A stretch of 63,647 bases of DNA, the filler included, from a bacterium (GTDB taxonomy: Bacteria; JBDRGX01), in NCBI GenBank assembly GCA_043817485.1. It is 7 parts of 7 records of this genome, joined end to end, with 100 filler letters (N's around TTAATTAATTAA, not from the genome) between each part and the next. Parts side by side here need not be neighbours in the genome. Positions count along the whole stretch, not along the records: positions 29,688 to 48,756 come from JBDRGX010000084.1; 6 more parts are not named here. The stretch is one strand, 5' to 3'. The stretch's first letter is position 1, and every line of letters begins with the position of its first letter. Both the position numbers and the translations under genes were made by a program. Below, piece after piece: positions 1 to 63,647 of the stretch. The notes beneath the pieces were generated by a model. The model did not search any database. It was not told where the DNA came from and worked only from the letters and a program-made list of their open reading frames with translations.

Positions 1-297
1 GTCTCCAGCCGGCCCACTTCCAGAATTGAGAAAATTTTTTTCTATTTCAATATTAACATAATTTTCATTTTTTCCAATATTTATATCTTTTATTTGAGAC
101 ATATCTTTAATTAGCCCTTCAGCAGCAAGAAATCCTATAGCAAGATATTCTAAATTACATGGAGTACAAAGAAGAGTTACAATTTCTTGATTATTTATTA
201 AAATAGTAAATGGTGTTTCTTTAATAATTAAATCTTTTTCATCTTTTTTTTCATTATTTTTTATTTTTACAATTTCTATATTTTTCATTAAATCCAT
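1..297 (-). CDS. fdhD: Formate dehydrogenase accessory sulfurtransferase FdhD, N-terminal part (runs off the window)
   Basis: Manual translation from ATG at 297: MDLMKNIEIVKIK...KETPFTILINNQEIVTLLCTPCNLEYLAIGFLAAEGLI, the typical FdhD N-terminal pattern (EP-x-I-x-N, TP, LAxGFLxxEG). Not in the ORF track. Confidence 0.75.
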   Translation of the reverse strand, partial: MDLMKNIEIVKIKNNEKKDEKDLIIKETPFTILINNQEIVTLLCTPCNLEYLAIGFLAAEGLIKDMSQIKDINIGKNENYVNIEIEKNFLNSGSGPAGD

Positions 298-298
298 T

Positions 299-1370
299 TT
301 AAATATTTTCCATTTGTTTTTTTTGTTCTTCAATAATTAAAGCATTTATTAAATCATCCATATCTCCATCTATAATATTATTAAGATTATATAAAGTAAG
401 ATTAATTCTATGATCTGTTATTCTATTTTGAGGAAAATTATATGTTCTAATTTTTTCACTTCTATCGCCTGTGCCTACCTGTGTTTTTCTATTTTGATCA
501 ACATTATTTTTTTCTTGGTGTTTTTTAAAATCAGATAATCTTGATAACAAAACTCGCATTGCTTTTATTTTATTTTGCTGTTGAGATCTTTCATCTTGAC
601 ATTGAACTACTATTTTTGTTGGAAGATGAGTTATTCTTACAGCAGAATCTGTTGTATTTACGCTTTGTCCACCTTTGCCACCAGATCTAAAAACATCTAT
701 TTTTAAATCTTTTGGATCTATTTTAACATCTTTTTCTTCCATTTCTGGCAAAACTACAACAGAAACAGCTGAAGTATGAACTCGTCCACGTGTTTCAGTA
801 TCTGGAATTCTTTGTACTCTATGAATACCACTTTCAAAATTCCAAAATTTATAAGATTTTTTTCCTTCAACAATAAAAATTATTTCTTTATATCCCTTTA
901 CTCCACTTATATGTAAATCAATTATTTTCATTTTCCACTTTTTTTTTTTCTATATATCGACTATACATTCTAAATAAATTTGCAGCAAATAAACTAGCTT
1001 CTTCTCCTCCTGTCCCAGCTCTAATTTCTACAATTACATTTCTATTTTCATTTGGATTTTCAGGTAATAAAAATTCTTGTATTTCTTGTTCAGTTTTATT
1101 AATTTTTTCTTTTATTTCCTTAATTTCTTGTATAGCTAATTCTTTTAATTCTGCATCTTGATTATTTTCTAACATTTCTTTTGCATTATTTTCTTGTTTT
1201 TCTAATTTTTTCAAATAAAAATATTTTTCAAAAATGAATTTTAATTTACTATATTCTTTACTTGTTTTTTGAAATTCTTCGTTATTACTTATTATTTTTG
1301 GATCTGATATTTTTTGTTCTAATTCTTGATATTTTTGTTTTAAATCTTCTATTTTTTCAAATAATTTCAT
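299..1370 (-). CDS. prfA: Peptide chain release factor 1, split by a single-base frameshift in an A11 run (939-949)
   Basis: [15 protein letters not shown] in ORF 918-1370; [14 protein letters not shown] (RF1-type PxT motif) and [16 protein letters not shown] (GGQ) in ORF 299-931. Removing one A joins them as [10 protein letters not shown]. Confidence 0.93.
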
Positions 1371-1897
1371 TTTAACCTCTGATTAATGCCTGCAACCAAA
1401 AAATAAACTTCATTAGCAAATTTAGCTATTGTTTGGTTCACTTCTCCTTGTAAATCTCTAAATTCTCGTGTTATACTATTCATAGGAACTATTCCACAAC
1501 CTACTTCATTACTTACAATAATAAAAATATTTTTTGAATCTTGATGTAATTTAAGAATTTTTTTAATATGTAATTTTATTTTTTCTTTTTTCTCTTTTAA
1601 ATTTCGATATTCATAAAAAAGATTTGATAAATAAACAGTTAAACAATCTAATATAATCAAATTATTAGAAAATTTTTTTTTTAATTGAGGAATAATATTT
1701 TTACTTTCTTCAATTGTATTCCAGTTTTTAGGTCTTTTTTTTTGATGTTTCAATATTTTTATTTGCATTTCTTGTGTATCATTTATGGCTGTAGCAATAA
1801 AATAAGTTTTTCTTTTTATTTTTTTTCCTAATAAAAGAGCATAATCACTTTTTCCAGATTTTGCACCACCTAAAATAAAAATAAGTTTATTATTCAT
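1367..1897 (-). CDS. cobU: Bifunctional adenosylcobinamide kinase / adenosylcobinamide-phosphate guanylyltransferase
   Basis: GGAKSGKS P-loop, [40 protein letters not shown] motifs. Confidence 0.93.
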
Positions 1898-1910
1898 ATA
1901 ATATAAATTT

Positions 1911-1985
1911 TGGAGCGGGATACGGGACTTGAACCCGTGCTACCAGCTTGGGAAGCTAGCACTCTACCAACTGAGTTAATCCCGC
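1911..1985 (-). tRNA. tRNA-Gly (CCC)
   Basis: Reverse complement GCGGGATTAACTCAGTTGGTAGAGTGCTAGCTTCCCAAGCTGGTAGCACGGGTTCAAGTCCCGTATCCCGCTCCA: cloverleaf, anticodon CCC, U73, encoded CCA. Confidence 0.95.
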
Positions 1986-1990
1986 TATTA

Positions 1991-2114
1991 ATACCAAGTC
2001 ACATTTAAACGCTAACTGTGTTGGCTTTGTTACGGCTTCTCCAGCGTATTATCTAATACGCTTTTGTCGCCTTCTTTTTTGTGCCTTGTTATCATTCTAA
2101 ATGTAATTTAATAT
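1991..2114. repeat. Small MITE-like element with degenerate terminal inverted repeats and a central hairpin
   Basis: Left end ATACCAAGTCACATTTAA matches the reverse complement of the right end (ATATTAAATTACATTTAG) at 13/18, all mismatches transitions. Internal AGCGTATTA-tc-TAATACGCT (2043-2062). A similar left end occurs at 13629. Confidence 0.5.
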
Positions 2115-2130
2115 AAAAAATTTCAATTTT

Positions 2131-2805
2131 TTAATTGTTTTTTAGTTTTAAAAGAATATTTTTTAATTCTATTCTTTTTTCTTCAATGTTTTTTTCGTTT
2201 TTATCAATAAATATTGGATCCCCAATAAAAATAATTCCTTTACTAAAAGGTTTTGGTAAAATATATTTATCCCATGCTTTTTCAAAAATTTTAGATTTTT
2301 CTATTTTTATTGAAATTGGAATAATAGGTTGACCAGTTTTTTTTGCTAAATATATTACTCCTGGCTTAGGTTCATAAATAGGACCTACTGGACCATCTAT
2401 TGCTAAAGCAATATCAAATCCTTCGTTTATTTTTTCTATAAGAGATAATAATCCTTTTACTCCACCTTTTTTATTATCTCCTCTGACAACTTGGTATCCT
2501 AATTTTTTTATTATTTTAGTTTGATAATTTCCATCTTCACTTAAACTTGTAATTAAACAAATATTTTTGTCTTTAAAAAAATAAGCTAAAGGAAATTGTT
2601 CTCCATGCCAGAAAGCATAAATTATTTTTCCATGATTTTTTTTAATTTTTTCTATTTTAGAAAAACCTATAATTTTTAAATTAAGTGTTTTTCCAATGCT
2701 TCTAATTAAAAAGTTTCCTAAATATGGAGAAAAAAAATTCAAAAAAGCTTTTTTTATTTTCATAATTATTTTTTTTACAATAATATTTTTTAAAAAAAAT
2801 GTCAA
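2131..2805 (-). CDS. Lysophospholipid acyltransferase family protein (DUF374-like); real start may be ATG at 2763
   Basis: IYAFWHG, SLSEDG, VVRG, AIDGPVGP, KPGVIYLA, WDKYILPKPF motifs. Confidence 0.85.
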   Translation of the reverse strand: MTFFLKNIIVKKIIMKIKKAFLNFFSPYLGNFLIRSIGKTLNLKIIGFSKIEKIKKNHGKIIYAFWHGEQFPLAYFFKDKNICLITSLSEDGNYQTKIIKKLGYQVVRGDNKKGGVKGLLSLIEKINEGFDIALAIDGPVGPIYEPKPGVIYLAKKTGQPIIPISIKIEKSKIFEKAWDKYILPKPFSKGIIFIGDPIFIDKNEKNIEEKRIELKNILLKLKNN

Positions 2806-2995
2806 TAAAATTACTTTAAAAAAAATAAATTAAAAAATTTCTTGCCAAATAAAATATTATATATTATTTATCTACAAATTTTAAAATTTATTTTTGCTTT
2901 TGTATAATGAAAATAATATAAAATATTTTACAAAGTAATTTTGAAAAATAAGTTTTTAAAATAATTTTTAATTATCTAACAGGAGGTAATAATAA

Positions 2996-4000
2996 ATGGG
3001 AAAAAAAATTGCTATTAATGGATTTGGAAGAATTGGTAGAAATATTTTAAGAGCTGCTTTAAAATATAATTATGATTTTGATTTAGTAGCAGTAAATGAT
3101 TTATGTGATGCAGAAAATTTAGCTTATTTATTTAAGTATGATTCTATACATAGAACATTTGAAGGTAAAGTAGAATTTACGAATAATAGTTTAATTATAA
3201 ATGGAAAAGAAATAAAAGTTTGTTCAGAAAAAGATCCAGCAAATTTACCTTGGAAAGATTTAGGTGTTGATATAGTAATAGAATCTACTGGTTTGTTTAC
3301 TGATGCTACTCTTGCCTCAAAACATATTCAAGCTGGAGCAAAAAAAGTTATTATTTCTGCACCTGCTAAAAATGAAGATATTACCATTGTTTTAGGTGTA
3401 AATGAAAATAAATATGATATAACAAAACATAATATTATTTCTAATGCTTCTTGTACTACTAATTGTTTGGCTCCTATTGCAAAAGTACTTCATGAAAATT
3501 TTAAAATAATAAAAGGTTTAATGACTACAATTCATGCTTATACAGCTAATCAAGGAATATTAGATGGTCCAGCAAAAAAAGATTTTGCAAGAGGTAGAGC
3601 TGGTGCTCTTTCTATGGTTCCAAGTACTACAGGTGCAGCAAAAGCTATTGGTTTAGTTTTACCAGAATTAAAAGGAAAATTAAACGGAATGGCAATGAGA
3701 GTACCAGTACCAAATGTTTCTATCGTAGATTTAGTGGCTACTTTAGATAAAAAAGTAAGCGTAGAAGAAATAAATAATGTTATTAAAGAAGCTGCTAATA
3801 ATAATATGAAAAAATATGTTGAATATATTGAAGGAACTCCTTTAGTTTCATCAGATTTTATTGGTAATCCTCATTCTTCTATTTTTGATGCTTCTCAAAC
3901 AATGTTAATGGATGGAGATATGATTAAAGTATTAGCATGGTATGATAATGAATGGGGTTATTCTTGCAGAACAGTAGAATTAACTAATTATATTATGTAA
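2996..4000 (+). CDS. gap: Type I glyceraldehyde-3-phosphate dehydrogenase
   Basis: INGFGRIGR, SNASCTTNCLAP, WYDNEWGYS; AGGAGG ribosome-binding site upstream. Confidence 0.98.
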   Translation: MGKKIAINGFGRIGRNILRAALKYNYDFDLVAVNDLCDAENLAYLFKYDSIHRTFEGKVEFTNNSLIINGKEIKVCSEKDPANLPWKDLGVDIVIESTGLFTDATLASKHIQAGAKKVIISAPAKNEDITIVLGVNENKYDITKHNIISNASCTTNCLAPIAKVLHENFKIIKGLMTTIHAYTANQGILDGPAKKDFARGRAGALSMVPSTTGAAKAIGLVLPELKGKLNGMAMRVPVPNVSIVDLVATLDKKVSVEEINNVIKEAANNNMKKYVEYIEGTPLVSSDFIGNPHSSIFDASQTMLMDGDMIKVLAWYDNEWGYSCRTVELTNYIM

Positions 4001-4054
4001 GAATTTGTTAAAAAAACTCTAATAAAAAATTATTTATAGAGGAGATTTTTATTT

Positions 4055-5233
4055 ATGACAAAATTAAATTTAAAAGATATAGATTTAAAAAATAAACGAG
4101 TATTAATAAGAGTTGATTTTAATGTACCATTAGATGAAAATTTGAAAATTACTGATGATACAAGAATTAAAGAAAGTCTCCCAACTATAAATTATTGTTT
4201 AGAACAAGGCTCCAAAGTAATTTTGATGTCTCATATAGGAAGACCTAAAGGCAAAATTGTTTCTGAATTTAGTCTTAACCCAGTAAGTATTCGGCTTTCA
4301 GAATTACTTGGGAAAAAAGTAATAATGGCAAAAGATTGTGTTGGAGATGAGATTAAAGAATTAGTAAATGAAATGAAATCTGGAGAAATTATTTTATTAG
4401 AAAATTTAAGATTTCATATTGAAGAAGAAAAAAACGAAAAAGAATTTGCTTTACAACTATCTTTATTAGGTGATATTCTAATAAATGATGCATTTGGGAT
4501 TGCTCATAGAGCACATGCTTCGAATGTAGGAGTAGCAAATTTTTTACCAGCTGTATCTGGATTTTTATTAATAAAAGAAATTAAATATTTAGATGAAGCA
4601 ATAAATAATCCAAAACGTCCTTTTACTGCTATATTAGGTGGATCGAAAATTTCTGGGAAAATAGATGTAATTAAAAATTTGCTGGATAAAGTAGATAATT
4701 TACTTATTGGTGGTGCAATGGCTTATACTTTTTTAAAAGCACAAGATAAAGAAATTGGAAATTCAAAAATAGAACAAGAAAAAATTTTATTAGCAAAAGA
4801 AATTTTACAAGAAGCAAGTAAGAAAAAAGTAAATTTTATTCTTCCAGAAGATCATATTGTAGTTTCAGAAATTAAAGAAAATGCAGAAATAAAAGAAGTC
4901 AAAGAAATTCCATTTAATTCAATAGCTGTAGATATAGGAAAAGAAACAGTTAAAAAATTTAAAGAAATATTAATAAATTCAAAAACAGTAGTTTGGAATG
5001 GACCTATGGGAATTTTTGAAATGAAAAATTTTCAAACTGGAACATTTGAAATTGCTAAAATGTTGAGTGAAATTGATGCAATTACAATAGTTGGTGGTGG
5101 AGATTCTGTTGCTGCTGTTAATCAAGCTGGATATTCTCATAAAATTACACATATTTCTACAGGTGGAGGTGCTTCTTTAGAATATTTGGAAGGAAAAATT
5201 TTACCGGGAATTGCTTGTTTGAAAGATTTTTAA
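4055..5233 (+). CDS. pgk: Phosphoglycerate kinase
   Basis: RVDFNVP, LLENLRF, NDAFG, WNGPMG, GGGDS, STGGGASLE; follows gap. Confidence 0.98.
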   Translation: MTKLNLKDIDLKNKRVLIRVDFNVPLDENLKITDDTRIKESLPTINYCLEQGSKVILMSHIGRPKGKIVSEFSLNPVSIRLSELLGKKVIMAKDCVGDEIKELVNEMKSGEIILLENLRFHIEEEKNEKEFALQLSLLGDILINDAFGIAHRAHASNVGVANFLPAVSGFLLIKEIKYLDEAINNPKRPFTAILGGSKISGKIDVIKNLLDKVDNLLIGGAMAYTFLKAQDKEIGNSKIEQEKILLAKEILQEASKKKVNFILPEDHIVVSEIKENAEIKEVKEIPFNSIAVDIGKETVKKFKEILINSKTVVWNGPMGIFEMKNFQTGTFEIAKMLSEIDAITIVGGGDSVAAVNQAGYSHKITHISTGGGASLEYLEGKILPGIACLKDF

Positions 5234-5323
5234 ATATTGAAATGAAAATAGTTTTGATATTAAATTAAAATAAATATTGACTTTTATTGTAAAATGAATT
5301 AAAAAAATATATATAATTATGAT

Positions 5324-5398
<75 letters not shown>

Positions 5399-5410
5399 AC
5401 TATATAATGC

Positions 5411-5487
5411 GGCGGTGTAGCTCAGTTGGTTAGAGCATACGGTTCATACCCGTAGTGTCCGGGGTTCGAGTCCCTGCGCCGCTACCA
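5411..5487 (+). tRNA. tRNA with CAT anticodon, elongator tRNA-Met type
   Basis: GGCGGTGTAGCTCAG...TACGG-TT-CAT-AC-CCGTA...GCCGCTACCA; resembles Firmicute-type elongator tRNA-Met rather than tRNA-Ile2. Confidence 0.9.
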
Positions 5488-5519
5488 AAATATAATTGTA
5501 CCAAAATAATTTGAAATTT

Positions 5520-5558
5520 AAAGACAATTTTTTAATATGAAAAATTGTCTTTTTTTTT
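5520..5558 (+). terminator. Intrinsic terminator after the tRNA pair
   Basis: AAAGACAATTTTT-taatatg-AAAAATTGTCTTT followed by a T-run. Confidence 0.7.
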
Positions 5559-5570
5559 ACCTAATAAAAT

Positions 5571-6520
5571 ATGAATAAAATATTAAATACAATACAAAAT
5601 ACAATTGATAAGTATAAAATGATTTCTTCTTATGACAAAATTCTTCTTGGTATTTCAGGAGGACCAGATTCAGTAATGTTATTTATGGCTTTATATTTTT
5701 TTATGAAAAAATATAAATTTTCTTTTATTTGTGCTCATCTTAATTATAAACTGAGAGGAAAAGAATCTTTTGAAGATCAAGAATTTGTAAAAAGTTTATG
5801 TGAGCAATTTAAAATTCCTTGTTTTATTAAAGAAATAAATATTGCAGAATTATCTAAAAAAAAAGGTGGAATAGAAGAAATTGCAAGAGAAGAAAGATAT
5901 AAATTTTTTTTAAAACAAGCTAAAAAAAATAAAGCAAACAAAATTGCTACCGCTCATACTCAAAATGATAATATCGAAACTATTTTAATGTATTTTTTAC
6001 GAGGTACTGGAATAAATGGGTTACAAGGAATACCTATTGTAAGAGATAATATTATAAGACCTCTTCTTAATATTTCTCGAAAAGAAATATTGGAGTTTTT
6101 GAATGATAATAAAATAAAATTTAGAATTGATTCTACTAACTCTAAAAATATTTATTTTAGAAATAAAATAAGAAATAATTTTCTTCCTTATTTAAAAAAA
6201 AATTATAATCCTAATATTGATAATGTACTTTTAAATACTTCTTCTATAATTAAAGAAGAAAATAAATATTTATATAAAATAGTAAAGCAAAAATATGAAA
6301 AGATAATTAAAAATACATTTTCTACAAAAATTATTTTAAATTTAGATGAATTTTTGAAAAATGATATAGTAATTCAAAAAAGAATAATTATAAATTGCTT
6401 TAAAAATTTAAAAATTAAAGAAATATATTATCAGCATTTAGAGAATATTATTTTATTTTTAAAAAATGGCAAAACTACTTCTTTTATAAACTTACCTAAT
6501 AAAATTGTTATTAAAAAACA
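5571..6520 (+). CDS. tilS: tRNA(Ile)-lysidine synthetase, 3' end lost at the contig end
   Basis: SGGPDS, HLNYKLRG, AREERY, TAHTQND, RGTGINGL, IRPLL, DSTN, RNKIR motifs. Confidence 0.95.
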
Positions 6521-6620
6521 NNNNNNNNNNNNNNNNNNNNNNNNNNNNNNNNNNNNNNNNNNNNTTAATTAATTAANNNNNNNNNNNNNNNNNNNNNNNN
6601 NNNNNNNNNNNNNNNNNNNN
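6521..6620. other. Artificial contig linker; the others are at 18539-18638, 26266-26365, 29588-29687, 48757-48856 and 61448-61547
   Basis: Identical N44-TTAATTAATTAA-N44 spacer with stops in all six frames. Confidence 0.98.
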
Positions 6621-6959
6621 TCTTTATATATACAATTGATAATTAATGGCAAAACTATCCCATATATAGTATTTATTGCTAATATTGGCACAACATTGTA
6701 TACTTCTCATGCCAAATTTCTATTGCGACACAGTCTCCATGAATTGCCCTTTACAACAACACGGGCTCAGCATTCGTCCTTACCAATTGAACAAAAGATA
6801 AAGATGAAAATATTAAAATTGAAATTTCCAATTTAATTTTTTTCATTGTTTCGAATTGAATTCAACTTAGTATAAAAATATCTGTTAGGAACAATATATC
6901 GGTGAACAAAAAAACATATTATCTTGACAAGCATTATTTTTATCATTATTAACAAATAT

Positions 6960-7805
6960 ATGAATGAAATTATAACTACTTATGAACCAGACAATTCTTT
7001 AAAAAAGGGCTATTTATTTATTTTCAAGGAAATATTTAATGAATTTAAAAATAATAGATGGCTTATGTATCAATTATTTAAAAGGGATTTTTGTGCTTTA
7101 TATAAGCAAACTTTAATTGGTATTTTTTGGACTTTTATTATTCCTTTAATAAGTATTGGAACTTTTGTTATTTTTAATTATGCTGGAATATTCACTATTA
7201 GCGATATTCCATTTCCTTATGCTATATATGCTTTGCTTGGAATGGCTTTTTGGCAAATATTTTCTATTGGATTAATGGCTGGATCAAATTCATTAGTAAA
7301 AGCTGGTTCAATGTTAGTTAAAATTAATTTTTCTAAAAAATCATTAGTAATTGCTTCTTGCCTTCAATCAATCACTTCTTTTATAATTCAATTTATTTTA
7401 GTAATTATATTGTTATTTTGGTATAAAATTACACCAAGTATAGCAATTTTATTCGTCCCTATATTTATAATACCAATAATATTACTCACAATAGGATTTA
7501 GTTTAATTTTATCTTTATTAAATGGAATTATGAGAGATATTGGAAATAGTCTTTCATCTATTATCACCTTTTTAATGTTTTTAACTCCTATTTTTTATAA
7601 AAAACCAACAACTGGAATACTTTCAACGATAACAAAATATAATCCTTTGTATTATTTAATTTCAACCTCAAGAGAAATTATCTTAACAGGAACAACTACA
7701 GAATGGATTGGTTTTTTATTTTCAATTATTATTTCAATAATTATTTTTACATTATGTTTAATTATATTTCATTTAACCGAAACGAGAGTAACAGAAAGAA
7801 TTTAA
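6960..7805 (+). CDS. wzm: Polysaccharide ABC exporter permease (Wzm / ABC-2 type)
   Basis: KRDF-x-YKQT-x-IGIFW-x-IIPL, FLTPIFY, YNPLYY; multiple hydrophobic helices; precedes the ATPase. Start taken at ATG 6960. Confidence 0.88.
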   Translation: MNEIITTYEPDNSLKKGYLFIFKEIFNEFKNNRWLMYQLFKRDFCALYKQTLIGIFWTFIIPLISIGTFVIFNYAGIFTISDIPFPYAIYALLGMAFWQIFSIGLMAGSNSLVKAGSMLVKINFSKKSLVIASCLQSITSFIIQFILVIILLFWYKITPSIAILFVPIFIIPIILLTIGFSLILSLLNGIMRDIGNSLSSIITFLMFLTPIFYKKPTTGILSTITKYNPLYYLISTSREIILTGTTTEWIGFLFSIIISIIIFTLCLIIFHLTETRVTERI

Positions 7806-7809
7806 AAAT

Positions 7810-9074
7810 ATGAGTATAAAAGTAGAAAATGTAGCAAAAAAATATTGTAAATCATTAAAAGATCAATGTTATATGGTATTACAGATATTACTAAAAATAC
7901 ATTTGGATTAAGTTCTCATTCTGAAAAATTAAGAAAAGATGAATTTTGGGCTCTTAATAATATTTCTTTTGAAATTAAAAAAGGTGAAATATTTGGTATT
8001 ATTGGTGCTAATGGATCAGGAAAAACAACTCTTTTAAAATTACTTAATGGTATTTTTTGGCCAGATAAGGGTAAAATTTCCATTAAAGGAAAAGTAAGTG
8101 CTCTTATTGAAGTAGGTGCTGGATTTCATCCAGATTTAACAGGAAAAGAAAATATTTATATAAATGCTGCTATTTTAGGAATGACAAAAGAAGAAATAAA
8201 TAAAAAATTTGATGAAATCATAGAATTTGCTAATATTGGTGAATTTATTGATACACCCGTAAAATTTTATTCTTCAGGAATGTATGTTCGTTTAGGATTT
8301 TCTGTAGCAATTCATTGTCAGCCAGATATTTTGTTAGTAGATGAAGTATTGGCAGTAGGTGATAGAAATTTTCAAGCAAAATGTTATCAAATAATGAACG
8401 AAATTAGAAAAAAGAAAAATATGACTATGGTTCTTGTTTCTCATAACTTATTAACTATAGAAAGATTTTGTGATACAGGATTATTGCTTGATAAAGGAGA
8501 AATTAAAAGTCAAGGAGAAATTCACAAAATAATTTATGATTATCAAAAACAATATAATCAATTATTAGAAAACCAAAAAGAATTTTCTAATATTGATTTT
8601 GGAATGCCTGTAGGAACAAAAGAAGTAAAAATAATAAATGTAGAATGTTTAGATAAAGAAAATAAAAAAACAGAAATATTTGCTCATGAAGATAAATTTG
8701 GAATAAAAATAGAATATTATGCCCAAAAAACTATTTTAAATCCTATATTTGAAATTTCTCTTAATAATATAGAAGGAATTCGTATTGCTACTTTTGAATC
8801 TCATTTTGATAATATTCCAATAAAATATATAAATGGAAATGGTGTTATTGAATGTTGGATAGATAAATTACCTCTTTTATTAAACAAATATTATTTATCT
8901 ATTGAAATTTATGACGAAACTTATAATATTCTTTTTGATTATTGGAATGGGTCTGTTTTAAATAAATATTTTCAAGTATTGCCAAATCAAATTAGTACTA
9001 AAATGGCTGAATATACAGCTATTTGTCATTTTTCTTCTCAATGGAATATAAATGGAGAAATATTTAAAAAATAA
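7810..9074 (+). CDS. wzt: Polysaccharide ABC exporter ATP-binding protein with C-terminal Wzt-C domain; 5' end frameshifted at about 7857-7860
   Basis: GANGSGKT, YSSGM, LLVDEVLAVGD. ATG at 7810 gives MSIKVENVAKKYCKSLK; adding one A restores KRSMLYG into ORF 7866-9074. Confidence 0.9.
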
Positions 9075-9076
9075 TA

Positions 9077-9265
9077 TTTCACGAGCAATAATTTTTTAAT
9101 AGCTGTGGGAATGATTAAAACCACTTACAAATTCTTGAACATACTTTTCATACCTTCATGAAATATGGAATAAAAAATATACTTATTGTAGTAAGATATT
9201 TAGGAAAAACTGTTATAGAAAAAATTGGAGAAAAATATGGTGTTAAATTTGATCCACAAGTTTAA
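9077..9265 (+). pseudogene. Decayed N-terminal fragment of a sugar-phosphate nucleotidyltransferase
   Basis: Pieces in different frames: RAIIFLIAVGM, LKPLTN, ILEHTFHTFMKYGIKNILIVVRYLGKTVIEKIGEKYG, matching the NTP-transferase N-terminus. Confidence 0.5.
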
Positions 9266-9334
9266 TGACAACATTCTGTAATATTTGACTAAATATTTTA
9301 CATAGACTATATTGCGAATAAATATTTATGATGA

Positions 9335-10354
9335 TTACACATGTTCTTGTGTTTCTGAACAAATGCAAATACCATTTGTTTTTAAATCTCCTTCGCAAAG
9401 AACTTGTAAAGATATGATTGCTGATGGAAGCATAAGTAATAGAATGGGCATCTCAGCACGAATTTCTATGAAATTTGTGGTAAAAATAAGCAATACACAT
9501 AGCAGAATTCCAAATACTACAGAAGCACGTGAAAATCGATCAGCTCTGCGAAAACCAATAATTGCAAGGCTGATAGGAATAAAAAGACCAAGAAGTGGTG
9601 GATAGCTAAATTGGGTTTCGCAAATGTTTTTAAGGTTTTTAAACAATAGATCGATGATATTTACATTTTTAAAACCATCAGGTGAAAAAATATACAGACT
9701 AATCAATGTTCCTAACGAAACCGAAAACATAATTATTGAGCGTAAAACAATGCGGAACCAATTACCCCAAGTTATATTGGCAAGAATGTAAAGCCCGGGA
9801 AGCAAAACTGTATCATACTTAACAGTAATGGTGATGACAAGCAAACTTGTGAAAAAAATGAGTCGCTTCGACCGTAGAAGCATAAGCAGTATAATCCATA
9901 ATGCTAATGACACGCGATCCCAAGGGTGAAAATACGCGAAGAAGTATGTGAGTGGGAGAATTGCTGCAACATACAAAAGACCAATAAGCGAATATGATAA
10001 TGAACTTGTTTTCCGTAAGTAAGCAAAAAGAAGTAAAAAAGAAGCAAAAATAGCAATCGTGTCAATCCACTTATAGATTGTCAAAATATTGAAATTGGTA
10101 ACTCGATGAATTCCCTCTGCAAAGTAAACCGTTGCAATTCTAATGTTGACACCATTTGCACCCAACTCAGTCCACGTGGTATGACCAGGAGGAAGCAAAT
10201 TATAAAGAATAGCCTTGTGAAGCACCTGTTTTCGTCCGCAAAACGATGGTTGGTAAAGAGTTACACTACCTACCCATTTTTGTAAAATAAGCGTTAATGA
10301 TCCTGCAAGTAGAATCAAAAAAAAAAGAGAATAGATACGATGACGTTTAATCAT
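9335..10354 (-). CDS. Hypothetical polytopic membrane protein, GC content visibly above the surroundings
   Basis: 339-aa ORF with about 9-10 hydrophobic segments and AAGGA upstream; opposite strand to its neighbours. Confidence 0.75.
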   Translation of the reverse strand: MIKRHRIYSLFFLILLAGSLTLILQKWVGSVTLYQPSFCGRKQVLHKAILYNLLPPGHTTWTELGANGVNIRIATVYFAEGIHRVTNFNILTIYKWIDTIAIFASFLLLFAYLRKTSSLSYSLIGLLYVAAILPLTYFFAYFHPWDRVSLALWIILLMLLRSKRLIFFTSLLVITITVKYDTVLLPGLYILANITWGNWFRIVLRSIIMFSVSLGTLISLYIFSPDGFKNVNIIDLLFKNLKNICETQFSYPPLLGLFIPISLAIIGFRRADRFSRASVVFGILLCVLLIFTTNFIEIRAEMPILLLMLPSAIISLQVLCEGDLKTNGICICSETQEHV

Positions 10355-10749
10355 ATATTTATCCTTTTATAAAAAGAAAGCTAACTAACAAGTAATTATA
10401 CAATTTCTGTATAGTTTTATTTCATAATTGAATTTAAATGTCAATAAAAAAGTTGATAAAACCGTAATGTTTCAATTATCAGGTGTAAATGGAAAAACCT
10501 GAATTTCATTGTTTAATATAATTATTTCCAAAAAAAATCAAATAAAATCAAAATAATGATTGATATTTTTTATATTGGTTGTTTGAAAGAAATAGGTAGA
10601 ATTTATCATCATGGCTTATGACTGTTTTTTTTCTTTTAGTATGGCAAAAAATTATGCTAACAAAACTGTGATTACTTTTTTTAATTTTGTGGATAATCAT
10701 TTTGTTGAAAGATTTGTAGGAGTGAAAATAAAAAGGCTTCAGACTGTAG

Positions 10750-11084
10750 AACAGATTAAACAAAACTATTTTAGATGAATTTTATTTTTTAACTTTTAGA
10801 AAAAAAGGGATGGAAGTATAAAAGAGATTAAAGTTGATTTATATGAATTTATGAACTATTATAATTACAGAAAAAAGGGATATAAATTGAAAGAAAAAGG
10901 TTATAATACACCAGTAGAAGCACATTTATTAACAAATTTAACAAAAGATTTGACAAAAAAATTGATAAGCAATAAAGTAAAAACAGTAATGGGAAATGAA
11001 AAAAAGGAATGGAGAGAAAAAATAATTTTAGTAGATGATTTTATTAGAAAAGGAAGTAAAAAAGAAGAGGTTTTGGGATGTTAA
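10750..11084 (+). pseudogene. IS481-like (integrase core) transposase C-terminal remnant
   Basis: Broken frames read TILDEFY..TFRKK..SIKE..YEFMNYYNYRKKGYKLKEKGYNTPVEA, matching the C-terminal YN-x-R...G-x-TP region of IS481/rve transposases. Confidence 0.55.
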
Positions 11085-11199
11085 TTTGTAACTACATCTT
11101 AAAGACATGATATACCATAGATACACATTATAATTTTATAACTGATGAAAATCATTTTTTTTCAGATAAATTGTTTATTATTTGGAAAGGAATTAAAAA

Positions 11200-11964
11200 A
11201 TGAAAAATATTCCTAAAGTAAGTATTATTCTTCCTACATATAAAGGTAAATATATTCAACAATCTATAGATAATTGCTTAAATCAAACATATAAAAATAT
11301 AGAATTAATTATTGTTGATGATGCTTCTTTTGATGAAAAACTTGATGAAATTATTAATTCTTATGATAATAAAAAAATAAAATTTATAAAGCATAAAGAA
11401 AATAAAAAACTTCCTGAAACTCTTAATACTGGTTTTTCAAATGCTACTGGAAATTATTTAACATGGACATCAGATGATAATTATTATGATTCTCAAGCAA
11501 TAGAAATTTTAGTTAACTTTTTAGAAACACATTCTAAAATAGATTTTGTTTATACTAATTATTATGAAATTGATGAAAATGAAAAAATATTAAATAAAAA
11601 AGAAGTATTGTCTTCTGAAAATTTAATTTATCATAATTGCATTGGGCCTTGTTTTTTATTTAGAAAAAAAGTGTATGAATCTATTGGTTTTTTTAATAAA
11701 GATTTTTTTGGAGCAGAAGATTATGATTATTGGGTTCGTGTATATAAAAATCATTTTAAAATGAAAAAAATAGATAATTTTTTATACTATTATAGATTAC
11801 ATAAAAATAGTATGACGAATCAATATTCTTCTATTATTTCTCTTAATACACAAAAAATAATAAAAAAATATTTTCCTTTAAAAAGTATAAAAACTAAAAT
11901 ACATTTAACAAAAATGTTTTTAAAAAAGGTTTTTAATTGTTTTTTTCCCTTAAAAAATAATTAA
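11200..11964 (+). CDS. Glycosyltransferase family 2
   Basis: VSIILPTY, IIVDDAS, WTSDDN, AEDYDYW. Confidence 0.92.
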   Translation: MKNIPKVSIILPTYKGKYIQQSIDNCLNQTYKNIELIIVDDASFDEKLDEIINSYDNKKIKFIKHKENKKLPETLNTGFSNATGNYLTWTSDDNYYDSQAIEILVNFLETHSKIDFVYTNYYEIDENEKILNKKEVLSSENLIYHNCIGPCFLFRKKVYESIGFFNKDFFGAEDYDYWVRVYKNHFKMKKIDNFLYYYRLHKNSMTNQYSSIISLNTQKIIKKYFPLKSIKTKIHLTKMFLKKVFNCFFPLKNN

Positions 11965-11969
11965 ATATT

Positions 11970-12905
11970 ATGAATATACCTAATTTTAGTATAATTATTC
12001 TTAATTATAATGGATTGGAATTACTCAAAGAATGTCTTTTTTCTGTTATTCAATCTGCTAAATATAGTAATAGCGAATATGAAATAATTATAGTTGATAA
12101 CAAAAGTATTGATAAAAGTATAGAATTTGTTCAAAATAATTTTTCTGAAATAAAAATTATTCTTCTTGAAAAAAATGAATATATGAAAGGATTTGTTTAT
12201 GGAGTACAAAAAAGTAAATATAAATATGTAATTTTGTTAGATAATGATATTAAAGTTAAACAAGATTGTATTCCATATTTACTTGAACATTTTCATGATA
12301 AAAATGTTTTTGGAGTAATGGGAAAAGTATTTCTTTTTGATAAAAAAACTATTCAAATTTCAGCACAAAAATCTATTTTCAAAAAAGGTTTTTTTCGTTT
12401 AGAAAAAAAAATAAATCAAAAAAAAACAACATCTACCTTTTATATTTCTGGAGGATCATCTGCTTATGATAAAGAAAAATTTTTAGCATTAGGAGGATTT
12501 GATGAATTATTTCAACCAGTATGTTGGGAAGATGTAGATATATCATATAGAGCATGGAAACAAGGATGGAAATTAATATTTGAGCCTAATGCTATATTAT
12601 ATCATAAACTACATGGAACTTTCGGCAAAAAATATTCTTCAAAGGATCTTGAAAAATACAATTTAAGAAATCAATTTTTATTTATTTGGAAAAATATAAC
12701 AGATATTAAAATACTTTTTTATCACTTTTTATTTTTACCTTTGTGGTTAATAAAAAGTATACTTATTGGAAATAGTATTTTTTTAAAAAGTTTTATTGCA
12801 GCGTTGTTTAAAATACCATTAATTTATAAAAGAAAAAAAGAAAATAAAAAATCTAATATTTCAGATAAAAATATTTTACTTCTTACAAATGTAGAAAATT
12901 TATAA
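11970..12905 (+). CDS. Glycosyltransferase family 2
   Basis: IIILNYNG, VDNKSID, LLDND, GGFDELF, WEDVDISYRAW. Confidence 0.92.
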   Translation: MNIPNFSIIILNYNGLELLKECLFSVIQSAKYSNSEYEIIIVDNKSIDKSIEFVQNNFSEIKIILLEKNEYMKGFVYGVQKSKYKYVILLDNDIKVKQDCIPYLLEHFHDKNVFGVMGKVFLFDKKTIQISAQKSIFKKGFFRLEKKINQKKTTSTFYISGGSSAYDKEKFLALGGFDELFQPVCWEDVDISYRAWKQGWKLIFEPNAILYHKLHGTFGKKYSSKDLEKYNLRNQFLFIWKNITDIKILFYHFLFLPLWLIKSILIGNSIFLKSFIAALFKIPLIYKRKKENKKSNISDKNILLLTNVENL

Positions 12906-12939
12906 AAATTGCAATAAATATTAATTTAGCAATTTGTTA

Positions 12940-13596
12940 TTATGCAGGAATAATTTCTAAAAACCAATTTTTATCTTTTTCTATTTTTTCTCCAATTTTA
13001 AACTCTACTGGTTTTTTAAAAATAGGACCATCATAAACAAAAGTATGATATTCTCCATTTTCTCCACAAACATCTATATCTAATGTTTTAATATCTGTTA
13101 TGAAATTATAATCAATTTTTCTACCCAACCATTCTTTTCCTAATTTTTCTTTTTGCGTTGCTACTATAATTGCTTTAAATCCAGAATCAATAAATTCTTT
13201 TATTAATTTTTCTCTTTCTTCTTTCCATAAAGGTAATATTGGGTTTATGTTTTGCTCTTTACAAACTCTTTCTACCCAATCTCTATGTGGCTGTACATCA
13301 ATATCTCCAAAAATACCATGAGTAATTTCTTTTTCTTTAAGTTCTAAAAGTGCTTTTTTGTATGTTTCTTCATAATTTTCCCAAGTAGTAGCTTTTTGAA
13401 TAATTGAAACACCTATTGCATCTGCTTGAGCTTTTAAAAAAATAGATTTTATTCCATGTGAACGAGAATATTCATTATTTTCTGCTATCATATTTAAAAA
13501 ACAATAATTTTCAAAATTTTCTTTTTCCTTGTAAAAAGCCATTGTTCCATCTTTTCCTCCGCTCCAAGAAACAAATGCTTTCATATTTTTCTCCAT
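12940..13596 (-). CDS. Diphthine-ammonia ligase family / DUF71 PP-loop ATPase
   Basis: SWSGGKD, SRSHG, FGDID, PLW, DVCGENGEYHTFV. Confidence 0.9.
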   Translation of the reverse strand: MEKNMKAFVSWSGGKDGTMAFYKEKENFENYCFLNMIAENNEYSRSHGIKSIFLKAQADAIGVSIIQKATTWENYEETYKKALLELKEKEITHGIFGDIDVQPHRDWVERVCKEQNINPILPLWKEEREKLIKEFIDSGFKAIIVATQKEKLGKEWLGRKIDYNFITDIKTLDIDVCGENGEYHTFVYDGPIFKKPVEFKIGEKIEKDKNWFLEIIPA

Positions 13597-13713
13597 ATTA
13601 TTCTTATTAAAATAAAATAAATTTATTTATACCAAGTTGCATTTAAAAGTAAAACAAGAAATTAGAATACAAAATACAGGAGTCAAAATACAGAATGAAA
13701 TTTTGAATTAAAG

Positions 13714-13759
13714 AATTCCACCCCCGTCCTAACGGACAAACCCCCGCCAGCGGGGGATA
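13714..13759 (+). repeat. GC-rich double-hairpin repeat; second copy inverted at 48577-48620
   Basis: AATTCCACCCCCGTCCTAACGGACAAACCCCCGCCAGCGGGGGATA versus AATTCCACCCCTGTCCTAACGGACACCCCCGCCAGCGGGGGATA (reverse complement of the second copy). Confidence 0.85.
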
Positions 13760-13798
13760 TTAGGAGTATTAAAAAATTTAATTTTTTCAAACCAAAAT

Positions 13799-14764
13799 CT
13801 AAAATTGCGATAAATTGGGAAATTTCATATTTTCTATTTTCAATCTAAAATCTAAAATTCTTACATAGCCACAAATTTTACAATGAAAAGATGCTTTATT
13901 CATACCTGCTCCACAACCTAAACATTTATTTTCATCATTTTTAGAAAAAGGTATTTCTCCAACTTCTTTTCTATAAATTTCATAATAATAAAGATGTTCT
14001 TTATTAAAAAATTTTATTTTATAAATATTCTTTTTTTCTTGAAATTCTTTATCAGAAATTTTTGCACTAATAATTTCTCTTATTTTTGTCATTCCAGATC
14101 CATATTCTAATGGTCTTTTACTTTGCCAAATAATATGAGATGGAATTATATCTTCAAATGATTTTCTTAAAATCCATTTTCCATAACCATCTTTAATTTT
14201 AAATTCTGGTAAAATATTTAAAGCAAAATCAATAATTTCTTTATTTAAGTAAGGTTGAATTATTTTTATATTAAAAAAATTAGATAATTCATTAGAACTA
14301 AAAACAAAAAATGGAACTAATTTTTCAATATAAGCATTTAAATTTTCTATTTTTGTCATAAATTCATATCCACCAAAAAGTTCATCAGCACCATCTCCAG
14401 TTAATATTTTTTTTATTCCTAAATTTTTAGCATATTTTAAAGCAAAATAAACAACTAAATCATTAGGAATTGCTGGATCAAAAGTTTTAAGAATTTTTAT
14501 AACTTCTGGAATATAAGATAAAGCTTCATCGATAGATATAAATAAATGATGATGATTTTTTAAATTCAAATCCTCTTTTATTATATTAGAATATTTTAAA
14601 TCTTCTCCAAAATTTTCTAAACTAACAGTAATTGTTGAAGCATTCGGATTTAAATAAGCAAAAATACTTGTATCTAACCCACCCGAAAAAAGTATTGTTG
14701 CAGAAGAATTTATTTGAATAATTTCTTTTATTTTGCTTTTTAAAAATGTCATTTTATCTATCAT
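13799..14764 (-). CDS. Asparagine synthase C-terminal-domain protein (no glutaminase domain) with a C-terminal CxxC/CxxC zinc ribbon
   Basis: LFSGGLDTS, TGDGADELFGGY, PYL, GKWILRKSF; CLGCG...CKICG. Confidence 0.85.
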   Translation of the reverse strand: MIDKMTFLKSKIKEIIQINSSATILFSGGLDTSIFAYLNPNASTITVSLENFGEDLKYSNIIKEDLNLKNHHHLFISIDEALSYIPEVIKILKTFDPAIPNDLVVYFALKYAKNLGIKKILTGDGADELFGGYEFMTKIENLNAYIEKLVPFFVFSSNELSNFFNIKIIQPYLNKEIIDFALNILPEFKIKDGYGKWILRKSFEDIIPSHIIWQSKRPLEYGSGMTKIREIISAKISDKEFQEKKNIYKIKFFNKEHLYYYEIYRKEVGEIPFSKNDENKCLGCGAGMNKASFHCKICGYVRILDFRLKIENMKFPNLSQF

Positions 14765-16212
14765 TTTGATATTTTTTCTTTCAAATATTTAATTGCTTCT
14801 TGAACATTTATATCCCATTTAATAAAATATTTAGAAGATGTTTCTTCTCCTTCAGCAATCATTAAAATATTTGTTTTTAATAATTTACAAATTTCTAATT
14901 TATTTTTCGTTAAAAATTCAGAAAATAAATCTATATTTTTTTCTTTTAAAATATCAATAAGATCTTCATTAGTAACTAATTCTTTTACAAAATCAAAATT
15001 ATCTTTTTTAACAATATCTATAAATTGTTCAAACATATCTTCAGTAATTTCAATTTTTTCATCAATTTTTTTATTTTTTAAAACAAAATTTTCTGCAAAT
15101 TTTCTAAAATAATCTTTTCGCATAAAATGATATATTAATTGAGAATATTGTTTTTCTTTTACTTCTATATCTGGATTAATTCCTTTTCCATCTATACATT
15201 CTCCAGAAGGAAGATAATATTTTGCAATAGTTAATTTAAGTGCTGTATTTTCTGTTAAATTAACTATTGATTGAACAGAACCTTTTCCAAAACTTTTTTT
15301 TCCCATAAGAATTGCTTTTCCATGATGTTTTAATGCTCCAGCTACAATTTCTGAAGCACTTGCAGTACCTTGATTGATTAAAATTACTACTGGTTTATTA
15401 TATGGATTGTAATTAGAAGAATAGATTACATCATTATTATTTTTCTCTTTTGTGCGAGTAGAAACAATTTCTTTATTGTAATCAAGAAAAATTTCTGATA
15501 TTTTAATTGCTTGATCTAATAACCCTCCTCCATTATTTCTTAAATCTAAAATAATTCCTTTTGCTTTTTGTTTTTCTGCTTTATCAAGAATTTGTTTTAA
15601 ATCTTTATCAGCATTTTTTTGAAAATCTACAAGTTTAATATAAAATATTTCTTTATCTACAAAATAAGCAACTGGAATACTTTTTAACTGAATTATTGCT
15701 CTTGTAAGAGTAAATTTCAAAAAATCTTTAAATCCATTTCTATAAATAGAAATATTTACTTTAGTATTTGGATCTCCACGCATTTTTTTCACTGCTTCAG
15801 AAAGTTTAATTACTTTTGTTGAAACACCTTCTATTTCTACAATTTGATCTCCAGATAAAATACCAGCCTTTGCTGCTGGACTACCATCAAAACATGAAAT
15901 TATAGTTAAAATTTCATCTCTAAGAGTAATGATAATTCCTAATCCACCATATTTCCCTTCTGTTTGAATAGAAAATTCTTTATATAATTCTTCATCTAAA
16001 AATTCTGTATAAGGATCAAGACTTTTTAACATTCCAGCAATACTATCATTAATAAGAACTTTATAATCTATTTTGCTCTCATCTACATAATTTTGTTTTA
16101 AAAGATAAAGAATTTGTTGATAACTATCTAAATATTTTTTAGGACTTTGTTGCGAAAATAAATTAAAACTTAAACATAAAATCAAAAATATTATAAAAAC
16201 TATTTTTTTCAT
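14761..16212 (-). CDS. ctpA: Carboxyl-terminal processing protease (S41 family, PDZ domain)
   Basis: Signal peptide, LDPYT, GGLGI, DLRNNGGG, TASASEIVAGAL, SFGKGSVQ, GINPD. Confidence 0.93.
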   Translation of the reverse strand: MKKIVFIIFLILCLSFNLFSQQSPKKYLDSYQQILYLLKQNYVDESKIDYKVLINDSIAGMLKSLDPYTEFLDEELYKEFSIQTEGKYGGLGIIITLRDEILTIISCFDGSPAAKAGILSGDQIVEIEGVSTKVIKLSEAVKKMRGDPNTKVNISIYRNGFKDFLKFTLTRAIIQLKSIPVAYFVDKEIFYIKLVDFQKNADKDLKQILDKAEKQKAKGIILDLRNNGGGLLDQAIKISEIFLDYNKEIVSTRTKEKNNNDVIYSSNYNPYNKPVVILINQGTASASEIVAGALKHHGKAILMGKKSFGKGSVQSIVNLTENTALKLTIAKYYLPSGECIDGKGINPDIEVKEKQYSQLIYHFMRKDYFRKFAENFVLKNKKIDEKIEITEDMFEQFIDIVKKDNFDFVKELVTNEDLIDILKEKNIDLFSEFLTKNKLEICKLLKTNILMIAEGEETSSKYFIKWDINVQEAIKYLKEKISK

Positions 16213-16273
16213 TTTTTCGAAAAAACTCCTTTTTTTAAAATTGTGAAATGTAAATATCTATTTTTTAAAAAAA

Positions 16274-17272
16274 TTAAACAAATTGTGAAATTCGTAATTT
16301 ATATTCTAATATATTTTTTTTAATTTCTTCTTTATTAACAGTTGCAACACCTAATTTTCCTACAACAACACCAGCTGCATAATTAGAAATATAAGTAGCT
16401 TGTTTTTTATCAGCACCAGATACAAGAGCCAAAGTAAAACAAGATATTACAGTATCTCCAGCTCCACTTACATCATAAACTTCTTGAGCCATAGTAGAAA
16501 CAGAAGTAATGCTTCCATTTTTTTCAAACAAAACCATTCCTTTATCTCCCCTTGTAATAAGAACACTTTGACAATTAAGTTTTTTTAAAATTTTTTCACC
16601 AACTTTATAAAGAGATTTTTCATCAATTATTTTAATTCCAGTTATTTGTTCTGCCTCAGATTGATTAGGTGTAATAGTATCTACTTCTTTATAATAATTA
16701 AAATAATTTATTTTAGGATCTACTGTGATAATTTTTTTATTGGCTTTACATAAAGATAAAACATTTTTTAACAAATTTTGTGTAATTATTCCTTTTCCAT
16801 AATCTTCAATAATAACTCCATCTACTTCTTTAATTAAAGAAATAATATATTCAAGAATTTTTTTTTGTATAGAATGATTTACATTTTCGACTTTTTCTTT
16901 ATCAAACCTTACTATTTGTTGATTATGAGCAATAATTCTTGTTTTAACAATAGTAGGTCTTGAAGAATCAATGATTAAACCATTATAATTAATAGAATTT
17001 TTACTTAATTCTTTTTTTAAAATTTGAGCATCTTCATCTTGTCCTATAACTCCACATAAAAAAGCAATTCCTCCTAAAGAAGCAATATTATTTGCTACAT
17101 TTCCAGCTCCTCCAGGCATATATGATTCTTTTGTTACTTTTACTATTGGAATAGGTGCTTCTGGAGAAATTCGAGAAACTTCTCCCCAAATAAATTTATC
17201 TAATAAAACATCACCAATTACTAAAATTTTTTTCTTTTTAAAATTGTCTATTATTTTAAATAATTCTTTCAT
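16274..17272 (-). CDS. hldA: D-glycero-beta-D-manno-heptose-7-phosphate kinase (RfaE domain I)
   Basis: GDVLLD, RISPEAPIP, GGAGNVA, DYGKG, VDPK, DVSGAGDTV. Confidence 0.92.
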   Translation of the reverse strand: MKELFKIIDNFKKKKILVIGDVLLDKFIWGEVSRISPEAPIPIVKVTKESYMPGGAGNVANNIASLGGIAFLCGVIGQDEDAQILKKELSKNSINYNGLIIDSSRPTIVKTRIIAHNQQIVRFDKEKVENVNHSIQKKILEYIISLIKEVDGVIIEDYGKGIITQNLLKNVLSLCKANKKIITVDPKINYFNYYKEVDTITPNQSEAEQITGIKIIDEKSLYKVGEKILKKLNCQSVLITRGDKGMVLFEKNGSITSVSTMAQEVYDVSGAGDTVISCFTLALVSGADKKQATYISNYAAGVVVGKLGVATVNKEEIKKNILEYKLRISQFV

Positions 17273-18204
17273 TTATTTTCTCCCAAATAATATAACATAA
17301 AAGAGGAATCATTATTTCATGATGACCTATAATATTGTATCCTTTTCCATCATTAGAAATAGGTCTTTTAACTACATTTTGTAATGGTCTATAATGAGAA
17401 ATCATATCAAAATTTGCTGTAGTAAATCCTTTTACTTTATATCCAAGATTACGAGTAATATTAAGTGCTTTTAAAAATACTTCTGGCAAAATTACCGATG
17501 AACCAATATTTAAAAAAACACCTCCATTTTCTAATTTTGAAATTGCAGAACAAAGAATTTTAAAATCAATAAAACTTAAATTTGCCATTTTTCCTGGATT
17601 AAAACAAGGATGTTGTTGAATTACATCTGTACCTATAGCAATATGAACAGTAATAGGAACATCATATTTAATACCAGCTGCAAATAAACTATGTTCTTTA
17701 TATTTTAAATTTTCTTTTATAATAAATTTACCTATTGTTTCTCCTAATCCTTCTTTTTTAGAATATTTAATTGCTTTATGAATTAGCTCTGCTGTTTCTC
17801 CTTTTATTCCAAAATTTCCATCTTTAAGCCCAGATTCTACATCTTCTGATGTTTTTCCTTGATATGCAATTTCAAAATCATGAATAAGTCCAGCACCATT
17901 TAATGCTATTGTTGTAATAATTTTTTTTTTTCATAAGTTCAATTAAAATTGGATTTAATCCACATTTAATTACATGAGCACCCATAGCAAAAATAATTGG
18001 CTTTTGTTTTTGATAAGAAATAATAATGTCATCAATTAAATTTTTGAAATCATTGGCTTTTAAAATATCAGGAAGGTAATCAATAAAATTTTTTAATAAA
18101 ATATTTTTTTGAGGCTGTTTAGCAAAGTTTTTTATATTTACTTTACATTCTTTATTTTCTGATGAAAATTTTACTTTTTTTAAATCAAGAGGTTTATATT
18201 TCAA
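17256..18204 (-). CDS. Conserved uncharacterised protein (deoxyhypusine-synthase-like), split by a frameshift in an A11 run (17921-17931)
   Basis: MGAHVIKCGL in ORF 17878-18204. Removing one A continues as IITTIALNGAGLIHDFEIAYQGKTSEDV, in frame with ORF 17256-17588 (GSSVILPEVFLKA, GHHEIMIP). Confidence 0.75.
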
Positions 18205-18638
18205 AATTATATCCTTTATTTATTAAAACATTTTCTTATTTTTTTGTAGGAAAATTTTTGAAAAATAGTTTAAAAAATATTCTAATACTAAAAGCAATCA
18301 TTTAACTTTTTTTATAAAAATAAAACTTTTTTTAAATTCTAATAAAAAAGCATTTTTAATTCCATATTTTTTGATATTTTCAATAAAGCACATTGAAAAA
18401 AAATATATTTCATATTTCCATTTATTTAACCAATATCTAATAAATAATGACTCGTTTCGTTTAGCACTTTTTACTATAATACTTTCTACTTTTTGTTCAG
18501 AAAGAATATCAGGATATAAAGAAAAAATATTAAGATTANNNNNNNNNNNNNNNNNNNNNNNNNNNNNNNNNNNNNNNNNNNNTTAATTAATTAANNNNNN
18601 NNNNNNNNNNNNNNNNNNNNNNNNNNNNNNNNNNNNNN

Positions 18639-21600
18639 GGTAATTTAATATTCAAAAATGCACAAGAAGAAAGTCATATTCCTTCTACATTTAAAAATTT
18701 ATTATCTTTACAATATTTTCTTAAACAAAAAGAATGGGTTTCTTTTCGTACTGCTCTTATTAAAGGACAAGAAGTAAAATTAGAACAATCTCGTTATTTA
18801 TCTGTTTGGATATATGGGCAAGGAAAAGGAGAAACTGTATATTTTGATATAGGAGAAATTAGTGAAGATTCAAATGAAAATGGATTTTTGGACACAGAAG
18901 ACAAAAATAATAATAATTTTTTGGATGAAGGAGAAGATACTGGATTAGATGGAATAAAAGGAAATTTTCCTCAAGGAGAAGGTTGGATTAGTAATTGGAA
19001 TGATAATTATGATAATGAAAAAAATTTGTCTGGAACTGAAGAAAATAAAAGATTAGATACAGAAGATATGGATGGAGATAAAAAACTTAATTTTTCAAAA
19101 GATAAGGAAAAATATTTTCAATACAAAATAAAAGTTGATGGAATAGGTTGGAAATTATATAATATTGAATTAAATATGCCATATAAAACAATTGGAAAAA
19201 TTTCTTTATCTGAAATTAAGCATATGAGAATTTGGATATTTAATGAAACAGATAAAGATATTATTTTAGATAAAAAAAATCCTTCTTTAAAAATAGAAGA
19301 AATAAATTTTACAAGAAATTTAGTAACAGAAGTTATTTCAGGAAAACTTATTCCAGAATTAGAAATAAAACAAATAGATGCTAAATTAAATATAAGTGGA
19401 GAAAATGTAGTTGTAATTGAAGGTGCTTATCGTCAACCTAAAAGCCTTTCAGGGTCTTCCTTAACAAAAGCTGCTACTTCTGATATTACTCAACTTCTTT
19501 CAATATGTATAGCTGGAACTATTGGAGATAAAATTCGATTAAATATAACACATAAAGGTGGAAAAGAAAGAGATGTTCCTGTTGAAACTGTAAATGATAT
19601 TAAAATAGATTATACTGGGCAAAAAAAAGATTTAGTTAAAAAAATAGTTTTTGGAGATATTGATGTTTCTTCTTTGAAAATAGAAAAAGGGTTTCCAGTT
19701 ACTAATGTTTTTGGAGTAATGGGAGAAATTTCTTTGGATGATGAAAAAATTGATAAATTATTTAAAAAAGAAAATAAAGAAGAAAAAAGATTATTTAAAA
19801 AAGATTTTAAATTAATTACTGCTTTAAGTCAATCAACAAATCAGGTAATTTTTGAAAAATTTACTGGTGGTTATGAAAAAACTCAAAAAGTTATAAAAGA
19901 TACAGATTACATAAAAAATATATATTATAGCTTTTGGTATGATGAAATTTATAATAAAGAAGAACCTTATAATAAGTGTTATAAAATAAGAGACCCTTAT
20001 TATTTAGATGATAAAATAAAGAAAAATTTTACAGGAAAACGAAGTTATGAAATTATTCCTAATAGTGAAGTTATATTTATAGATCATCAAAATGAAGGAA
20101 GAACAAATACTGGAACTGGTTCTATTATAGTAAAAAATAAAGATATAACTAATCAAGATATTACTTTTTATTTAGATAGACAGATTCCCGGAAAAATTAG
20201 TAATTATACAATTAATTATAAAACTGGAATTATTGAATTTACACAAGAAATAAAAAATCAAGAACTTATTTTTATAGCATATCAATATTATGGAGAAAAT
20301 GGAATTATAGAAAGTATTGGTTATACATTAGATGAACAAGGAAAAATTAAATATACACCTGGTGTTGAATTAAAAAATGCTGAAGATCTTGCTAAATATT
20401 TTAAAAATATTAAATGTATAAAATATCAAAATGAATATATATCGCAAACAACAAAAAATTATGGAACTACTGAACAAAGAAGATTTTACAATTTATATAC
20501 TTCTGGTGAAAATATTATTCCTCCAGAACAAGATCCAGATTTTGTATTTAAAGTAGTTAATAAAGATCATAATGAGATTAATCATCCTAAATATCCAGAA
20601 ATAAGAAATATGAATCCACCTATAATATTTGATTATACTAATGGAATAATAGGATTTTATGAGCCTTTTGATGAAAAAAATTTTACAGATGGAACTTTTT
20701 CAAATCTACATCATTATTTAATAAAAATGAATTTTAAAATACAAAAAACATCTTTTAGACTTAAACAAGGGTATGGTTTAGTTAAAGGAAGTGAAAAAGT
20801 TTATGTTGATGGTATTTTATTATCTAAAAACGAATATTCTTTAGATGATATAGGAAATTTGCAATTTTTTGATGCAACAAAAATTAAAAGTATAACGAAC
20901 ATAGAAGTAGAATATGAATTTAAGCCATTTGGAGGATTAGGTGGAGTAAATAATTTAGCTGGAATAAGAGGAGAAATTAATTTGTTACGAGGGGATAAAA
21001 ATGAAAATTTATTTTTAAAGCAAATTAATTTTGGGACTACATTTTTTTATTATGGAACACCATCATTTTCTTCAAGTGAAGGGAAAATGGTTCCACCAGA
21101 ATTAGGAACAGAACCTTCATCTAAAGTTTTGAGAACTTTAGATGGTGAAGCAAATTTTAATTTTGTTTTAGGAAAAAAACCTCAAAAAAATATAAATATA
21201 TTTGAACAAGAAATTAAAACAAAAGAAAATAAAATAGAGCAAGAAAAAAAAGAAGAAGTACTTAATTCAGATTTAGATATAAAGAAAAATGAAAATTTGG
21301 AATTAGATGAAAATTTTTCCAAAAAAATAAATGAAATAAAAAAAGATGATGATATTGAAATAAGAGAAGAAAGAAGATATTTAAGAGAAGATGATGATGA
21401 AAAAGAATTTGAAAAAGAAATAAAAAAACAAGATACAAGTTTTCCTATTGATATAAGTGTTAAAGGAAATATTTCTTATATTGACACTAATCTTAATACT
21501 TATAAATATCAAAGTGAAATTCAAAATAAAGCATCATTCGGAATGGAAAAAAGATCTATTGCTATGATTGAAAATATGGAAGGAATAGATGTTTCTATTC

Positions 21601-24600
21601 CCATAAGAATAGATTATAATGCTTGGATTCCTTCGAGTCCACCAATAGATTTTATTACTGATGAAATGAAAGTGATTCAAAATAAACGAGGCAAAATAGC
21701 AATTAAAAAAGCAAAAGGAAAAGGAAAAGATAGTGTAGATGAAATATTACTTTTTTCTTTACAAAATGAATTATTGCCTAATGAATGGACTGGGATAAGA
21801 ACACCTATAACTAGTACAACTAAAGGGAAAAATTTAGAGGAATATAAAACACTTGAAATTTCATTATTAAGTAAAGGAGAACAAGAAGTTTTTTCTCTTA
21901 TTAAAGAAGGAAAAATAAAAATTTTCATAGATATAGGAAAAATAAATGAAGATAGTGATGGTGATGGAATTTTGGATAAAGAAGATTTTAATCATAATAA
22001 AACACTTGATACAGCAGAAGATGTTGGATTATGTGGAGATAAACCAGAAATTGAAGGAGGTAAAGGTTGGATTAAAAATTGGGATGATGTATATTCAAAA
22101 GATAATCCAACAGGTACTAAAAATAATGGTTTATTAAATACAGAAGATATGGATGGAGATGGACTTTTAGAAGATGATAATGAAGATAGTTTTTATCGTT
22201 TTGCAATTTCTCCAGAAATGCTTTATTGGAATGAAGATAGATGTGGTGTTGCTTCTATAAATTTAATGTTACCAACAAAAGAAGTAAAAACTGATACAAA
22301 TTTATGGAAAGATGTTAAATCTATGAGATTAATAATGAAAAATGATTCTTCTAAAAATGTATCTTGTGAAATTAATATTGAATCCATGAGATTTGTTGGG
22401 AATAGATGGAAAATTAATTCAGAATGGGTAAAACAAAATACTAATATTTCAGAAAAAAACCCTCCTATTTTTAAAATAGATTATATCAATAATTATGATA
22501 AAAATTATATAGAAGATTTAGAATTTAAACCTACAGAAATTAAAGACAGTACATTTTCTTTTGATAATACTAAAAAAGATAAAATTAAAGAACAGTCTTT
22601 AAAAATTACTTATGAAAATATTAAACTTCAACCTGATTGGGAAAAACAAGCATGGGTTAATCTTTCTTTTTACAAAGGATTAGAACATTTATCTTGTTAT
22701 AAAAAACTTCGTTTTAGTGTTTATAGTGCTTATCCTGAAGATAAATTATTTTTTAGATTTGGATCTAGTGACAAAACTAATCAAATTCAATATAAATTAG
22801 AAATTAAAAATAGTAAAGTATGGGAAAAAATAGAAATAGATTTAGAAGAGGTTAAAAATGTTCTTAAAGAATACTATCAAAAATATCCTTTAGGAAAATC
22901 TTCTAATGAAGATTATGGAATTTATACTTTTCAGAATGGTAAATGGGCAATCAAAGGAAAACCTTCATTAAATAATATTACTCAATTTTTTTTCGGAGTA
23001 GAAAACACTAAAACTTCTAATGAAATTTGGATTAATAATATTATAGTTTGTGATATAGATGAAAAAAAAGGTAGCAAAAAAAATATTGCAATAAGTACTT
23101 CTTTAAGTAATTGGTTAAAATTAAATTTTATTAATAATTATGAAGATTCTGATTTTTCTTCGGTTAAAAATTTAGAATATAGTTCTTCTCAATCTTTATT
23201 TACAAATACTAATTCTAATTTTAATTTTTTATCAGATAAATTTTCTTTTATTCCATTTTTTAATTATCAAAAAAGCAAAAAAATATATGATGAAAAAACA
23301 ATAGTTGAATATAGCAATAATACTCTTTACAAAGAAGATGAAAAAAAAACATCATATCAATGGAATAAATTTTCTTTTAATTTAATAAGTAAAGAAAGAT
23401 TAAAAAAGAAAAATGAAAATAAAGTTTTAAATTATATTGATGGAATTAATTTTATTGAGGAACTTCAATTTATACCTCAACAATATTTTGATGTTTTTCA
23501 AAAAGAAAAAGATTATGTAATTAATAATTATAATAATATAGAAACTTTAGATGAAAAAACTAAAGAAGCAATGTCTTCTACTAATATTGGGTTTAAATTA
23601 AATTTAGAAGAAAAAAAATATTTTCCTATTTTAAGTCATAATTTTACTTCGGGATATATTTATAAATATGTAGATACTGATTATAATCCAAATTATTTAA
23701 AACTTTTTACTTCTTCTTATTATTCTTATTATTATAAAGAAAAACCTATTATTTCTAAAACTTATAATTATTTGTGGAGTGGAAATAGAACTCCTTATAA
23801 ACTCATTAATTTTTTACCTCAATTAAATTATAATTATACTATGAAAAAAGATCCAAATTTAAATACTTATATAACAGGACAAGCAAAAAAAACAATAGAT
23901 GCTTTTGTAAAAGACGATGAAAATACGGAAGGAAGTATTAATGTAGATATAAAACCTTTTTATATATTAAAAGATATTAATACTTTATATAAAGCTGGAG
24001 TATATCATAATATAGGAACAGAAAATTACAAAATAAACAATGCTTTTAATTTATCGTTTAATTTAAGCACAAGAGATATTTTTATTTTGCTTCAAAAAAA
24101 ACAAAAAACACAAATAAAAGAAGATATTCCAGTAATAGAAAATAATGTTTTTTTAGAAAAAGAAAATGGAAAGGAAAAAAAATCATATTTTACTTTTGCT
24201 GGGTTTATTCCTAATTTACAAATAAGTTCTACAAATGAATATAAATATGCTTATTATAAAGAAACTTTTAATAAATTGCCTTTCAATGAAATTCTTAAAA
24301 TTAAATTAAGAGAAGAAGAAAAATCTGGGTTATCTCAATCAGTGCGTAATTTAAGTATAAATATTAGTCCAAATGATTTTAGTTATAAATTATGGGCAAA
24401 TAAACTAAACAAAAAAGATTTTTTAATTAAAAAAGAAAAAAATAATGAAGCAAATCATTCTCAATTTATTTTTACTCCAACAATAGAATTTAACAATATG
24501 CTTTCTTTTTCTAATTCTTATTTAGGAGAAACTAATAAATATACTTTTAAATTTGGAACAAGAAATAGTAATCCTTATATTTTAGAAAAAGGAATTTTTC

Positions 24601-25232
24601 TAAAATATAATTTTGATGAAATAAGCGTTGATTATAGTTGTGAACATTCTATAATAAAAACTTATACTTTTTCAAAAAATGTTTTAAATTCTGTAGGGAC
24701 TACTATTACTCATTTTTTTGGAATTTTTTCTTCTTTTAAAAAAGTAGGGATATCTTATGATAAGGAAAAAAAAGAATATAATTTTATTGAAGGGAAAAGT
24801 TTTTATAAAGTAAATTTATTACCTTCTACTTTTACTATTTTTCAAAGAGAAAAAAATTTACAAGAAAAAAAAATTAATACAAAACTTTTAAATTTAACTA
24901 TAGGAGTTAATAATATTCATTTTAATCCATTTTTTAAAATTTGGAAAAAACAAATTGAAACAAAACAAACTTTTGATGCTCGTTATATTATAGATATTTA
25001 TAATTATCAACAAAAAGATATGATTACTTTTAATTATTCACGAATAGAAAAAAATGTTGATTGGATAAAAGCATCTATTGATTTAACTTATACTTTATTG
25101 CAAAATATTAAAGCTACTTATGGACTTAATTTTTTATGGCATGATGATTTTAGTACAACCTTTAAACAAGAAGGAACAAAGGATTTTATAGATGTAAGGA
25201 TTTCATTTTTAATAAGAATGGAATTAAGGTAA
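18639..25232 (+). CDS. Very large SprA-like cell-surface / outer-membrane protein, 5' end lost at the contig start
   Basis: Frame is open from 18639. D-I-G-x-I-x-E-D...EDxGLxG...GT...xTEDMDGD modules, INYKTGII, GSEKVYVDG, EYEFKPF, and an aromatic beta-strand-rich C-terminal third recall SprA family proteins. Confidence 0.65.
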   Translation, partial: GNLIFKNAQEESHIPSTFKNLLSLQYFLKQKEWVSFRTALIKGQEVKLEQSRYLSVWIYGQGKGETVYFDIGEISEDSNENGFLDTEDKNNNNFLDEGEDTGLDGIKGNFPQGEGWISNWNDNYDNEKNLSGTEENKRLDTEDMDGDKKLNFSKDKEKYFQYKIKVDGIGWKLYNIELNMPYKTIGKISLSEIKHMRIWIFNETDKDIILDKKNPSLKIEEINFTRNLVTEVISGKLIPELEIKQIDAKLNISGENVVVIEGAYRQPKSLSGSSLTKAATSDITQLLSICIAGTIGDKIRLNITHKGGKERDVPVETVNDIKIDYTGQKKDLVKKIVFGDIDVSSLKIEKGFPVTNVFGVMGEISLDDEKIDKLFKKENKEEKRLFKKDFKLITALSQSTNQVIFEKFTGGYEKTQKVIKDTDYIKNIYYSFWYDEIYNKEEPYNKCYKIRDPYYLDDKIKKNFTGKRSYEIIPNSEVIFIDHQNEGRTNTGTGSIIVKNKDITNQDITFYLDRQIPGKISNYTINYKTGIIEFTQEIKNQELIFIAYQYYGENGIIESIGYTLDEQGKIKYTPGVELKNAEDLAKYFKNIKCIKYQNEYISQTTKNYGTTEQRRFYNLYTSGENIIPPEQDPDFVFKVVNKDHNEINHPKYPEIRNMNPPIIFDYTNGIIGFYEPFDEKNFTDGTFSNLHHYLIKMNFKIQKTSFRLKQGYGLVKGSEKVYVDGILLSKNEYSLDDIGNLQFFDATKIKSITNIEVEYEFKPFGGLGGVNNLAGIRGEINLLRGDKNENLFLKQINFGTTFFYYGTPSFSSSEGKMVPPELGTEPSSKVLRTLDGEANFNFVLGKKPQKNINIFEQEIKTKENKIEQEKKEEVLNSDLDIKKNENLELDENFSKKINEIKKDDDIEIREERRYLREDDDEKEFEKEIKKQDTSFPIDISVKGNISYIDTNLNTYKYQSEIQNKASFGMEKRSIAMIENMEGIDVSIPIRIDYNAWIPSSPPIDFITDEMKVIQNKRGKIAIKKAKGKGKDSVDEILLFSLQNELLPNEWTGIRTPITSTTKGKNLEEYKTLEISLLSKGEQEVFSLIKEGKIKIFIDIGKINEDSDGDGILDKEDFNHNKTLDTAEDVGLCGDKPEIEGGKGWIKNWDDVYSKDNPTGTKNNGLLNTEDMDGDGLLEDDNEDSFYRFAISPEMLYWNEDRCGVASINLMLPTKEVKTDTNLWKDVKSMRLIMKNDSSKNVSCEINIESMRFVGNRWKINSEWVKQNTNISEKNPPIFKIDYINNYDKNYIEDLEFKPTEIKDSTFSFDNTKKDKIKEQSLKITYENIKLQPDWEKQAWVNLSFYKGLEHLSCYKKLRFSVYSAYPEDKLFFRFGSSDKTNQIQYKLEIKNSKVWEKIEIDLEEVKNVLKEYYQKYPLGKSSNEDYGIYTFQNGKWAIKGKPSLNNITQFFFGVENTKTSNEIWINNIIVCDIDEKKGSKKNIAISTSLSNWLKLNFINNYEDSDFSSVKNLEYSSSQSLFTNTNSNFNFLSDKFSFIPFFNYQKSKKIYDEKTIVEYSNNTLYKEDEKKTSYQWNKFSFNLISKERLKKKNENKVLNYIDGINFIEELQFIPQQYFDVFQKEKDYVINNYNNIETLDEKTKEAMSSTNIGFKLNLEEKKYFPILSHNFTSGYIYKYVDTDYNPNYLKLFTSSYYSYYYKEKPIISKTYNYLWSGNRTPYKLINFLPQLNYNYTMKKDPNLNTYITGQAKKTIDAFVKDDENTEGSINVDIKPFYILKDINTLYKAGVYHNIGTENYKINNAFNLSFNLSTRDIFILLQKKQKTQIKEDIPVIENNVFLEKENGKEKKSYFTFAGFIPNLQISSTNEYKYAYYKETFNKLPFNEILKIKLREEEKSGLSQSVRNLSINISPNDFSYKLWANKLNKKDFLIKKEKNNEANHSQFIFTPTIEFNNMLSFSNSYLGETNKYTFKFGTRNSNPYILEKGIFLKYNFDEISVDYSCEHSIIKTYTFSKNVLNSVGTTITHFFGIFSSFKKVGISYDKEKKEYNFIEGKSFYKVNLLPSTFTIFQREKNLQEKKINTKLLNLTIGVNNIHFNPFFKIWKKQIETKQTFDARYIIDIYNYQQKDMITFNYSRIEKNVDWIKASIDLTYTLLQNIKATYGLNFLWHDDFSTTFKQEGTKDFIDVRISFLIRMELR

Positions 25233-25266
25233 AATTATTTTTTCAAGAGAGGAGAAAAGTATTTTT

Positions 25267-25968
25267 TTGTTTTCAATTTTACAACAAACTTTAAATTTAA
25301 TATATCCATCAAATTGTATAAGTTGTAAAATTAGTTTAAAATTTTATGAAAAATATGTTTGTGATATCTGTTTAAATAAAATAGAATTTATAAAAAAATG
25401 TTGTATTGTTTGTGGAAAGCCTTTAATTGCAAGTGAAATTAAATGTGGACAATGTATTGTAGATTTACCTGTTTTTGAAAAAGCTATATCAGTAGGAAAT
25501 TATAATGTGGTAATTAAAGATATTATTCTTTTATTCAAATATAAAAAACGAGAAGGGATCAGTAAAATAATAGAAAAAATTATTTTTAAATATTTAGAAA
25601 ATGAGAGTTTAAATAAGAATATTGATTTAATGATACCAGTTCCTTTACATAAATCTCGATTAAAAGAAAGGGGCTTTAATCAATCAGAAATTTTAGCAAA
25701 AATTATAAGAAAAAAATATTCTTTTAAAATCGAAAAAAATTTAATAAGAATAAAAAAAACAAGACCGCAAATAGAATTAAATGCAAAAGAAAGAAAAGAT
25801 AATATAAAAGGAGCGTTTGTTCTAAAAACACCAGAAAAAATTAAAGACAAAACAATACTTTTGATAGATGATGTTTATACTACTGGTTCTACTATTAAAG
25901 AATGTGCAAAAGTATTACAAAAAGCAAAAGTTAAGACAATATATGTTTTTACTTTTGCTCATGGATAG
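25267..25968 (+). CDS. comF: ComF family protein (zinc ribbon + phosphoribosyltransferase)
   Basis: Four CxxC pairs, PVPLH, RGFNQS, LIDDVYTTGST. Confidence 0.92.
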   Translation: MFSILQQTLNLIYPSNCISCKISLKFYEKYVCDICLNKIEFIKKCCIVCGKPLIASEIKCGQCIVDLPVFEKAISVGNYNVVIKDIILLFKYKKREGISKIIEKIIFKYLENESLNKNIDLMIPVPLHKSRLKERGFNQSEILAKIIRKKYSFKIEKNLIRIKKTRPQIELNAKERKDNIKGAFVLKTPEKIKDKTILLIDDVYTTGSTIKECAKVLQKAKVKTIYVFTFAHG

Positions 25969-26062
25969 AGCTTAAATAATTTTAAATTCATAATTCATAA
26001 TGGCTTTGTTGCATAAATGCATAAAAAAGCCGTTTATATTTAAAAAATATAAAGATTTAATG

Positions 26063-26265
26063 TCATCTTTCACAACGTTGTTCCTGAAAAATGTTTAAAT
26101 GATTGTAAATTTTCAAAATATTATTTTTAAATTCTAATGGACTTTTATGAAAAATTTCTGGCTTATTTTTATACCACCATTCTATTGCATCATAAGGTGT
26201 TTTTACATTTAACTCTTTTTTTAAAGAACTATGTTTTCTATTAAAAATATAAAATAACAAAAACT
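26063..26265 (-). mobile_element. 3' end of an integrase-core transposase at the contig end
   Basis: FYIFNRKHSSLKKELNVKTPYDAIEWW resembles the YNxxRxHxSL...TP C-terminus of rve/IS481-like transposases; lies at an assembly break. Confidence 0.55.
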
Positions 26266-26365
26266 NNNNNNNNNNNNNNNNNNNNNNNNNNNNNNNNNNN
26301 NNNNNNNNNTTAATTAATTAANNNNNNNNNNNNNNNNNNNNNNNNNNNNNNNNNNNNNNNNNNNN

Positions 26366-26960
26366 CAGATAAATATTTAGCTATTTTTTCTATTTCGTCA
26401 ATATCAATATAATTAGGAATAAAAATACTTTCTGCTCGTGTTTTAAGATACGGAGCATTTACATATTTTTTTAAATTATTTAAAACTTTTTCTGGATTAT
26501 TTTGTCCTGTAAAATCTTTAAATATTTTTTTTGATATAGATTTAATTCCTACACAAACTTCATCTATTAATGTATTTTTTAGTAATTGATAACCATTGGT
26601 AAGTAAAATATGATAGGTAGAAAAATTTTGTTTTAATATCGTTGCCAAAGGCAAGAAATCTTTATCTTTTATTGGCTCTTTTCCTAAAAAAATTACCCTT
26701 TTGAAATCTAAAGGTTTTAAAAGAGAAACAACCTCTTCTATTTTTAATTTGGTGTTCTCTTTTTCTTCCTGGTGTTCTTTCTTTCTTTCTGGTGCCCTGG
26801 TGCTCTGGTGCTCTGGTGCTTTTTTTTCTTTCTCTACTAAATGACAATCATTTGGATAATAATCAGTAATACAACCATGACAAGAAAAATTACATCCACC
26901 ATTAAAAAAAAGACAAATTTCTTTTACCTTTGGGATATAAGTGATATGATAAACACCCAT
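26366..26960 (-). CDS. Radical SAM protein (PFL-activase-like), 3' end truncated, with an in-frame repeat-derived insertion
   Basis: GCNFSCHGC (CxxxCxxC), FLGKEP, LLTNG; extra segment KAPEHQSTRAPERKKEHQEEKENTK. Confidence 0.85.
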
Positions 26961-26987
26961 ATTTATTTCCTTTTTTTGAAAGTGGTT

Positions 26988-27020
26988 AAGAGGGAGAGAT
27001 AGAAAAACCTCTCCCTCTTT
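26988..27020. terminator. Hairpin between the TonB-dependent receptor and the radical SAM gene
   Basis: AAGAGGGAGAG-atagaaaaac-CTCTCCCTCTT inverted repeat; the T-run lies on the + side, so it may be a stabiliser or partial terminator for the minus-strand transcript. Confidence 0.55.
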
Positions 27021-27033
27021 TATTTTTTAAAAA

Positions 27034-29061
27034 TTAAAAACCTATATTTATTCCTGTTGAAATACTTCTTCCAGGCATTGGATAGCCAGGTTTTTCTTGA
27101 TATATTTTATTAAATAAATTTTCTGCTTTTAAATTGATATTCATATTTTTTGTTATTTTATAAAGTAAAGATAAATTTGCAATAGTAAAATTTCCATATT
27201 CTATTTCACTTTGATTTACATAAATTTCAGAATATCTATTAGTTTCTTTTATTTTTCCTAAATGTCTAAAATAAAGATTTCCATTTAATTTTTCATCATT
27301 ATATTCTATGCCATAATTTAATTTAATTTTAGCTACTCTGTAAATATCTTTATTTATAGTAATATTTTTTGCTTTAAGCAAATAAGTAAGATTAGAATAT
27401 ACTTCAATTTGTTGAGCAATATTAAATATTTTTCCTAAATTAAAAGATAAAGTATTTTCAATTCCAATTATTTCAGATTTAGTAATATTTTCAAAAGTTG
27501 CTTCTGTTTTATTAATTTCTATTTTTTCTATTTTATCTTTAATATTAGTATGAAAATATGTAATATCCATATTTAATAATGAATTAGTAAATTCACAACC
27601 AGTATCATAACTTAAACTATTTTCTGGTTTAATATTTGGATTTCCTTTAACAATTTGTTTTTTTGATGTATCATAATAATAACCTGCTTTTTGATTAGGA
27701 TTAGGAACAATAAAAGCTGTACCTATTGAAGTATGAAATCTAATAGTATTAGTAAGGTGATATACAATTCCACTACGAGGGTTAAAACTATTTATATTTT
27801 CTTTTCCTGCCTTAGTTTTAATATTAGTAAAATATGGAGTTTCAAGTGTTTTTAGGTTGTAATTATCATATCTTGCACCGAGTGTAGTAATAAGTTTTTT
27901 TTCAAAAAAAGATAATTTATTTTCAGCAAATAAAGCCCAATTTTCTTTTCCATTATCTGGTTCATAAGGAGAAATTCTATTACCATTACTTTCATATCTT
28001 TCACTAACATTTTTATTTTGGTTATAATCTATTCCAAAAGTTAATTCATTATTAGACATAAATATTGTATTTTGAGTTTGGATACCAATATAATCTGTGA
28101 ATTTCAACAAAGATTTATAGTATTTATTTAATTTATCATCAAAAGTAAGATTATTATTTTTATTTTTTATTGTAAAAACTTTTATTAACCAATTGTTTTT
28201 TTCAGTTTTGCCTTTATAAGAAAATTCTACTGAATTATGATATAAATCTTTTTTAGCAGGTTCATTTTTAAAAATACTTCCAGCACTTTTAATATCTTTT
28301 CCTGTAAATATTTCATATTTTAAATTTAGATTATGATTTTTATTAATATCATAACCCAATCGTAAAGCATTATTCAAATTATTAAAACTATTTTCTTTCC
28401 AAACACCTTCATTCCAATTAAAATTTCCAACTGTAAATTTTGGTACTTTATAATTATTTTGAGTAATATTAGCAAAACTAATATCAAAATTAAAATTTTT
28501 AATTGAACCACCACTTGTTAATTCTACTTGTGAATTAAAATTTCCTACTTGTGAATTAAAATTTGTTTTAATTTTTCCACTATTTTTTTTAGTAATAATA
28601 TTAATAACGCCAGCCATTGCTTCGGCGCCATATAAAGAAGAAGCAGGACCTTTTAATATTTCAATTTTTTCTACATTTTGTAAAAGAATAGTAGAAAGAT
28701 TTGTTATTCCAGAATTTCTTCCATCAATTAAAAGACTATAATGCAGTGTCTCTGTCATAAAATCTGGAGTAAATCCACGCAAATTAACTGTACTTAATAC
28801 TCCTGGATATTTAATTATATCTATATTGGTTTTTTTTACTAAAATATCATCAAGAGTACTTGCTGTAAATTTTTTAATATCATCTTTAGTAATTATTTCA
28901 ATTGTTTGTGGAACATCAGATTTTTTTGATTCTATTCGTTGAGCAGTAATTACAACTGGATTGAGTTCATAAGCAGTAATTTCTTCGTTGTCTTTGGACC
29001 AACTATTAATAATAGAAAATAAAATAAATGCACATATAAAAAATAAGTTCTTTTTAGCCAT
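27034..29061 (-). CDS. TonB-dependent outer-membrane receptor, probably BtuB-like (corrinoid uptake)
   Basis: Signal peptide, VVITAQR, LRGF, LIDG, IEILKGPASSLYGAEAMAGVINIITK plug, GNPNIKPE, ENLFN, C-terminal F; cobalamin riboswitch upstream. Confidence 0.92.
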   Translation of the reverse strand: MAKKNLFFICAFILFSIINSWSKDNEEITAYELNPVVITAQRIESKKSDVPQTIEIITKDDIKKFTASTLDDILVKKTNIDIIKYPGVLSTVNLRGFTPDFMTETLHYSLLIDGRNSGITNLSTILLQNVEKIEILKGPASSLYGAEAMAGVINIITKKNSGKIKTNFNSQVGNFNSQVELTSGGSIKNFNFDISFANITQNNYKVPKFTVGNFNWNEGVWKENSFNNLNNALRLGYDINKNHNLNLKYEIFTGKDIKSAGSIFKNEPAKKDLYHNSVEFSYKGKTEKNNWLIKVFTIKNKNNNLTFDDKLNKYYKSLLKFTDYIGIQTQNTIFMSNNELTFGIDYNQNKNVSERYESNGNRISPYEPDNGKENWALFAENKLSFFEKKLITTLGARYDNYNLKTLETPYFTNIKTKAGKENINSFNPRSGIVYHLTNTIRFHTSIGTAFIVPNPNQKAGYYYDTSKKQIVKGNPNIKPENSLSYDTGCEFTNSLLNMDITYFHTNIKDKIEKIEINKTEATFENITKSEIIGIENTLSFNLGKIFNIAQQIEVYSNLTYLLKAKNITINKDIYRVAKIKLNYGIEYNDEKLNGNLYFRHLGKIKETNRYSEIYVNQSEIEYGNFTIANLSLLYKITKNMNINLKAENLFNKIYQEKPGYPMPGRSISTGINIGF

Positions 29062-29087
29062 TTTTACTCCTTTCGAGAATACTTTCC

Positions 29088-29185
29088 AAAATAAGTAATA
29101 GACCGGGCTACTTAAAATTTTTTAAGATTACCGTTGCGAGGCAGCATTGGAATTTCACCAAATTTCCTTTACTTAATTGGTTTTT
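29088..29185 (-). promoter_or_regulatory. Cobalamin riboswitch (short variant); boundaries approximate
   Basis: Minus strand AAAGGAAATTTGGTGAAATTCCAATGCTGCCTCGCAACGGTAA-[CTTAAAA hairpin]-TAGCCCGGT matches the B12-element core (AGGAA..GGTG.AA.TCC...C.G...CGCAACGGTAA...AGCCCG), directly 5' of the receptor. Confidence 0.85.
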
Positions 29186-29354
29186 GGCTGTTTATGAAGC
29201 TGTTTTATCGAAAAATTATAACATAATATTTTTATTTTATTTCCTCCTTTTTTAATTTAAAAAACTGTTTAGTATTTGTAGACCTCTATAAATAGACCAT
29301 AATTTTTTGAATCATCACCTTTTTAATATTCTGTAAAAAAAAATCATAAACAAA

Positions 29355-29430
29355 TGGTGGAGGATAGGGGAATTGAACCCCTGACTTCTACTATGCGAAA
29401 GTAGCACTCTACCAGCTGAGCTAATCCCCC
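29355..29430 (-). tRNA. tRNA-Ala (CGC)
   Basis: GGGGGATTAGCTCAGCTGGTAGAGTGCTACTTTCGCATAGTAGAAGTCAGGGGTTCAATTCCCCTATCCTCCACCA; G3:U70 pair, anticodon CGC. Confidence 0.95.
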
Positions 29431-29587
29431 TTCTTTTTTAATTTTAATTTTCCTTCTTTAATTTCATTTAAAGCTATATATATTTCATTTTTTAATTTTG
29501 TATTTATTAATGGTCTTGCACCATCTTTTATTTTTCGTGCTCTTGCAGCTGCTATAAGAATTAATTCATATTTATTTCTATCAGGAT
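29421..29587 (-). CDS. rpoZ: RNA polymerase omega subunit, 5' end lost at the contig end
   Basis: Manual translation PDRNKYELILIAAARARKIKDGARPLINTKLKNEIYIALNEIKEGKLKLKKKGD*, with the omega motifs NKYEL..AA.RAR and AL.EI.EGK. Confidence 0.88.
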
Positions 29588-29688
29588 NNNNNNNNNNNNN
29601 NNNNNNNNNNNNNNNNNNNNNNNNNNNNNNNTTAATTAATTAANNNNNNNNNNNNNNNNNNNNNNNNNNNNNNNNNNNNNNNNNNNNT

Positions 29689-31755
29689 TATGTTCAGAGA
29701 CGCAAAGAAGATGATAAAGAAAAATCAAAGCGTAAATCGCAAGGAATTTATTACACACCAAAATACATTGTTGAATTTATTGTCAAGGAAACTTTAGGTG
29801 AGGTTTTGAAAAAAACAAAGCCAAAAGAAATTTCTAAAATTAAAATACTTGACCCTGCTTGCGGTTCCGGGTCATTTTTAATTGCTGCATATGATAAAAT
29901 TTTGGAAACTTTAACAAAACAAAATTCACAAACTTCGCTTTTTACTAAATTCGATATTCTCAAAGATAATATTTATGGTGTAGATTTAGATGTTCAAGCA
30001 ATTGAAATTGCTCAATTAAATCTTTTGCTCAAAGTTTTATCGCAAAAAACAAAACTACCAATACTTCAACATAATATCAGTTCTGGAAATTCGCTTGTAT
30101 CTGGTAATGCTGAAAAATTGGAAAAATATTTTGGCGAAAAATGGAAAGAACAAAAACCATTTAATTTTGAAACTGAATTCAAAGAAGTTTTTGAAACAAA
30201 ACTATCAAAATTTCATCATCTTATTTTTGAGACAAAATATTCGCGACAAAAAAGCAAAGATAAAAATAATACGGTAGTAATTTTAGAAGATATGGACAGA
30301 TATTTGTTAGCAGAGTGTATTTTTAAATCAGTAAAAAAACTCGGTATTAAACTTTTTGCTGGAACAATTCTTCCTGATCATGTACATTTGGTTATTGCAG
30401 ATATGGGGGAAAATATAGAGGAAATAGTTAATCAAATCAAAGGGTATGGTGCTTTTGTGGTAAACCGAACCCTTAAGGATTCGGTTGAAGGAGAAGGACG
30501 ACAACAACATCTTTGGGCAAAAGGTTGTAGCGATACTTTTCTTGATGATGAAAAACATCTTTTTGAAGCGATTGAATATGTAACAAATAATCATCTTAAA
30601 CATGAGGATACATGGGGAAAAATTGATAATGTTAAAATTCAAAAAAGTTTAGCACCATTTTTGTATGATATAAATAAATTTCAATGGTCAGATTTTGAAT
30701 ATAGCAAAGGTGGTTTTGATGTCATTATTGGCAATCCACCGTATGTGAACATGCAGTTATTGGAAAGAGATGAGATTGGTTTTTATAAAGATAATTTTGT
30801 TGTTGCAAAGCAATATTTTAATTTATTTGCTTTATTTATTGAAAAATCTTTAAGACTCTTGAGAAATGACGGGTACTTTGGTTTTATTGTGCCGAGCTTG
30901 TTCTTGAAAGGAATGCAATACGAACCTCTAAGAAAGTTGATAAATGCTACTGCTTCAGAGTTTTACATAAATGAACTAGGAGACAATGTCTTTGAGAATG
31001 TAAAAATGCCTACCTGTATCTTTGTCATTAAAAAGGGTGTAAATAAAAAGAAGATAAATTACTTTGCACAACAAGGCATCAATATTTTTTCGGCTGACAA
31101 GACAGTAAGTTTAGGAAGCATAACAGATATTACAAGGGGTTTAGAAATTGGGAGAGACAAATTAAGTAATGCTGATGCAATTGTATGTATAACTGGAAGC
31201 AATATTGAGCCATATAGCATAAAGAGCAAGAGGTATATTTCAAGGGATACACTGAAGGAGTTTAATAAATCATCAGAAATCTTTGCTGTTCCTAAAATCT
31301 TGGTAAGAGAAACAGGAAATGCCATTGTGGCTACTTATGATGATAAAGGTATTATTACGACACGAAGTTTATACAATGTAAGGATAAAGGACAAAAGCTA
31401 TTCACTGCTTTATATTTTGGCTCTCTTGAATTCAAAACCATATAAATATTATTTCAAAAGTTTCATTGTCCCAGATACAAATATTTTCCCAAAAATCAGG
31501 GTTGAGCAAACAAGACGGATACCAATTTATAAAATAGATTTTTCCAACCCCGCTGAAAAGACAAAACACGATGGACTCGTCTCCATTGCCGATAAAATGC
31601 TCAACCTCCATAAAGAACTTCGGAAGACATCAGAAAATACTGATAGATGGTATGTATTAAAATCTGAAATTGAAAAACTTGATAGCGAAATTGATGAGGA
31701 GATTTATAAACTCTATGGACTTACAACAGAAGAAATTAAAACAATTGAAACTTAA
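29689..31755 (+). CDS. Type IIG / Eco57I-like N6-adenine DNA methyltransferase with TaqI-C-like specificity domain and an inserted Y1 HUH transposase-like domain; 5' end truncated
   Basis: Frame open from 29689: GIYYTP, ILDPACGSGSFL, IYGVD, GNSL, GGFDVIIGNPPY, LALLNS, IDEEIYKLYGLTTEEI. Insert at about 30193-30708 carries PDHVHL. Confidence 0.9.
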   Translation, partial: YVQRRKEDDKEKSKRKSQGIYYTPKYIVEFIVKETLGEVLKKTKPKEISKIKILDPACGSGSFLIAAYDKILETLTKQNSQTSLFTKFDILKDNIYGVDLDVQAIEIAQLNLLLKVLSQKTKLPILQHNISSGNSLVSGNAEKLEKYFGEKWKEQKPFNFETEFKEVFETKLSKFHHLIFETKYSRQKSKDKNNTVVILEDMDRYLLAECIFKSVKKLGIKLFAGTILPDHVHLVIADMGENIEEIVNQIKGYGAFVVNRTLKDSVEGEGRQQHLWAKGCSDTFLDDEKHLFEAIEYVTNNHLKHEDTWGKIDNVKIQKSLAPFLYDINKFQWSDFEYSKGGFDVIIGNPPYVNMQLLERDEIGFYKDNFVVAKQYFNLFALFIEKSLRLLRNDGYFGFIVPSLFLKGMQYEPLRKLINATASEFYINELGDNVFENVKMPTCIFVIKKGVNKKKINYFAQQGINIFSADKTVSLGSITDITRGLEIGRDKLSNADAIVCITGSNIEPYSIKSKRYISRDTLKEFNKSSEIFAVPKILVRETGNAIVATYDDKGIITTRSLYNVRIKDKSYSLLYILALLNSKPYKYYFKSFIVPDTNIFPKIRVEQTRRIPIYKIDFSNPAEKTKHDGLVSIADKMLNLHKELRKTSENTDRWYVLKSEIEKLDSEIDEEIYKLYGLTTEEIKTIET
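30193..30708 (+). mobile_element. Y1 HUH transposase-like (IS200/TnpA-REP-like) domain embedded in frame
   Basis: FHHLIFETKYSR...ILPDHVHLVI (HUH at 30379-30387)...IVNQIKG...HLWAKG...AIEYVTNN (Tyr at 30577): the motif order of Y1 transposases. Confidence 0.8.
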
Positions 31756-31948
31756 ATTATAAGTAAAACATTGACATTAATCAATCTAAAATAGACTTAT
31801 TGAGAAACAAGTCTATTTTAAATTGAGAATATTAGATTCTTTTAATCCAAAATCTGAAATTTTATATTATTTTACTTTTGATTGTAAATTGGTATTATAG
31901 CAAATTACAAATTTTTTTTGCATAATTTAATAAAAAAGGAATTTTAGA

Positions 31949-33418
31949 GTGGAATCTTCTAAATCTATATCTTCTTTATCAATAAAAAATAGTTTTTGGA
32001 ATTTATTTGGATATTTTATAAGAAAAATTGTTGGAACAATATCTTTTATTATCTTGGCTCGAATATTATTTAAATCTGATTTTGGACTTATTAGTGCAGT
32101 TCGGGTATTTTTAGATGCAGTTTTAATAGTTAGAGATATGGGTTTTTCTGCTTTTTTAATTTATCAAAAAAATGACACAAAAAATACTGCTAATTTAATA
32201 TTTTTTTTTAATATTTTTTCTGCTTTTTTGCTTTATTTTATACTTTTTTTTTCTGCACCATTAATTGCTAATTTTTATAAAGAAGAAATTGTATCATCTA
32301 TTATAAGAACATTGGGATTACTTTTACTTATTGAATCTTTTAGCTTAACTCATCTTACTCTTTTAACAAAAGAACTTCAATTTAAAAAAAAATCTATAGC
32401 AGAAATAATTTCTACTTCTATAACTTTTATTATATCTATTATTCTTGCTTTTAAACATTATGGAATTTGGAGTTTAATTTATGGAAATCTTGTTGGATCT
32501 TTAGTAAATAGTTTTATTGTTTATTTTCTTTATTCATTTAAGCCAGTTTGGAAATTAGATTTTAAATTGCTTAAAGATATTTTTAAATATGGTTCGTTTG
32601 TGACGGGCTCTAATCTTATTAATTTTTTTAGTTTTAATATGGCTTATTTAATTATAGGTAGATTTTTAGGAATGGAAGTTTTAGCTATTTTTACAATGGC
32701 TTATAACTTGGCTAATTGGACATCTGAACATTTTATTTACATTATTTCTCGTGTTGCTTTTCCAGTTTTTTCTTTAATTCAAGATAATAAAGTAGCTTTG
32801 AAAAAAGGGTATTTGAAAATAATACAATATACTTTTATTTTTGTATTTCCAGCTATTATTGGATTATTTTTTTTAAGCAAGGAATTTGTTTTAACTGTTT
32901 ATACTGCAAAATGGATAGAAGTAATTGTTGTTTTAAAAATTCTTCTTTTTTGGAGTTTATTCCATTCTATTTTTATTTTACTTGATTCTATTTTACAATC
33001 TATTGGTTATCCTTCAGTTTCTTTTAAAATTAATTTAATGAAAATAATATTTTCTATTCCTATTTATATTTTTATTATTCCTTATGGAATTATTGCTTTT
33101 ACCATTGCTATTACTATTATTCAATTTTTATTTAATTTTGTTCTGGCTTTTAAAACATATAAAATAATAGAACTTCAGTTTATAGAAATAATAAAAATTA
33201 TTAAAACACCTTTCATCTCTGGAATTTTGATGATTGGAACTATTTTTATTTCTCGATTTATTTTATCATTTATTAAAATGCCACAATTAATTAATTTAAT
33301 TATTCTTACTATTGCTAATGGCTTTTTATATTTTTTATTTTTTTATAAATTAGATTTCAATTTACTAAAAGAATTAAAAAAAATAGGGCAAAATGTATTT
33401 TCTTTTAAAAAAGTGTAA
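31949..33418 (+). CDS. wzx: Polysaccharide flippase (Wzx/WzxC-like)
   Basis: About 12-14 hydrophobic segments, ILARIL..DFG, KELQFKK, YGIWSLI, IIGRFLG, RVAFPVFS. Confidence 0.88.
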   Translation: MESSKSISSLSIKNSFWNLFGYFIRKIVGTISFIILARILFKSDFGLISAVRVFLDAVLIVRDMGFSAFLIYQKNDTKNTANLIFFFNIFSAFLLYFILFFSAPLIANFYKEEIVSSIIRTLGLLLLIESFSLTHLTLLTKELQFKKKSIAEIISTSITFIISIILAFKHYGIWSLIYGNLVGSLVNSFIVYFLYSFKPVWKLDFKLLKDIFKYGSFVTGSNLINFFSFNMAYLIIGRFLGMEVLAIFTMAYNLANWTSEHFIYIISRVAFPVFSLIQDNKVALKKGYLKIIQYTFIFVFPAIIGLFFLSKEFVLTVYTAKWIEVIVVLKILLFWSLFHSIFILLDSILQSIGYPSVSFKINLMKIIFSIPIYIFIIPYGIIAFTIAITIIQFLFNFVLAFKTYKIIELQFIEIIKIIKTPFISGILMIGTIFISRFILSFIKMPQLINLIILTIANGFLYFLFFYKLDFNLLKELKKIGQNVFSFKKV

Positions 33419-33420
33419 TT

Positions 33421-34269
33421 ATGAAAATTAGTGTTATTATTCCTACTTATAATTGTGCTCAATCTTTATTAGAAGCAATTGAAAGTGTTTTAAATCAAAG
33501 TTTTAAAGATTATGAAATTATTGTAATTGATGATGGATCACAAGATGAAACAAAAAATGTAATTGATTCTTATATGAAAAATATTTGTTATATTTATCAA
33601 CAAAATCAAGGGGTTGCTTGTGCTCGTAATCTTGGTATTAAAAAAGCACAAGGAAAATATATTGCTTTTTTAGATGCTGATGATATTTGGATAAAAGATA
33701 AATTAAAAATGCAAATAGAATGTTTTGAAAAATATCCAGAAATAGGATTAGTTTTTTCAGATTTAATTATTTTAAATGAAAATAAAGAAGAAAAAGAATA
33801 TAAAATTGGAAATTTTAAAAAAGATGTAGAGGCACTTATTCAACATAATTTTATTCCTACTTCAAAAGTAATGGTTAAAAAAGAATGTTTTGAAAAAGTA
33901 GGTATGTTTGAAAATTTTAATTTAGCAGAAGATTATAATTTATGGTTAAAAATTATTCAACATTATTCTATTTATCATATTCCTCAATGTTTAGTTAAAT
34001 ACAAAAACAAAATAAGAACAAAATCTTATTTACTTCAAACAACAATTAATGAAATAAAAATTATAAGCAATATTACTTTAAAAAATAAATTTATTATTAA
34101 AAGAAAATTAGGACAATTATTTTATATGGCTGGATTATTTTCTCATCAATTAAAAAAATATAATCAATCTCAAAAATATTTTATTCAATCAATTTTAAAA
34201 ATGCCTTTTTATTGGCGAACATATTTTTATATTTTTTTAAATTTAATTAAAAATAAAAAAGGGTTTTAG
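33421..34269 (+). CDS. Glycosyltransferase family 2
   Basis: ISVIIPTYN, IDDGSQD, ARNLG, FLDADD, EDYNLW. Confidence 0.93.
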   Translation: MKISVIIPTYNCAQSLLEAIESVLNQSFKDYEIIVIDDGSQDETKNVIDSYMKNICYIYQQNQGVACARNLGIKKAQGKYIAFLDADDIWIKDKLKMQIECFEKYPEIGLVFSDLIILNENKEEKEYKIGNFKKDVEALIQHNFIPTSKVMVKKECFEKVGMFENFNLAEDYNLWLKIIQHYSIYHIPQCLVKYKNKIRTKSYLLQTTINEIKIISNITLKNKFIIKRKLGQLFYMAGLFSHQLKKYNQSQKYFIQSILKMPFYWRTYFYIFLNLIKNKKGF

Positions 34270-34276
34270 GGTTTTA

Positions 34277-35437
34277 ATGAATATTCTTTTTATTTCTACT
34301 TTTTGTTCTTTTTGGTCTATGGGAAAAAATAAAGGTGCTGTAAGTTATTTTAATTTAATTGAAAATTTAGTAAAAAAGGGGCATAAAGTTTTTTTACTAA
34401 AACCAGAAGGAGAAAAAGAAGAAATAAATATTAAATATTTTGAAATAAAAAATCCTTTTACAAAACCTAATAAAGGATATATTTCTAATTTTCTTTTTTC
34501 TATTTTATTTTTCAAAAGAACAATTTTTTTGGGAAGAAAAATTATAAAACAACATAATATTGATAGTATTGTAGGAATTTCTTGTTTATCGGGATTAGTT
34601 GCTTATTTTTTAGGAAAAATGTTTAAAAAGCCATCTTTTACGCATCTTTATGGTATTCATGATTTTAAAATTAGTTGTTTTTTTTCTCCTTTACAAATAT
34701 TAGCTTATTTTGACATCTATTTGAATTTCAAATTTTTTAGAAATAAAATTATTTTTATTGATGATTTTACTTCTGGTGAAAAATTAAGAGAAAAATTTAA
34801 AATTCCTTTTTGTGAGTGGATATCAATTCCTTTAGGAACTAATAAAGAATGGTTTAATCAAGAAATTAAAAAAGATTTAAAAGATAATTTTAAAATACCG
34901 AAAAATACTATTATTTTAATTTCTGTAAGCAGATTATCTCATGAAAAAAGAATTTCTTTAATTATAGAAGCAATTCCAAAAGTAATAGAAAAATATTTTG
35001 ATGTATGTTTTTTAATTTTAGGAGATGGTCCAGAAAAAGAAAAATTACAACAAAAAGCAAAAAAATTAAAAGTAGAAAATTTTATAAAATTTATTGGAGC
35101 AGTAGATCAATCTGAAGTAAATTATTATTTAAAAAATTCTGATATTTTTCTTTCTTTTTATAAAGCAGATATTGGAGGTTCTTTAATGGAAGCAATGATT
35201 TGTGGGCTTCCTTGTATAGTAACAAGAAGAGGAGAAATTGATAGAATAATTAAAAACAATGAAACGGGTTTAATTGTAGAAGAAAATTTTTCAATTGCTT
35301 TATCAATTATTTCTCTTCTTGAAAATTTTCAATTAAGAAAAAAATTAGGTGAAAATTCTATTAATTTTGCTCAAAAAAATTTTCTTTCATGGACAGAATG
35401 TATTGATAGAGAAATAAATGTATTAATAGGAAAATAA
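34277..35437 (+). CDS. Glycosyltransferase family 4
   Basis: VSRLSHEKR, ILGDGPE, SDIFL, LMEAMICGLPCI. Confidence 0.9.
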   Translation: MNILFISTFCSFWSMGKNKGAVSYFNLIENLVKKGHKVFLLKPEGEKEEINIKYFEIKNPFTKPNKGYISNFLFSILFFKRTIFLGRKIIKQHNIDSIVGISCLSGLVAYFLGKMFKKPSFTHLYGIHDFKISCFFSPLQILAYFDIYLNFKFFRNKIIFIDDFTSGEKLREKFKIPFCEWISIPLGTNKEWFNQEIKKDLKDNFKIPKNTIILISVSRLSHEKRISLIIEAIPKVIEKYFDVCFLILGDGPEKEKLQQKAKKLKVENFIKFIGAVDQSEVNYYLKNSDIFLSFYKADIGGSLMEAMICGLPCIVTRRGEIDRIIKNNETGLIVEENFSIALSIISLLENFQLRKKLGENSINFAQKNFLSWTECIDREINVLIGK

Positions 35438-35571
35438 TAGAATTGTGTAATCCAAATGTTGTAAATTACCAAATTCGTATTTCGTTTTTACCAATATCCC
35501 TAAAGGGATATTTTGAAAAAATTTTTCAATGAATTTTCTTTTATGTTTAATATTTTGGGATATATAAAAAA

Positions 35572-36540
35572 ATGATTATTAAATTAGAAAAAAATATAAA
35601 TAAAGAACATTGGAACGATTTGGTAAAAAATTCTTTTTATTCTACTGTGTATCATACATGGGAATGGTTAGAATCTTTAAAAAAAACTTATTTAGATTGG
35701 GAAATTTTTTATTTAATGGCTTATGAAAAAGAAAAAATATTAGCTGGATTGCCAATAATAAAAATAAAAGAAAAAATAATTCGTTTAAGATATTTTTCTT
35801 CAATGTGGGGGAGTTATGGAGGAGTAATTGTAAGAGATGAAGAAAATTTTGATATAAAAGAAAAAATGTTAGATTATTTTAAAAATTTTTTTTCCTTTTG
35901 GAAAATAATTTCAATTGAATTAGTAGATTTTTATTCTCAAAATGAATTTGTAAAAAATATGGGATTTACAGAAAAAAAACAAATTGCTTTAATTCTTTCT
36001 CTTAATAACTCTTTAGAAGAAATATGGAAGGAAAAAATAAAATATAAAATTCGTAAAAATGTAAAACGAGCAGAAAATAATGGAATAGAAATAAAAGAAA
36101 TAACAAACATAGAAATGTTGAAAAATTGTTTTCATTTAATAGAACAAACAAATTATCGTCATAAAATGAAAAAGGTTCAATATCCTTACAAATTATATGA
36201 AAATATGTTTCTAACAATGGGTTCTCAAAATTTAATTAAATGGAATGTGGCTTTTTATAAAAAAATTCCAATTGCTTTACTTTTTTCTTTTGTATTTAAG
36301 AAAAATTTAGTTTTTTGGATAAATGCTTCTTCTCAAGAATTTTGGCAACATCGACCTAATGATTATTTGTATTGGTATCAAATTAAATGGGCTTGTTTAC
36401 AAAATTTAACTTATGCTAATTTTGGAACTACTTTAGAAAACAATGAAGAACTTATTCGTTTTAAGCAAAGCTTTGGAGCAGAAAAAAAATATTATTCAAT
36501 TTATACTTATTTTTCTTCTTTTTTAAAATTGAAGCAATAA
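35572..36540 (+). CDS. GNAT / FemAB-like acyltransferase associated with polysaccharide genes
   Basis: WNDLV...YHTWEW, YGG, RKNVKRAENNG, RPNDYLYW, FG...LIRFKQSFGA. Confidence 0.85.
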   Translation: MIIKLEKNINKEHWNDLVKNSFYSTVYHTWEWLESLKKTYLDWEIFYLMAYEKEKILAGLPIIKIKEKIIRLRYFSSMWGSYGGVIVRDEENFDIKEKMLDYFKNFFSFWKIISIELVDFYSQNEFVKNMGFTEKKQIALILSLNNSLEEIWKEKIKYKIRKNVKRAENNGIEIKEITNIEMLKNCFHLIEQTNYRHKMKKVQYPYKLYENMFLTMGSQNLIKWNVAFYKKIPIALLFSFVFKKNLVFWINASSQEFWQHRPNDYLYWYQIKWACLQNLTYANFGTTLENNEELIRFKQSFGAEKKYYSIYTYFSSFLKLKQ

Positions 36541-36596
36541 ATAATAAAATTATTGAAAATATGAATTTTAGATTAATGATTTTTTTTAGAAAATTC

Positions 36597-36625
36597 TTGA
36601 CATGATTTTTTATGTGTGCAATAAT
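36597..36625 (+). promoter_or_regulatory. Putative sigma70 promoter for rpoBC
   Basis: TTGACA (36597-36602), 17-nt spacer ending TGC, then AATAAT (extended -10 pattern). Confidence 0.5.
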
Positions 36626-36662
36626 GCTTTTTGATATTTTTATCGCGAAAATGTATTTTTAT

Positions 36663-36708
36663 TAACCAAATTAGTCTTTGGTTATTTTTTGACTAATTTG
36701 GTTTTTTT
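36663..36708 (+). promoter_or_regulatory. Terminator-like hairpin (putative attenuator) in the rpoBC leader
   Basis: AACCAAATTAGTC / GACTAATTTGGTT 13-bp perfect stem followed by Ts, 25 nt before the ATG. Confidence 0.6.
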
Positions 36709-36732
36709 CATTTAAAAGGGAGTAAAAGCAAT

Positions 36733-39700
36733 ATGTTTAAACAAAGAAAAAATTATGGAAAATTTGTTAATGCAATTGAAATCCCTAATTTGTTAGAAAT
36801 GCAAAAAAAGTCTTATGAAGAATTTTTACAATTGAATGCTTTGCCAGAAAATCGTGAAGACAAAGGATTACAAAGACTTTTTAAAACTATATTTCCAATA
36901 GAAGATTATAGTGGTAATTCAATTTTAGAATTTGTTAGTTATTCATTATCTGAACCACTTTATTCTGTTAAAGAATGTCAAATAAAAGATAAAACTTATT
37001 CAGTTCCTTTAAAAGTAAAATTAAGATTAATTATTAAAGAACAAATTTTAGAAACAAAAGAAAAAAAAATAAGAGATATAAAAGAACAAGAAATTCATTT
37101 TGCATCAATTCCTTTAATGACAGAAAATAGTACTTTTATTATAAATGGAATAGAAAGAGTTATAGTTAATCAATTACATCGTTCTCCTGGTCTACTTTTT
37201 GAAGAAAATAAAAAATCTACAGTTAAAGGTCATTCATATAAAGCTCGAGTTATTCCTTTTAGAGGATCTTGGCTTGAATTTGAAATTGGAAATCTTGTTT
37301 ATGTTAGAATTGATCGCAAAAGAAAAATGAATGCTACTATTTTACTTCGGGCATTAGGTTTATATGATTCTGATATTCTTGGCTTTTTTTATGATGTAGA
37401 AACTATTGATTTAACAAAGAATTCTTCAAGTAAATGGCTTGCTCTTTTAGAAAAAAGAATTTGTGCAGAAGATGTAATAGATAAAAAAATTGGTGAAATA
37501 ATAATTGAAGCCAAAGAAGAAATTTCTTCAGAAAAAATAGAACTTTTAAAGAAATTTAATCCAGATTATATTAAAGTTTTGCCTTTAAATTATGATAATA
37601 CTATTTTAATAACTTTGAAAAAAGATCTGTCTAAAACTCCAAGAGAATCTTTATTAGAAATTTATTCTAAACTTCGTTCTGGAAATCCTTTAATTCTTGA
37701 AAAAGCAAAAGTTTTTTTTGACAGATTATTTTTTTCTTTTACTACTTATGATTTAGGTAAGGTTGGTAGATTTAAAATAAATAAAAGATTGGGATTAAAT
37801 CTTTCTTTAGAAGAAAATCTTCTTACAAAAGAAGATATTGTTTTTGTTTTGAAATATTTAATTGGATTAAAAAATGGGCAAGGATTTATTGATGATATTG
37901 ATCATTTAGGAAATAGAAGAATACGATTAGTAGGAGAAGTAATCGAAGATAGATTAAGAAATGGTTTTGTTAGAATGCGTAGAGAAATTAAAGAAAGAAT
38001 GACTCTTCAAGAAATAGAAACTGTAATGCCAAATGTTTTGGTAAATGTCAATTCTTTAATGGCTACGATTAATAAATTTTTTAGATCTAGTGAACTTTCT
38101 CAATTTATGGATCAAGTTAATCCATTAGCTGAACTTACTCATAAACGAAGAATTAGTGCTTTAGGTATTGGGGGTATTACAAGAGAGCGTGCAGGTTTTG
38201 AAGTTAGAGATGTACATTATACTCATTATGGAAGAATTTGTCCTATTGAAACTCCAGAAGGATTAAATATAGGATTAATTACTTCATTTACTATTTATTC
38301 CAAAGTAAATGAGTTGGGTTTCATAGAAACTCCTTATTTTAGCGTAAAAAATGGAAAAGTTGATAAAACAAAAATGCATTATCTTTCTGCAATAGAAGAA
38401 GATGATTTTATTGTTGCTTCTTCTGATGCAAAAGTTAATAAAGATGATGTAATAGAAAATGAATTTGTTTTAACTCGTAATAAAGGAAATTTTTTATTAG
38501 TAAAAAAAGAGGAAGTAAATTATATTGATGTTTCTTCAATGCAACTTATAAGTTTGTCTACTTCTTTAATTCCGTTTTTGGAACATGATGATGCTAATAG
38601 AGCTTTAATGGGATCAAATATGCAAAGACAAGCAGTTCCACTTTTAAAAACAGAATCTCCTATAATTGGTACTGGAATGGAAAAAATTGCAGCAAAAGAA
38701 TCTGGTGTAATGCAAATTGCAGAAAGAGATGGAAAAGTAGTAAGAGTTTCAGGAAATGCTATTATTGTAAAAGGGATGACTAATTCTGGAAAAATATATT
38801 TTGATACTTATTGTCTACGAAAATATGAAAAATCAAATAATGACACTTGTATTAACCAAATTCCAATAGTTAAAACAGGCGATGAAGTTAAAAAAGGGGA
38901 TATTTTGGCAGATGGTCAAAGTACAAGTTTAGGAGAATTAGCTTTGGGCCAAAATGTAATAGTAGCTTTTATGCCATGGAATGGTTATAATTTTGAAGAT
39001 GCAATTGTAATAAATGAAGATGTTGTTAGAAAGGAAAAATTTACCTCTATTCATATTAAAGAATTTGAAGTTGAAGCACAAATAACAAAATTAGGTAAAG
39101 AAGAAATTACACGAGATATTCCAAATGCAAGTGAAGAATCTTTGAAAAATTTAGACAAAGATGGAATTATAAAAATAGGAACTTATGTAGAACCAGGAGA
39201 TATTTTAGTAGGAAAAATTACTCCTCGTGGACAAACAGAATTTACTCCAGAAGAAAAACTTTTAAGAGTAATTTTTAAAGATAAAGCTGGAGATGTAAAA
39301 GATGCTTCTTTGAAAGTTTCTGCTGGTATTTATGGACAGGTTATAGATGTAAAAGTGTTTTGTGCAAAAAGAAAAAATAAGGATATAAAAAAAATAGAAA
39401 AAGAAATAGAAGAAAAAGAAGCTTTATTAAAAGAAAAAATAAATTGGATAAAAAAAGAATATAAAGAAGAATTAGAAAAACTTATTTTAAATCAAAAAAT
39501 TTTATCTAATTTAATTTATAAAGATAATGTAATTATTCAAAAAAATAGTTTTATTACAAAAGAAAATATAGAACTAATTATAAAACATAAAAAAATATCA
39601 GAATTAAATTTAGAGGATTCTAAAATATCAAAAAAACTTTTAAATTTAACTACATCTGTAGAAGAATTAATTGAACAAGAAAAAATAAGTTCAAAAAAAG

Positions 39701-42700
39701 AACAAGAAAAAATGAAAAAAGGAGATGAATTATTATCTGGTGTAGATAAAAAAGTAAAAGTTTTTATTGCACAAAAAAAACGAATGGTAGTTGGAGATAA
39801 AATATCTGGTCGTCATGGAAATAAAGGAGTAATTGGAAAAATTGCACCAAGAGAAGAAATGCCATATATGTTAGATGGTAGACCTGTTGATATTATTTTA
39901 AATCCTTTAGGTGTGCCTTCAAGATTAAATATTGGGCAAATATTAGAAGCACATTTTGGTTGGGTTGCAGCTGCTTTGGGTTTTAATGTAGAAACACCAG
40001 TATTTATAGGTGCTACTTCAGAAGAAGTAATGAATACCCTTAAAGAAGTTTCTGAAAAAGAAAGAAAAGAAAAAGGGAAAAATATGCTATATACAGAAAA
40101 TGGCAAAATTACTCTTTTTGATGGAAGAACTGGAGAACCTTTTGAACAACAAATTACAGTTGGTTATATGTATATGATGAAGTTATTCCATTTGGCTGAT
40201 GATAAAATTCATGCAAGATCTTCAGGTCCTTATTCTTTAGTTACTCAACAACCATTAGGAGGAAAAGTTCAATTTGGAGGACAACGGCTTGGAGAAATGG
40301 AAGTATGGGCATTAGAAGCATATGGAGCAGCTCATATTTTACAAGAAATGTTAACTGTAAAATCAGATGATATTGAAGGTAGAATGAAAACTTATGAAGC
40401 TATTGTTAAAGGACAGAATATTCCATTTACAGGGATTCCAGAATCTTTTAATGTTTTAATTAAAGAATTACAAGGGCTTTGCTTAGATATTGAATTTAAA
40501 AATGATGAAAAAAATAAAAAAGATTTGAAAAATGATGAAAAAACATTTTCTTCTCTTCAAATAAGATTATGTTCTCCAGAAAAAATACTTTCTTGGTCTT
40601 CTGGGGAAATAAAAAAATCTGAAACAATTAATTATAGAACCTATAAAACAGAAAGAGAAGGTTTGTTTTGTGAAAAAATATTTGGACCTGTTAAAGATTG
40701 GGAATGTTATTGTGGTAAATATAAAGGAATAAAATATAAAGGAGTTATTTGTGATCGTTGTGGAGTAGAATTAACAAGATCAAATGTTAGAAGACAAAAA
40801 ATGGGACATATTAAATTAGCTGCACCAGTAATTCATTCATGGTTTTTAAAAATCAATCCAAGCCCAATAGCTAAATTACTTGATTTTAAAGTAAGTGTAT
40901 TGAAAAATATTTTGTATTTTGGAAATTATATTGTTACAAATATTGTGTCAAGTAAACAAGAAAGTATACTATTAGAAGTTAAAAAATCTTATACAAAAGA
41001 ATTAAAAAAAATAAATGAAGAAGTAGAAGAAAAAATAATTAAGTTAGAAAAAAGTTCAATTGTTGCTTTTCCAGTAAAAGATGAACAAGAAAATCAATGT
41101 TTAGATAAAGGAAAAACATTAAATTTAGAAATATTGTATGATTTGCAAAAAAAAGGAATTGAACAAATAAAAATCTATTTATTAAAAGAAGTGTTATTAA
41201 AAGAAAAAGAAGATTTTTTTGAAGAAGAAATTACAATTCAAAAAACATTAGTAGAAAAAAGTGTAGAAGAATTAATAAAAGAGTTTACTGCTGAAAAAGA
41301 AATTTTTGAACAAGAAAGAGAAAAAAATAAAAAAGAATGTAGTTTAAGATATGAAAAAATTATTCATTTAATAAAATCTTTAAAACAAGAAGATATTTTA
41401 AATGAGGAACAATATAATTTACTTTCTGATCATATTCAGGGCTTTGCTGTAATTAATTCAGGACCATTAGCAATTCAACAAATGTTGCAAAAAATAGATG
41501 TGGAAAAATTAAGTAAAGAAACAAAAGCAAAAATAAAAACAACTAAATCTGTTTTAGAAAAAAAAGAATTACTTAAAAAAGTGAAAATAGTAGAATCTTT
41601 TAGAACTTCTGGAAATAAACCAGAATGGCTGGTAATGACTATTTTGCCAGTTATTCCTCCAGATTTACGACCATTAGTTCATTTAGAAGGCGGTAAATTT
41701 GCTTCTTCTGATTTGAATGATTTATATAGAAGAATTATAAATAGAAACAATAGATTGAGCAGGTTAATGGAAATAAATGCTCCAGAAATAATACTGAGAA
41801 ATGAAAAGAGAATGTTGCAAGAAGCTGTTGATGCTTTAATAGATAATGAAAAATGTGCTAAACCAGTATTAAGTGGTGGTGCAAGACCATTAAAATCTCT
41901 TAGTGAATTAATTAGAGGAAAACAAGGTAGATTTAGACAAAATCTTTTAGGAAAAAGAGTAGATTATTCTGGTAGAGCTGTAATTGTAGTAGGCCCAGAA
42001 TTAAAAATGCATCAATGTGGTTTGCCTAAAAAAATGGCAGTAGAATTATTCAAACCATTTATTTTAAATAAATTAGAAGAAAAAGGTTATGCACAAACAG
42101 CAAAAAGTGCTAAAAGAGCAGTGCAAAAAATACGACCAGAAGTATGGGAAGTTTTGGAAGAAATTGTACATTCGCATACTATTTTGTTAAATAGAGCTCC
42201 TACTCTTCATAGATTAAGTATTCAAGCATTTGAACCAGTGCTTATAGAAGGAAATGCTATTTCTATTAATCCATTAGTTTGTTCTTCTTTTAATGCAGAT
42301 TTTGATGGTGATGCAATGGCAGTTCATCTTCCACTTTCTCCAGAAGCTCAATCTGAAAGTATGCTTTTAATGCTTTCTGTTAATAATATTTTATCTTCAG
42401 CAAATGGAAAATCAGTATTTACTCCTACTCAAGAGATGGTATTAGGATGTTATTATTTAACTAAATCTAAAAAAGAAGATAAAAAAGAAAAGAAAATGTT
42501 TTCTAATATAGATGAAGTAATATTATCTTTAGATCGAAAAATGATAAATTTACATTCTTTTATAAAAATGAAATTAAATAATGAAATAATTGAAACAACT
42601 CCTGGTAGAGTTATTTTTAATTCTATTTTTGAATCTGATTTAGATTTTGTTAATAAAGAAGTGGATAAAAATGGACTTTCTAAAATAATTATAGCATATC

Positions 42701-44967
42701 ATAAAAAATTTGGTAATCATAAAACTGTTCAAATATTAGATAAAATTAAAGAAGTTGGATTTAAATATGCTACATTAGGAGGAATTACTATTAGTCTTGA
42801 AGATGTAATAATTCCAGAAAAAAAAGAAAAAATAGTTCAAAAATCAAAAATAGAAGTAGAAAAAGTAACTGTTCAATATAAAAAAGGTTTAATTACTAAT
42901 GGAGAAAGATATAATAAAGTAATAGATATTTGGGTAAATAGTACAGAAGAAGTAGCTAATGCAATGTTTGAGGAATTAGAAAAAGATAAAGATGGGCTTA
43001 ATCCTATTTATATTATGGCAGATTCTGGGGCTAGAGGAAATCGTCTTCAAGTAAGACAATTAGCTGGAATGAGAGGATTAATGGCAAAACCTTCTGGAGA
43101 AATCATAGAATCACCTATTATTTCCAATTTTAAAGAAGGACTAACAGTTTTGGAATATTTTATTTCTACCCATGGAGCAAGAAAAGGATTGGCTGATACA
43201 GCTGTTAAAACTGCAGATGCTGGATATTTAACCAGAAAATTAGTTGATGTAGCTCAAGATGTTACTATTACAGAAAGAGATTGTGGAACTACTCGTGGTA
43301 GAGTAATTGAATTTGTTGAAGAAGGAAGAGAAGGAATAGAAAGTTTTTCAGAAAAAATAATTGGCCGTGTTACTTTAGATAATATTGTTGATCCAGTAAC
43401 AGATGAAGTGATTATAAAGGTTGGGCAAGAAATTGTTGAAGAGATAATAAAAAAAATAGAAAACTTAGGTATAGAAAAAATAAAAGTTCGTTCAGTTTTG
43501 ACATGTGAAGCAGAAAGAGGTGTTTGTCAATTATGTTATGGTAGAGATCTTTCAACTGGAAAAATAGTAGAAATAGGAGAAGCTGTTGGAATTATAGCAG
43601 CACAGTCTATTGGAGAACCGGGTACTCAGCTTACAATGAGAACATTCCATATAGGTGGTACTGCAAGTAGAACAGTAGAACAATCAAGAATAGAATCTAA
43701 AAATGATGGAATAGTAAAATATGTGAATATTAAAATGATTGTGAATAAAGAAGGTGAAATTATAGTTTTAACGAGAAATGGTTTAATAAATATTTATGAT
43801 GATCAAGGAAGAGAAAGAGAAACTTATCAAATTCCTATTGGTGCAATTTTAAAAGTAAAAGATGGGCAAAAAATTTCAAAACATGAAGTATTAGTACAAT
43901 GGACACTTTATTTAACCCCTATATTAACAGATGTAAGTGGGAAAGTAGTTTTTAAAGATATTATTGAAGGGGTAACAATGAATGAAGAAATAGATGAAAT
44001 TACAAGTTTTACTGCTCAAGTAATAATAGAACCAAAAATAGAAGCAAAAAGAAAATATGCTTTAAGACCACAAATTTTAGTTGAAGATGATGAAGGAAAT
44101 ACTCTTGCAGTTTATGATGTACCAGTAGGATCTCATTTATTAATACAAAATAATGATAAAATATTTGCTGGAGATATATTAGCTAAAATTCATAAAAAAA
44201 TAGGAAAAACAAAAGATATTACTGGAGGACTTCCACGAGTTTCTGAATTATTTGAAGTAAGAAAATCATTAAATGCAGCTATAATATCTGAAATAGATGG
44301 TGTTGTAAGTTTTGTTGAAACTTCAAAAGGAGAGCGAAAAATTGTAATAACAGGAGAAAATGATAGTATCTGTGAATATAAAATTTCTCATGGTAAACAT
44401 GTAATTGTTCATAAAGGAGATAAAATTACAGATGGAGATTGTTTAGTAGATGGACCAATAGATCTTTATAGTATATTAAAAGTAAAGGGAGAAATGGCAG
44501 CTCAGGAATATTTAGTAAATGAAGTTCAGTCAATTTATAGATTACAAGGTGTAGAAATTAATGATAAACATATAGAAATAATTGTAAAGCAAATGTTGAA
44601 AAATGTAAAAATAGAATCATCTGGAGATACCAAATTTTTAGAAGAAATGATAGTAGATAAAAAAGAATTTAACAAAGAAAATGAAAAAGTAGTTAAAAAA
44701 GGTGGAAAACCAGCAGTTGGAAAATCTGTGCTTATGGGAATAACAAGAACTTCTTTAAATACTGATAGTTTTATTTCTGCAGCATCTTTCCAAGAAACAA
44801 CTCGTATTTTGAGTAATGCAGCTATTAATGGTAAAGTAGATAAAATGAGAGGCTTAAAAGAAAATGTTATAATGGGACATTTAATACCAACGGGAACTGG
44901 TTTATGGAAAACAATGGGTAATTATGAAACAGTTGAAGATGAAGAAATTGAAAAGGTTGAAAAATAA
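36733..44967 (+). CDS. rpoBC: DNA-directed RNA polymerase beta and beta' subunits encoded as one ORF
   Basis: Beta motifs ([41 protein letters not shown]) continue without a stop at about aa 1256 into beta' motifs ([47 protein letters not shown]). Confidence 0.95.
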
Positions 44968-44979
44968 GATATTGTTAAG

Positions 44980-45016
44980 AAAAAAAAACGCAAGTTTTAT
45001 AACTTGCGTTTTTTTT
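44980..45016 (+). terminator. Intrinsic (bidirectional-looking) terminator after rpoBC
   Basis: AAAAAAAACGCAAGTT-ttat-AACTTGCGTTTTTTTT. Confidence 0.85.
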
Positions 45017-45354
45017 AATTAGTTTTTTTAATTAACATATCATTTTATATTAAGTTGCAATCAGAAATAAAATGTTGTAAATTACCAAATACAAAAGACA
45101 CAAAAGAAAATTCGAAAAACGAATATTATATTTTTAATCTAAAATTATAAACATTTCAATTCGTTCCGTTAGGAACGAAATATTGGTAAAAACGAAACAA
45201 ATTTCAATGACCAAAATATAAATGTTCAAAACAAATTCAAAAATATGATGTTTTTAACAGAATATTAAAATTAAACCAAAAAAAAGAAGAAATAAGAGAT
45301 GAGAAAAATATTTTGTAGAATGATTTGTTTTTTGGTAATGTGGGTAGAAATATG

Positions 45355-45382
45355 GTAGGGGTGAACGGCCGTTCGCCTGTAC
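45355..45382 (+). repeat. GTAG-type REP palindrome
   Basis: GTAG-GGGTGAACGGCCGTTCGCCT-GTAC: GTAG tetranucleotide followed by a GC-rich palindrome in an AT-rich spacer. Confidence 0.7.
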
Positions 45383-45448
45383 AAATTAGGTTTATTTTGA
45401 TACACAAATGATATTTGTTGAATATCATTTGTGTATTTTCATAAAGTA

Positions 45449-45670
45449 TATATAACGGCAAAAAATAGTTAACGAACAATTAAAAAAAAATATGCAAGTA
45501 GATGTATTTATGGATAAAGTTAAGTCGTTATATATATTAAAGCCTGAAGGGCTGATATTATTATAGCAATTATTAAATAATTACCAATTAAACCCCGAAG
45601 GGGTGACATTGTTGTTATTATATAACGGCAAAAAATAGTTAACGAACAATTAAAAAAATATGCAAGTAGA
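45449..45670 (+). repeat. Direct repeat of about 53 bp (45449-45502, 45619-45670) flanking two REP-like hairpins
   Basis: TATATAACGGCAAAAAATAGTTAACGAACAATTAAAAAAA(AA)TATGCAAGTAGA occurs twice; AGCCTGAAGGGCTGATAT and AACCCCGAAGGGGTGACAT lie between. Confidence 0.85.
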
Positions 45671-45750
45671 ATATTTCTACTATATACCTATGAATAAAGT
45701 TAAGTTTTTATGCCAATTAATTTAAGTCTTTCTATATACATTAATTTTTC

Positions 45751-45779
45751 TTGACATAGTAGAAAAATTAAAATATTAT
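45751..45779 (+). promoter_or_regulatory. Putative sigma70 promoter for thiC-cysE
   Basis: TTGACA-17 nt-TATTAT, about 35 nt before the ATG at 45815. Confidence 0.55.
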
Positions 45780-45814
45780 TTAAAAAAATTTTTTAAAATT
45801 GAAAAGAGATAAAA

Positions 45815-47100
45815 ATGACACAAATAGAACAAGCACGAAAAAATCAAAGTACTTTAGAAATGGAAAAAGTATCTTTAGAAGAAAAAGTATCTTTAGAATA
45901 TATTAAAGATAAAATATCTAAAGGACAAATTGTTTTACTTAAAAATAAAGTTCATAATCTAAATAAAATAATTGCTGTAGGTAAAGGTTTGAGAACAAAA
46001 ATAAATGCTAATATTGGAACATCTTTAGATAAATAGATTTAGATTTTGAAATTGAAAAATTAAAGGTTTCTATTAAATATGGTGCTGATGCAGTAATGGA
46101 TTTAAGTACTGGAGGAAATCTTGATGAAATAAGAAAAAAAATAATTGAAAATTCTTCTATTCCTATTGGAACAGTTCCTATATATCAAGCAGCTGTAGAA
46201 GCAAAAAATAAAACTGGTTCTATTCTTGGAATGACTAAAGAATATATTTTTAATATTATAGAAAAACATTTTCAAGATGGAGTAGATTTTATTACTATTC
46301 ATTCAGGGTTAATTAAAGAAACTTTAAAACGATTAAAAAGATCTCCAAGAGTAGTAGGAATTGTGAGTAGAGGTGGTGCTTTTTTATCTAAATGGATGCT
46401 TTATCATTCAAAAGAAAATCCTTTATACGAATATTATGATGAAATTTTAGATTTGGCTTATAAATATGATGTTGTTTTAAGTTTAGGAGATGCTTTAAGA
46501 CCTGGAGCAATTGCTGATGCTACAGATACAGCACAAATTCAGGAGCTAATTATTTTAGGAGAATTAGCCGAAAGAGCGTGGAATAAAAATGTAAGTGTAA
46601 TAATTGAAGGGCCTGGACATATGCCAATAAATCAAATTCAAGCAAATGTTCTTTTAGAAAAAAAATTATGCAAAGAAGCTCCATTTTATATTTTAGGTCC
46701 TTTAACCACAGATATTGCTCCGGGATATGATCATATTACAGGAGCAATTGGTGGAGCAATTGCTGCAGCAGCTGGAGCTGATTTTCTTTGTTATGTAACT
46801 CCATCAGAACATTTGAAATTGCCAGATATAAATGATGTTAAAGAAGGTGTTATTGCTGCGAGAATTGCAGCTCATTCCGCAGATTTATCTAAAGGAGTAA
46901 AAGGTGCTTTTGAACAAGATAGAGAAATGTCTTTTAAAAGAAAATCTTTTGATTGGGCTTCTCAAATAAAAATAGCGATTGATCCAGAAAAAATTCAAAA
47001 TGTAAAAGAAGAAAGTAAGTTTGATTCAAAAGTTTGTACTATGTGTGGTGAGTTTTGTAGCATGAAAGAAAGTGAGGAGTTATTTTGTTTGAAAGCATAA
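45815..47100 (+). CDS. thiC: Phosphomethylpyrimidine synthase ThiC family (short type), frameshifted at about 46031-46033
   Basis: [18 protein letters not shown], then [54 protein letters not shown]. Adding one A gives [12 protein letters not shown] and joins the two ORFs. Confidence 0.88.
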
Positions 47101-47726
47101 AAGAAGATATTCAAACTATATTTGCTAAAGATCCAGCAGCAAAAAATATTTTTGAAGTAATTTTTTGTTATGCTGGACTTCATGCTGTTTGGTCTCATCG
47201 CATTGCTCATTGGTTTTATATAAAAAAAAGATATACCATTGCTCGTGTAATTTCTCATATTAGTCGTGGTTTTACAGGAATTGAAATACATCCTGGTGCT
47301 GTTATTGGAAAAAGGTTTTTTATTGATCATGGAATGGGTGTTGTAATTGGAGAAACAACTGAAATTGGTGATGATGTTTTAATGTATCAAGGTGTAGTTT
47401 TAGGAGGGACTTCTTTAGAAAAGAAAAAACGACATCCAACATTAGGAAATAATGTTATTGTTGGTGCTGGAGCCATAATTTTAGGTGCGATAATTATTGG
47501 TAATAATGCAAGAATAGGTGCTGGTTCAGTAGTAATTCATAATATTCCCGATAATTCTACAGCAATAGGTATTCCAGCAACTGTAAAAATAGGATCTTCA
47601 AAACAAAAAACGCAAATATTAGATCATGATAAATTACCAGATCCAGTATCTGATGCTATTCATTTTATTGTAGATGAGCAAAAAAAATTAGAAGAAAGAA
47701 TTAAAAAATTAGAAGCTCAAAAATAA
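47085..47726 (+). CDS. cysE: Serine O-acetyltransferase
   Basis: [47 protein letters not shown] site before the TTG start. Confidence 0.95.
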
Positions 47727-48260
47727 TATATTTAAATCAAATTGCAATCAGAAATAAAATGTTATAAACTACCAAATTCGAAATATGAAATAATGAAAGA
47801 AAAAGGAAAATTTAAAGCACGAAATTCGAATTTGTTTTCTAAATTCCCGCATTAATATAACTATCCTAAAAAAAATCAATGTAAATAGAATATAAAATGT
47901 ATGAACAGGGGCTTGTCTTTGTTCGTTGTTAGAGAATTACGGACAAAGATAAGGGTTCAAGGAGAAGTGTTGGAAAATTATAGTCTTTGGTAATTCAATA
48001 GCAATAGAGCACTAGAGCACCAGGAAGAAAGAGCACCAGTCCCCAGAACACCAGAGTAGATTTCATTTCTAATTTTCAATTTAATTTTTTTCATTGTTTC
48101 GGATTTTGAATTTGGTTTTATTATTAGAAGGTAATGACGATAAATAACAATTGAAAATGGGAAATAGGAAATGAGAAATGTAAAATTATTGATTTTGGCA
48201 AATTATTTTTAATTTCTAATTTAATTTTGTTATCATTTTAAATTCAACTTAATATAAAAA

Positions 48261-48670
48261 TATCCCGTTAGGGATAACATATCGGTAGAAAAAAAATATT
48301 ATCACATGATATAAATGCCGTAGGCATGATATATAAAACAAAATTCGATCCCAATTTTTTATAATGTCACCCCTTCGGGGTTAAAATTGCTTATTTTTAA
48401 TTATTTGCTATAATAATACCACCCCTTCGGGGTTAAAATTCCTTGTTTTCGGATGTTTTTGGTTTTTTTCATTTTTTGTATTAATCCCGAAGGGATGACA
48501 TTATTGTAGCATATTTGTTGCACAGTTTCAATTAAACCCCGAAGGGGTGGCATTATTGTAGGGCTGGTATGTTTCTTATCCCCCGCTGGCGGGGGTGTCC
48601 GTTAGGACAGGGGTGGAATTTTTTAATAGCAAATAATACAGTAATTTTTGCTACAATAATACCACTTTTT
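48261..48670. repeat. Cluster of REP-like hairpins (BIME-like)
   Basis: Consensus AACCCCGAAGGGGTGACATTATTGTAGC on the minus strand at about 48364 and 48406, on the plus strand at about 48483 and 48534, degenerate at about 48650; also TATCCC-gtta-GGGATA and ATGCC-gta-GGCAT. Confidence 0.85.
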
Positions 48671-48856
48671 CAGAGTTGGGATTAACTGTTTTTCTTGACA
48701 AATGATAGAATATGGCAATAATTTGTATAAATTTTAAAAATAATTTAATAAAAAAANNNNNNNNNNNNNNNNNNNNNNNNNNNNNNNNNNNNNNNNNNNN
48801 TTAATTAATTAANNNNNNNNNNNNNNNNNNNNNNNNNNNNNNNNNNNNNNNNNNNN

Positions 48857-49299
48857 AATTCCCCTTTTAAACATCCACTTAAACAAATAAGTCCTTTAGA
48901 ATATTTTTTTAAAAGTTCTTTATCTATTCTTGGTTTATAATAAAATCCTTCAAAATAACCATCTGTAACTAATTTAATTAAGTTTTTATAACCAATTTCA
49001 TTTTGGGCTAATAATATTAAATGATAAGATAAATCTGAATTATCAGAAAAAGTTTTTTTTTCAAAACGAGATGCAGGAGCAATATAAACTTCACACCCAA
49101 TGATGGGTTTAATCCCATTTTTTATACATTCTTCATAAAAATGAATGGCTCCAAACATATTTCCATGATCTGTAATAGCAAGACTTTGCATTTTCATTTT
49201 TTGAGCTGTTTTAACAAAACGAGAAAGATGTAATGCTCCATCAAGTAGACTATATTGAGTATGATTATGAAGATGAATAAATGGGACTTGTTTAGTCAT
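48857..49299 (-). CDS. dnaE: DNA polymerase III alpha subunit, N-terminal PHP domain (truncated by the contig end)
   Basis: FIHLHNHTQYSLLDG, AITDHGNMFG, IKPIIGCEVY, GYKNLIKL, YYKPRID, LSGCLKGE. Confidence 0.93.
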
Positions 49300-51014
49300 T
49301 ATTTTTCCCACAAAAAAATAAGTAAATATGGACTATTTGCATCTTCTATATTATAAAAAGAACTTTTAATTTTAATATGATAACGATTATATCCATCTGA
49401 ATTACACTTATCATAATTAATTTCTTCTTTTTTATTGTTTGTTTCAGAAGAAGCTATAATATTATCTGCATTATTCCCAGAAACATATAAATTATAATTA
49501 GAACTTCTAATATTGTCTAATCGAAGAATTGCCGTAAATTTACTCATATTAGTTGGCTTTATAATACGATAAAAATCTACATCTGTATTAGAAGAAATTG
49601 TTCCTGTAACTATAGTAATTTGTTGAGTATCTACTTTTAAATCCTGTACATAAGTAGGTGGATTATCATTTGATTCTATTTCTTTTAAAATACTAATTAT
49701 TTGTAACGAATATTGGTCTATAGAATATTTTTGGCTATTAGAAAAAACTTTAACATAATTTTTATTATTTATTTTAAAATTATCTATAGATAAAAATATA
49801 ATTTTTGCATTAGGATTTTCTTTATCTTGTTCAGCAAATACTTCTCCTCTATTTGTTTCTATTCCTAAATCACAATTCTGAATATTATTACCTGATAAAA
49901 CAAAATAAAATGCAGATAAATATGATTGTTGTAATGATGTAATTGGAAAATAAAAATAATCAACATCATCATCAGGACAAATAAAACACTTTTGTTGTTC
50001 ATTAATATTAATTTTTTTTGCCATTTCTTTAGAATTATTAGGTTCAAATTCTTCTGGAATAGCAACAATTGGATCTGTCCAATCACTTTCAATATTTTCA
50101 GATTCAACAAAACAAATTTTATAATAATAAGGTCTTTTATTAGTTAAAAAAAAATCCTCTGTTTGTGATATATCTTTTGTTAAGATATCTTCTTTTAGCC
50201 AATATGTATAATTTATTCCATCTTCAGATTTTTGAATTCTATATCCAATCCAACTACAATTTGATTCCCATTGAAGAGTTATTTTTGTATTACCTGAAAT
50301 TGCTTTAAAACATTGTACTTTTCTTGAAATAACAACTTTTATTTCCTCACTTGCAAGTCCTTCAGAATTATCTGTATTAAAAGCAGAAATTTTATAATAA
50401 TAAGTTTTTTGTTGTTTTACATTTTTATCTTCATAAGTAGTTATATCTTTTGAAAGATTTATTTCTAATTTTTGAAAATCTTCTGTATTTGAAATTCTTT
50501 TATATAGATAATAACCATTCAAATCTTGATTATTTTCTGGCTTTTGCCAACTAAAATTTACTGTAAAATCTTTAGTAACAATTGCTTTAAAATTCAAAGG
50601 ATTATCAGGAATTACTACTTCTTTTAAAATTATTTTAACACTTGCACTTTTTTCACTTTCAACATTATTACTATTAAAAGCAGAAATTTTATAATAATAA
50701 GTTTTTTGTTGTTCTACCTCGTTATCTTCATAAGTAATTGTATCTTTTGAAAGAATTTCTTTTATTTTAACATAATTTTTATCATCTTCTGATCTATATA
50801 TTTTATATCCCAATAAATTTGTTTCAATATTAGATTTCCAAAAAAGAGTTATTTTAGTTAATATAAAATCTGAAATTGCTTTTAATTCAATTGGTGAAAC
50901 AGGACAAGAATAAAGAGAAGATTTAGGATCTACTGGATTATTTCGAGCAAGATTTTTACACCCTACAAAAAGAAATAAAAAAAGAAGTGTTAAAACAAAA
51001 AAAATATTTTTCAT
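49299..51014 (-). CDS. Lipoprotein with three fibronectin type III repeats and C-terminal PPC-like beta domains
   Basis: MKNIFFVLTLLFLFLFVGC lipobox, RNNPVDP, repeated W...GY.IYR...YED..V....YYYKISA, EPNNS and DVDYFYF / DVDFY motifs. Confidence 0.85.
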   Translation of the reverse strand: MKNIFFVLTLLFLFLFVGCKNLARNNPVDPKSSLYSCPVSPIELKAISDFILTKITLFWKSNIETNLLGYKIYRSEDDKNYVKIKEILSKDTITYEDNEVEQQKTYYYKISAFNSNNVESEKSASVKIILKEVVIPDNPLNFKAIVTKDFTVNFSWQKPENNQDLNGYYLYKRISNTEDFQKLEINLSKDITTYEDKNVKQQKTYYYKISAFNTDNSEGLASEEIKVVISRKVQCFKAISGNTKITLQWESNCSWIGYRIQKSEDGINYTYWLKEDILTKDISQTEDFFLTNKRPYYYKICFVESENIESDWTDPIVAIPEEFEPNNSKEMAKKININEQQKCFICPDDDVDYFYFPITSLQQSYLSAFYFVLSGNNIQNCDLGIETNRGEVFAEQDKENPNAKIIFLSIDNFKINNKNYVKVFSNSQKYSIDQYSLQIISILKEIESNDNPPTYVQDLKVDTQQITIVTGTISSNTDVDFYRIIKPTNMSKFTAILRLDNIRSSNYNLYVSGNNADNIIASSETNNKKEEINYDKCNSDGYNRYHIKIKSSFYNIEDANSPYLLIFLWEK

Positions 51015-51015
51015 T

Positions 51016-51723
51016 TTAAAATCCTCCAACAAAAGTTAAAGTAAAACTTATTCCACTTACTCCTATTAAAATATCTCTTAGTTTATAATATGTATTCGCA
51101 TTTTTATAATAACTTTCTAAATTAGAATAATCAGCATTTGAAGTATCATTTATACTATTATATTTTTCAAAATTTTTTTCATATTGAAGATGAGCAAATA
51201 TAGCAGCACATCCAGAAATAATGGCAGAAGATAAAAAAACTTTTTTCATAATTTTAGATTCTTTTTTATCTTCTATTTTTATTTCTTTTGTTTTTAATTC
51301 TTCTGTTTTTTCAACCTCTTTTTTAGGTTCTTCTTTTTTAACTTCTAATACTTCTTTTTTTTCTTCTAAAGCCTTTTCTGTTTTTACTTCTTCTAATAAT
51401 TCTTTTAATTTAAAAGGAACATCCTCTGGTAATTTGTAATTTGCATCTAATTTTAATATTTCTTTAAACTGATTTTTTGCTTGAATAAATTCACTATATC
51501 CCTTATATATCATTGCTAAAGAATAATATGCTTTTATTTTATATTCTTGTGAAGATTGAGAATCAGTAATTACTGCATTAAATTCACTAATAGCTTTATC
51601 AAATTCAAAATCATCGAAGTACTGTTGCCCTTGTTCAAAATGTTGAATATAAGTATTTTCTGTTATACCTAATTTTGATAATAAAAAAACAATTACAATT
51701 AAAAATAAAATCCGTTGTTTCAC
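51016..51723 (-). CDS. Exported tetratricopeptide-repeat protein
   Basis: Signal peptide, TPR-like helices (FEQGQQYF...AYYSLAMIY...FKEILKLD), Lys/Glu-rich linker, hydrophobic C-terminal segments. Confidence 0.75.
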   Translation of the reverse strand: MKQRILFLIVIVFLLSKLGITENTYIQHFEQGQQYFDDFEFDKAISEFNAVITDSQSSQEYKIKAYYSLAMIYKGYSEFIQAKNQFKEILKLDANYKLPEDVPFKLKELLEEVKTEKALEEKKEVLEVKKEEPKKEVEKTEELKTKEIKIEDKKESKIMKKVFLSSAIISGCAAIFAHLQYEKNFEKYNSINDTSNADYSNLESYYKNANTYYKLRDILIGVSGISFTLTFVGGF

Positions 51724-51972
51724 TTTTACTCCTTATTTATTTTTTAAAGTTGTTTTTTTTGAATTCACAACAACTTTCATAATTTATTAATTTGGTTAAA
51801 TTATAAAAAATTAAAATTTTTTTGTCAAGAATTGACTTGAAAATTAAAAAATTAAATTAAAAAAGTTTTATAAATTCTTGACAAATATAATACATCACAA
51901 TAATTTTGAAATAGTTAAAAAATTATTTATTATTTTATTCTAAAGTTTTGTTATAAAAAAAGGTAAAATATT

Positions 51973-53040
51973 TTGAGTTCTCAATGGCGTTATATAATAG
52001 AAAAAAATTTAGAAGGAAAACAAGGACTTGCTACTGATGAAATGCTTATTTCTTCTGTGGCAAGATCTAATTTACCTATACTTCATCTTTATTCTTACAA
52101 AAAATCTGCTTTAATTGGTCGTTATCAAGATATGGAAAATGCTCTTAATCTTAAAATGTGTAAAAAATTAAAAGTAGAATATAATCGAAGAATAACTGGT
52201 GGTGGCACTGTTTTAATGGATAAAAACCAATTAGCTTTAGGTTTTGCTATATCTTTAAAAAATGGAATTATTCCTAAAAGCATTAAAGGTGTTTTCAATA
52301 CAATGGCAGAAGTATTAAATAATGCTTTAAAAAAAATAGGAATAACTGCTTGTTTTCAACCTAAAAATGATTTAGAAGTAAATAGTAAAAAAATAGCTGG
52401 ATTATCTGCTATTTTAGAACAAAAAGATATTTTACTTTTTCATACAAGTCTTTTATTAGATTTTAATTTTTCTTTAATGTTAAAAATTTTAAATTTACCT
52501 CCTTTAAAAATTAAAGATAAAGGAATAAGTTGCTTTACTGATAGAATGACAACAATAAAAAAAGAAATAGGAAAATCTATAGAATTAGATGAAATAATAA
52601 AATTAGTAATAGAGTCTTTTGAAAAAAAATTTAATATTAAATTATATAAAGATAGTTTTTCTGATTATGAAAAAAAGGAAAGAGATCGGCTAATTAAAGA
52701 AAAATATACAAATCCAAAATGGCTTTATTGTATCAAAACACCATTTTTAAATTTTGGAAAAGCAATAAAAAAAACAAATGCTGGGTTAATACAAGTAGAT
52801 ATTACACTTAATAAAAAAATTATTGAAAATATTTTCATTACTGGTGATATTATTCCTCAAAATCCAGAAATAATAAATAAAATAGAATTTATTTTAAAAT
52901 GGTCTTCTGCTGATAAAGATAAAGTAAAAGAAAAATTAAAAGAAGTAATGAAATCTGAAACTATTTATGCATTAGATAGCAATAGTCTGACAAATATAAT
53001 TATGCAAGCAGTGAAAAATTATGAAAATAAATATAAATAA
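51973..53040 (+). CDS. lplA: Lipoate-protein ligase A family
   Basis: ATDE, LIGRYQ, RRITGGGTV, PKNDLEVNSKKIAG, H-x-SLL, C-terminal ITGD domain. Confidence 0.9.
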   Translation: MSSQWRYIIEKNLEGKQGLATDEMLISSVARSNLPILHLYSYKKSALIGRYQDMENALNLKMCKKLKVEYNRRITGGGTVLMDKNQLALGFAISLKNGIIPKSIKGVFNTMAEVLNNALKKIGITACFQPKNDLEVNSKKIAGLSAILEQKDILLFHTSLLLDFNFSLMLKILNLPPLKIKDKGISCFTDRMTTIKKEIGKSIELDEIIKLVIESFEKKFNIKLYKDSFSDYEKKERDRLIKEKYTNPKWLYCIKTPFLNFGKAIKKTNAGLIQVDITLNKKIIENIFITGDIIPQNPEIINKIEFILKWSSADKDKVKEKLKEVMKSETIYALDSNSLTNIIMQAVKNYENKYK

Positions 53041-53196
53041 GCTTATTAAAAAAATAAAAGAAATATTATTATACAACATAATGTAAGTTAACAAATAATT
53101 ATATTAAATACGAAAATTCAGAATGAAACCTTTATAAATAAACTATTTCAAAATACGCCCAAATCACTACTGTTAGATGTAATGCTTTATCAAACT

Positions 53197-53457
53197 CTAA
53201 GTGTATATAAGTAAATATTTTTCGGGTGATTCAATGGATTCTCTCTCTAAATCCACATCTAAATCTGGCCAGTAAAGATGATGTGGCTGTGACAATTCAA
53301 CATTTAGAATAGATGAAATATTCGCATTTTTAAACCAAGGAAAGTTTGAAAATGGTAAAAAATATTCATTCTGATTTATCATCAGCCAAAATCCATATTT
53401 AGAGATGTTTAGTACTTCAACTTTGGAAGTGCTTTTCCCAGTTATCCTTGATTTCAT
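53197..53457 (-). CDS. DUF2442 family protein (putative antitoxin); start taken at ATG 53457
   Basis: EVLNISKYGFWL...FLPFSNFPWF...HLYWPDLDVDL..ESIESPEKY; overlaps the upstream small gene. Confidence 0.82.
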   Translation of the reverse strand: MKSRITGKSTSKVEVLNISKYGFWLMINQNEYFLPFSNFPWFKNANISSILNVELSQPHHLYWPDLDVDLERESIESPEKYLLIYT

Positions 53458-53656
53458 CTTTTCTCTCCTCAATAATTTTTTGTATATCACTAATATTTTT
53501 TTGAGATAAACCATAATTCTGAACTAACGTAATAGAAGGCTCCAACCAAAACTTAGCTTCCCCGTCATCAGAAGATACATGAATATGTATTCTTTCCTCT
53601 TCTCGAGAAAAGAAAAAAAAATCGATAACCTTTAGACGAAAAACAGTTGGACTCAT
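53417..53656 (-). CDS. DUF4160 family protein (putative toxin)
   Basis: MSPTVFR...FFFFSREE.RIHIHV....GEAKFWLEP...W..HF. Confidence 0.85.
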   Translation of the reverse strand: MSPTVFRLKVIDFFFFSREEERIHIHVSSDDGEAKFWLEPSITLVQNYGLSQKNISDIQKIIEERKDEIKDNWEKHFQS

Positions 53657-53852
53657 AATAATATTATATCCTTTTAAAATTTAACATTATTTTTCATAAA
53701 TAAATTAGTTTATTTATAGAATAATCCAAATCTCAATTAGATTTGTCAATCAAAAAATTTAATTTTCATAAATTCTCAGTGAACATATAAAATATATATT
53801 TTTCACTTGAAATTATATATTATTTACATAATTTTATTTTTACAAATATTTT

Positions 53853-53903
53853 GTCTAACCATAAAAATAACCTGCTCCGTCAGATTCATCATTTTTGTTA
53901 TAC
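53853..53903 (-). other. Putative integron attC site
   Basis: Minus strand GTATAAC-aaaaatg-ATGAATCTG-acggag-CAGGTTAT-ttttatg-GTTAGAC: complementary R boxes (6/7) and L boxes with one extra G; short, at 51 bp. Confidence 0.5.
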
Positions 53904-53999
53904 TTTCTTCTTGTATGTTTCACTTATTAACCTGATCTCGATTGTTGCTTGATCTATCTCTTAACATATCTTATCACACATTTAATAATTCAAAAAAAA

Positions 54000-55727
54000 T
54001 TAAACTAAAATAAAATTTTCAAGTTTTTCCTTAATAAATTCTTCAATTTCTTCAGCTGAACTTAAAAGCAAAATTTCTTTAACTAATTTTTTAGATTTTT
54101 TTAAAGAAGATTTTCTAATAATTTCTTTTATTTGAGGAATAGCAAGTGGACTCATACTAAGTTCATCTAATTCTAATCCTAATAATATTGTGGTGTATAA
54201 AGGATCTCCAGCCATTTCTCCACACATACTTACTGGAATATTTTTTTCATGAGCAGATTTAATTGTATAATTTATAGAACGAAGAATAGCTGGATGAAAA
54301 GGATTATACAAATAAGCAACTTTTTCATTTATTCTATCTACAGCTAAAGTATATTGAATAAGATCATTAGTTCCAATACTAAAAAAATCTACTTCACGAG
54401 CAAATATATCTGCAATAAGAGAAGCAGATGGAATTTCTATCATAATACCAATTTTTATATTCTCATCAAAAGAAAAATTTTCTTTTCTTAACTTATCTTT
54501 AATTTCACAAATTATTTTTTTAGTTTTTCTAATTTCTTCTATTCCAGAAATCATTGGAATTAGTAATTTTACTTTTCCAAAACTACTTGCTCGAAGTATT
54601 GCTCTTAATTGCACTTCAAAAATATCCAATCTTTCTAAACATAATCTAATAGCTCGACATCCCATAAAAGGATTCATTTCTTCTGGTAATCCAATATTAG
54701 ACATAAATTTATCGCCACCTATATCTAATGTTCTAATAATCACTTCATAAGGATACATTTCACTAGCTACTTTTTTATAAACTTCAAATTGTTCTTTTTC
54801 TGTAGGAAAAATTTTATTTTTTAGATAAAGATATTCTGTTCTAAAAAGACCTACTCCTTCTGCTCCAAAATCTAATGCTGTATTAACTTCAGAAGAAAAT
54901 TCAATATTAGACATAATAGAAATTTTATATCCATCAAGCGTTTGAGCTAATTCTTTTCTTTTTTTTTCTAATATATTTTTATTTTCTTCTATTTTTTTTT
55001 CTTTTTTAGTATAAATTTCTATTAGCGGCTTATCAGGATTAACAAAAATTTCTCCTGTATTACCATCAAGAATAATAGTATCTCCTGGAGAAACCATTTC
55101 AACTATATTTTTTAATCCCACTACTGCTGGAATACCCATTGAACGAGCCATAATAGCTACATGAGATGTTTTTCCTCCCATATTAGTTGCAAAACCAAGC
55201 ACTTTTTCTTTATCCATTAAAACAGTATCTGAAGGTGTTAGTTCATTAGATATAATAATTACTTTTTTTGTAAGATGAGAAAGATTTTCTTTTTCAATCC
55301 CAAGTAAATTTTTTACAATTCTTTTAATTACATCATAAATATCAGAACTTCTTTCTTTTAAATATTCATCTTTCATATTTGAAAAAACATCAGAAATTTT
55401 ATCCAATATATCCATAAGAATATAATCTGCATTACATTTTTCTCCTGCTATTCTTTCAATAGTTTTTTTAATAATCATATCATCTTTTAATAAAAGAAAA
55501 TGTGCATCAAAAATATAACTATGTTGTTCTCCCAATTTTTTAATTGTTTGTTCTTTAAGTTCTAATATTTCTTGTTTAGTTCTCAAAACAGCTAATTCAA
55601 AATTTTCTATTTCTTTATCAACATAAATACCTTCAACTTTATATTTTTTTACAACATATTGATCGCTTTCAAGAAAAAAAACTTCTCCTATAGCAATTCC
55701 TGGAGATACAGGTATTCCTTTTATCAT
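54000..55727 (-). CDS. ptsI: Phosphoenolpyruvate-protein phosphotransferase (PTS enzyme I)
   Basis: GGKTSHVAIMAR, GVGLFRTEY, RTLDIGGDK, FFSIGTNDLIQY, MCGEMAG. Confidence 0.97.
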   Translation of the reverse strand: MIKGIPVSPGIAIGEVFFLESDQYVVKKYKVEGIYVDKEIENFELAVLRTKQEILELKEQTIKKLGEQHSYIFDAHFLLLKDDMIIKKTIERIAGEKCNADYILMDILDKISDVFSNMKDEYLKERSSDIYDVIKRIVKNLLGIEKENLSHLTKKVIIISNELTPSDTVLMDKEKVLGFATNMGGKTSHVAIMARSMGIPAVVGLKNIVEMVSPGDTIILDGNTGEIFVNPDKPLIEIYTKKEKKIEENKNILEKKRKELAQTLDGYKISIMSNIEFSSEVNTALDFGAEGVGLFRTEYLYLKNKIFPTEKEQFEVYKKVASEMYPYEVIIRTLDIGGDKFMSNIGLPEEMNPFMGCRAIRLCLERLDIFEVQLRAILRASSFGKVKLLIPMISGIEEIRKTKKIICEIKDKLRKENFSFDENIKIGIMIEIPSASLIADIFAREVDFFSIGTNDLIQYTLAVDRINEKVAYLYNPFHPAILRSINYTIKSAHEKNIPVSMCGEMAGDPLYTTILLGLELDELSMSPLAIPQIKEIIRKSSLKKSKKLVKEILLLSSAEEIEEFIKEKLENFILV

Positions 55728-55875
55728 TTTTTATATCCTTTAATGATTAAATTAAAAATATTAAAATCCGCATGACCAAAATCCAAAACAAAACATTTGA
55801 TATTTACATTTATTTCGATATTCGTATTTTGAATTTGGTTATTTGCAATATTTTATTTTTGATTGCAATTTAATA

Positions 55876-56145
55876 TTAATCCTCTTCTCCAAATTTATTT
55901 TCTATAATTTTTTCTATTGCTTGTAAAACTTCTTGTGCATCAGACCCTTTTATCTTTACTTTTATATGAGTACCACAAGCAGCAGCTAACATCATTATTC
56001 CCAAGATACTTTTTCCATCTACTACATCTTCACCTTTTTCCACAGAAATTTCTGATAAAAACTTATTCGCAGTTTGTACAAATAAAGCAGCTGCACGAGC
56101 ATGTAGCCCTAATTTATTTTTAATAATAAATGTTTTTTCTATCAT
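55876..56145 (-). CDS. ptsH: Phosphocarrier protein HPr
   Basis: NKLGLHARAA (His15), DGKSILGIMML (Ser46). Confidence 0.96.
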   Translation of the reverse strand: MIEKTFIIKNKLGLHARAAALFVQTANKFLSEISVEKGEDVVDGKSILGIMMLAAACGTHIKVKIKGSDAQEVLQAIEKIIENKFGEED

Positions 56146-56149
56146 TAAA

Positions 56150-56935
56150 TTACCTTTGCAAAAAATGATTTACTATTATACCTAATCCAGTAAAAATAAA
56201 TGCAATCATAGTCACTGATAAAATTTTTTTTAAAATATAAGAAAAAATAAGAGTAATTGCTATAAAAATAAATACAATAGAAAATTCTCCTAAATTAAAA
56301 TATAATTTCGTGAAATTACCATCTAAAGCAAAAAATACAATTGCTATTCCACAAAGAAATAAAGTTAAATTACCAATAAAATAAGACATTTTAGGAAATT
56401 GCATTTTTTTTATATAATTTACTACTTGTTTTTCTAAATAATACCCTTTCCAAATACCAAATATTCTCACATAAAAATGAGGAATATTAAAAATAAAAAA
56501 AGTTGTTAAAATCCCTAACAAATTAAGATTAAAAAATAACATAATAAGTATTCCAATTAAAGAAGCACATGGTTTAAGCGTTTCCCAAAAAAAAAGATCT
56601 CCTATTACAGATAAAGGACTACTTATTATTTTTTTTGTTTTTTCAAAATTTTCTGGAATATCCTTACCTTGAGCAATATTTTCTTCTATTTTAATTGCCA
56701 TTCCAATAAAAAAGGATGCTGTATAAGGATGTATATTAAAAAAAGAAATATAACGAGCATAAACCTTATTTCTTTTTTCTGAATCTGAATATAGCTTATT
56801 AATAATAGAAGATAAAACAAATGTAAGTCCTATGTTTTGCATTTTTTCAAAATTCCAACTTGCTTGAATATAAAAAGATTTTAAAAAACTTAAAAAAAGA
56901 TCCCATTGTGTAATTTTTTTCATTATTAACCCCAA
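56150..56935 (-). CDS. PTS mannose/fructose/sorbose family IID component
   Basis: IQASWNFEKMQNIG, FFNIHPY, PLSVIGDLFFW. Confidence 0.92.
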   Translation of the reverse strand: MGLIMKKITQWDLFLSFLKSFYIQASWNFEKMQNIGLTFVLSSIINKLYSDSEKRNKVYARYISFFNIHPYTASFFIGMAIKIEENIAQGKDIPENFEKTKKIISSPLSVIGDLFFWETLKPCASLIGILIMLFFNLNLLGILTTFFIFNIPHFYVRIFGIWKGYYLEKQVVNYIKKMQFPKMSYFIGNLTLFLCGIAIVFFALDGNFTKLYFNLGEFSIVFIFIAITLIFSYILKKILSVTMIAFIFTGLGIIVNHFLQR

Positions 56936-57600
56936 AATTTAATAACTAATCCAACCAAAAGTCCAGCAATAAAAAACCAATATTTTTTTTTAGAAATAAA
57001 AATTCCTATAATTACTGCAAAACCTAATAAAATAAAAAAATCTTTTAAAAGAGAAATCATCATTTCATTAGAAACTAAAATCATAGGAGCAAGAAAAACT
57101 CCTATAGAGATTGTTATAAAAAGAAGAAAAAAGTTTTTTACCCAAAATAATCCCATTCCATATAAATTAAGCATTGCTACTTTTTCTCCTTTATGATTCG
57201 ATACTAAATGAAATGCTTTATGAGATAAAAAAGAATTAAAATTTCGAAGACCAATATCTATTTTTGATCCTATCATTCCCCAAAAAATACCTAATAAAAC
57301 TGCTGGATAAATAAAAGAACTAATTGATAACCCATTTGCTTGAGCAATAATAATTATAGCCGTAGTGCTAATACTACTCGTACTTGCATCTGTTTTACTT
57401 GTTCCACCTACTGGAAAATTTCCAAGCCAAAGAAGTTGAAATAAAAGACCAATCAAAATACCTATTTCTACATTACCTAATGCTAATCCTGCAAGAGGGG
57501 CAGATATCATTGGTTGAGAAATCATTATTTGCCAACAAGCAATGTCATCTAAACTTATAAATGCTCCAATAAAAGAAATGTATAAAATTTTAAAAAACAA
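56926..57600 (-). CDS. PTS mannose/fructose/sorbose family IIC component
   Basis: QIMISQPMI, GLALGNVEIG, QLLWLGNFPVGG. Confidence 0.9.
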   Translation of the reverse strand: MFFKILYISFIGAFISLDDIACWQIMISQPMISAPLAGLALGNVEIGILIGLLFQLLWLGNFPVGGTSKTDASTSSISTTAIIIIAQANGLSISSFIYPAVLLGIFWGMIGSKIDIGLRNFNSFLSHKAFHLVSNHKGEKVAMLNLYGMGLFWVKNFFLLFITISIGVFLAPMILVSNEMMISLLKDFFILLGFAVIIGIFISKKKYWFFIAGLLVGLVIKFWG

Positions 57601-57632
57601 AAATCACCTCAAATATATACAAAAATTAAAAA

Positions 57633-58127
57633 TTAAGTTTTAAATTTTGTGTTATCAAGTAGTTTTATTAAATCAGTTTTTTGATCACTTGGAGTTACTC
57701 TTATTTCTAATTTTATTCCTTTTTTATGAATATTAATAAAAGATTCTTTATCTTGTTCACTTATAGCAATTCCAGAAAAAATTTCTATTTTATTTTCTTC
57801 ATAACTCATTGGTCCTATATTAAGTTTATCAAAGTAAATATTACTATAATCTAAAAAAGTAAGGACATCTTTAGGATTATTAAAAAGAAGAATTATCCTT
57901 TTTTTCTCTAATTCTTTATGTGCTAATTTTTCTACAGATTCCTTGATTCCTAAAATATATGCTTTTATGTTAGGAGGAACTATCATTTCCATAAGTGTTT
58001 TTCTCATTTCATCATTTGCTATTTCATCATTTGCTACTATTATTATATCAGCATTCGTATAATGAGCCCATCCTATTATTATCATTCCATGAATAAGCCT
58101 ATCATCTACTCGTGTTAAAACTAACAT
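57633..58127 (-). CDS. PTS mannose/fructose/sorbose family IIB component
   Basis: RVDDRLIHG, IIVAND, LNIG. Confidence 0.92.
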   Translation of the reverse strand: MLVLTRVDDRLIHGMIIIGWAHYTNADIIIVANDEIANDEMRKTLMEMIVPPNIKAYILGIKESVEKLAHKELEKKRIILLFNNPKDVLTFLDYSNIYFDKLNIGPMSYEENKIEIFSGIAISEQDKESFINIHKKGIKLEIRVTPSDQKTDLIKLLDNTKFKT

Positions 58128-58157
58128 TATATTTCTCCATCTAAAACTATTTGTAAA

Positions 58158-58547
58158 TTACTTAATTCCTTTTTGTCCTTTTGTAATACTGATATTTACC
58201 AATTCATCTATATTTTTTGAATTTTTATATAAACAAACTTCAAGTAACATAGGAAGATTAACTCCAGAAACAATTCTTACATTTTTTCTTTTTTGAAGTT
58301 CAAGTTGACACATATTAAAACAACTACCACCATAAATATCTACAAAAAAAATAATTTCTTTTTCCTCTCCTATTTTTTTTATAGATTGATTTATTTTTTG
58401 TTGTAAAACTTCACATCCATCTGATTTCAAAAAAGAAACTGATTCTAAATAAGATTGTTTTCCTATAATCATTTCTGTTGATTGAATCAATTCTATAGAT
58501 AAATTTCCATGTGTAACTACAATTATTCCTATCATCCTATTAAACAA
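58158..58547 (-). CDS. PTS mannose/fructose/sorbose family IIA component
   Basis: IIVVTHG, VDIYGGS, SGVNLPMLLE. Confidence 0.92.
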   Translation of the reverse strand: MFNRMIGIIVVTHGNLSIELIQSTEMIIGKQSYLESVSFLKSDGCEVLQQKINQSIKKIGEEKEIIFFVDIYGGSCFNMCQLELQKRKNVRIVSGVNLPMLLEVCLYKNSKNIDELVNISITKGQKGIK

Positions 58548-58576
58548 ACCTTCCTTACATTGAATTGTTAGATGTT

Positions 58577-58948
58577 TTATTTCATATCTTTTAATATTTT
58601 CTCAATTGTATTTTTTAATGCTGGAATTTTATTCTTACATATTTCATAAATAGCTTCGGCATTAATATCAATATAATGATGCGTAATAATATCTCTTAGT
58701 CCTTTTACTTTTTTCCATTCAATTTGAGGGTATTTACATAAAATGGAATCGCCTGTAACTTTATCAAAATTTTTCAGACCTTCCCCAATAACAATTAACT
58801 GCATACAAATAGAATCTAATTTTTCCATTCCTTCTGGAGTATCTGTAAAATCGTTAACAGTTTCAATTAAGTCAGACCGTTTTAAAATAATTTCAATAGA
58901 GTGATATATTTGTTGTAATATTTCTTTGGAAAGTTCTTTGTCATACAT
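58577..58948 (-). CDS. HepT-like ribonuclease (DUF86/HEPN) toxin
   Basis: DSICMQLIVIGE, YPQIEWKKVKGLRDIITHHY (R-x4-H motif); ATG at 58948 overlaps the end of the upstream gene. Confidence 0.9.
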   Translation of the reverse strand: MYDKELSKEILQQIYHSIEIILKRSDLIETVNDFTDTPEGMEKLDSICMQLIVIGEGLKNFDKVTGDSILCKYPQIEWKKVKGLRDIITHHYIDINAEAIYEICKNKIPALKNTIEKILKDMK

Positions 58949-59237
58949 AAATAGCCTCTGAATCAATTCGTTTTTTTAGAAACAAATTCATTTTTTCTCG
59001 ATAGCTAACAACATCTACAGAAGATTTTAAATTTTCTTCTAAATTTTGTTTAATGCCAATAATTTCAAATAAATCCTGTTTTGTTAAAACTACAACAATG
59101 TCTATATCACTGTTATCATTTGCTGCATTCCTAGCAACTGACCCAAAAATTCCAAGGCGTTTTATATGATATTTATTTTTATTCTCTGCTTTGAATTTTC
59201 TTAAATATTCTACTATTTCTTCGCGATTCATGATCAT
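58941..59237 (-). CDS. Minimal nucleotidyltransferase (MNT/MntA-like) antitoxin
   Basis: LGIFGSVAR...SDIDIVV...VDVV; translationally coupled to the HEPN gene. Confidence 0.9.
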   Translation of the reverse strand: MIMNREEIVEYLRKFKAENKNKYHIKRLGIFGSVARNAANDNSDIDIVVVLTKQDLFEIIGIKQNLEENLKSSVDVVSYREKMNLFLKKRIDSEAIYV

Positions 59238-59250
59238 TCCTTCTATATTC

Positions 59251-61221
59251 TTATTCTTCTTTTTTTTCTTGACCCCAATAATCAATAATTTTTGTTTTTT
59301 TCTTTAAATCTTCTATTGTTTGTCTAAAAAATTGGGAATATTTTTGTTCTACAAGATTCTTTTTAATTTCTTCTTTTTTAATTTCAAATTCTTGATCATT
59401 ACTTTTTTGTTTTTCTATTACAGAAATAATATAAAAACCTTTTTCTGTTTCTATTACATTACTTATTTGTTGTGGTTTTAAATTAAAAGCCTTATACAAA
59501 ATTTTCTTTTCTTGACCAATATTAGGCAAAGATCCATCTCGAGTAATTAAATCTGTTGGTTCTTCATAAACAATATTATATTTTTTTGCAATATCTGTCC
59601 ATTTAGGATTTTTGTTAAGTTCTTCAAAAATTTTATTTGCTTGATTTTTTGCAATATTTTTACTTTTTTCAATTTTTAAATCATTTTCAACTTTTAATTT
59701 AATTTCTTTTAAAGAAGGAATAGATGCTTTTTTCTTTTCTAATAATTTTATAACCAAATATCCTTTATAAGTTTTAATTGGAGAAGAAATATCAGAAACT
59801 TTTTTTAAATTAAAAACACTTTCATTAAATTCTTTTATAAATCCTAATTCTTCTATTGATCCTTCTTTAGTGAAAAATGAAGTAATTTTTATTTGTGCAT
59901 TAAATTCTTTTTGATATAAAGATGCAATTTTATCAAAATTCCCAAAAATTCTTTTTGCTTTTTGATAAAATTCATAAGCTTTTTCTTTTACTATTTCTTT
60001 TGATTTTTCTTGACGAATTTTTTCTTCAATTTCACATTTTACTTCTTTAAATAATTTATAATAAGAATCTTTTTTATCAACTAATTTAATAATATGATAT
60101 CCAAAATCTGTTTGAACTACTTCAGAATAAATTTCACCTTTATTCATAGAAAAAACTGCATTTTCAAAAGAAGGTACCATAACACCAGATTTAAAATAGC
60201 CCAAATCTTCATATTTTACTAAATTTTTATTTTTTAATTCTGTTTTTTTAGCAAATTCTTCAAAACTATTAGCTAATTTCGATTCTTTTAAAATTTCTTG
60301 TGCCAATATTTTTGCTTTTTCTTTTATTTGAACAGAAGCATCTTTTTCAATTTTTATTAAAATATGTTGAGCATAATATGTTGCTTCTTCTTGATAATCT
60401 GATTTATGCTCTTCATAATAATCTAATACTTGTTTTTCAGGTATTTTAATTTTTTTAAATATATCTGCTTCATTAAATAAAACATATTTTACTTTGCATT
60501 TTTCTTCTTCAAGATAATCATTTTTATTTTGTTTGTAATAAAATGCAATTTCTTTTTCTTCTATTGAAATAGTATTTTGATAAGTTTGTGAATTTATAAA
60601 AAGATATTTTAATCTTATTTTTTCATTTTGTTTAATATATTCATCTTTTACTTCTTCATCACTTATTTTAATAAAATCATAAATTATATTTTTTAATTTT
60701 TCTCTAATTAAACCTTCTTTTATTTTTTGAAGTAAAGTATTCCAATTATACTTTGAATCATCTATTGCTTTATTATATTTTTCTGGATCAAATTTTCCAT
60801 TACTTTGAAAAAATATGTCTTTTTTTAATGTTTCAATAACTTCAAAATCAGATACTTTAATTTTATATTTTTGAGCCAATAAAAGTTGAAGTTTTTCTTG
60901 AATTAATTCTTGTTTAGCTATATTTACTAAATCAAATTGCTGTGGATTAAAATTTTCTCCTAAATACATTTGATATTTATAATAACACTCTTGATATTTA
61001 TCTTTCAAATCATCTAATTTAATTTCATCTTTGTTTATTTTCACAACAACATTACTTACTCTTTTATTTGAAGAAGAATCTTTTACTCCCCAATTATAAA
61101 ATATAGTTACAATAAAACAAATTGCTATTATAACCATTACTATTTTATTAAAATTACTTTTTTTAGAAGGAATTACATTTCCTGCAAGTCCTTTAAAACC
61201 TTTTCTCATAGATCTAAACAT
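59251..61221 (-). CDS. PpiD/SurA-family periplasmic chaperone with parvulin PPIase domain
   Basis: N-terminal TM helix, SurA-N region (FQSNGKFDPEKY), AQHILIK, DLGYF...MVPSFENAVF...TDFGYHIIK. Confidence 0.88.
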   Translation of the reverse strand: MFRSMRKGFKGLAGNVIPSKKSNFNKIVMVIIAICFIVTIFYNWGVKDSSSNKRVSNVVVKINKDEIKLDDLKDKYQECYYKYQMYLGENFNPQQFDLVNIAKQELIQEKLQLLLAQKYKIKVSDFEVIETLKKDIFFQSNGKFDPEKYNKAIDDSKYNWNTLLQKIKEGLIREKLKNIIYDFIKISDEEVKDEYIKQNEKIRLKYLFINSQTYQNTISIEEKEIAFYYKQNKNDYLEEEKCKVKYVLFNEADIFKKIKIPEKQVLDYYEEHKSDYQEEATYYAQHILIKIEKDASVQIKEKAKILAQEILKESKLANSFEEFAKKTELKNKNLVKYEDLGYFKSGVMVPSFENAVFSMNKGEIYSEVVQTDFGYHIIKLVDKKDSYYKLFKEVKCEIEEKIRQEKSKEIVKEKAYEFYQKAKRIFGNFDKIASLYQKEFNAQIKITSFFTKEGSIEELGFIKEFNESVFNLKKVSDISSPIKTYKGYLVIKLLEKKKASIPSLKEIKLKVENDLKIEKSKNIAKNQANKIFEELNKNPKWTDIAKKYNIVYEEPTDLITRDGSLPNIGQEKKILYKAFNLKPQQISNVIETEKGFYIISVIEKQKSNDQEFEIKKEEIKKNLVEQKYSQFFRQTIEDLKKKTKIIDYWGQEKKEE

Positions 61222-61671
61222 AAAATTTCCTCCATATTGTTTTATAAATTTTAGATTTTTTGAAATAATCTTTTATATTAAAAAATAAAATTGTATTCTA
61301 TTACATAATACTTCATCTCTGTCAAGTTTTTATTTTGTCTATTAGATATAATAAAATAAAGAAATTTTTTGTATTAAAAAATTATTGACAAATTGATAAT
61401 TTTCTTAAATTATATTTAAAGTAAATTTTTCAAAAAAAATAATATAGNNNNNNNNNNNNNNNNNNNNNNNNNNNNNNNNNNNNNNNNNNNNTTAATTAAT
61501 TAANNNNNNNNNNNNNNNNNNNNNNNNNNNNNNNNNNNNNNNNNNNNTTCATTAACAAAGAAATGGTCTCAAAATCTTTAATTTCTAAATTTTTAAAAAA
61601 TTTCATAAATTTAAAATATATTTTCTATTTTCTATTGTCAATATATATTTATATATTAAAATGCGTAAAAA

Positions 61672-63621
61672 TTACAAACTATGCATATATTCAATTACTT
61701 CTATTTGATCTCTTCCTTTTTCTTTTGCTTGATACAAAGCATAATCAGCAATTTTAAATAATATTTCTTCTTTTAATTGAAAATCATTATTTTTCCATTC
61801 TCCTTCCTCACTTAATCCTGTTATGCCCATAGATATAGTTATTTTTAAGATTGTTGGAAGAACTTCATTTTTTTCTTTTACTACATCCTTTAATTGTTCT
61901 ATTGAAAATTCTTCATATTTTATCATATTATATAAATTGTTTGCAATTATTTTTGCCTTTTCTATAGGTGTTTGTGTAAAAAGTACACAAAATTCTTCTC
62001 CACCATAACGTGCTTGTATATCTGTTTCTCTTGTAGATTGTTTAATAATTTCACCCAATCTTTTTAATACAATATCTCCTACTAAATGACCATAAGCATC
62101 ATTTACTTTTTTAAAAAAATCTATATCCATCAAAATAAGAGAAAGTGGTTGTTTATATCTTTGTGCCTGTTTTACTTCTTTTTTTAAACAAAACATAAAA
62201 TATTGATGATTATAAAGCCCAGTTAATCCATCAATTATAGACATATTATATAGTTTTGCTTTTTCTATAGAATTTGACAATTGATGCGATAAAATTTTGA
62301 ATATTTCAATGTCTTTTTGATCATAGATAGAACCAGATTTTTTAGAATCTATTGTAAAAAGACCTATTAAATTTTTTTTATTAAATAATGGAATAATTAC
62401 ATACGCACCTATTTTTTCTAAATCTGAATAAATTAAATTAAATTCATTTTCAGAAAGAATTTGCTCTTGTTCATCTTTAATAAATATATCATTTTTTTCT
62501 TTTTCCCAGATAACAATCCCATCATTTGAATTTAAAAAGTAATTATTTTTAATTTCTTCACTTATTCCAAAACAAATATAAATAGAAAAAAACTTTAATT
62601 TTTTCTCTAAAAAAATACTTGCTTTTTTTATTCCTATTGCTTCAACAACAGAAACAAGAACATATTTCGTAAGTTCATTTAAATTATTTATATCCTCTAA
62701 CTTTTTAATAATATTATAAAGTGTTTTTTGATAGAGATATTTATTGCGAAAAATTATTTTATTTATTATTTTTGTAATTTGAGACATTAAAGGTGAAAAA
62801 AAAAGAATGGAAATACCTGTAGGAATAAAAAATAATTTAGCTAATTTATATCCTATTATTAAAGGAACATATTTCATAAATACAACATTAAACAGAAAAA
62901 TAAATACAACTAAAATACAATAAATAATAATTTTGCTAATAATTACATCTATATTTATTAAGCGATTTTTTTTAAGAGAATATGCAATACATAAAATGAA
63001 AAATATACAACCTACATTTCCTAATGGAGGAATTTGTGTCATCCAAAAAACATTAGGAAACTGCGTTAATCCAAAAAATATAAAAAAAATTGCTCCAAGA
63101 GAAAAATACTTTATTTGAACTTTTTCTAAAGAAGATGATTTTTTTTTGTATTTTGTCCATAATAAATAAATGGCATATAAAGCAAAAAAAATACATGCAA
63201 AAAAAAATGATTTAATTACATTTGTTGATAAAGGCATCCATTTTTTTAAAAACTCAACATAAACAAAATCATTAGGTGTTTTCAAAATCATAAAATACAT
63301 AAATCCAAATAAAAAATAACCTATAAATAACAAAAAACGATTTAATTTTTTATTTTGTACTTTACAAAAATAAATAATAAAATGAAATAAACAAGCAGGT
63401 ATAAAATATATGCCAATACAAAAAAAATCATGAAAAACTACATAAATCTCTTTTTCTTTAATAAAATAAGAAGCCAAAACCATAATATTCCAAAAACTTA
63501 AACACAAAATCAGATTAAAAAATAATTTATTTAATTTATTTTTCTTTTCTCTTAATACATAAAAACCTAAACCAAAAATACTGATTGTTGAAATTAAAGA
63601 TAAGAATGCAAAAATATTCAT
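61672..63621 (-). CDS. Diguanylate cyclase with N-terminal multi-TM sensor and GAF domain
   Basis: About 9 TM helices, GAF-like region (IIPL...LIGL...SGSIY), DGLTGLYN, DIDFFKKVNDAYGH, RETD I-site, RYGGEEF. Confidence 0.93.
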   Translation of the reverse strand: MNIFAFLSLISTISIFGLGFYVLREKKNKLNKLFFNLILCLSFWNIMVLASYFIKEKEIYVVFHDFFCIGIYFIPACLFHFIIYFCKVQNKKLNRFLLFIGYFLFGFMYFMILKTPNDFVYVEFLKKWMPLSTNVIKSFFFACIFFALYAIYLLWTKYKKKSSSLEKVQIKYFSLGAIFFIFFGLTQFPNVFWMTQIPPLGNVGCIFFILCIAYSLKKNRLINIDVIISKIIIYCILVVFIFLFNVVFMKYVPLIIGYKLAKLFFIPTGISILFFSPLMSQITKIINKIIFRNKYLYQKTLYNIIKKLEDINNLNELTKYVLVSVVEAIGIKKASIFLEKKLKFFSIYICFGISEEIKNNYFLNSNDGIVIWEKEKNDIFIKDEQEQILSENEFNLIYSDLEKIGAYVIIPLFNKKNLIGLFTIDSKKSGSIYDQKDIEIFKILSHQLSNSIEKAKLYNMSIIDGLTGLYNHQYFMFCLKKEVKQAQRYKQPLSLILMDIDFFKKVNDAYGHLVGDIVLKRLGEIIKQSTRETDIQARYGGEEFCVLFTQTPIEKAKIIANNLYNMIKYEEFSIEQLKDVVKEKNEVLPTILKITISMGITGLSEEGEWKNNDFQLKEEILFKIADYALYQAKEKGRDQIEVIEYMHSL

Positions 63622-63647
63622 TTTAGTATATCCTTATTTGTCTATAT

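Follow-up and report, generated by a model that had tools for sequence, protein, structure and literature searches.

A RAYT-like Y1 HUH module with a hairpin of its own, nested in frame in a bacterial Type IIG restriction-methylase gene

RAYTs are widespread in nature, and their biological role is still debated. The locus described here raises the question of what a protein of this kind is doing inside another one: in the middle of a Type IIG restriction-methylase gene, and in the reading frame of that gene, lies a complete Y1 HUH domain. The gene belongs to a bacterium and was found in a 63.6-kb stretch of DNA, referred to below as the window, along the whole of which positions are counted. 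An initial annotation, made from the sequence alone, saw in the insert either a domesticated nuclease added to a defence enzyme or a mobile domain that lands in permissive loops and may service the REP-like hairpins of the genome. We examined the host gene, the module and its hairpin, and their relatives elsewhere, and weigh these readings, together with an ancient fusion and an assembly artefact, against one another.

The interrupted host gene

The coordinates of all features are collected in Table 1. The frame is open throughout and represents the 3' two-thirds of the host gene, the remainder having been taken by one of the six joints of the same make that occur in the window. The TTG at 29806, at first regarded as the start of the ORF, is not its start: position 29689 is the first base of the contig, and approximately 326 N-terminal residues lie outside the window, throughout which tblastn with full-length relatives failed to find the N-terminal part of the host. 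In those relatives the missing residues form the nuclease part, an HSDR_N domain with D...EAK at the N-terminus, in carriers and non-carriers of the module alike. The N-terminal half of the methylase contains YYTP, motif I DPACGSGSFL (29851–29880), GNSL and the EFKEVF helix. Motif I is intact, and so is motif IV, as had been claimed; a gamma-class N6-adenine methylase with these motifs and a fused target-recognition domain is what a Type IIG enzyme has in its methylase part. The original assignment to Type IIG is further supported by the best PADLOC match of the host protein, REase_MTase_IIG at 216 bits, and by HSDR_N in the full-length relatives.

The host resembles Type IIG enzymes of the Eco57I/MmeI kind, and the BREX PglX/BrxX and CamA methylases related to these, in its N6_Mtase/Eco57I/TaqI_C architecture and in motifs I and IV, but differs from them in having a foreign 172-aa module ahead of NPPY. 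The module separates ...FETEFKEVF (the EF-x-x-VF helix) from GGFDVIIGNPPY; its length is a multiple of three and the host frame stays open, which confirms the in-frame insert as first delimited. Relatives that do not have it (P0004, P0007 and P0009 in alignment A1) run straight through, EF-x-x-(V/I)F being joined by two residues to GGFDV(I/V)IGNPPY. The model of the full host protein has a pLDDT of 89.3 and its top fold matches in the PDB are CamA, BrxX/PglX, M.BseCI and M.TaqI (8cxs, 9ewz, 8c45, 7qw6, 1g38); the methylase and the target-recognition domain fold around the module and are probably still functional. Identity of the host as a BREX PglX was considered and rejected, the score being 115.4 bits against an NCBIfam cut-off of 500, with no BREX genes downstream. 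By eye, the translations of the downstream genes look like polysaccharide-synthesis proteins (a flippase and glycosyltransferases).

Table 1. Positions of the host gene, the nested module and their parts along the window
Feature	Position	Strand	Remarks
Contig joint	29588..29687	.	N44 + TTAATTAATTAA + N44; takes the 5' third of the host gene
Type IIG restriction-methylase ORF, 5'-truncated (P0001)	29689..31755	+	688 codons + stop
N-terminal half, gamma-class N6-adenine methylase domain	29689..30192	+	Pfam N6_Mtase/MmeI_Mtase
RAYT-like Y1 HUH module, in frame	30193..30708	+	172 aa, residues 169-340; core KFHH...FEY
HUH motif, His231-Val-His233	30379..30387	+	His codons 30379-30381, 30385-30387
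24-nt palindrome AACCGAACCCTT/AAGGATTCGGTT	30463..30486	+	11/12 pairs; encodes NRTLKDSV
Catalytic Tyr297, Asn at Y+3 and Y+4 (EYVTNN)	30577..30591	+	Tyr codon 30577-30579
C-terminal half of methylase domain	30709..31185	+	Motif IV NPPY 30733-30744; Pfam Eco57I 112 bits
TaqI-like target-recognition domain	31186..31527	+	Pfam TaqI_C 84 bits, residues 500-613
C-terminal helical tail (...KLYGLTTEEIKTIET)	31549..31755	+	Family-wide conservation (alignment A1); modelled helices 621-687

The nested module and its hairpin

Every Y1 motif that had been quoted for the insert is present (FHHLIFETKYSR, PDHVHL, LW and EYVTNN), and its HUH motif, single catalytic Tyr and polar N301 at Y+4 place it in the Y1 superfamily. 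The profile and structure checks proposed at the outset gave the same answer. Pfam Y1_Tnp (PF01797), the gathering score of which is 23, matches the insert alone at 40.3 bits (E 4e-10) and the whole protein at 36.7 bits; an AlphaFold model of the isolated insert has a pLDDT of 80.6, and all 30 of its Foldseek matches in the PDB at E <= 0.001 are Y1 transposases (IS608, IS200, ISDra2 and 4er8, the structure of an E. coli RAYT). The combination of HUH, Tyr and N or Q at Y+4 is kept in all 34 aligned carriers, and nine residues are invariant across the 16 sequences of alignment A2 (S17, R18, H63, H65, K83, W108, Y129, K136 and H137). There is one Y1 module copy in the window; lacking a start codon, this copy can be made only within the restriction enzyme, as one of its internal domains. 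Searches of plasmid and phage collections with tblastn gave no match at E <= 1e-5, and none of the PADLOC defence models matches the insert. An intein was rejected, in agreement with the original remark that no intein termini are evident: the pattern of a Cys, Ser or Thr start, a terminal His-Asn and Cys, Ser or Thr at +1 is not found, the module ending in ...FEYSK followed by Gly, and no Pfam match to the Hint domain occurs in the host protein.

Within the module lies a palindrome, the REP-like hairpin of the module itself. It falls in a low-confidence, disordered loop (pLDDT < 50 at residues 265–271 of the full model) and, folded as single-stranded DNA, reaches -6.9 kcal/mol (z -3.27). Codon choice cannot account for it, since so few synonymous recodings pair as well: 2 of 27,648 for the copy in the window, and just 1–4 of 27,648–41,472 across the copies tested. 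The palindrome occupies the same loop in the window and in loci L001–L007, L009 and L070–L075, in four sequence variants that are all paired; seven of 11 stem pairs have changed on both sides in a compensatory manner, paired cells amount to 95.5%, and the observed covariation of the stem was reached in 0 of 500 shuffles.

The distance from the hairpin to the left end of the module is about 270 nt, and to the right end about 220 nt. No cognate hairpins flank the module in the window, and none convincing was found at its boundaries, where weak A+T-rich inverted repeats at 30163–30212 and 30637–30666 were treated as chance. The suggestion that the module services the REP-like hairpins of its genome found no support: the cognate hairpin is inside its own frame and is present once in the 63.6-kb window and one to three times per genome in five relatives, numbers that do not support a dispersed REP population either. 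Among the further copies, one lies upstream of each free-standing gene described below, another in the host frame of L006, approximately 357 nt upstream, and a solitary one between two genes in genome G002. In other clades of the same Y1 family (L013, L081–L085 and L091) typical CAAGGGGCTTAAGCCCCTTG repeats flank the gene on both sides. Small CCCCGAAGGGG hairpins also occur in the window, at 45.5 kb and at 48.5 kb; their sequence is a different one, and nothing ties them to the module.

The module is closer to RAYTs than to IS200 transposases, as was first proposed: NCBIfam REP_Tyr_transpos (NF047646) is its best-scoring named model, at 46.9 bits, and IS200/IS605 TnpA (NF033573) gives 34.2 bits, both below the respective cut-offs. 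Measured against the RAYT or TnpA-REP class (classification paper: Quentin et al. 2018, PMC6006769), it has the Y1 HUH fold, the HUH, Tyr and polar Y+4 residues, a usually single copy and a cognate G+C-rich hairpin. It differs in scoring below the equivalog cut-off of 80, in carrying its hairpin within the ORF and not beside the gene (the 'REPtron' layout), in the dispersed REP population that was looked for in the window and in five relatives' genomes and not found, and in having neither start nor stop of its own, its translation taking place within a different protein, of which it is an internal domain. With IS200/IS605 TnpA it shares PF01797 and its best Foldseek matches (2vic, 2ec2, 2f4f and 2xma), but it has Y-x3-N in place of Y-x3-Q, falls short of the cut-off of 55, and has neither subterminal left-end and right-end hairpins nor tnpB, with one copy in the window.

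Nested and free-standing relatives

In-frame nesting recurs in many uncultured bacteria. When 41 long hits were scanned, 33 proved to be Eco57I/N6_Mtase proteins with a mid-protein Y1 domain, two were Type ISP, one HsdS and one CysRS/APH; in the methylase hosts the insertion site is one surface loop, just ahead of strand beta-4 and NPPY. HUH is kept in 37 of the 38 nested modules examined, and catalytic residues are likewise retained in 37 of 38 nested copies, which is as consistent with a benefit to the host as with selfish activity. P0203 has a decayed module at the same site, from which HUH, Tyr and the hairpin loop are gone, in an otherwise intact methylase. The insert of approximately 150 aa that P0040 carries at that site was considered as a second decayed module and rejected as unrelated (hhalign probability 0.1% against the Y1 profile). 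A comparison of L071 with L073 gave too few changed codons for inference: six in the module, half of them synonymous, and 25 in the N-part, of which 13 are synonymous and 12 non-synonymous.

The closest relatives of the module are free-standing ORFs of 166–172 aa in L001–L004, 62–63% identical to it by tblastn (residues 3–170) and 67% over 135 columns. They begin with MAKFH and finish with WDDFE(Y), the very ends of the nested module, and the nested P0005/L071 retains ...EKMS-NFY, matching the AAAAAATG start region of the free genes. These genes retain start and stop codons of their own and have a copy of the hairpin upstream; their neighbours are housekeeping genes, no methylase lies close by, and in three genomes they adjoin lon and pckG at conserved positions. 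The module is, in short, a self-contained RAYT-like gene unit and more than an added domain. When the insert was searched by word index among proteins of free-standing length, one cluster was found (P0271, 172 aa, 64% identity), and many of the 'free' short proteins in databases could be gene fragments. The six-sequence alignment A3 served as the query for the locus search, the 16-sequence A2 being too diverse; in the metagenome scan the single insert protein recovered no relative and A3 did.

Relatives of the host tell of a patchy distribution. The N-half of the methylase in the window is 94% identical over 122 columns to the module-free P0018 and 86–88% identical to P0009 and P0040, both without a Y1 module, and its C-half is 78% identical to the insert-free P0003; P0001 is itself a mosaic, its N-part resembling that of P0009 and its C-part that of P0003. 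Up to both boundaries of the module, the residues resemble insert-free proteins and not other carriers. Among the 120 matches listed, 77 cover the N-part only, at 65–89% identity, and PF01797 is found in 0 of these 77; a near-identical pair of genes, one with the site empty and one with it filled, was looked for and not found, and among the matches listed the best relative without the insert is 65% identical. A second mosaic is formed by P0005, P0010 and P0033, in which N-parts plus module are 95–100% and C-tails 97–98% identical, the methylase C-half and target-recognition domain merely 30–42%. In a 59-row Y1 tree free and nested forms interleave, with at least nine changes of state, three of them forced by starred branches, and most branches parting free from nested forms are weakly supported; in a 143-row tree of the host N-half the carrier state changes at least seven times, two of these forced by starred branches.

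Origin and meaning of the nested unit

We can discount, as exceedingly improbable, an origin in assembly, by the false joining of a Y1 gene to a methylase gene in this metagenome-assembled contig. The record is one of short contigs, the host gene touches a contig end, and no public run has half or more of the sampled words of the stretch: of six runs listed, four contain any of it, with shares of 0.05–0.10, all groundwater metagenomes stored as contigs. In these contigs no piece bridges the left junction of the module, the right junction is crossed by one 85-nt piece (30661–30745, 11 differences), no joints are reported, and many contigs match only from 30706–30709 onwards, being other methylases at the conserved GGFDVIIGNPPY. 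Against an artefact, however, the frame stays open and its length is divisible by three, the whole protein is modelled with confidence as a single fold, and the same in-frame architecture and junctions recur in dozens of protein clusters and in independent assemblies of other organisms (L005, L006, L008–L011, L014, L044 and L071–L075).

The reading that we favour, with a probability of roughly 0.55, is that of a semi-autonomous element, made of a RAYT and its hairpin, which resides in frame in a permissive loop of the methylase. A complete RAYT-type unit, consisting of a predicted Y1 HUH endonuclease for single-stranded DNA (about 165 aa) and a REP-like hairpin within its coding sequence, is nested in the methylase domain of a Type IIG gene, in a loop at the surface. 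Protein and hairpin would evolve together as one unit, free-standing or nested, which would have entered different host genes and the catalytic residues of which may decay with the host frame kept. The Y1 domain presumably breaks and rejoins single-stranded DNA at its own hairpin or close by, which would drive its spread, and the methylase seems to tolerate the module; in this reading the unit is semi-autonomous and not a functional component of restriction. The initial idea of a mobile domain in a permissive loop is favoured to this extent by the free twins, the interleaved tree, the insert-free relatives of the N-half and the decayed copy; the servicing of REP-like hairpins that accompanied it is not supported. 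The small number of hairpin copies in the five relatives' genomes, where no dispersed family is seen, and the single internal hairpin of the window count against a semi-autonomous element.

Random insertion filtered by tolerance alone would give several sites, and only one loop is used in the methylase hosts; with the same loop in 33 of 33, something more is required, be it a preferred target, one old insertion or a functional tie to the methylase. In co-option, the rather doubtful alternative, the Y1 HUH domain would add single-strand or hairpin nicking, or DNA tethering, beside the base-flipping NPPY pocket; its possible targets are single-stranded DNA phages, plasmids that replicate by rolling circle and conjugative strands on entry, or it may serve in hairpin-based control of its own gene. 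Co-option would suit the pre-NPPY site shared by those 33 of the 41 long hits, the Type ISP and HsdS hosts as further restriction families, the catalytic residues preserved in all but one nested copy, an insert core as conserved between carriers (50–59%) as the flanking methylase halves (30–48%), and expression of the module in the window within the enzyme only. Yet the protein-hairpin pair is equally conserved in the free genes, among housekeeping genes and away from any methylase; a defence role leaves the cognate hairpin inside the ORF of the module unexplained; the closest relatives of the host on both sides do not have the module; the catalytically dead copy of P0203 is tolerated; and no PADLOC defence model matches the insert. 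One old insertion, in the form of a single ancient fusion into an Eco57I-type methylase that is now immobile, with patchiness due to segment swapping and losses and the free genes arising by secondary fission, we consider unlikely. It accords with the identical site in all methylase hosts, with the visibly mosaic family (P0005/P0010/P0033 and P0001) and with starred branches that force merely two to three state changes, but boundary residues of the insert-free type mean that recombination must have hit both boundaries exactly. Nor does such a fusion sit well with modules inside Type ISP, HsdS and one non-restriction protein, with free genes equipped with start, stop and upstream hairpin at conserved lon and pckG positions in three genomes, or with the solitary intergenic hairpin of G002.

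A broader proposal, tentative and held with less conviction than the semi-autonomous element itself, is that RAYT-hairpin units may form a class of mobile genes that are intein-like without splicing. Whole, frame-preserving ORFs would enter one loop of gamma-class methylases, and occasionally other proteins, to be expressed by the host only; the internal hairpin would be the cis site for HUH cutting, and nicking at the seam between the N-half and the methylase C-half with its target-recognition domain may drive the shuffling of specificity cassettes. A parallel is the ShiLan-type non-splicing insert in a phage DNA methylase (Arsenault, Gosselin & Gogarten 2025, PMC11855218), likewise a selfish insert that carries a nuclease; the frame of the methylase stays open across it, and the insert is believed to loop out of the folded enzyme. 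It differs in having an HNH nuclease in another frame and a phage host gene; here there is a Y1 HUH domain in the frame of the host, and a DNA hairpin. No published description of a RAYT unit nested in a restriction-methylase was found in the literature, and the arrangement appears to be undescribed in print.

The alternation of a protein and hairpin unit between a free-standing form and one nested in frame would represent a new lifestyle for HUH elements, and the nested form would offer a compact test system, comprising one protein and one hairpin of 24–30 nt. A loop into which whole domains can be inserted, in a large family of methylases, may be useful for enzyme engineering, and for annotation there is a warning that 'transposase' domains within restriction genes are not assembly errors. 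The arrangement also raises the testable idea that such units may influence the turnover of restriction specificity.

The host gene and its insert

The window is made up of seven contigs joined by N44-TTAATTAATTAA-N44 linkers, and genes at the linker positions are therefore cut and neighbours across them unlinked. A joint extends to 29687, and the P0001 frame (688 residues), open from 29689 to a stop at 31755, therefore represents a gene lacking its 5' end; the TTG at 29806 is not its start codon. The top PADLOC model for P0001 was REase_MTase_IIG (216 bits); P0089, a full-length relative, scored 684 bits with it. Full-length relatives have an HSDR_N nuclease with D...EAK at the N-terminus, and this part of the gene (about 326 residues) was not found anywhere in the window. 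Identity as BREX PglX was rejected, the model scores being far under the cut-offs. Methylase motifs I (DPACGSGSFL) and IV (NPPY) are intact, and a structural model of all 688 residues (pLDDT 89.3, pTM 0.72) was of low confidence only at residues 1-15 and 265-271, its top fold matches being CamA, BrxX/PglX, M.BseCI and M.TaqI; on these grounds the host still looks like a functional methylase. The G+C content of the gene is 0.27-0.34 in 300-nt windows, compared with about 0.18-0.25 in flanking genes, as expected under horizontal acquisition, and that of the module is in line with the 3' half of the gene. The preceding contig ends with a tRNA-Ala (CGC), which is unlinked to the gene because a joint separates them.

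Features of the restriction gene and its surroundings (nucleotide positions in the window unless stated)
Feature	Position	Strand	Detail
Contig linkers (six)	6521-6620, 18539-18638, 26266-26365, 29588-29687, 48757-48856, 61448-61547		N44-TTAATTAATTAA-N44
tRNA-Ala (CGC)	29355-29430	-	
P0001 frame	29689-31755	+	688 residues
Y1 insert	30193-30708	+	172 residues
Internal palindrome	30463-30486		AACCGAACCCTT/AAGGATTCGGTT; codes N-R-T-L-K-D-S-V; 11/12 positions pair
N6_Mtase/MmeI_Mtase	P0001 residues 13-120		Pfam
Y1_Tnp	P0001 residues 177-281		Pfam
Eco57I	P0001 residues 312-430		Pfam
TaqI_C	P0001 residues 500-613		Pfam
Small hairpin repeats (four copies)	45534-45615, 48477-48559		TTAAACCCCGAAGGGGTGACATT; two pairs, about 51 nt apart

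The proposal that this methyltransferase contains an in-frame Y1 HUH domain was borne out by profile, fold and catalytic residues. Insert-free relatives (P0004, P0007 and P0009) have EF-x-x-(V/I)F, two residues and then GGFDV(I/V)IGNPPY, and at this EF-x-x-(V/I)F/GGFD junction P0001 has 172 additional residues, in frame and stop-free. The insert alone scored 40.3 bits against Y1_Tnp (threshold 23), and 46.9 and 34.2 bits against the NCBIfam models REP_Tyr_transpos and IS200, both under curated cut-offs. Its AlphaFold prediction (pLDDT 80.6, from a 16-sequence alignment) matches Y1 transposases, which account for all 30 Foldseek PDB matches at E <= 0.001, E. coli RAYT 4er8 included; further matches were unrelated, with E above 4e-3. 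H231, H233, Y297 and N301 make up the expected catalytic set.

Recurrence and history of the nested module

Within a list of the top 120 relatives of P0001, PF01797 occurs in four others (P0005, P0010, P0033 and P0089), with the insert at the identical position, and in none of the 77 that match solely the methylase N-part (65-89% identity). Searched exhaustively by itself, the insert matched 223 cluster representatives at E <= 1e-3, and 39 of the 150 listed are at least 450 aa long. Pfam scanning of 41 long or intermediate matches placed Y1_Tnp between the N6_Mtase/MmeI_Mtase and Eco57I parts in 33, with N-termini of both HSDR_N and MmeI_N/MmeI_hel kinds; Y1 was also found in two Type ISP proteins, one HsdS and one protein with CysRS and APH domains. 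P0203 is a methylase of the nested type without a Pfam Y1 match, and the other three, all repetitive, had no Y1 by Pfam. Of the 38 Y1-bearing proteins, 37 show the HUH pattern. Species-representative genomes, when scanned, yielded 62 loci, eight of which (L005, L006, L008-L011, L014, L044) nest the module in ORFs of 516-1236 codons; among the best metagenome loci checked, the module is nested in L071-L075, where the ORFs span 719-1140 codons, and free-standing in L070.

We aligned 34 carriers having both HUH and NPPY patterns, leaving out P0161, P0200, P0214, P0222 and P0254 (truncated, no NPPY), non-methylase hosts, P0203 and P0040. Every row has S-R after strand 1, HUH, K-G, L-W and Y-x2-3-N/Q-x2-3-K-H, with GGFD..GNPP directly after the Y1 motifs. 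Carriers are 50-59% identical to one another in the insert core, against 46-48% (N) and 30-41% (C) in the methylase flanks, and there is thus no general sign of the neutral decay that the initial annotation considered contrary to its proposal. P0203 departs from this: its copy at that site (residues about 562-708) has PEYIIM for PDHVHL and EV for EY, the hairpin loop is gone, and the frame of the MmeI_N-type host is intact around this catalytically dead copy. P0040, with an N-part 87.5% identical to that of the window gene, has another, dissimilar insert (about 150 aa, residues about 484-640) in the same pre-NPPY loop, for which no Pfam family was found and hhalign gave a probability of 0.1% to Y1; this loop looks like a hot spot of whole-domain insertion.

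For 59 Y1 cores, of which 36 are nested and 23 free, a quickly built maximum-likelihood tree requires at least 9 changes between the two states, 3 of them forced by starred branches (shuffled mean 18.5). The window core groups with the free genes L001-L004 and with P0005/P0033 (support 87, not starred), and the copies from Type ISP and HsdS proteins are placed among methylase-nested ones with weak support (81-84). In a FastTree of the host N-half (29 carriers and 114 non-carriers in 143 rows; P0003, P0137 and P0183 dropped, motif missing) at least 7 changes of carrier state are required, 2 of them forced. Judged from these sequences, the association of module and host appears dynamic. The window N-half is 94% identical to insert-free P0018 over 122 columns and the C-part 78% identical to insert-free P0003. 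The residues touching the module on either side (KPFNFETEFKEVF; GGFDVIIGNPPYVNMQLL) resemble those of insert-free proteins, unlike the FDWEKEFPEIF of other carriers. The simplest account would be precise gain of the module in the window lineage; no near-identical filled/empty gene pair was found among the relatives. In P0005, P0010 and P0033 the N-part and Y1 module are 95-100% identical and the C-tail 97-98%, and the methylase-C/target-recognition segments only 30-42%, which looks like specificity-cassette swapping beginning just after the module. P0003 (554 aa), the closest relative, has an in-frame stretch (...IARDRVPKQSPLLEIATPEPALSDETRLLRLARNDTSEGARND...) between GNLLIS and QKYFG, absent from other members, which resembles a translated palindromic repeat element.

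An internal hairpin and free-standing relatives

A palindrome is likewise present in this loop in L001-L007, L009 and L070-L075; four sequence versions occur and all pair, although the encoded residues vary (RRFKSS, RRFKST, RTLKDS, RTLKGT). In a 10-row alignment, 7 of 11 stem pairs are altered at both positions, with 95.5% of cells paired, covariation that was matched by none of 500 shuffles and that slid controls came nowhere near. Codon choice does not account for the pairing: among 27,648 synonymous alternatives for the eight window codons, only 2 pair equally well (usage-weighted probability about 1e-5), and in three relatives 1-4 of 27,648-41,472 do. As single-stranded DNA the window hairpin folds at -6.9 kcal/mol (z -3.27) and those of relatives at -10.6 to -20 kcal/mol; the encoded loop is a low-confidence stretch in the models of both the insert and whole P0001. 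L009 (8-60) shows an in-frame duplication of the right arm (GTVQREGTVQGEG); the hairpin region is therefore capable of local expansion.

Outside the Y1 ORF, one copy lies upstream of each free gene in L002-L004, another about 357 nt upstream in L006/L075, within the host ORF in another reading frame, and a solitary copy between two unrelated genes in the relative's genome G002. There is no large hairpin family, with 1-3 copies per genome in five relatives' genomes and one in the window. In other clades of the Y1 family, whether free or nested, typical CAAGGGGCTTAAGCCCCTTG repeats lie to either side, reaching 12 in L083, which ties the whole family to RAYT/REP biology. The TTAAACCCCGAAGGGGTGACATT repeats, on the same contig as the restriction gene, are unrelated in sequence to the module's hairpin.

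By sequence, the nearest relatives of the insert are free-standing genes: the top four genome loci, L001-L004, are 62-63% identical over residues 3-170, in ORFs of 166-172 aa. These start M-A/S-K-F-H and finish W-D-D-F-E(-Y), ends with which the insert boundaries (S-K-F-H-H ... W-S-D-F-E-Y) coincide. The stop of free genes (TAA/TAG) differs by one base from the TAT that nested copies and L002/L070 read through, and the left edge of nested L071 (P0005) is still GAAAAAATGTCA, resembling the start region AAAAAATG(G/T)CT of free genes. The free gene follows lon and pckG in L002-L004. Directly upstream of it are differing unannotated ORFs in L002 (241 aa; 7203-8001) and L003 (306 aa; 4270-5286), each between the upstream hairpin copy and the Y1 start and abutting the latter; L004 has none there. 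Neither matched a Pfam family above threshold (the 306-aa ORF has a sub-threshold HEPN_Apea match), and the slot may be a variable cargo site.

Interpretation of the nested unit

We favour, with a probability of roughly 0.55, a semi-autonomous RAYT-hairpin unit living in frame in a permissive loop. The unit would be produced solely as part of the restriction enzyme, which would tolerate it; the conserved catalytic set and co-varying hairpin suggest that the Y1 domain probably acts on single-stranded DNA at its own hairpin. The IS200/IS605 scheme does not fit, as those elements have subterminal hairpins whereas the module has a single one mid-unit. The constant insertion site in methylases needs explaining; candidates are a preferred target, a single old insertion or a functional link to the host. 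A domain co-opted for defence or regulation is a possible but distinctly weaker reading, to be set beside the intact host around the dead P0203 copy. A single ancient fusion, now immobile, is in our view unlikely. Given the recurrence across carriers, an artefact is highly improbable.

The components, the Y1/RAYT family and Type IIG enzymes, are already known; full-text literature searches found no description of the nested RAYT-in-methylase arrangement. A published TnpA-Y1 classification reports discarding unexpectedly long proteins (PMC6006769). The nearest published analogue found is ShiLan, a non-splicing insertion that lies in a phage methylase and conceals an HNH nuclease (PMC11855218). 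The nested module is real, and the window copy is one member of a widespread and apparently undescribed class.
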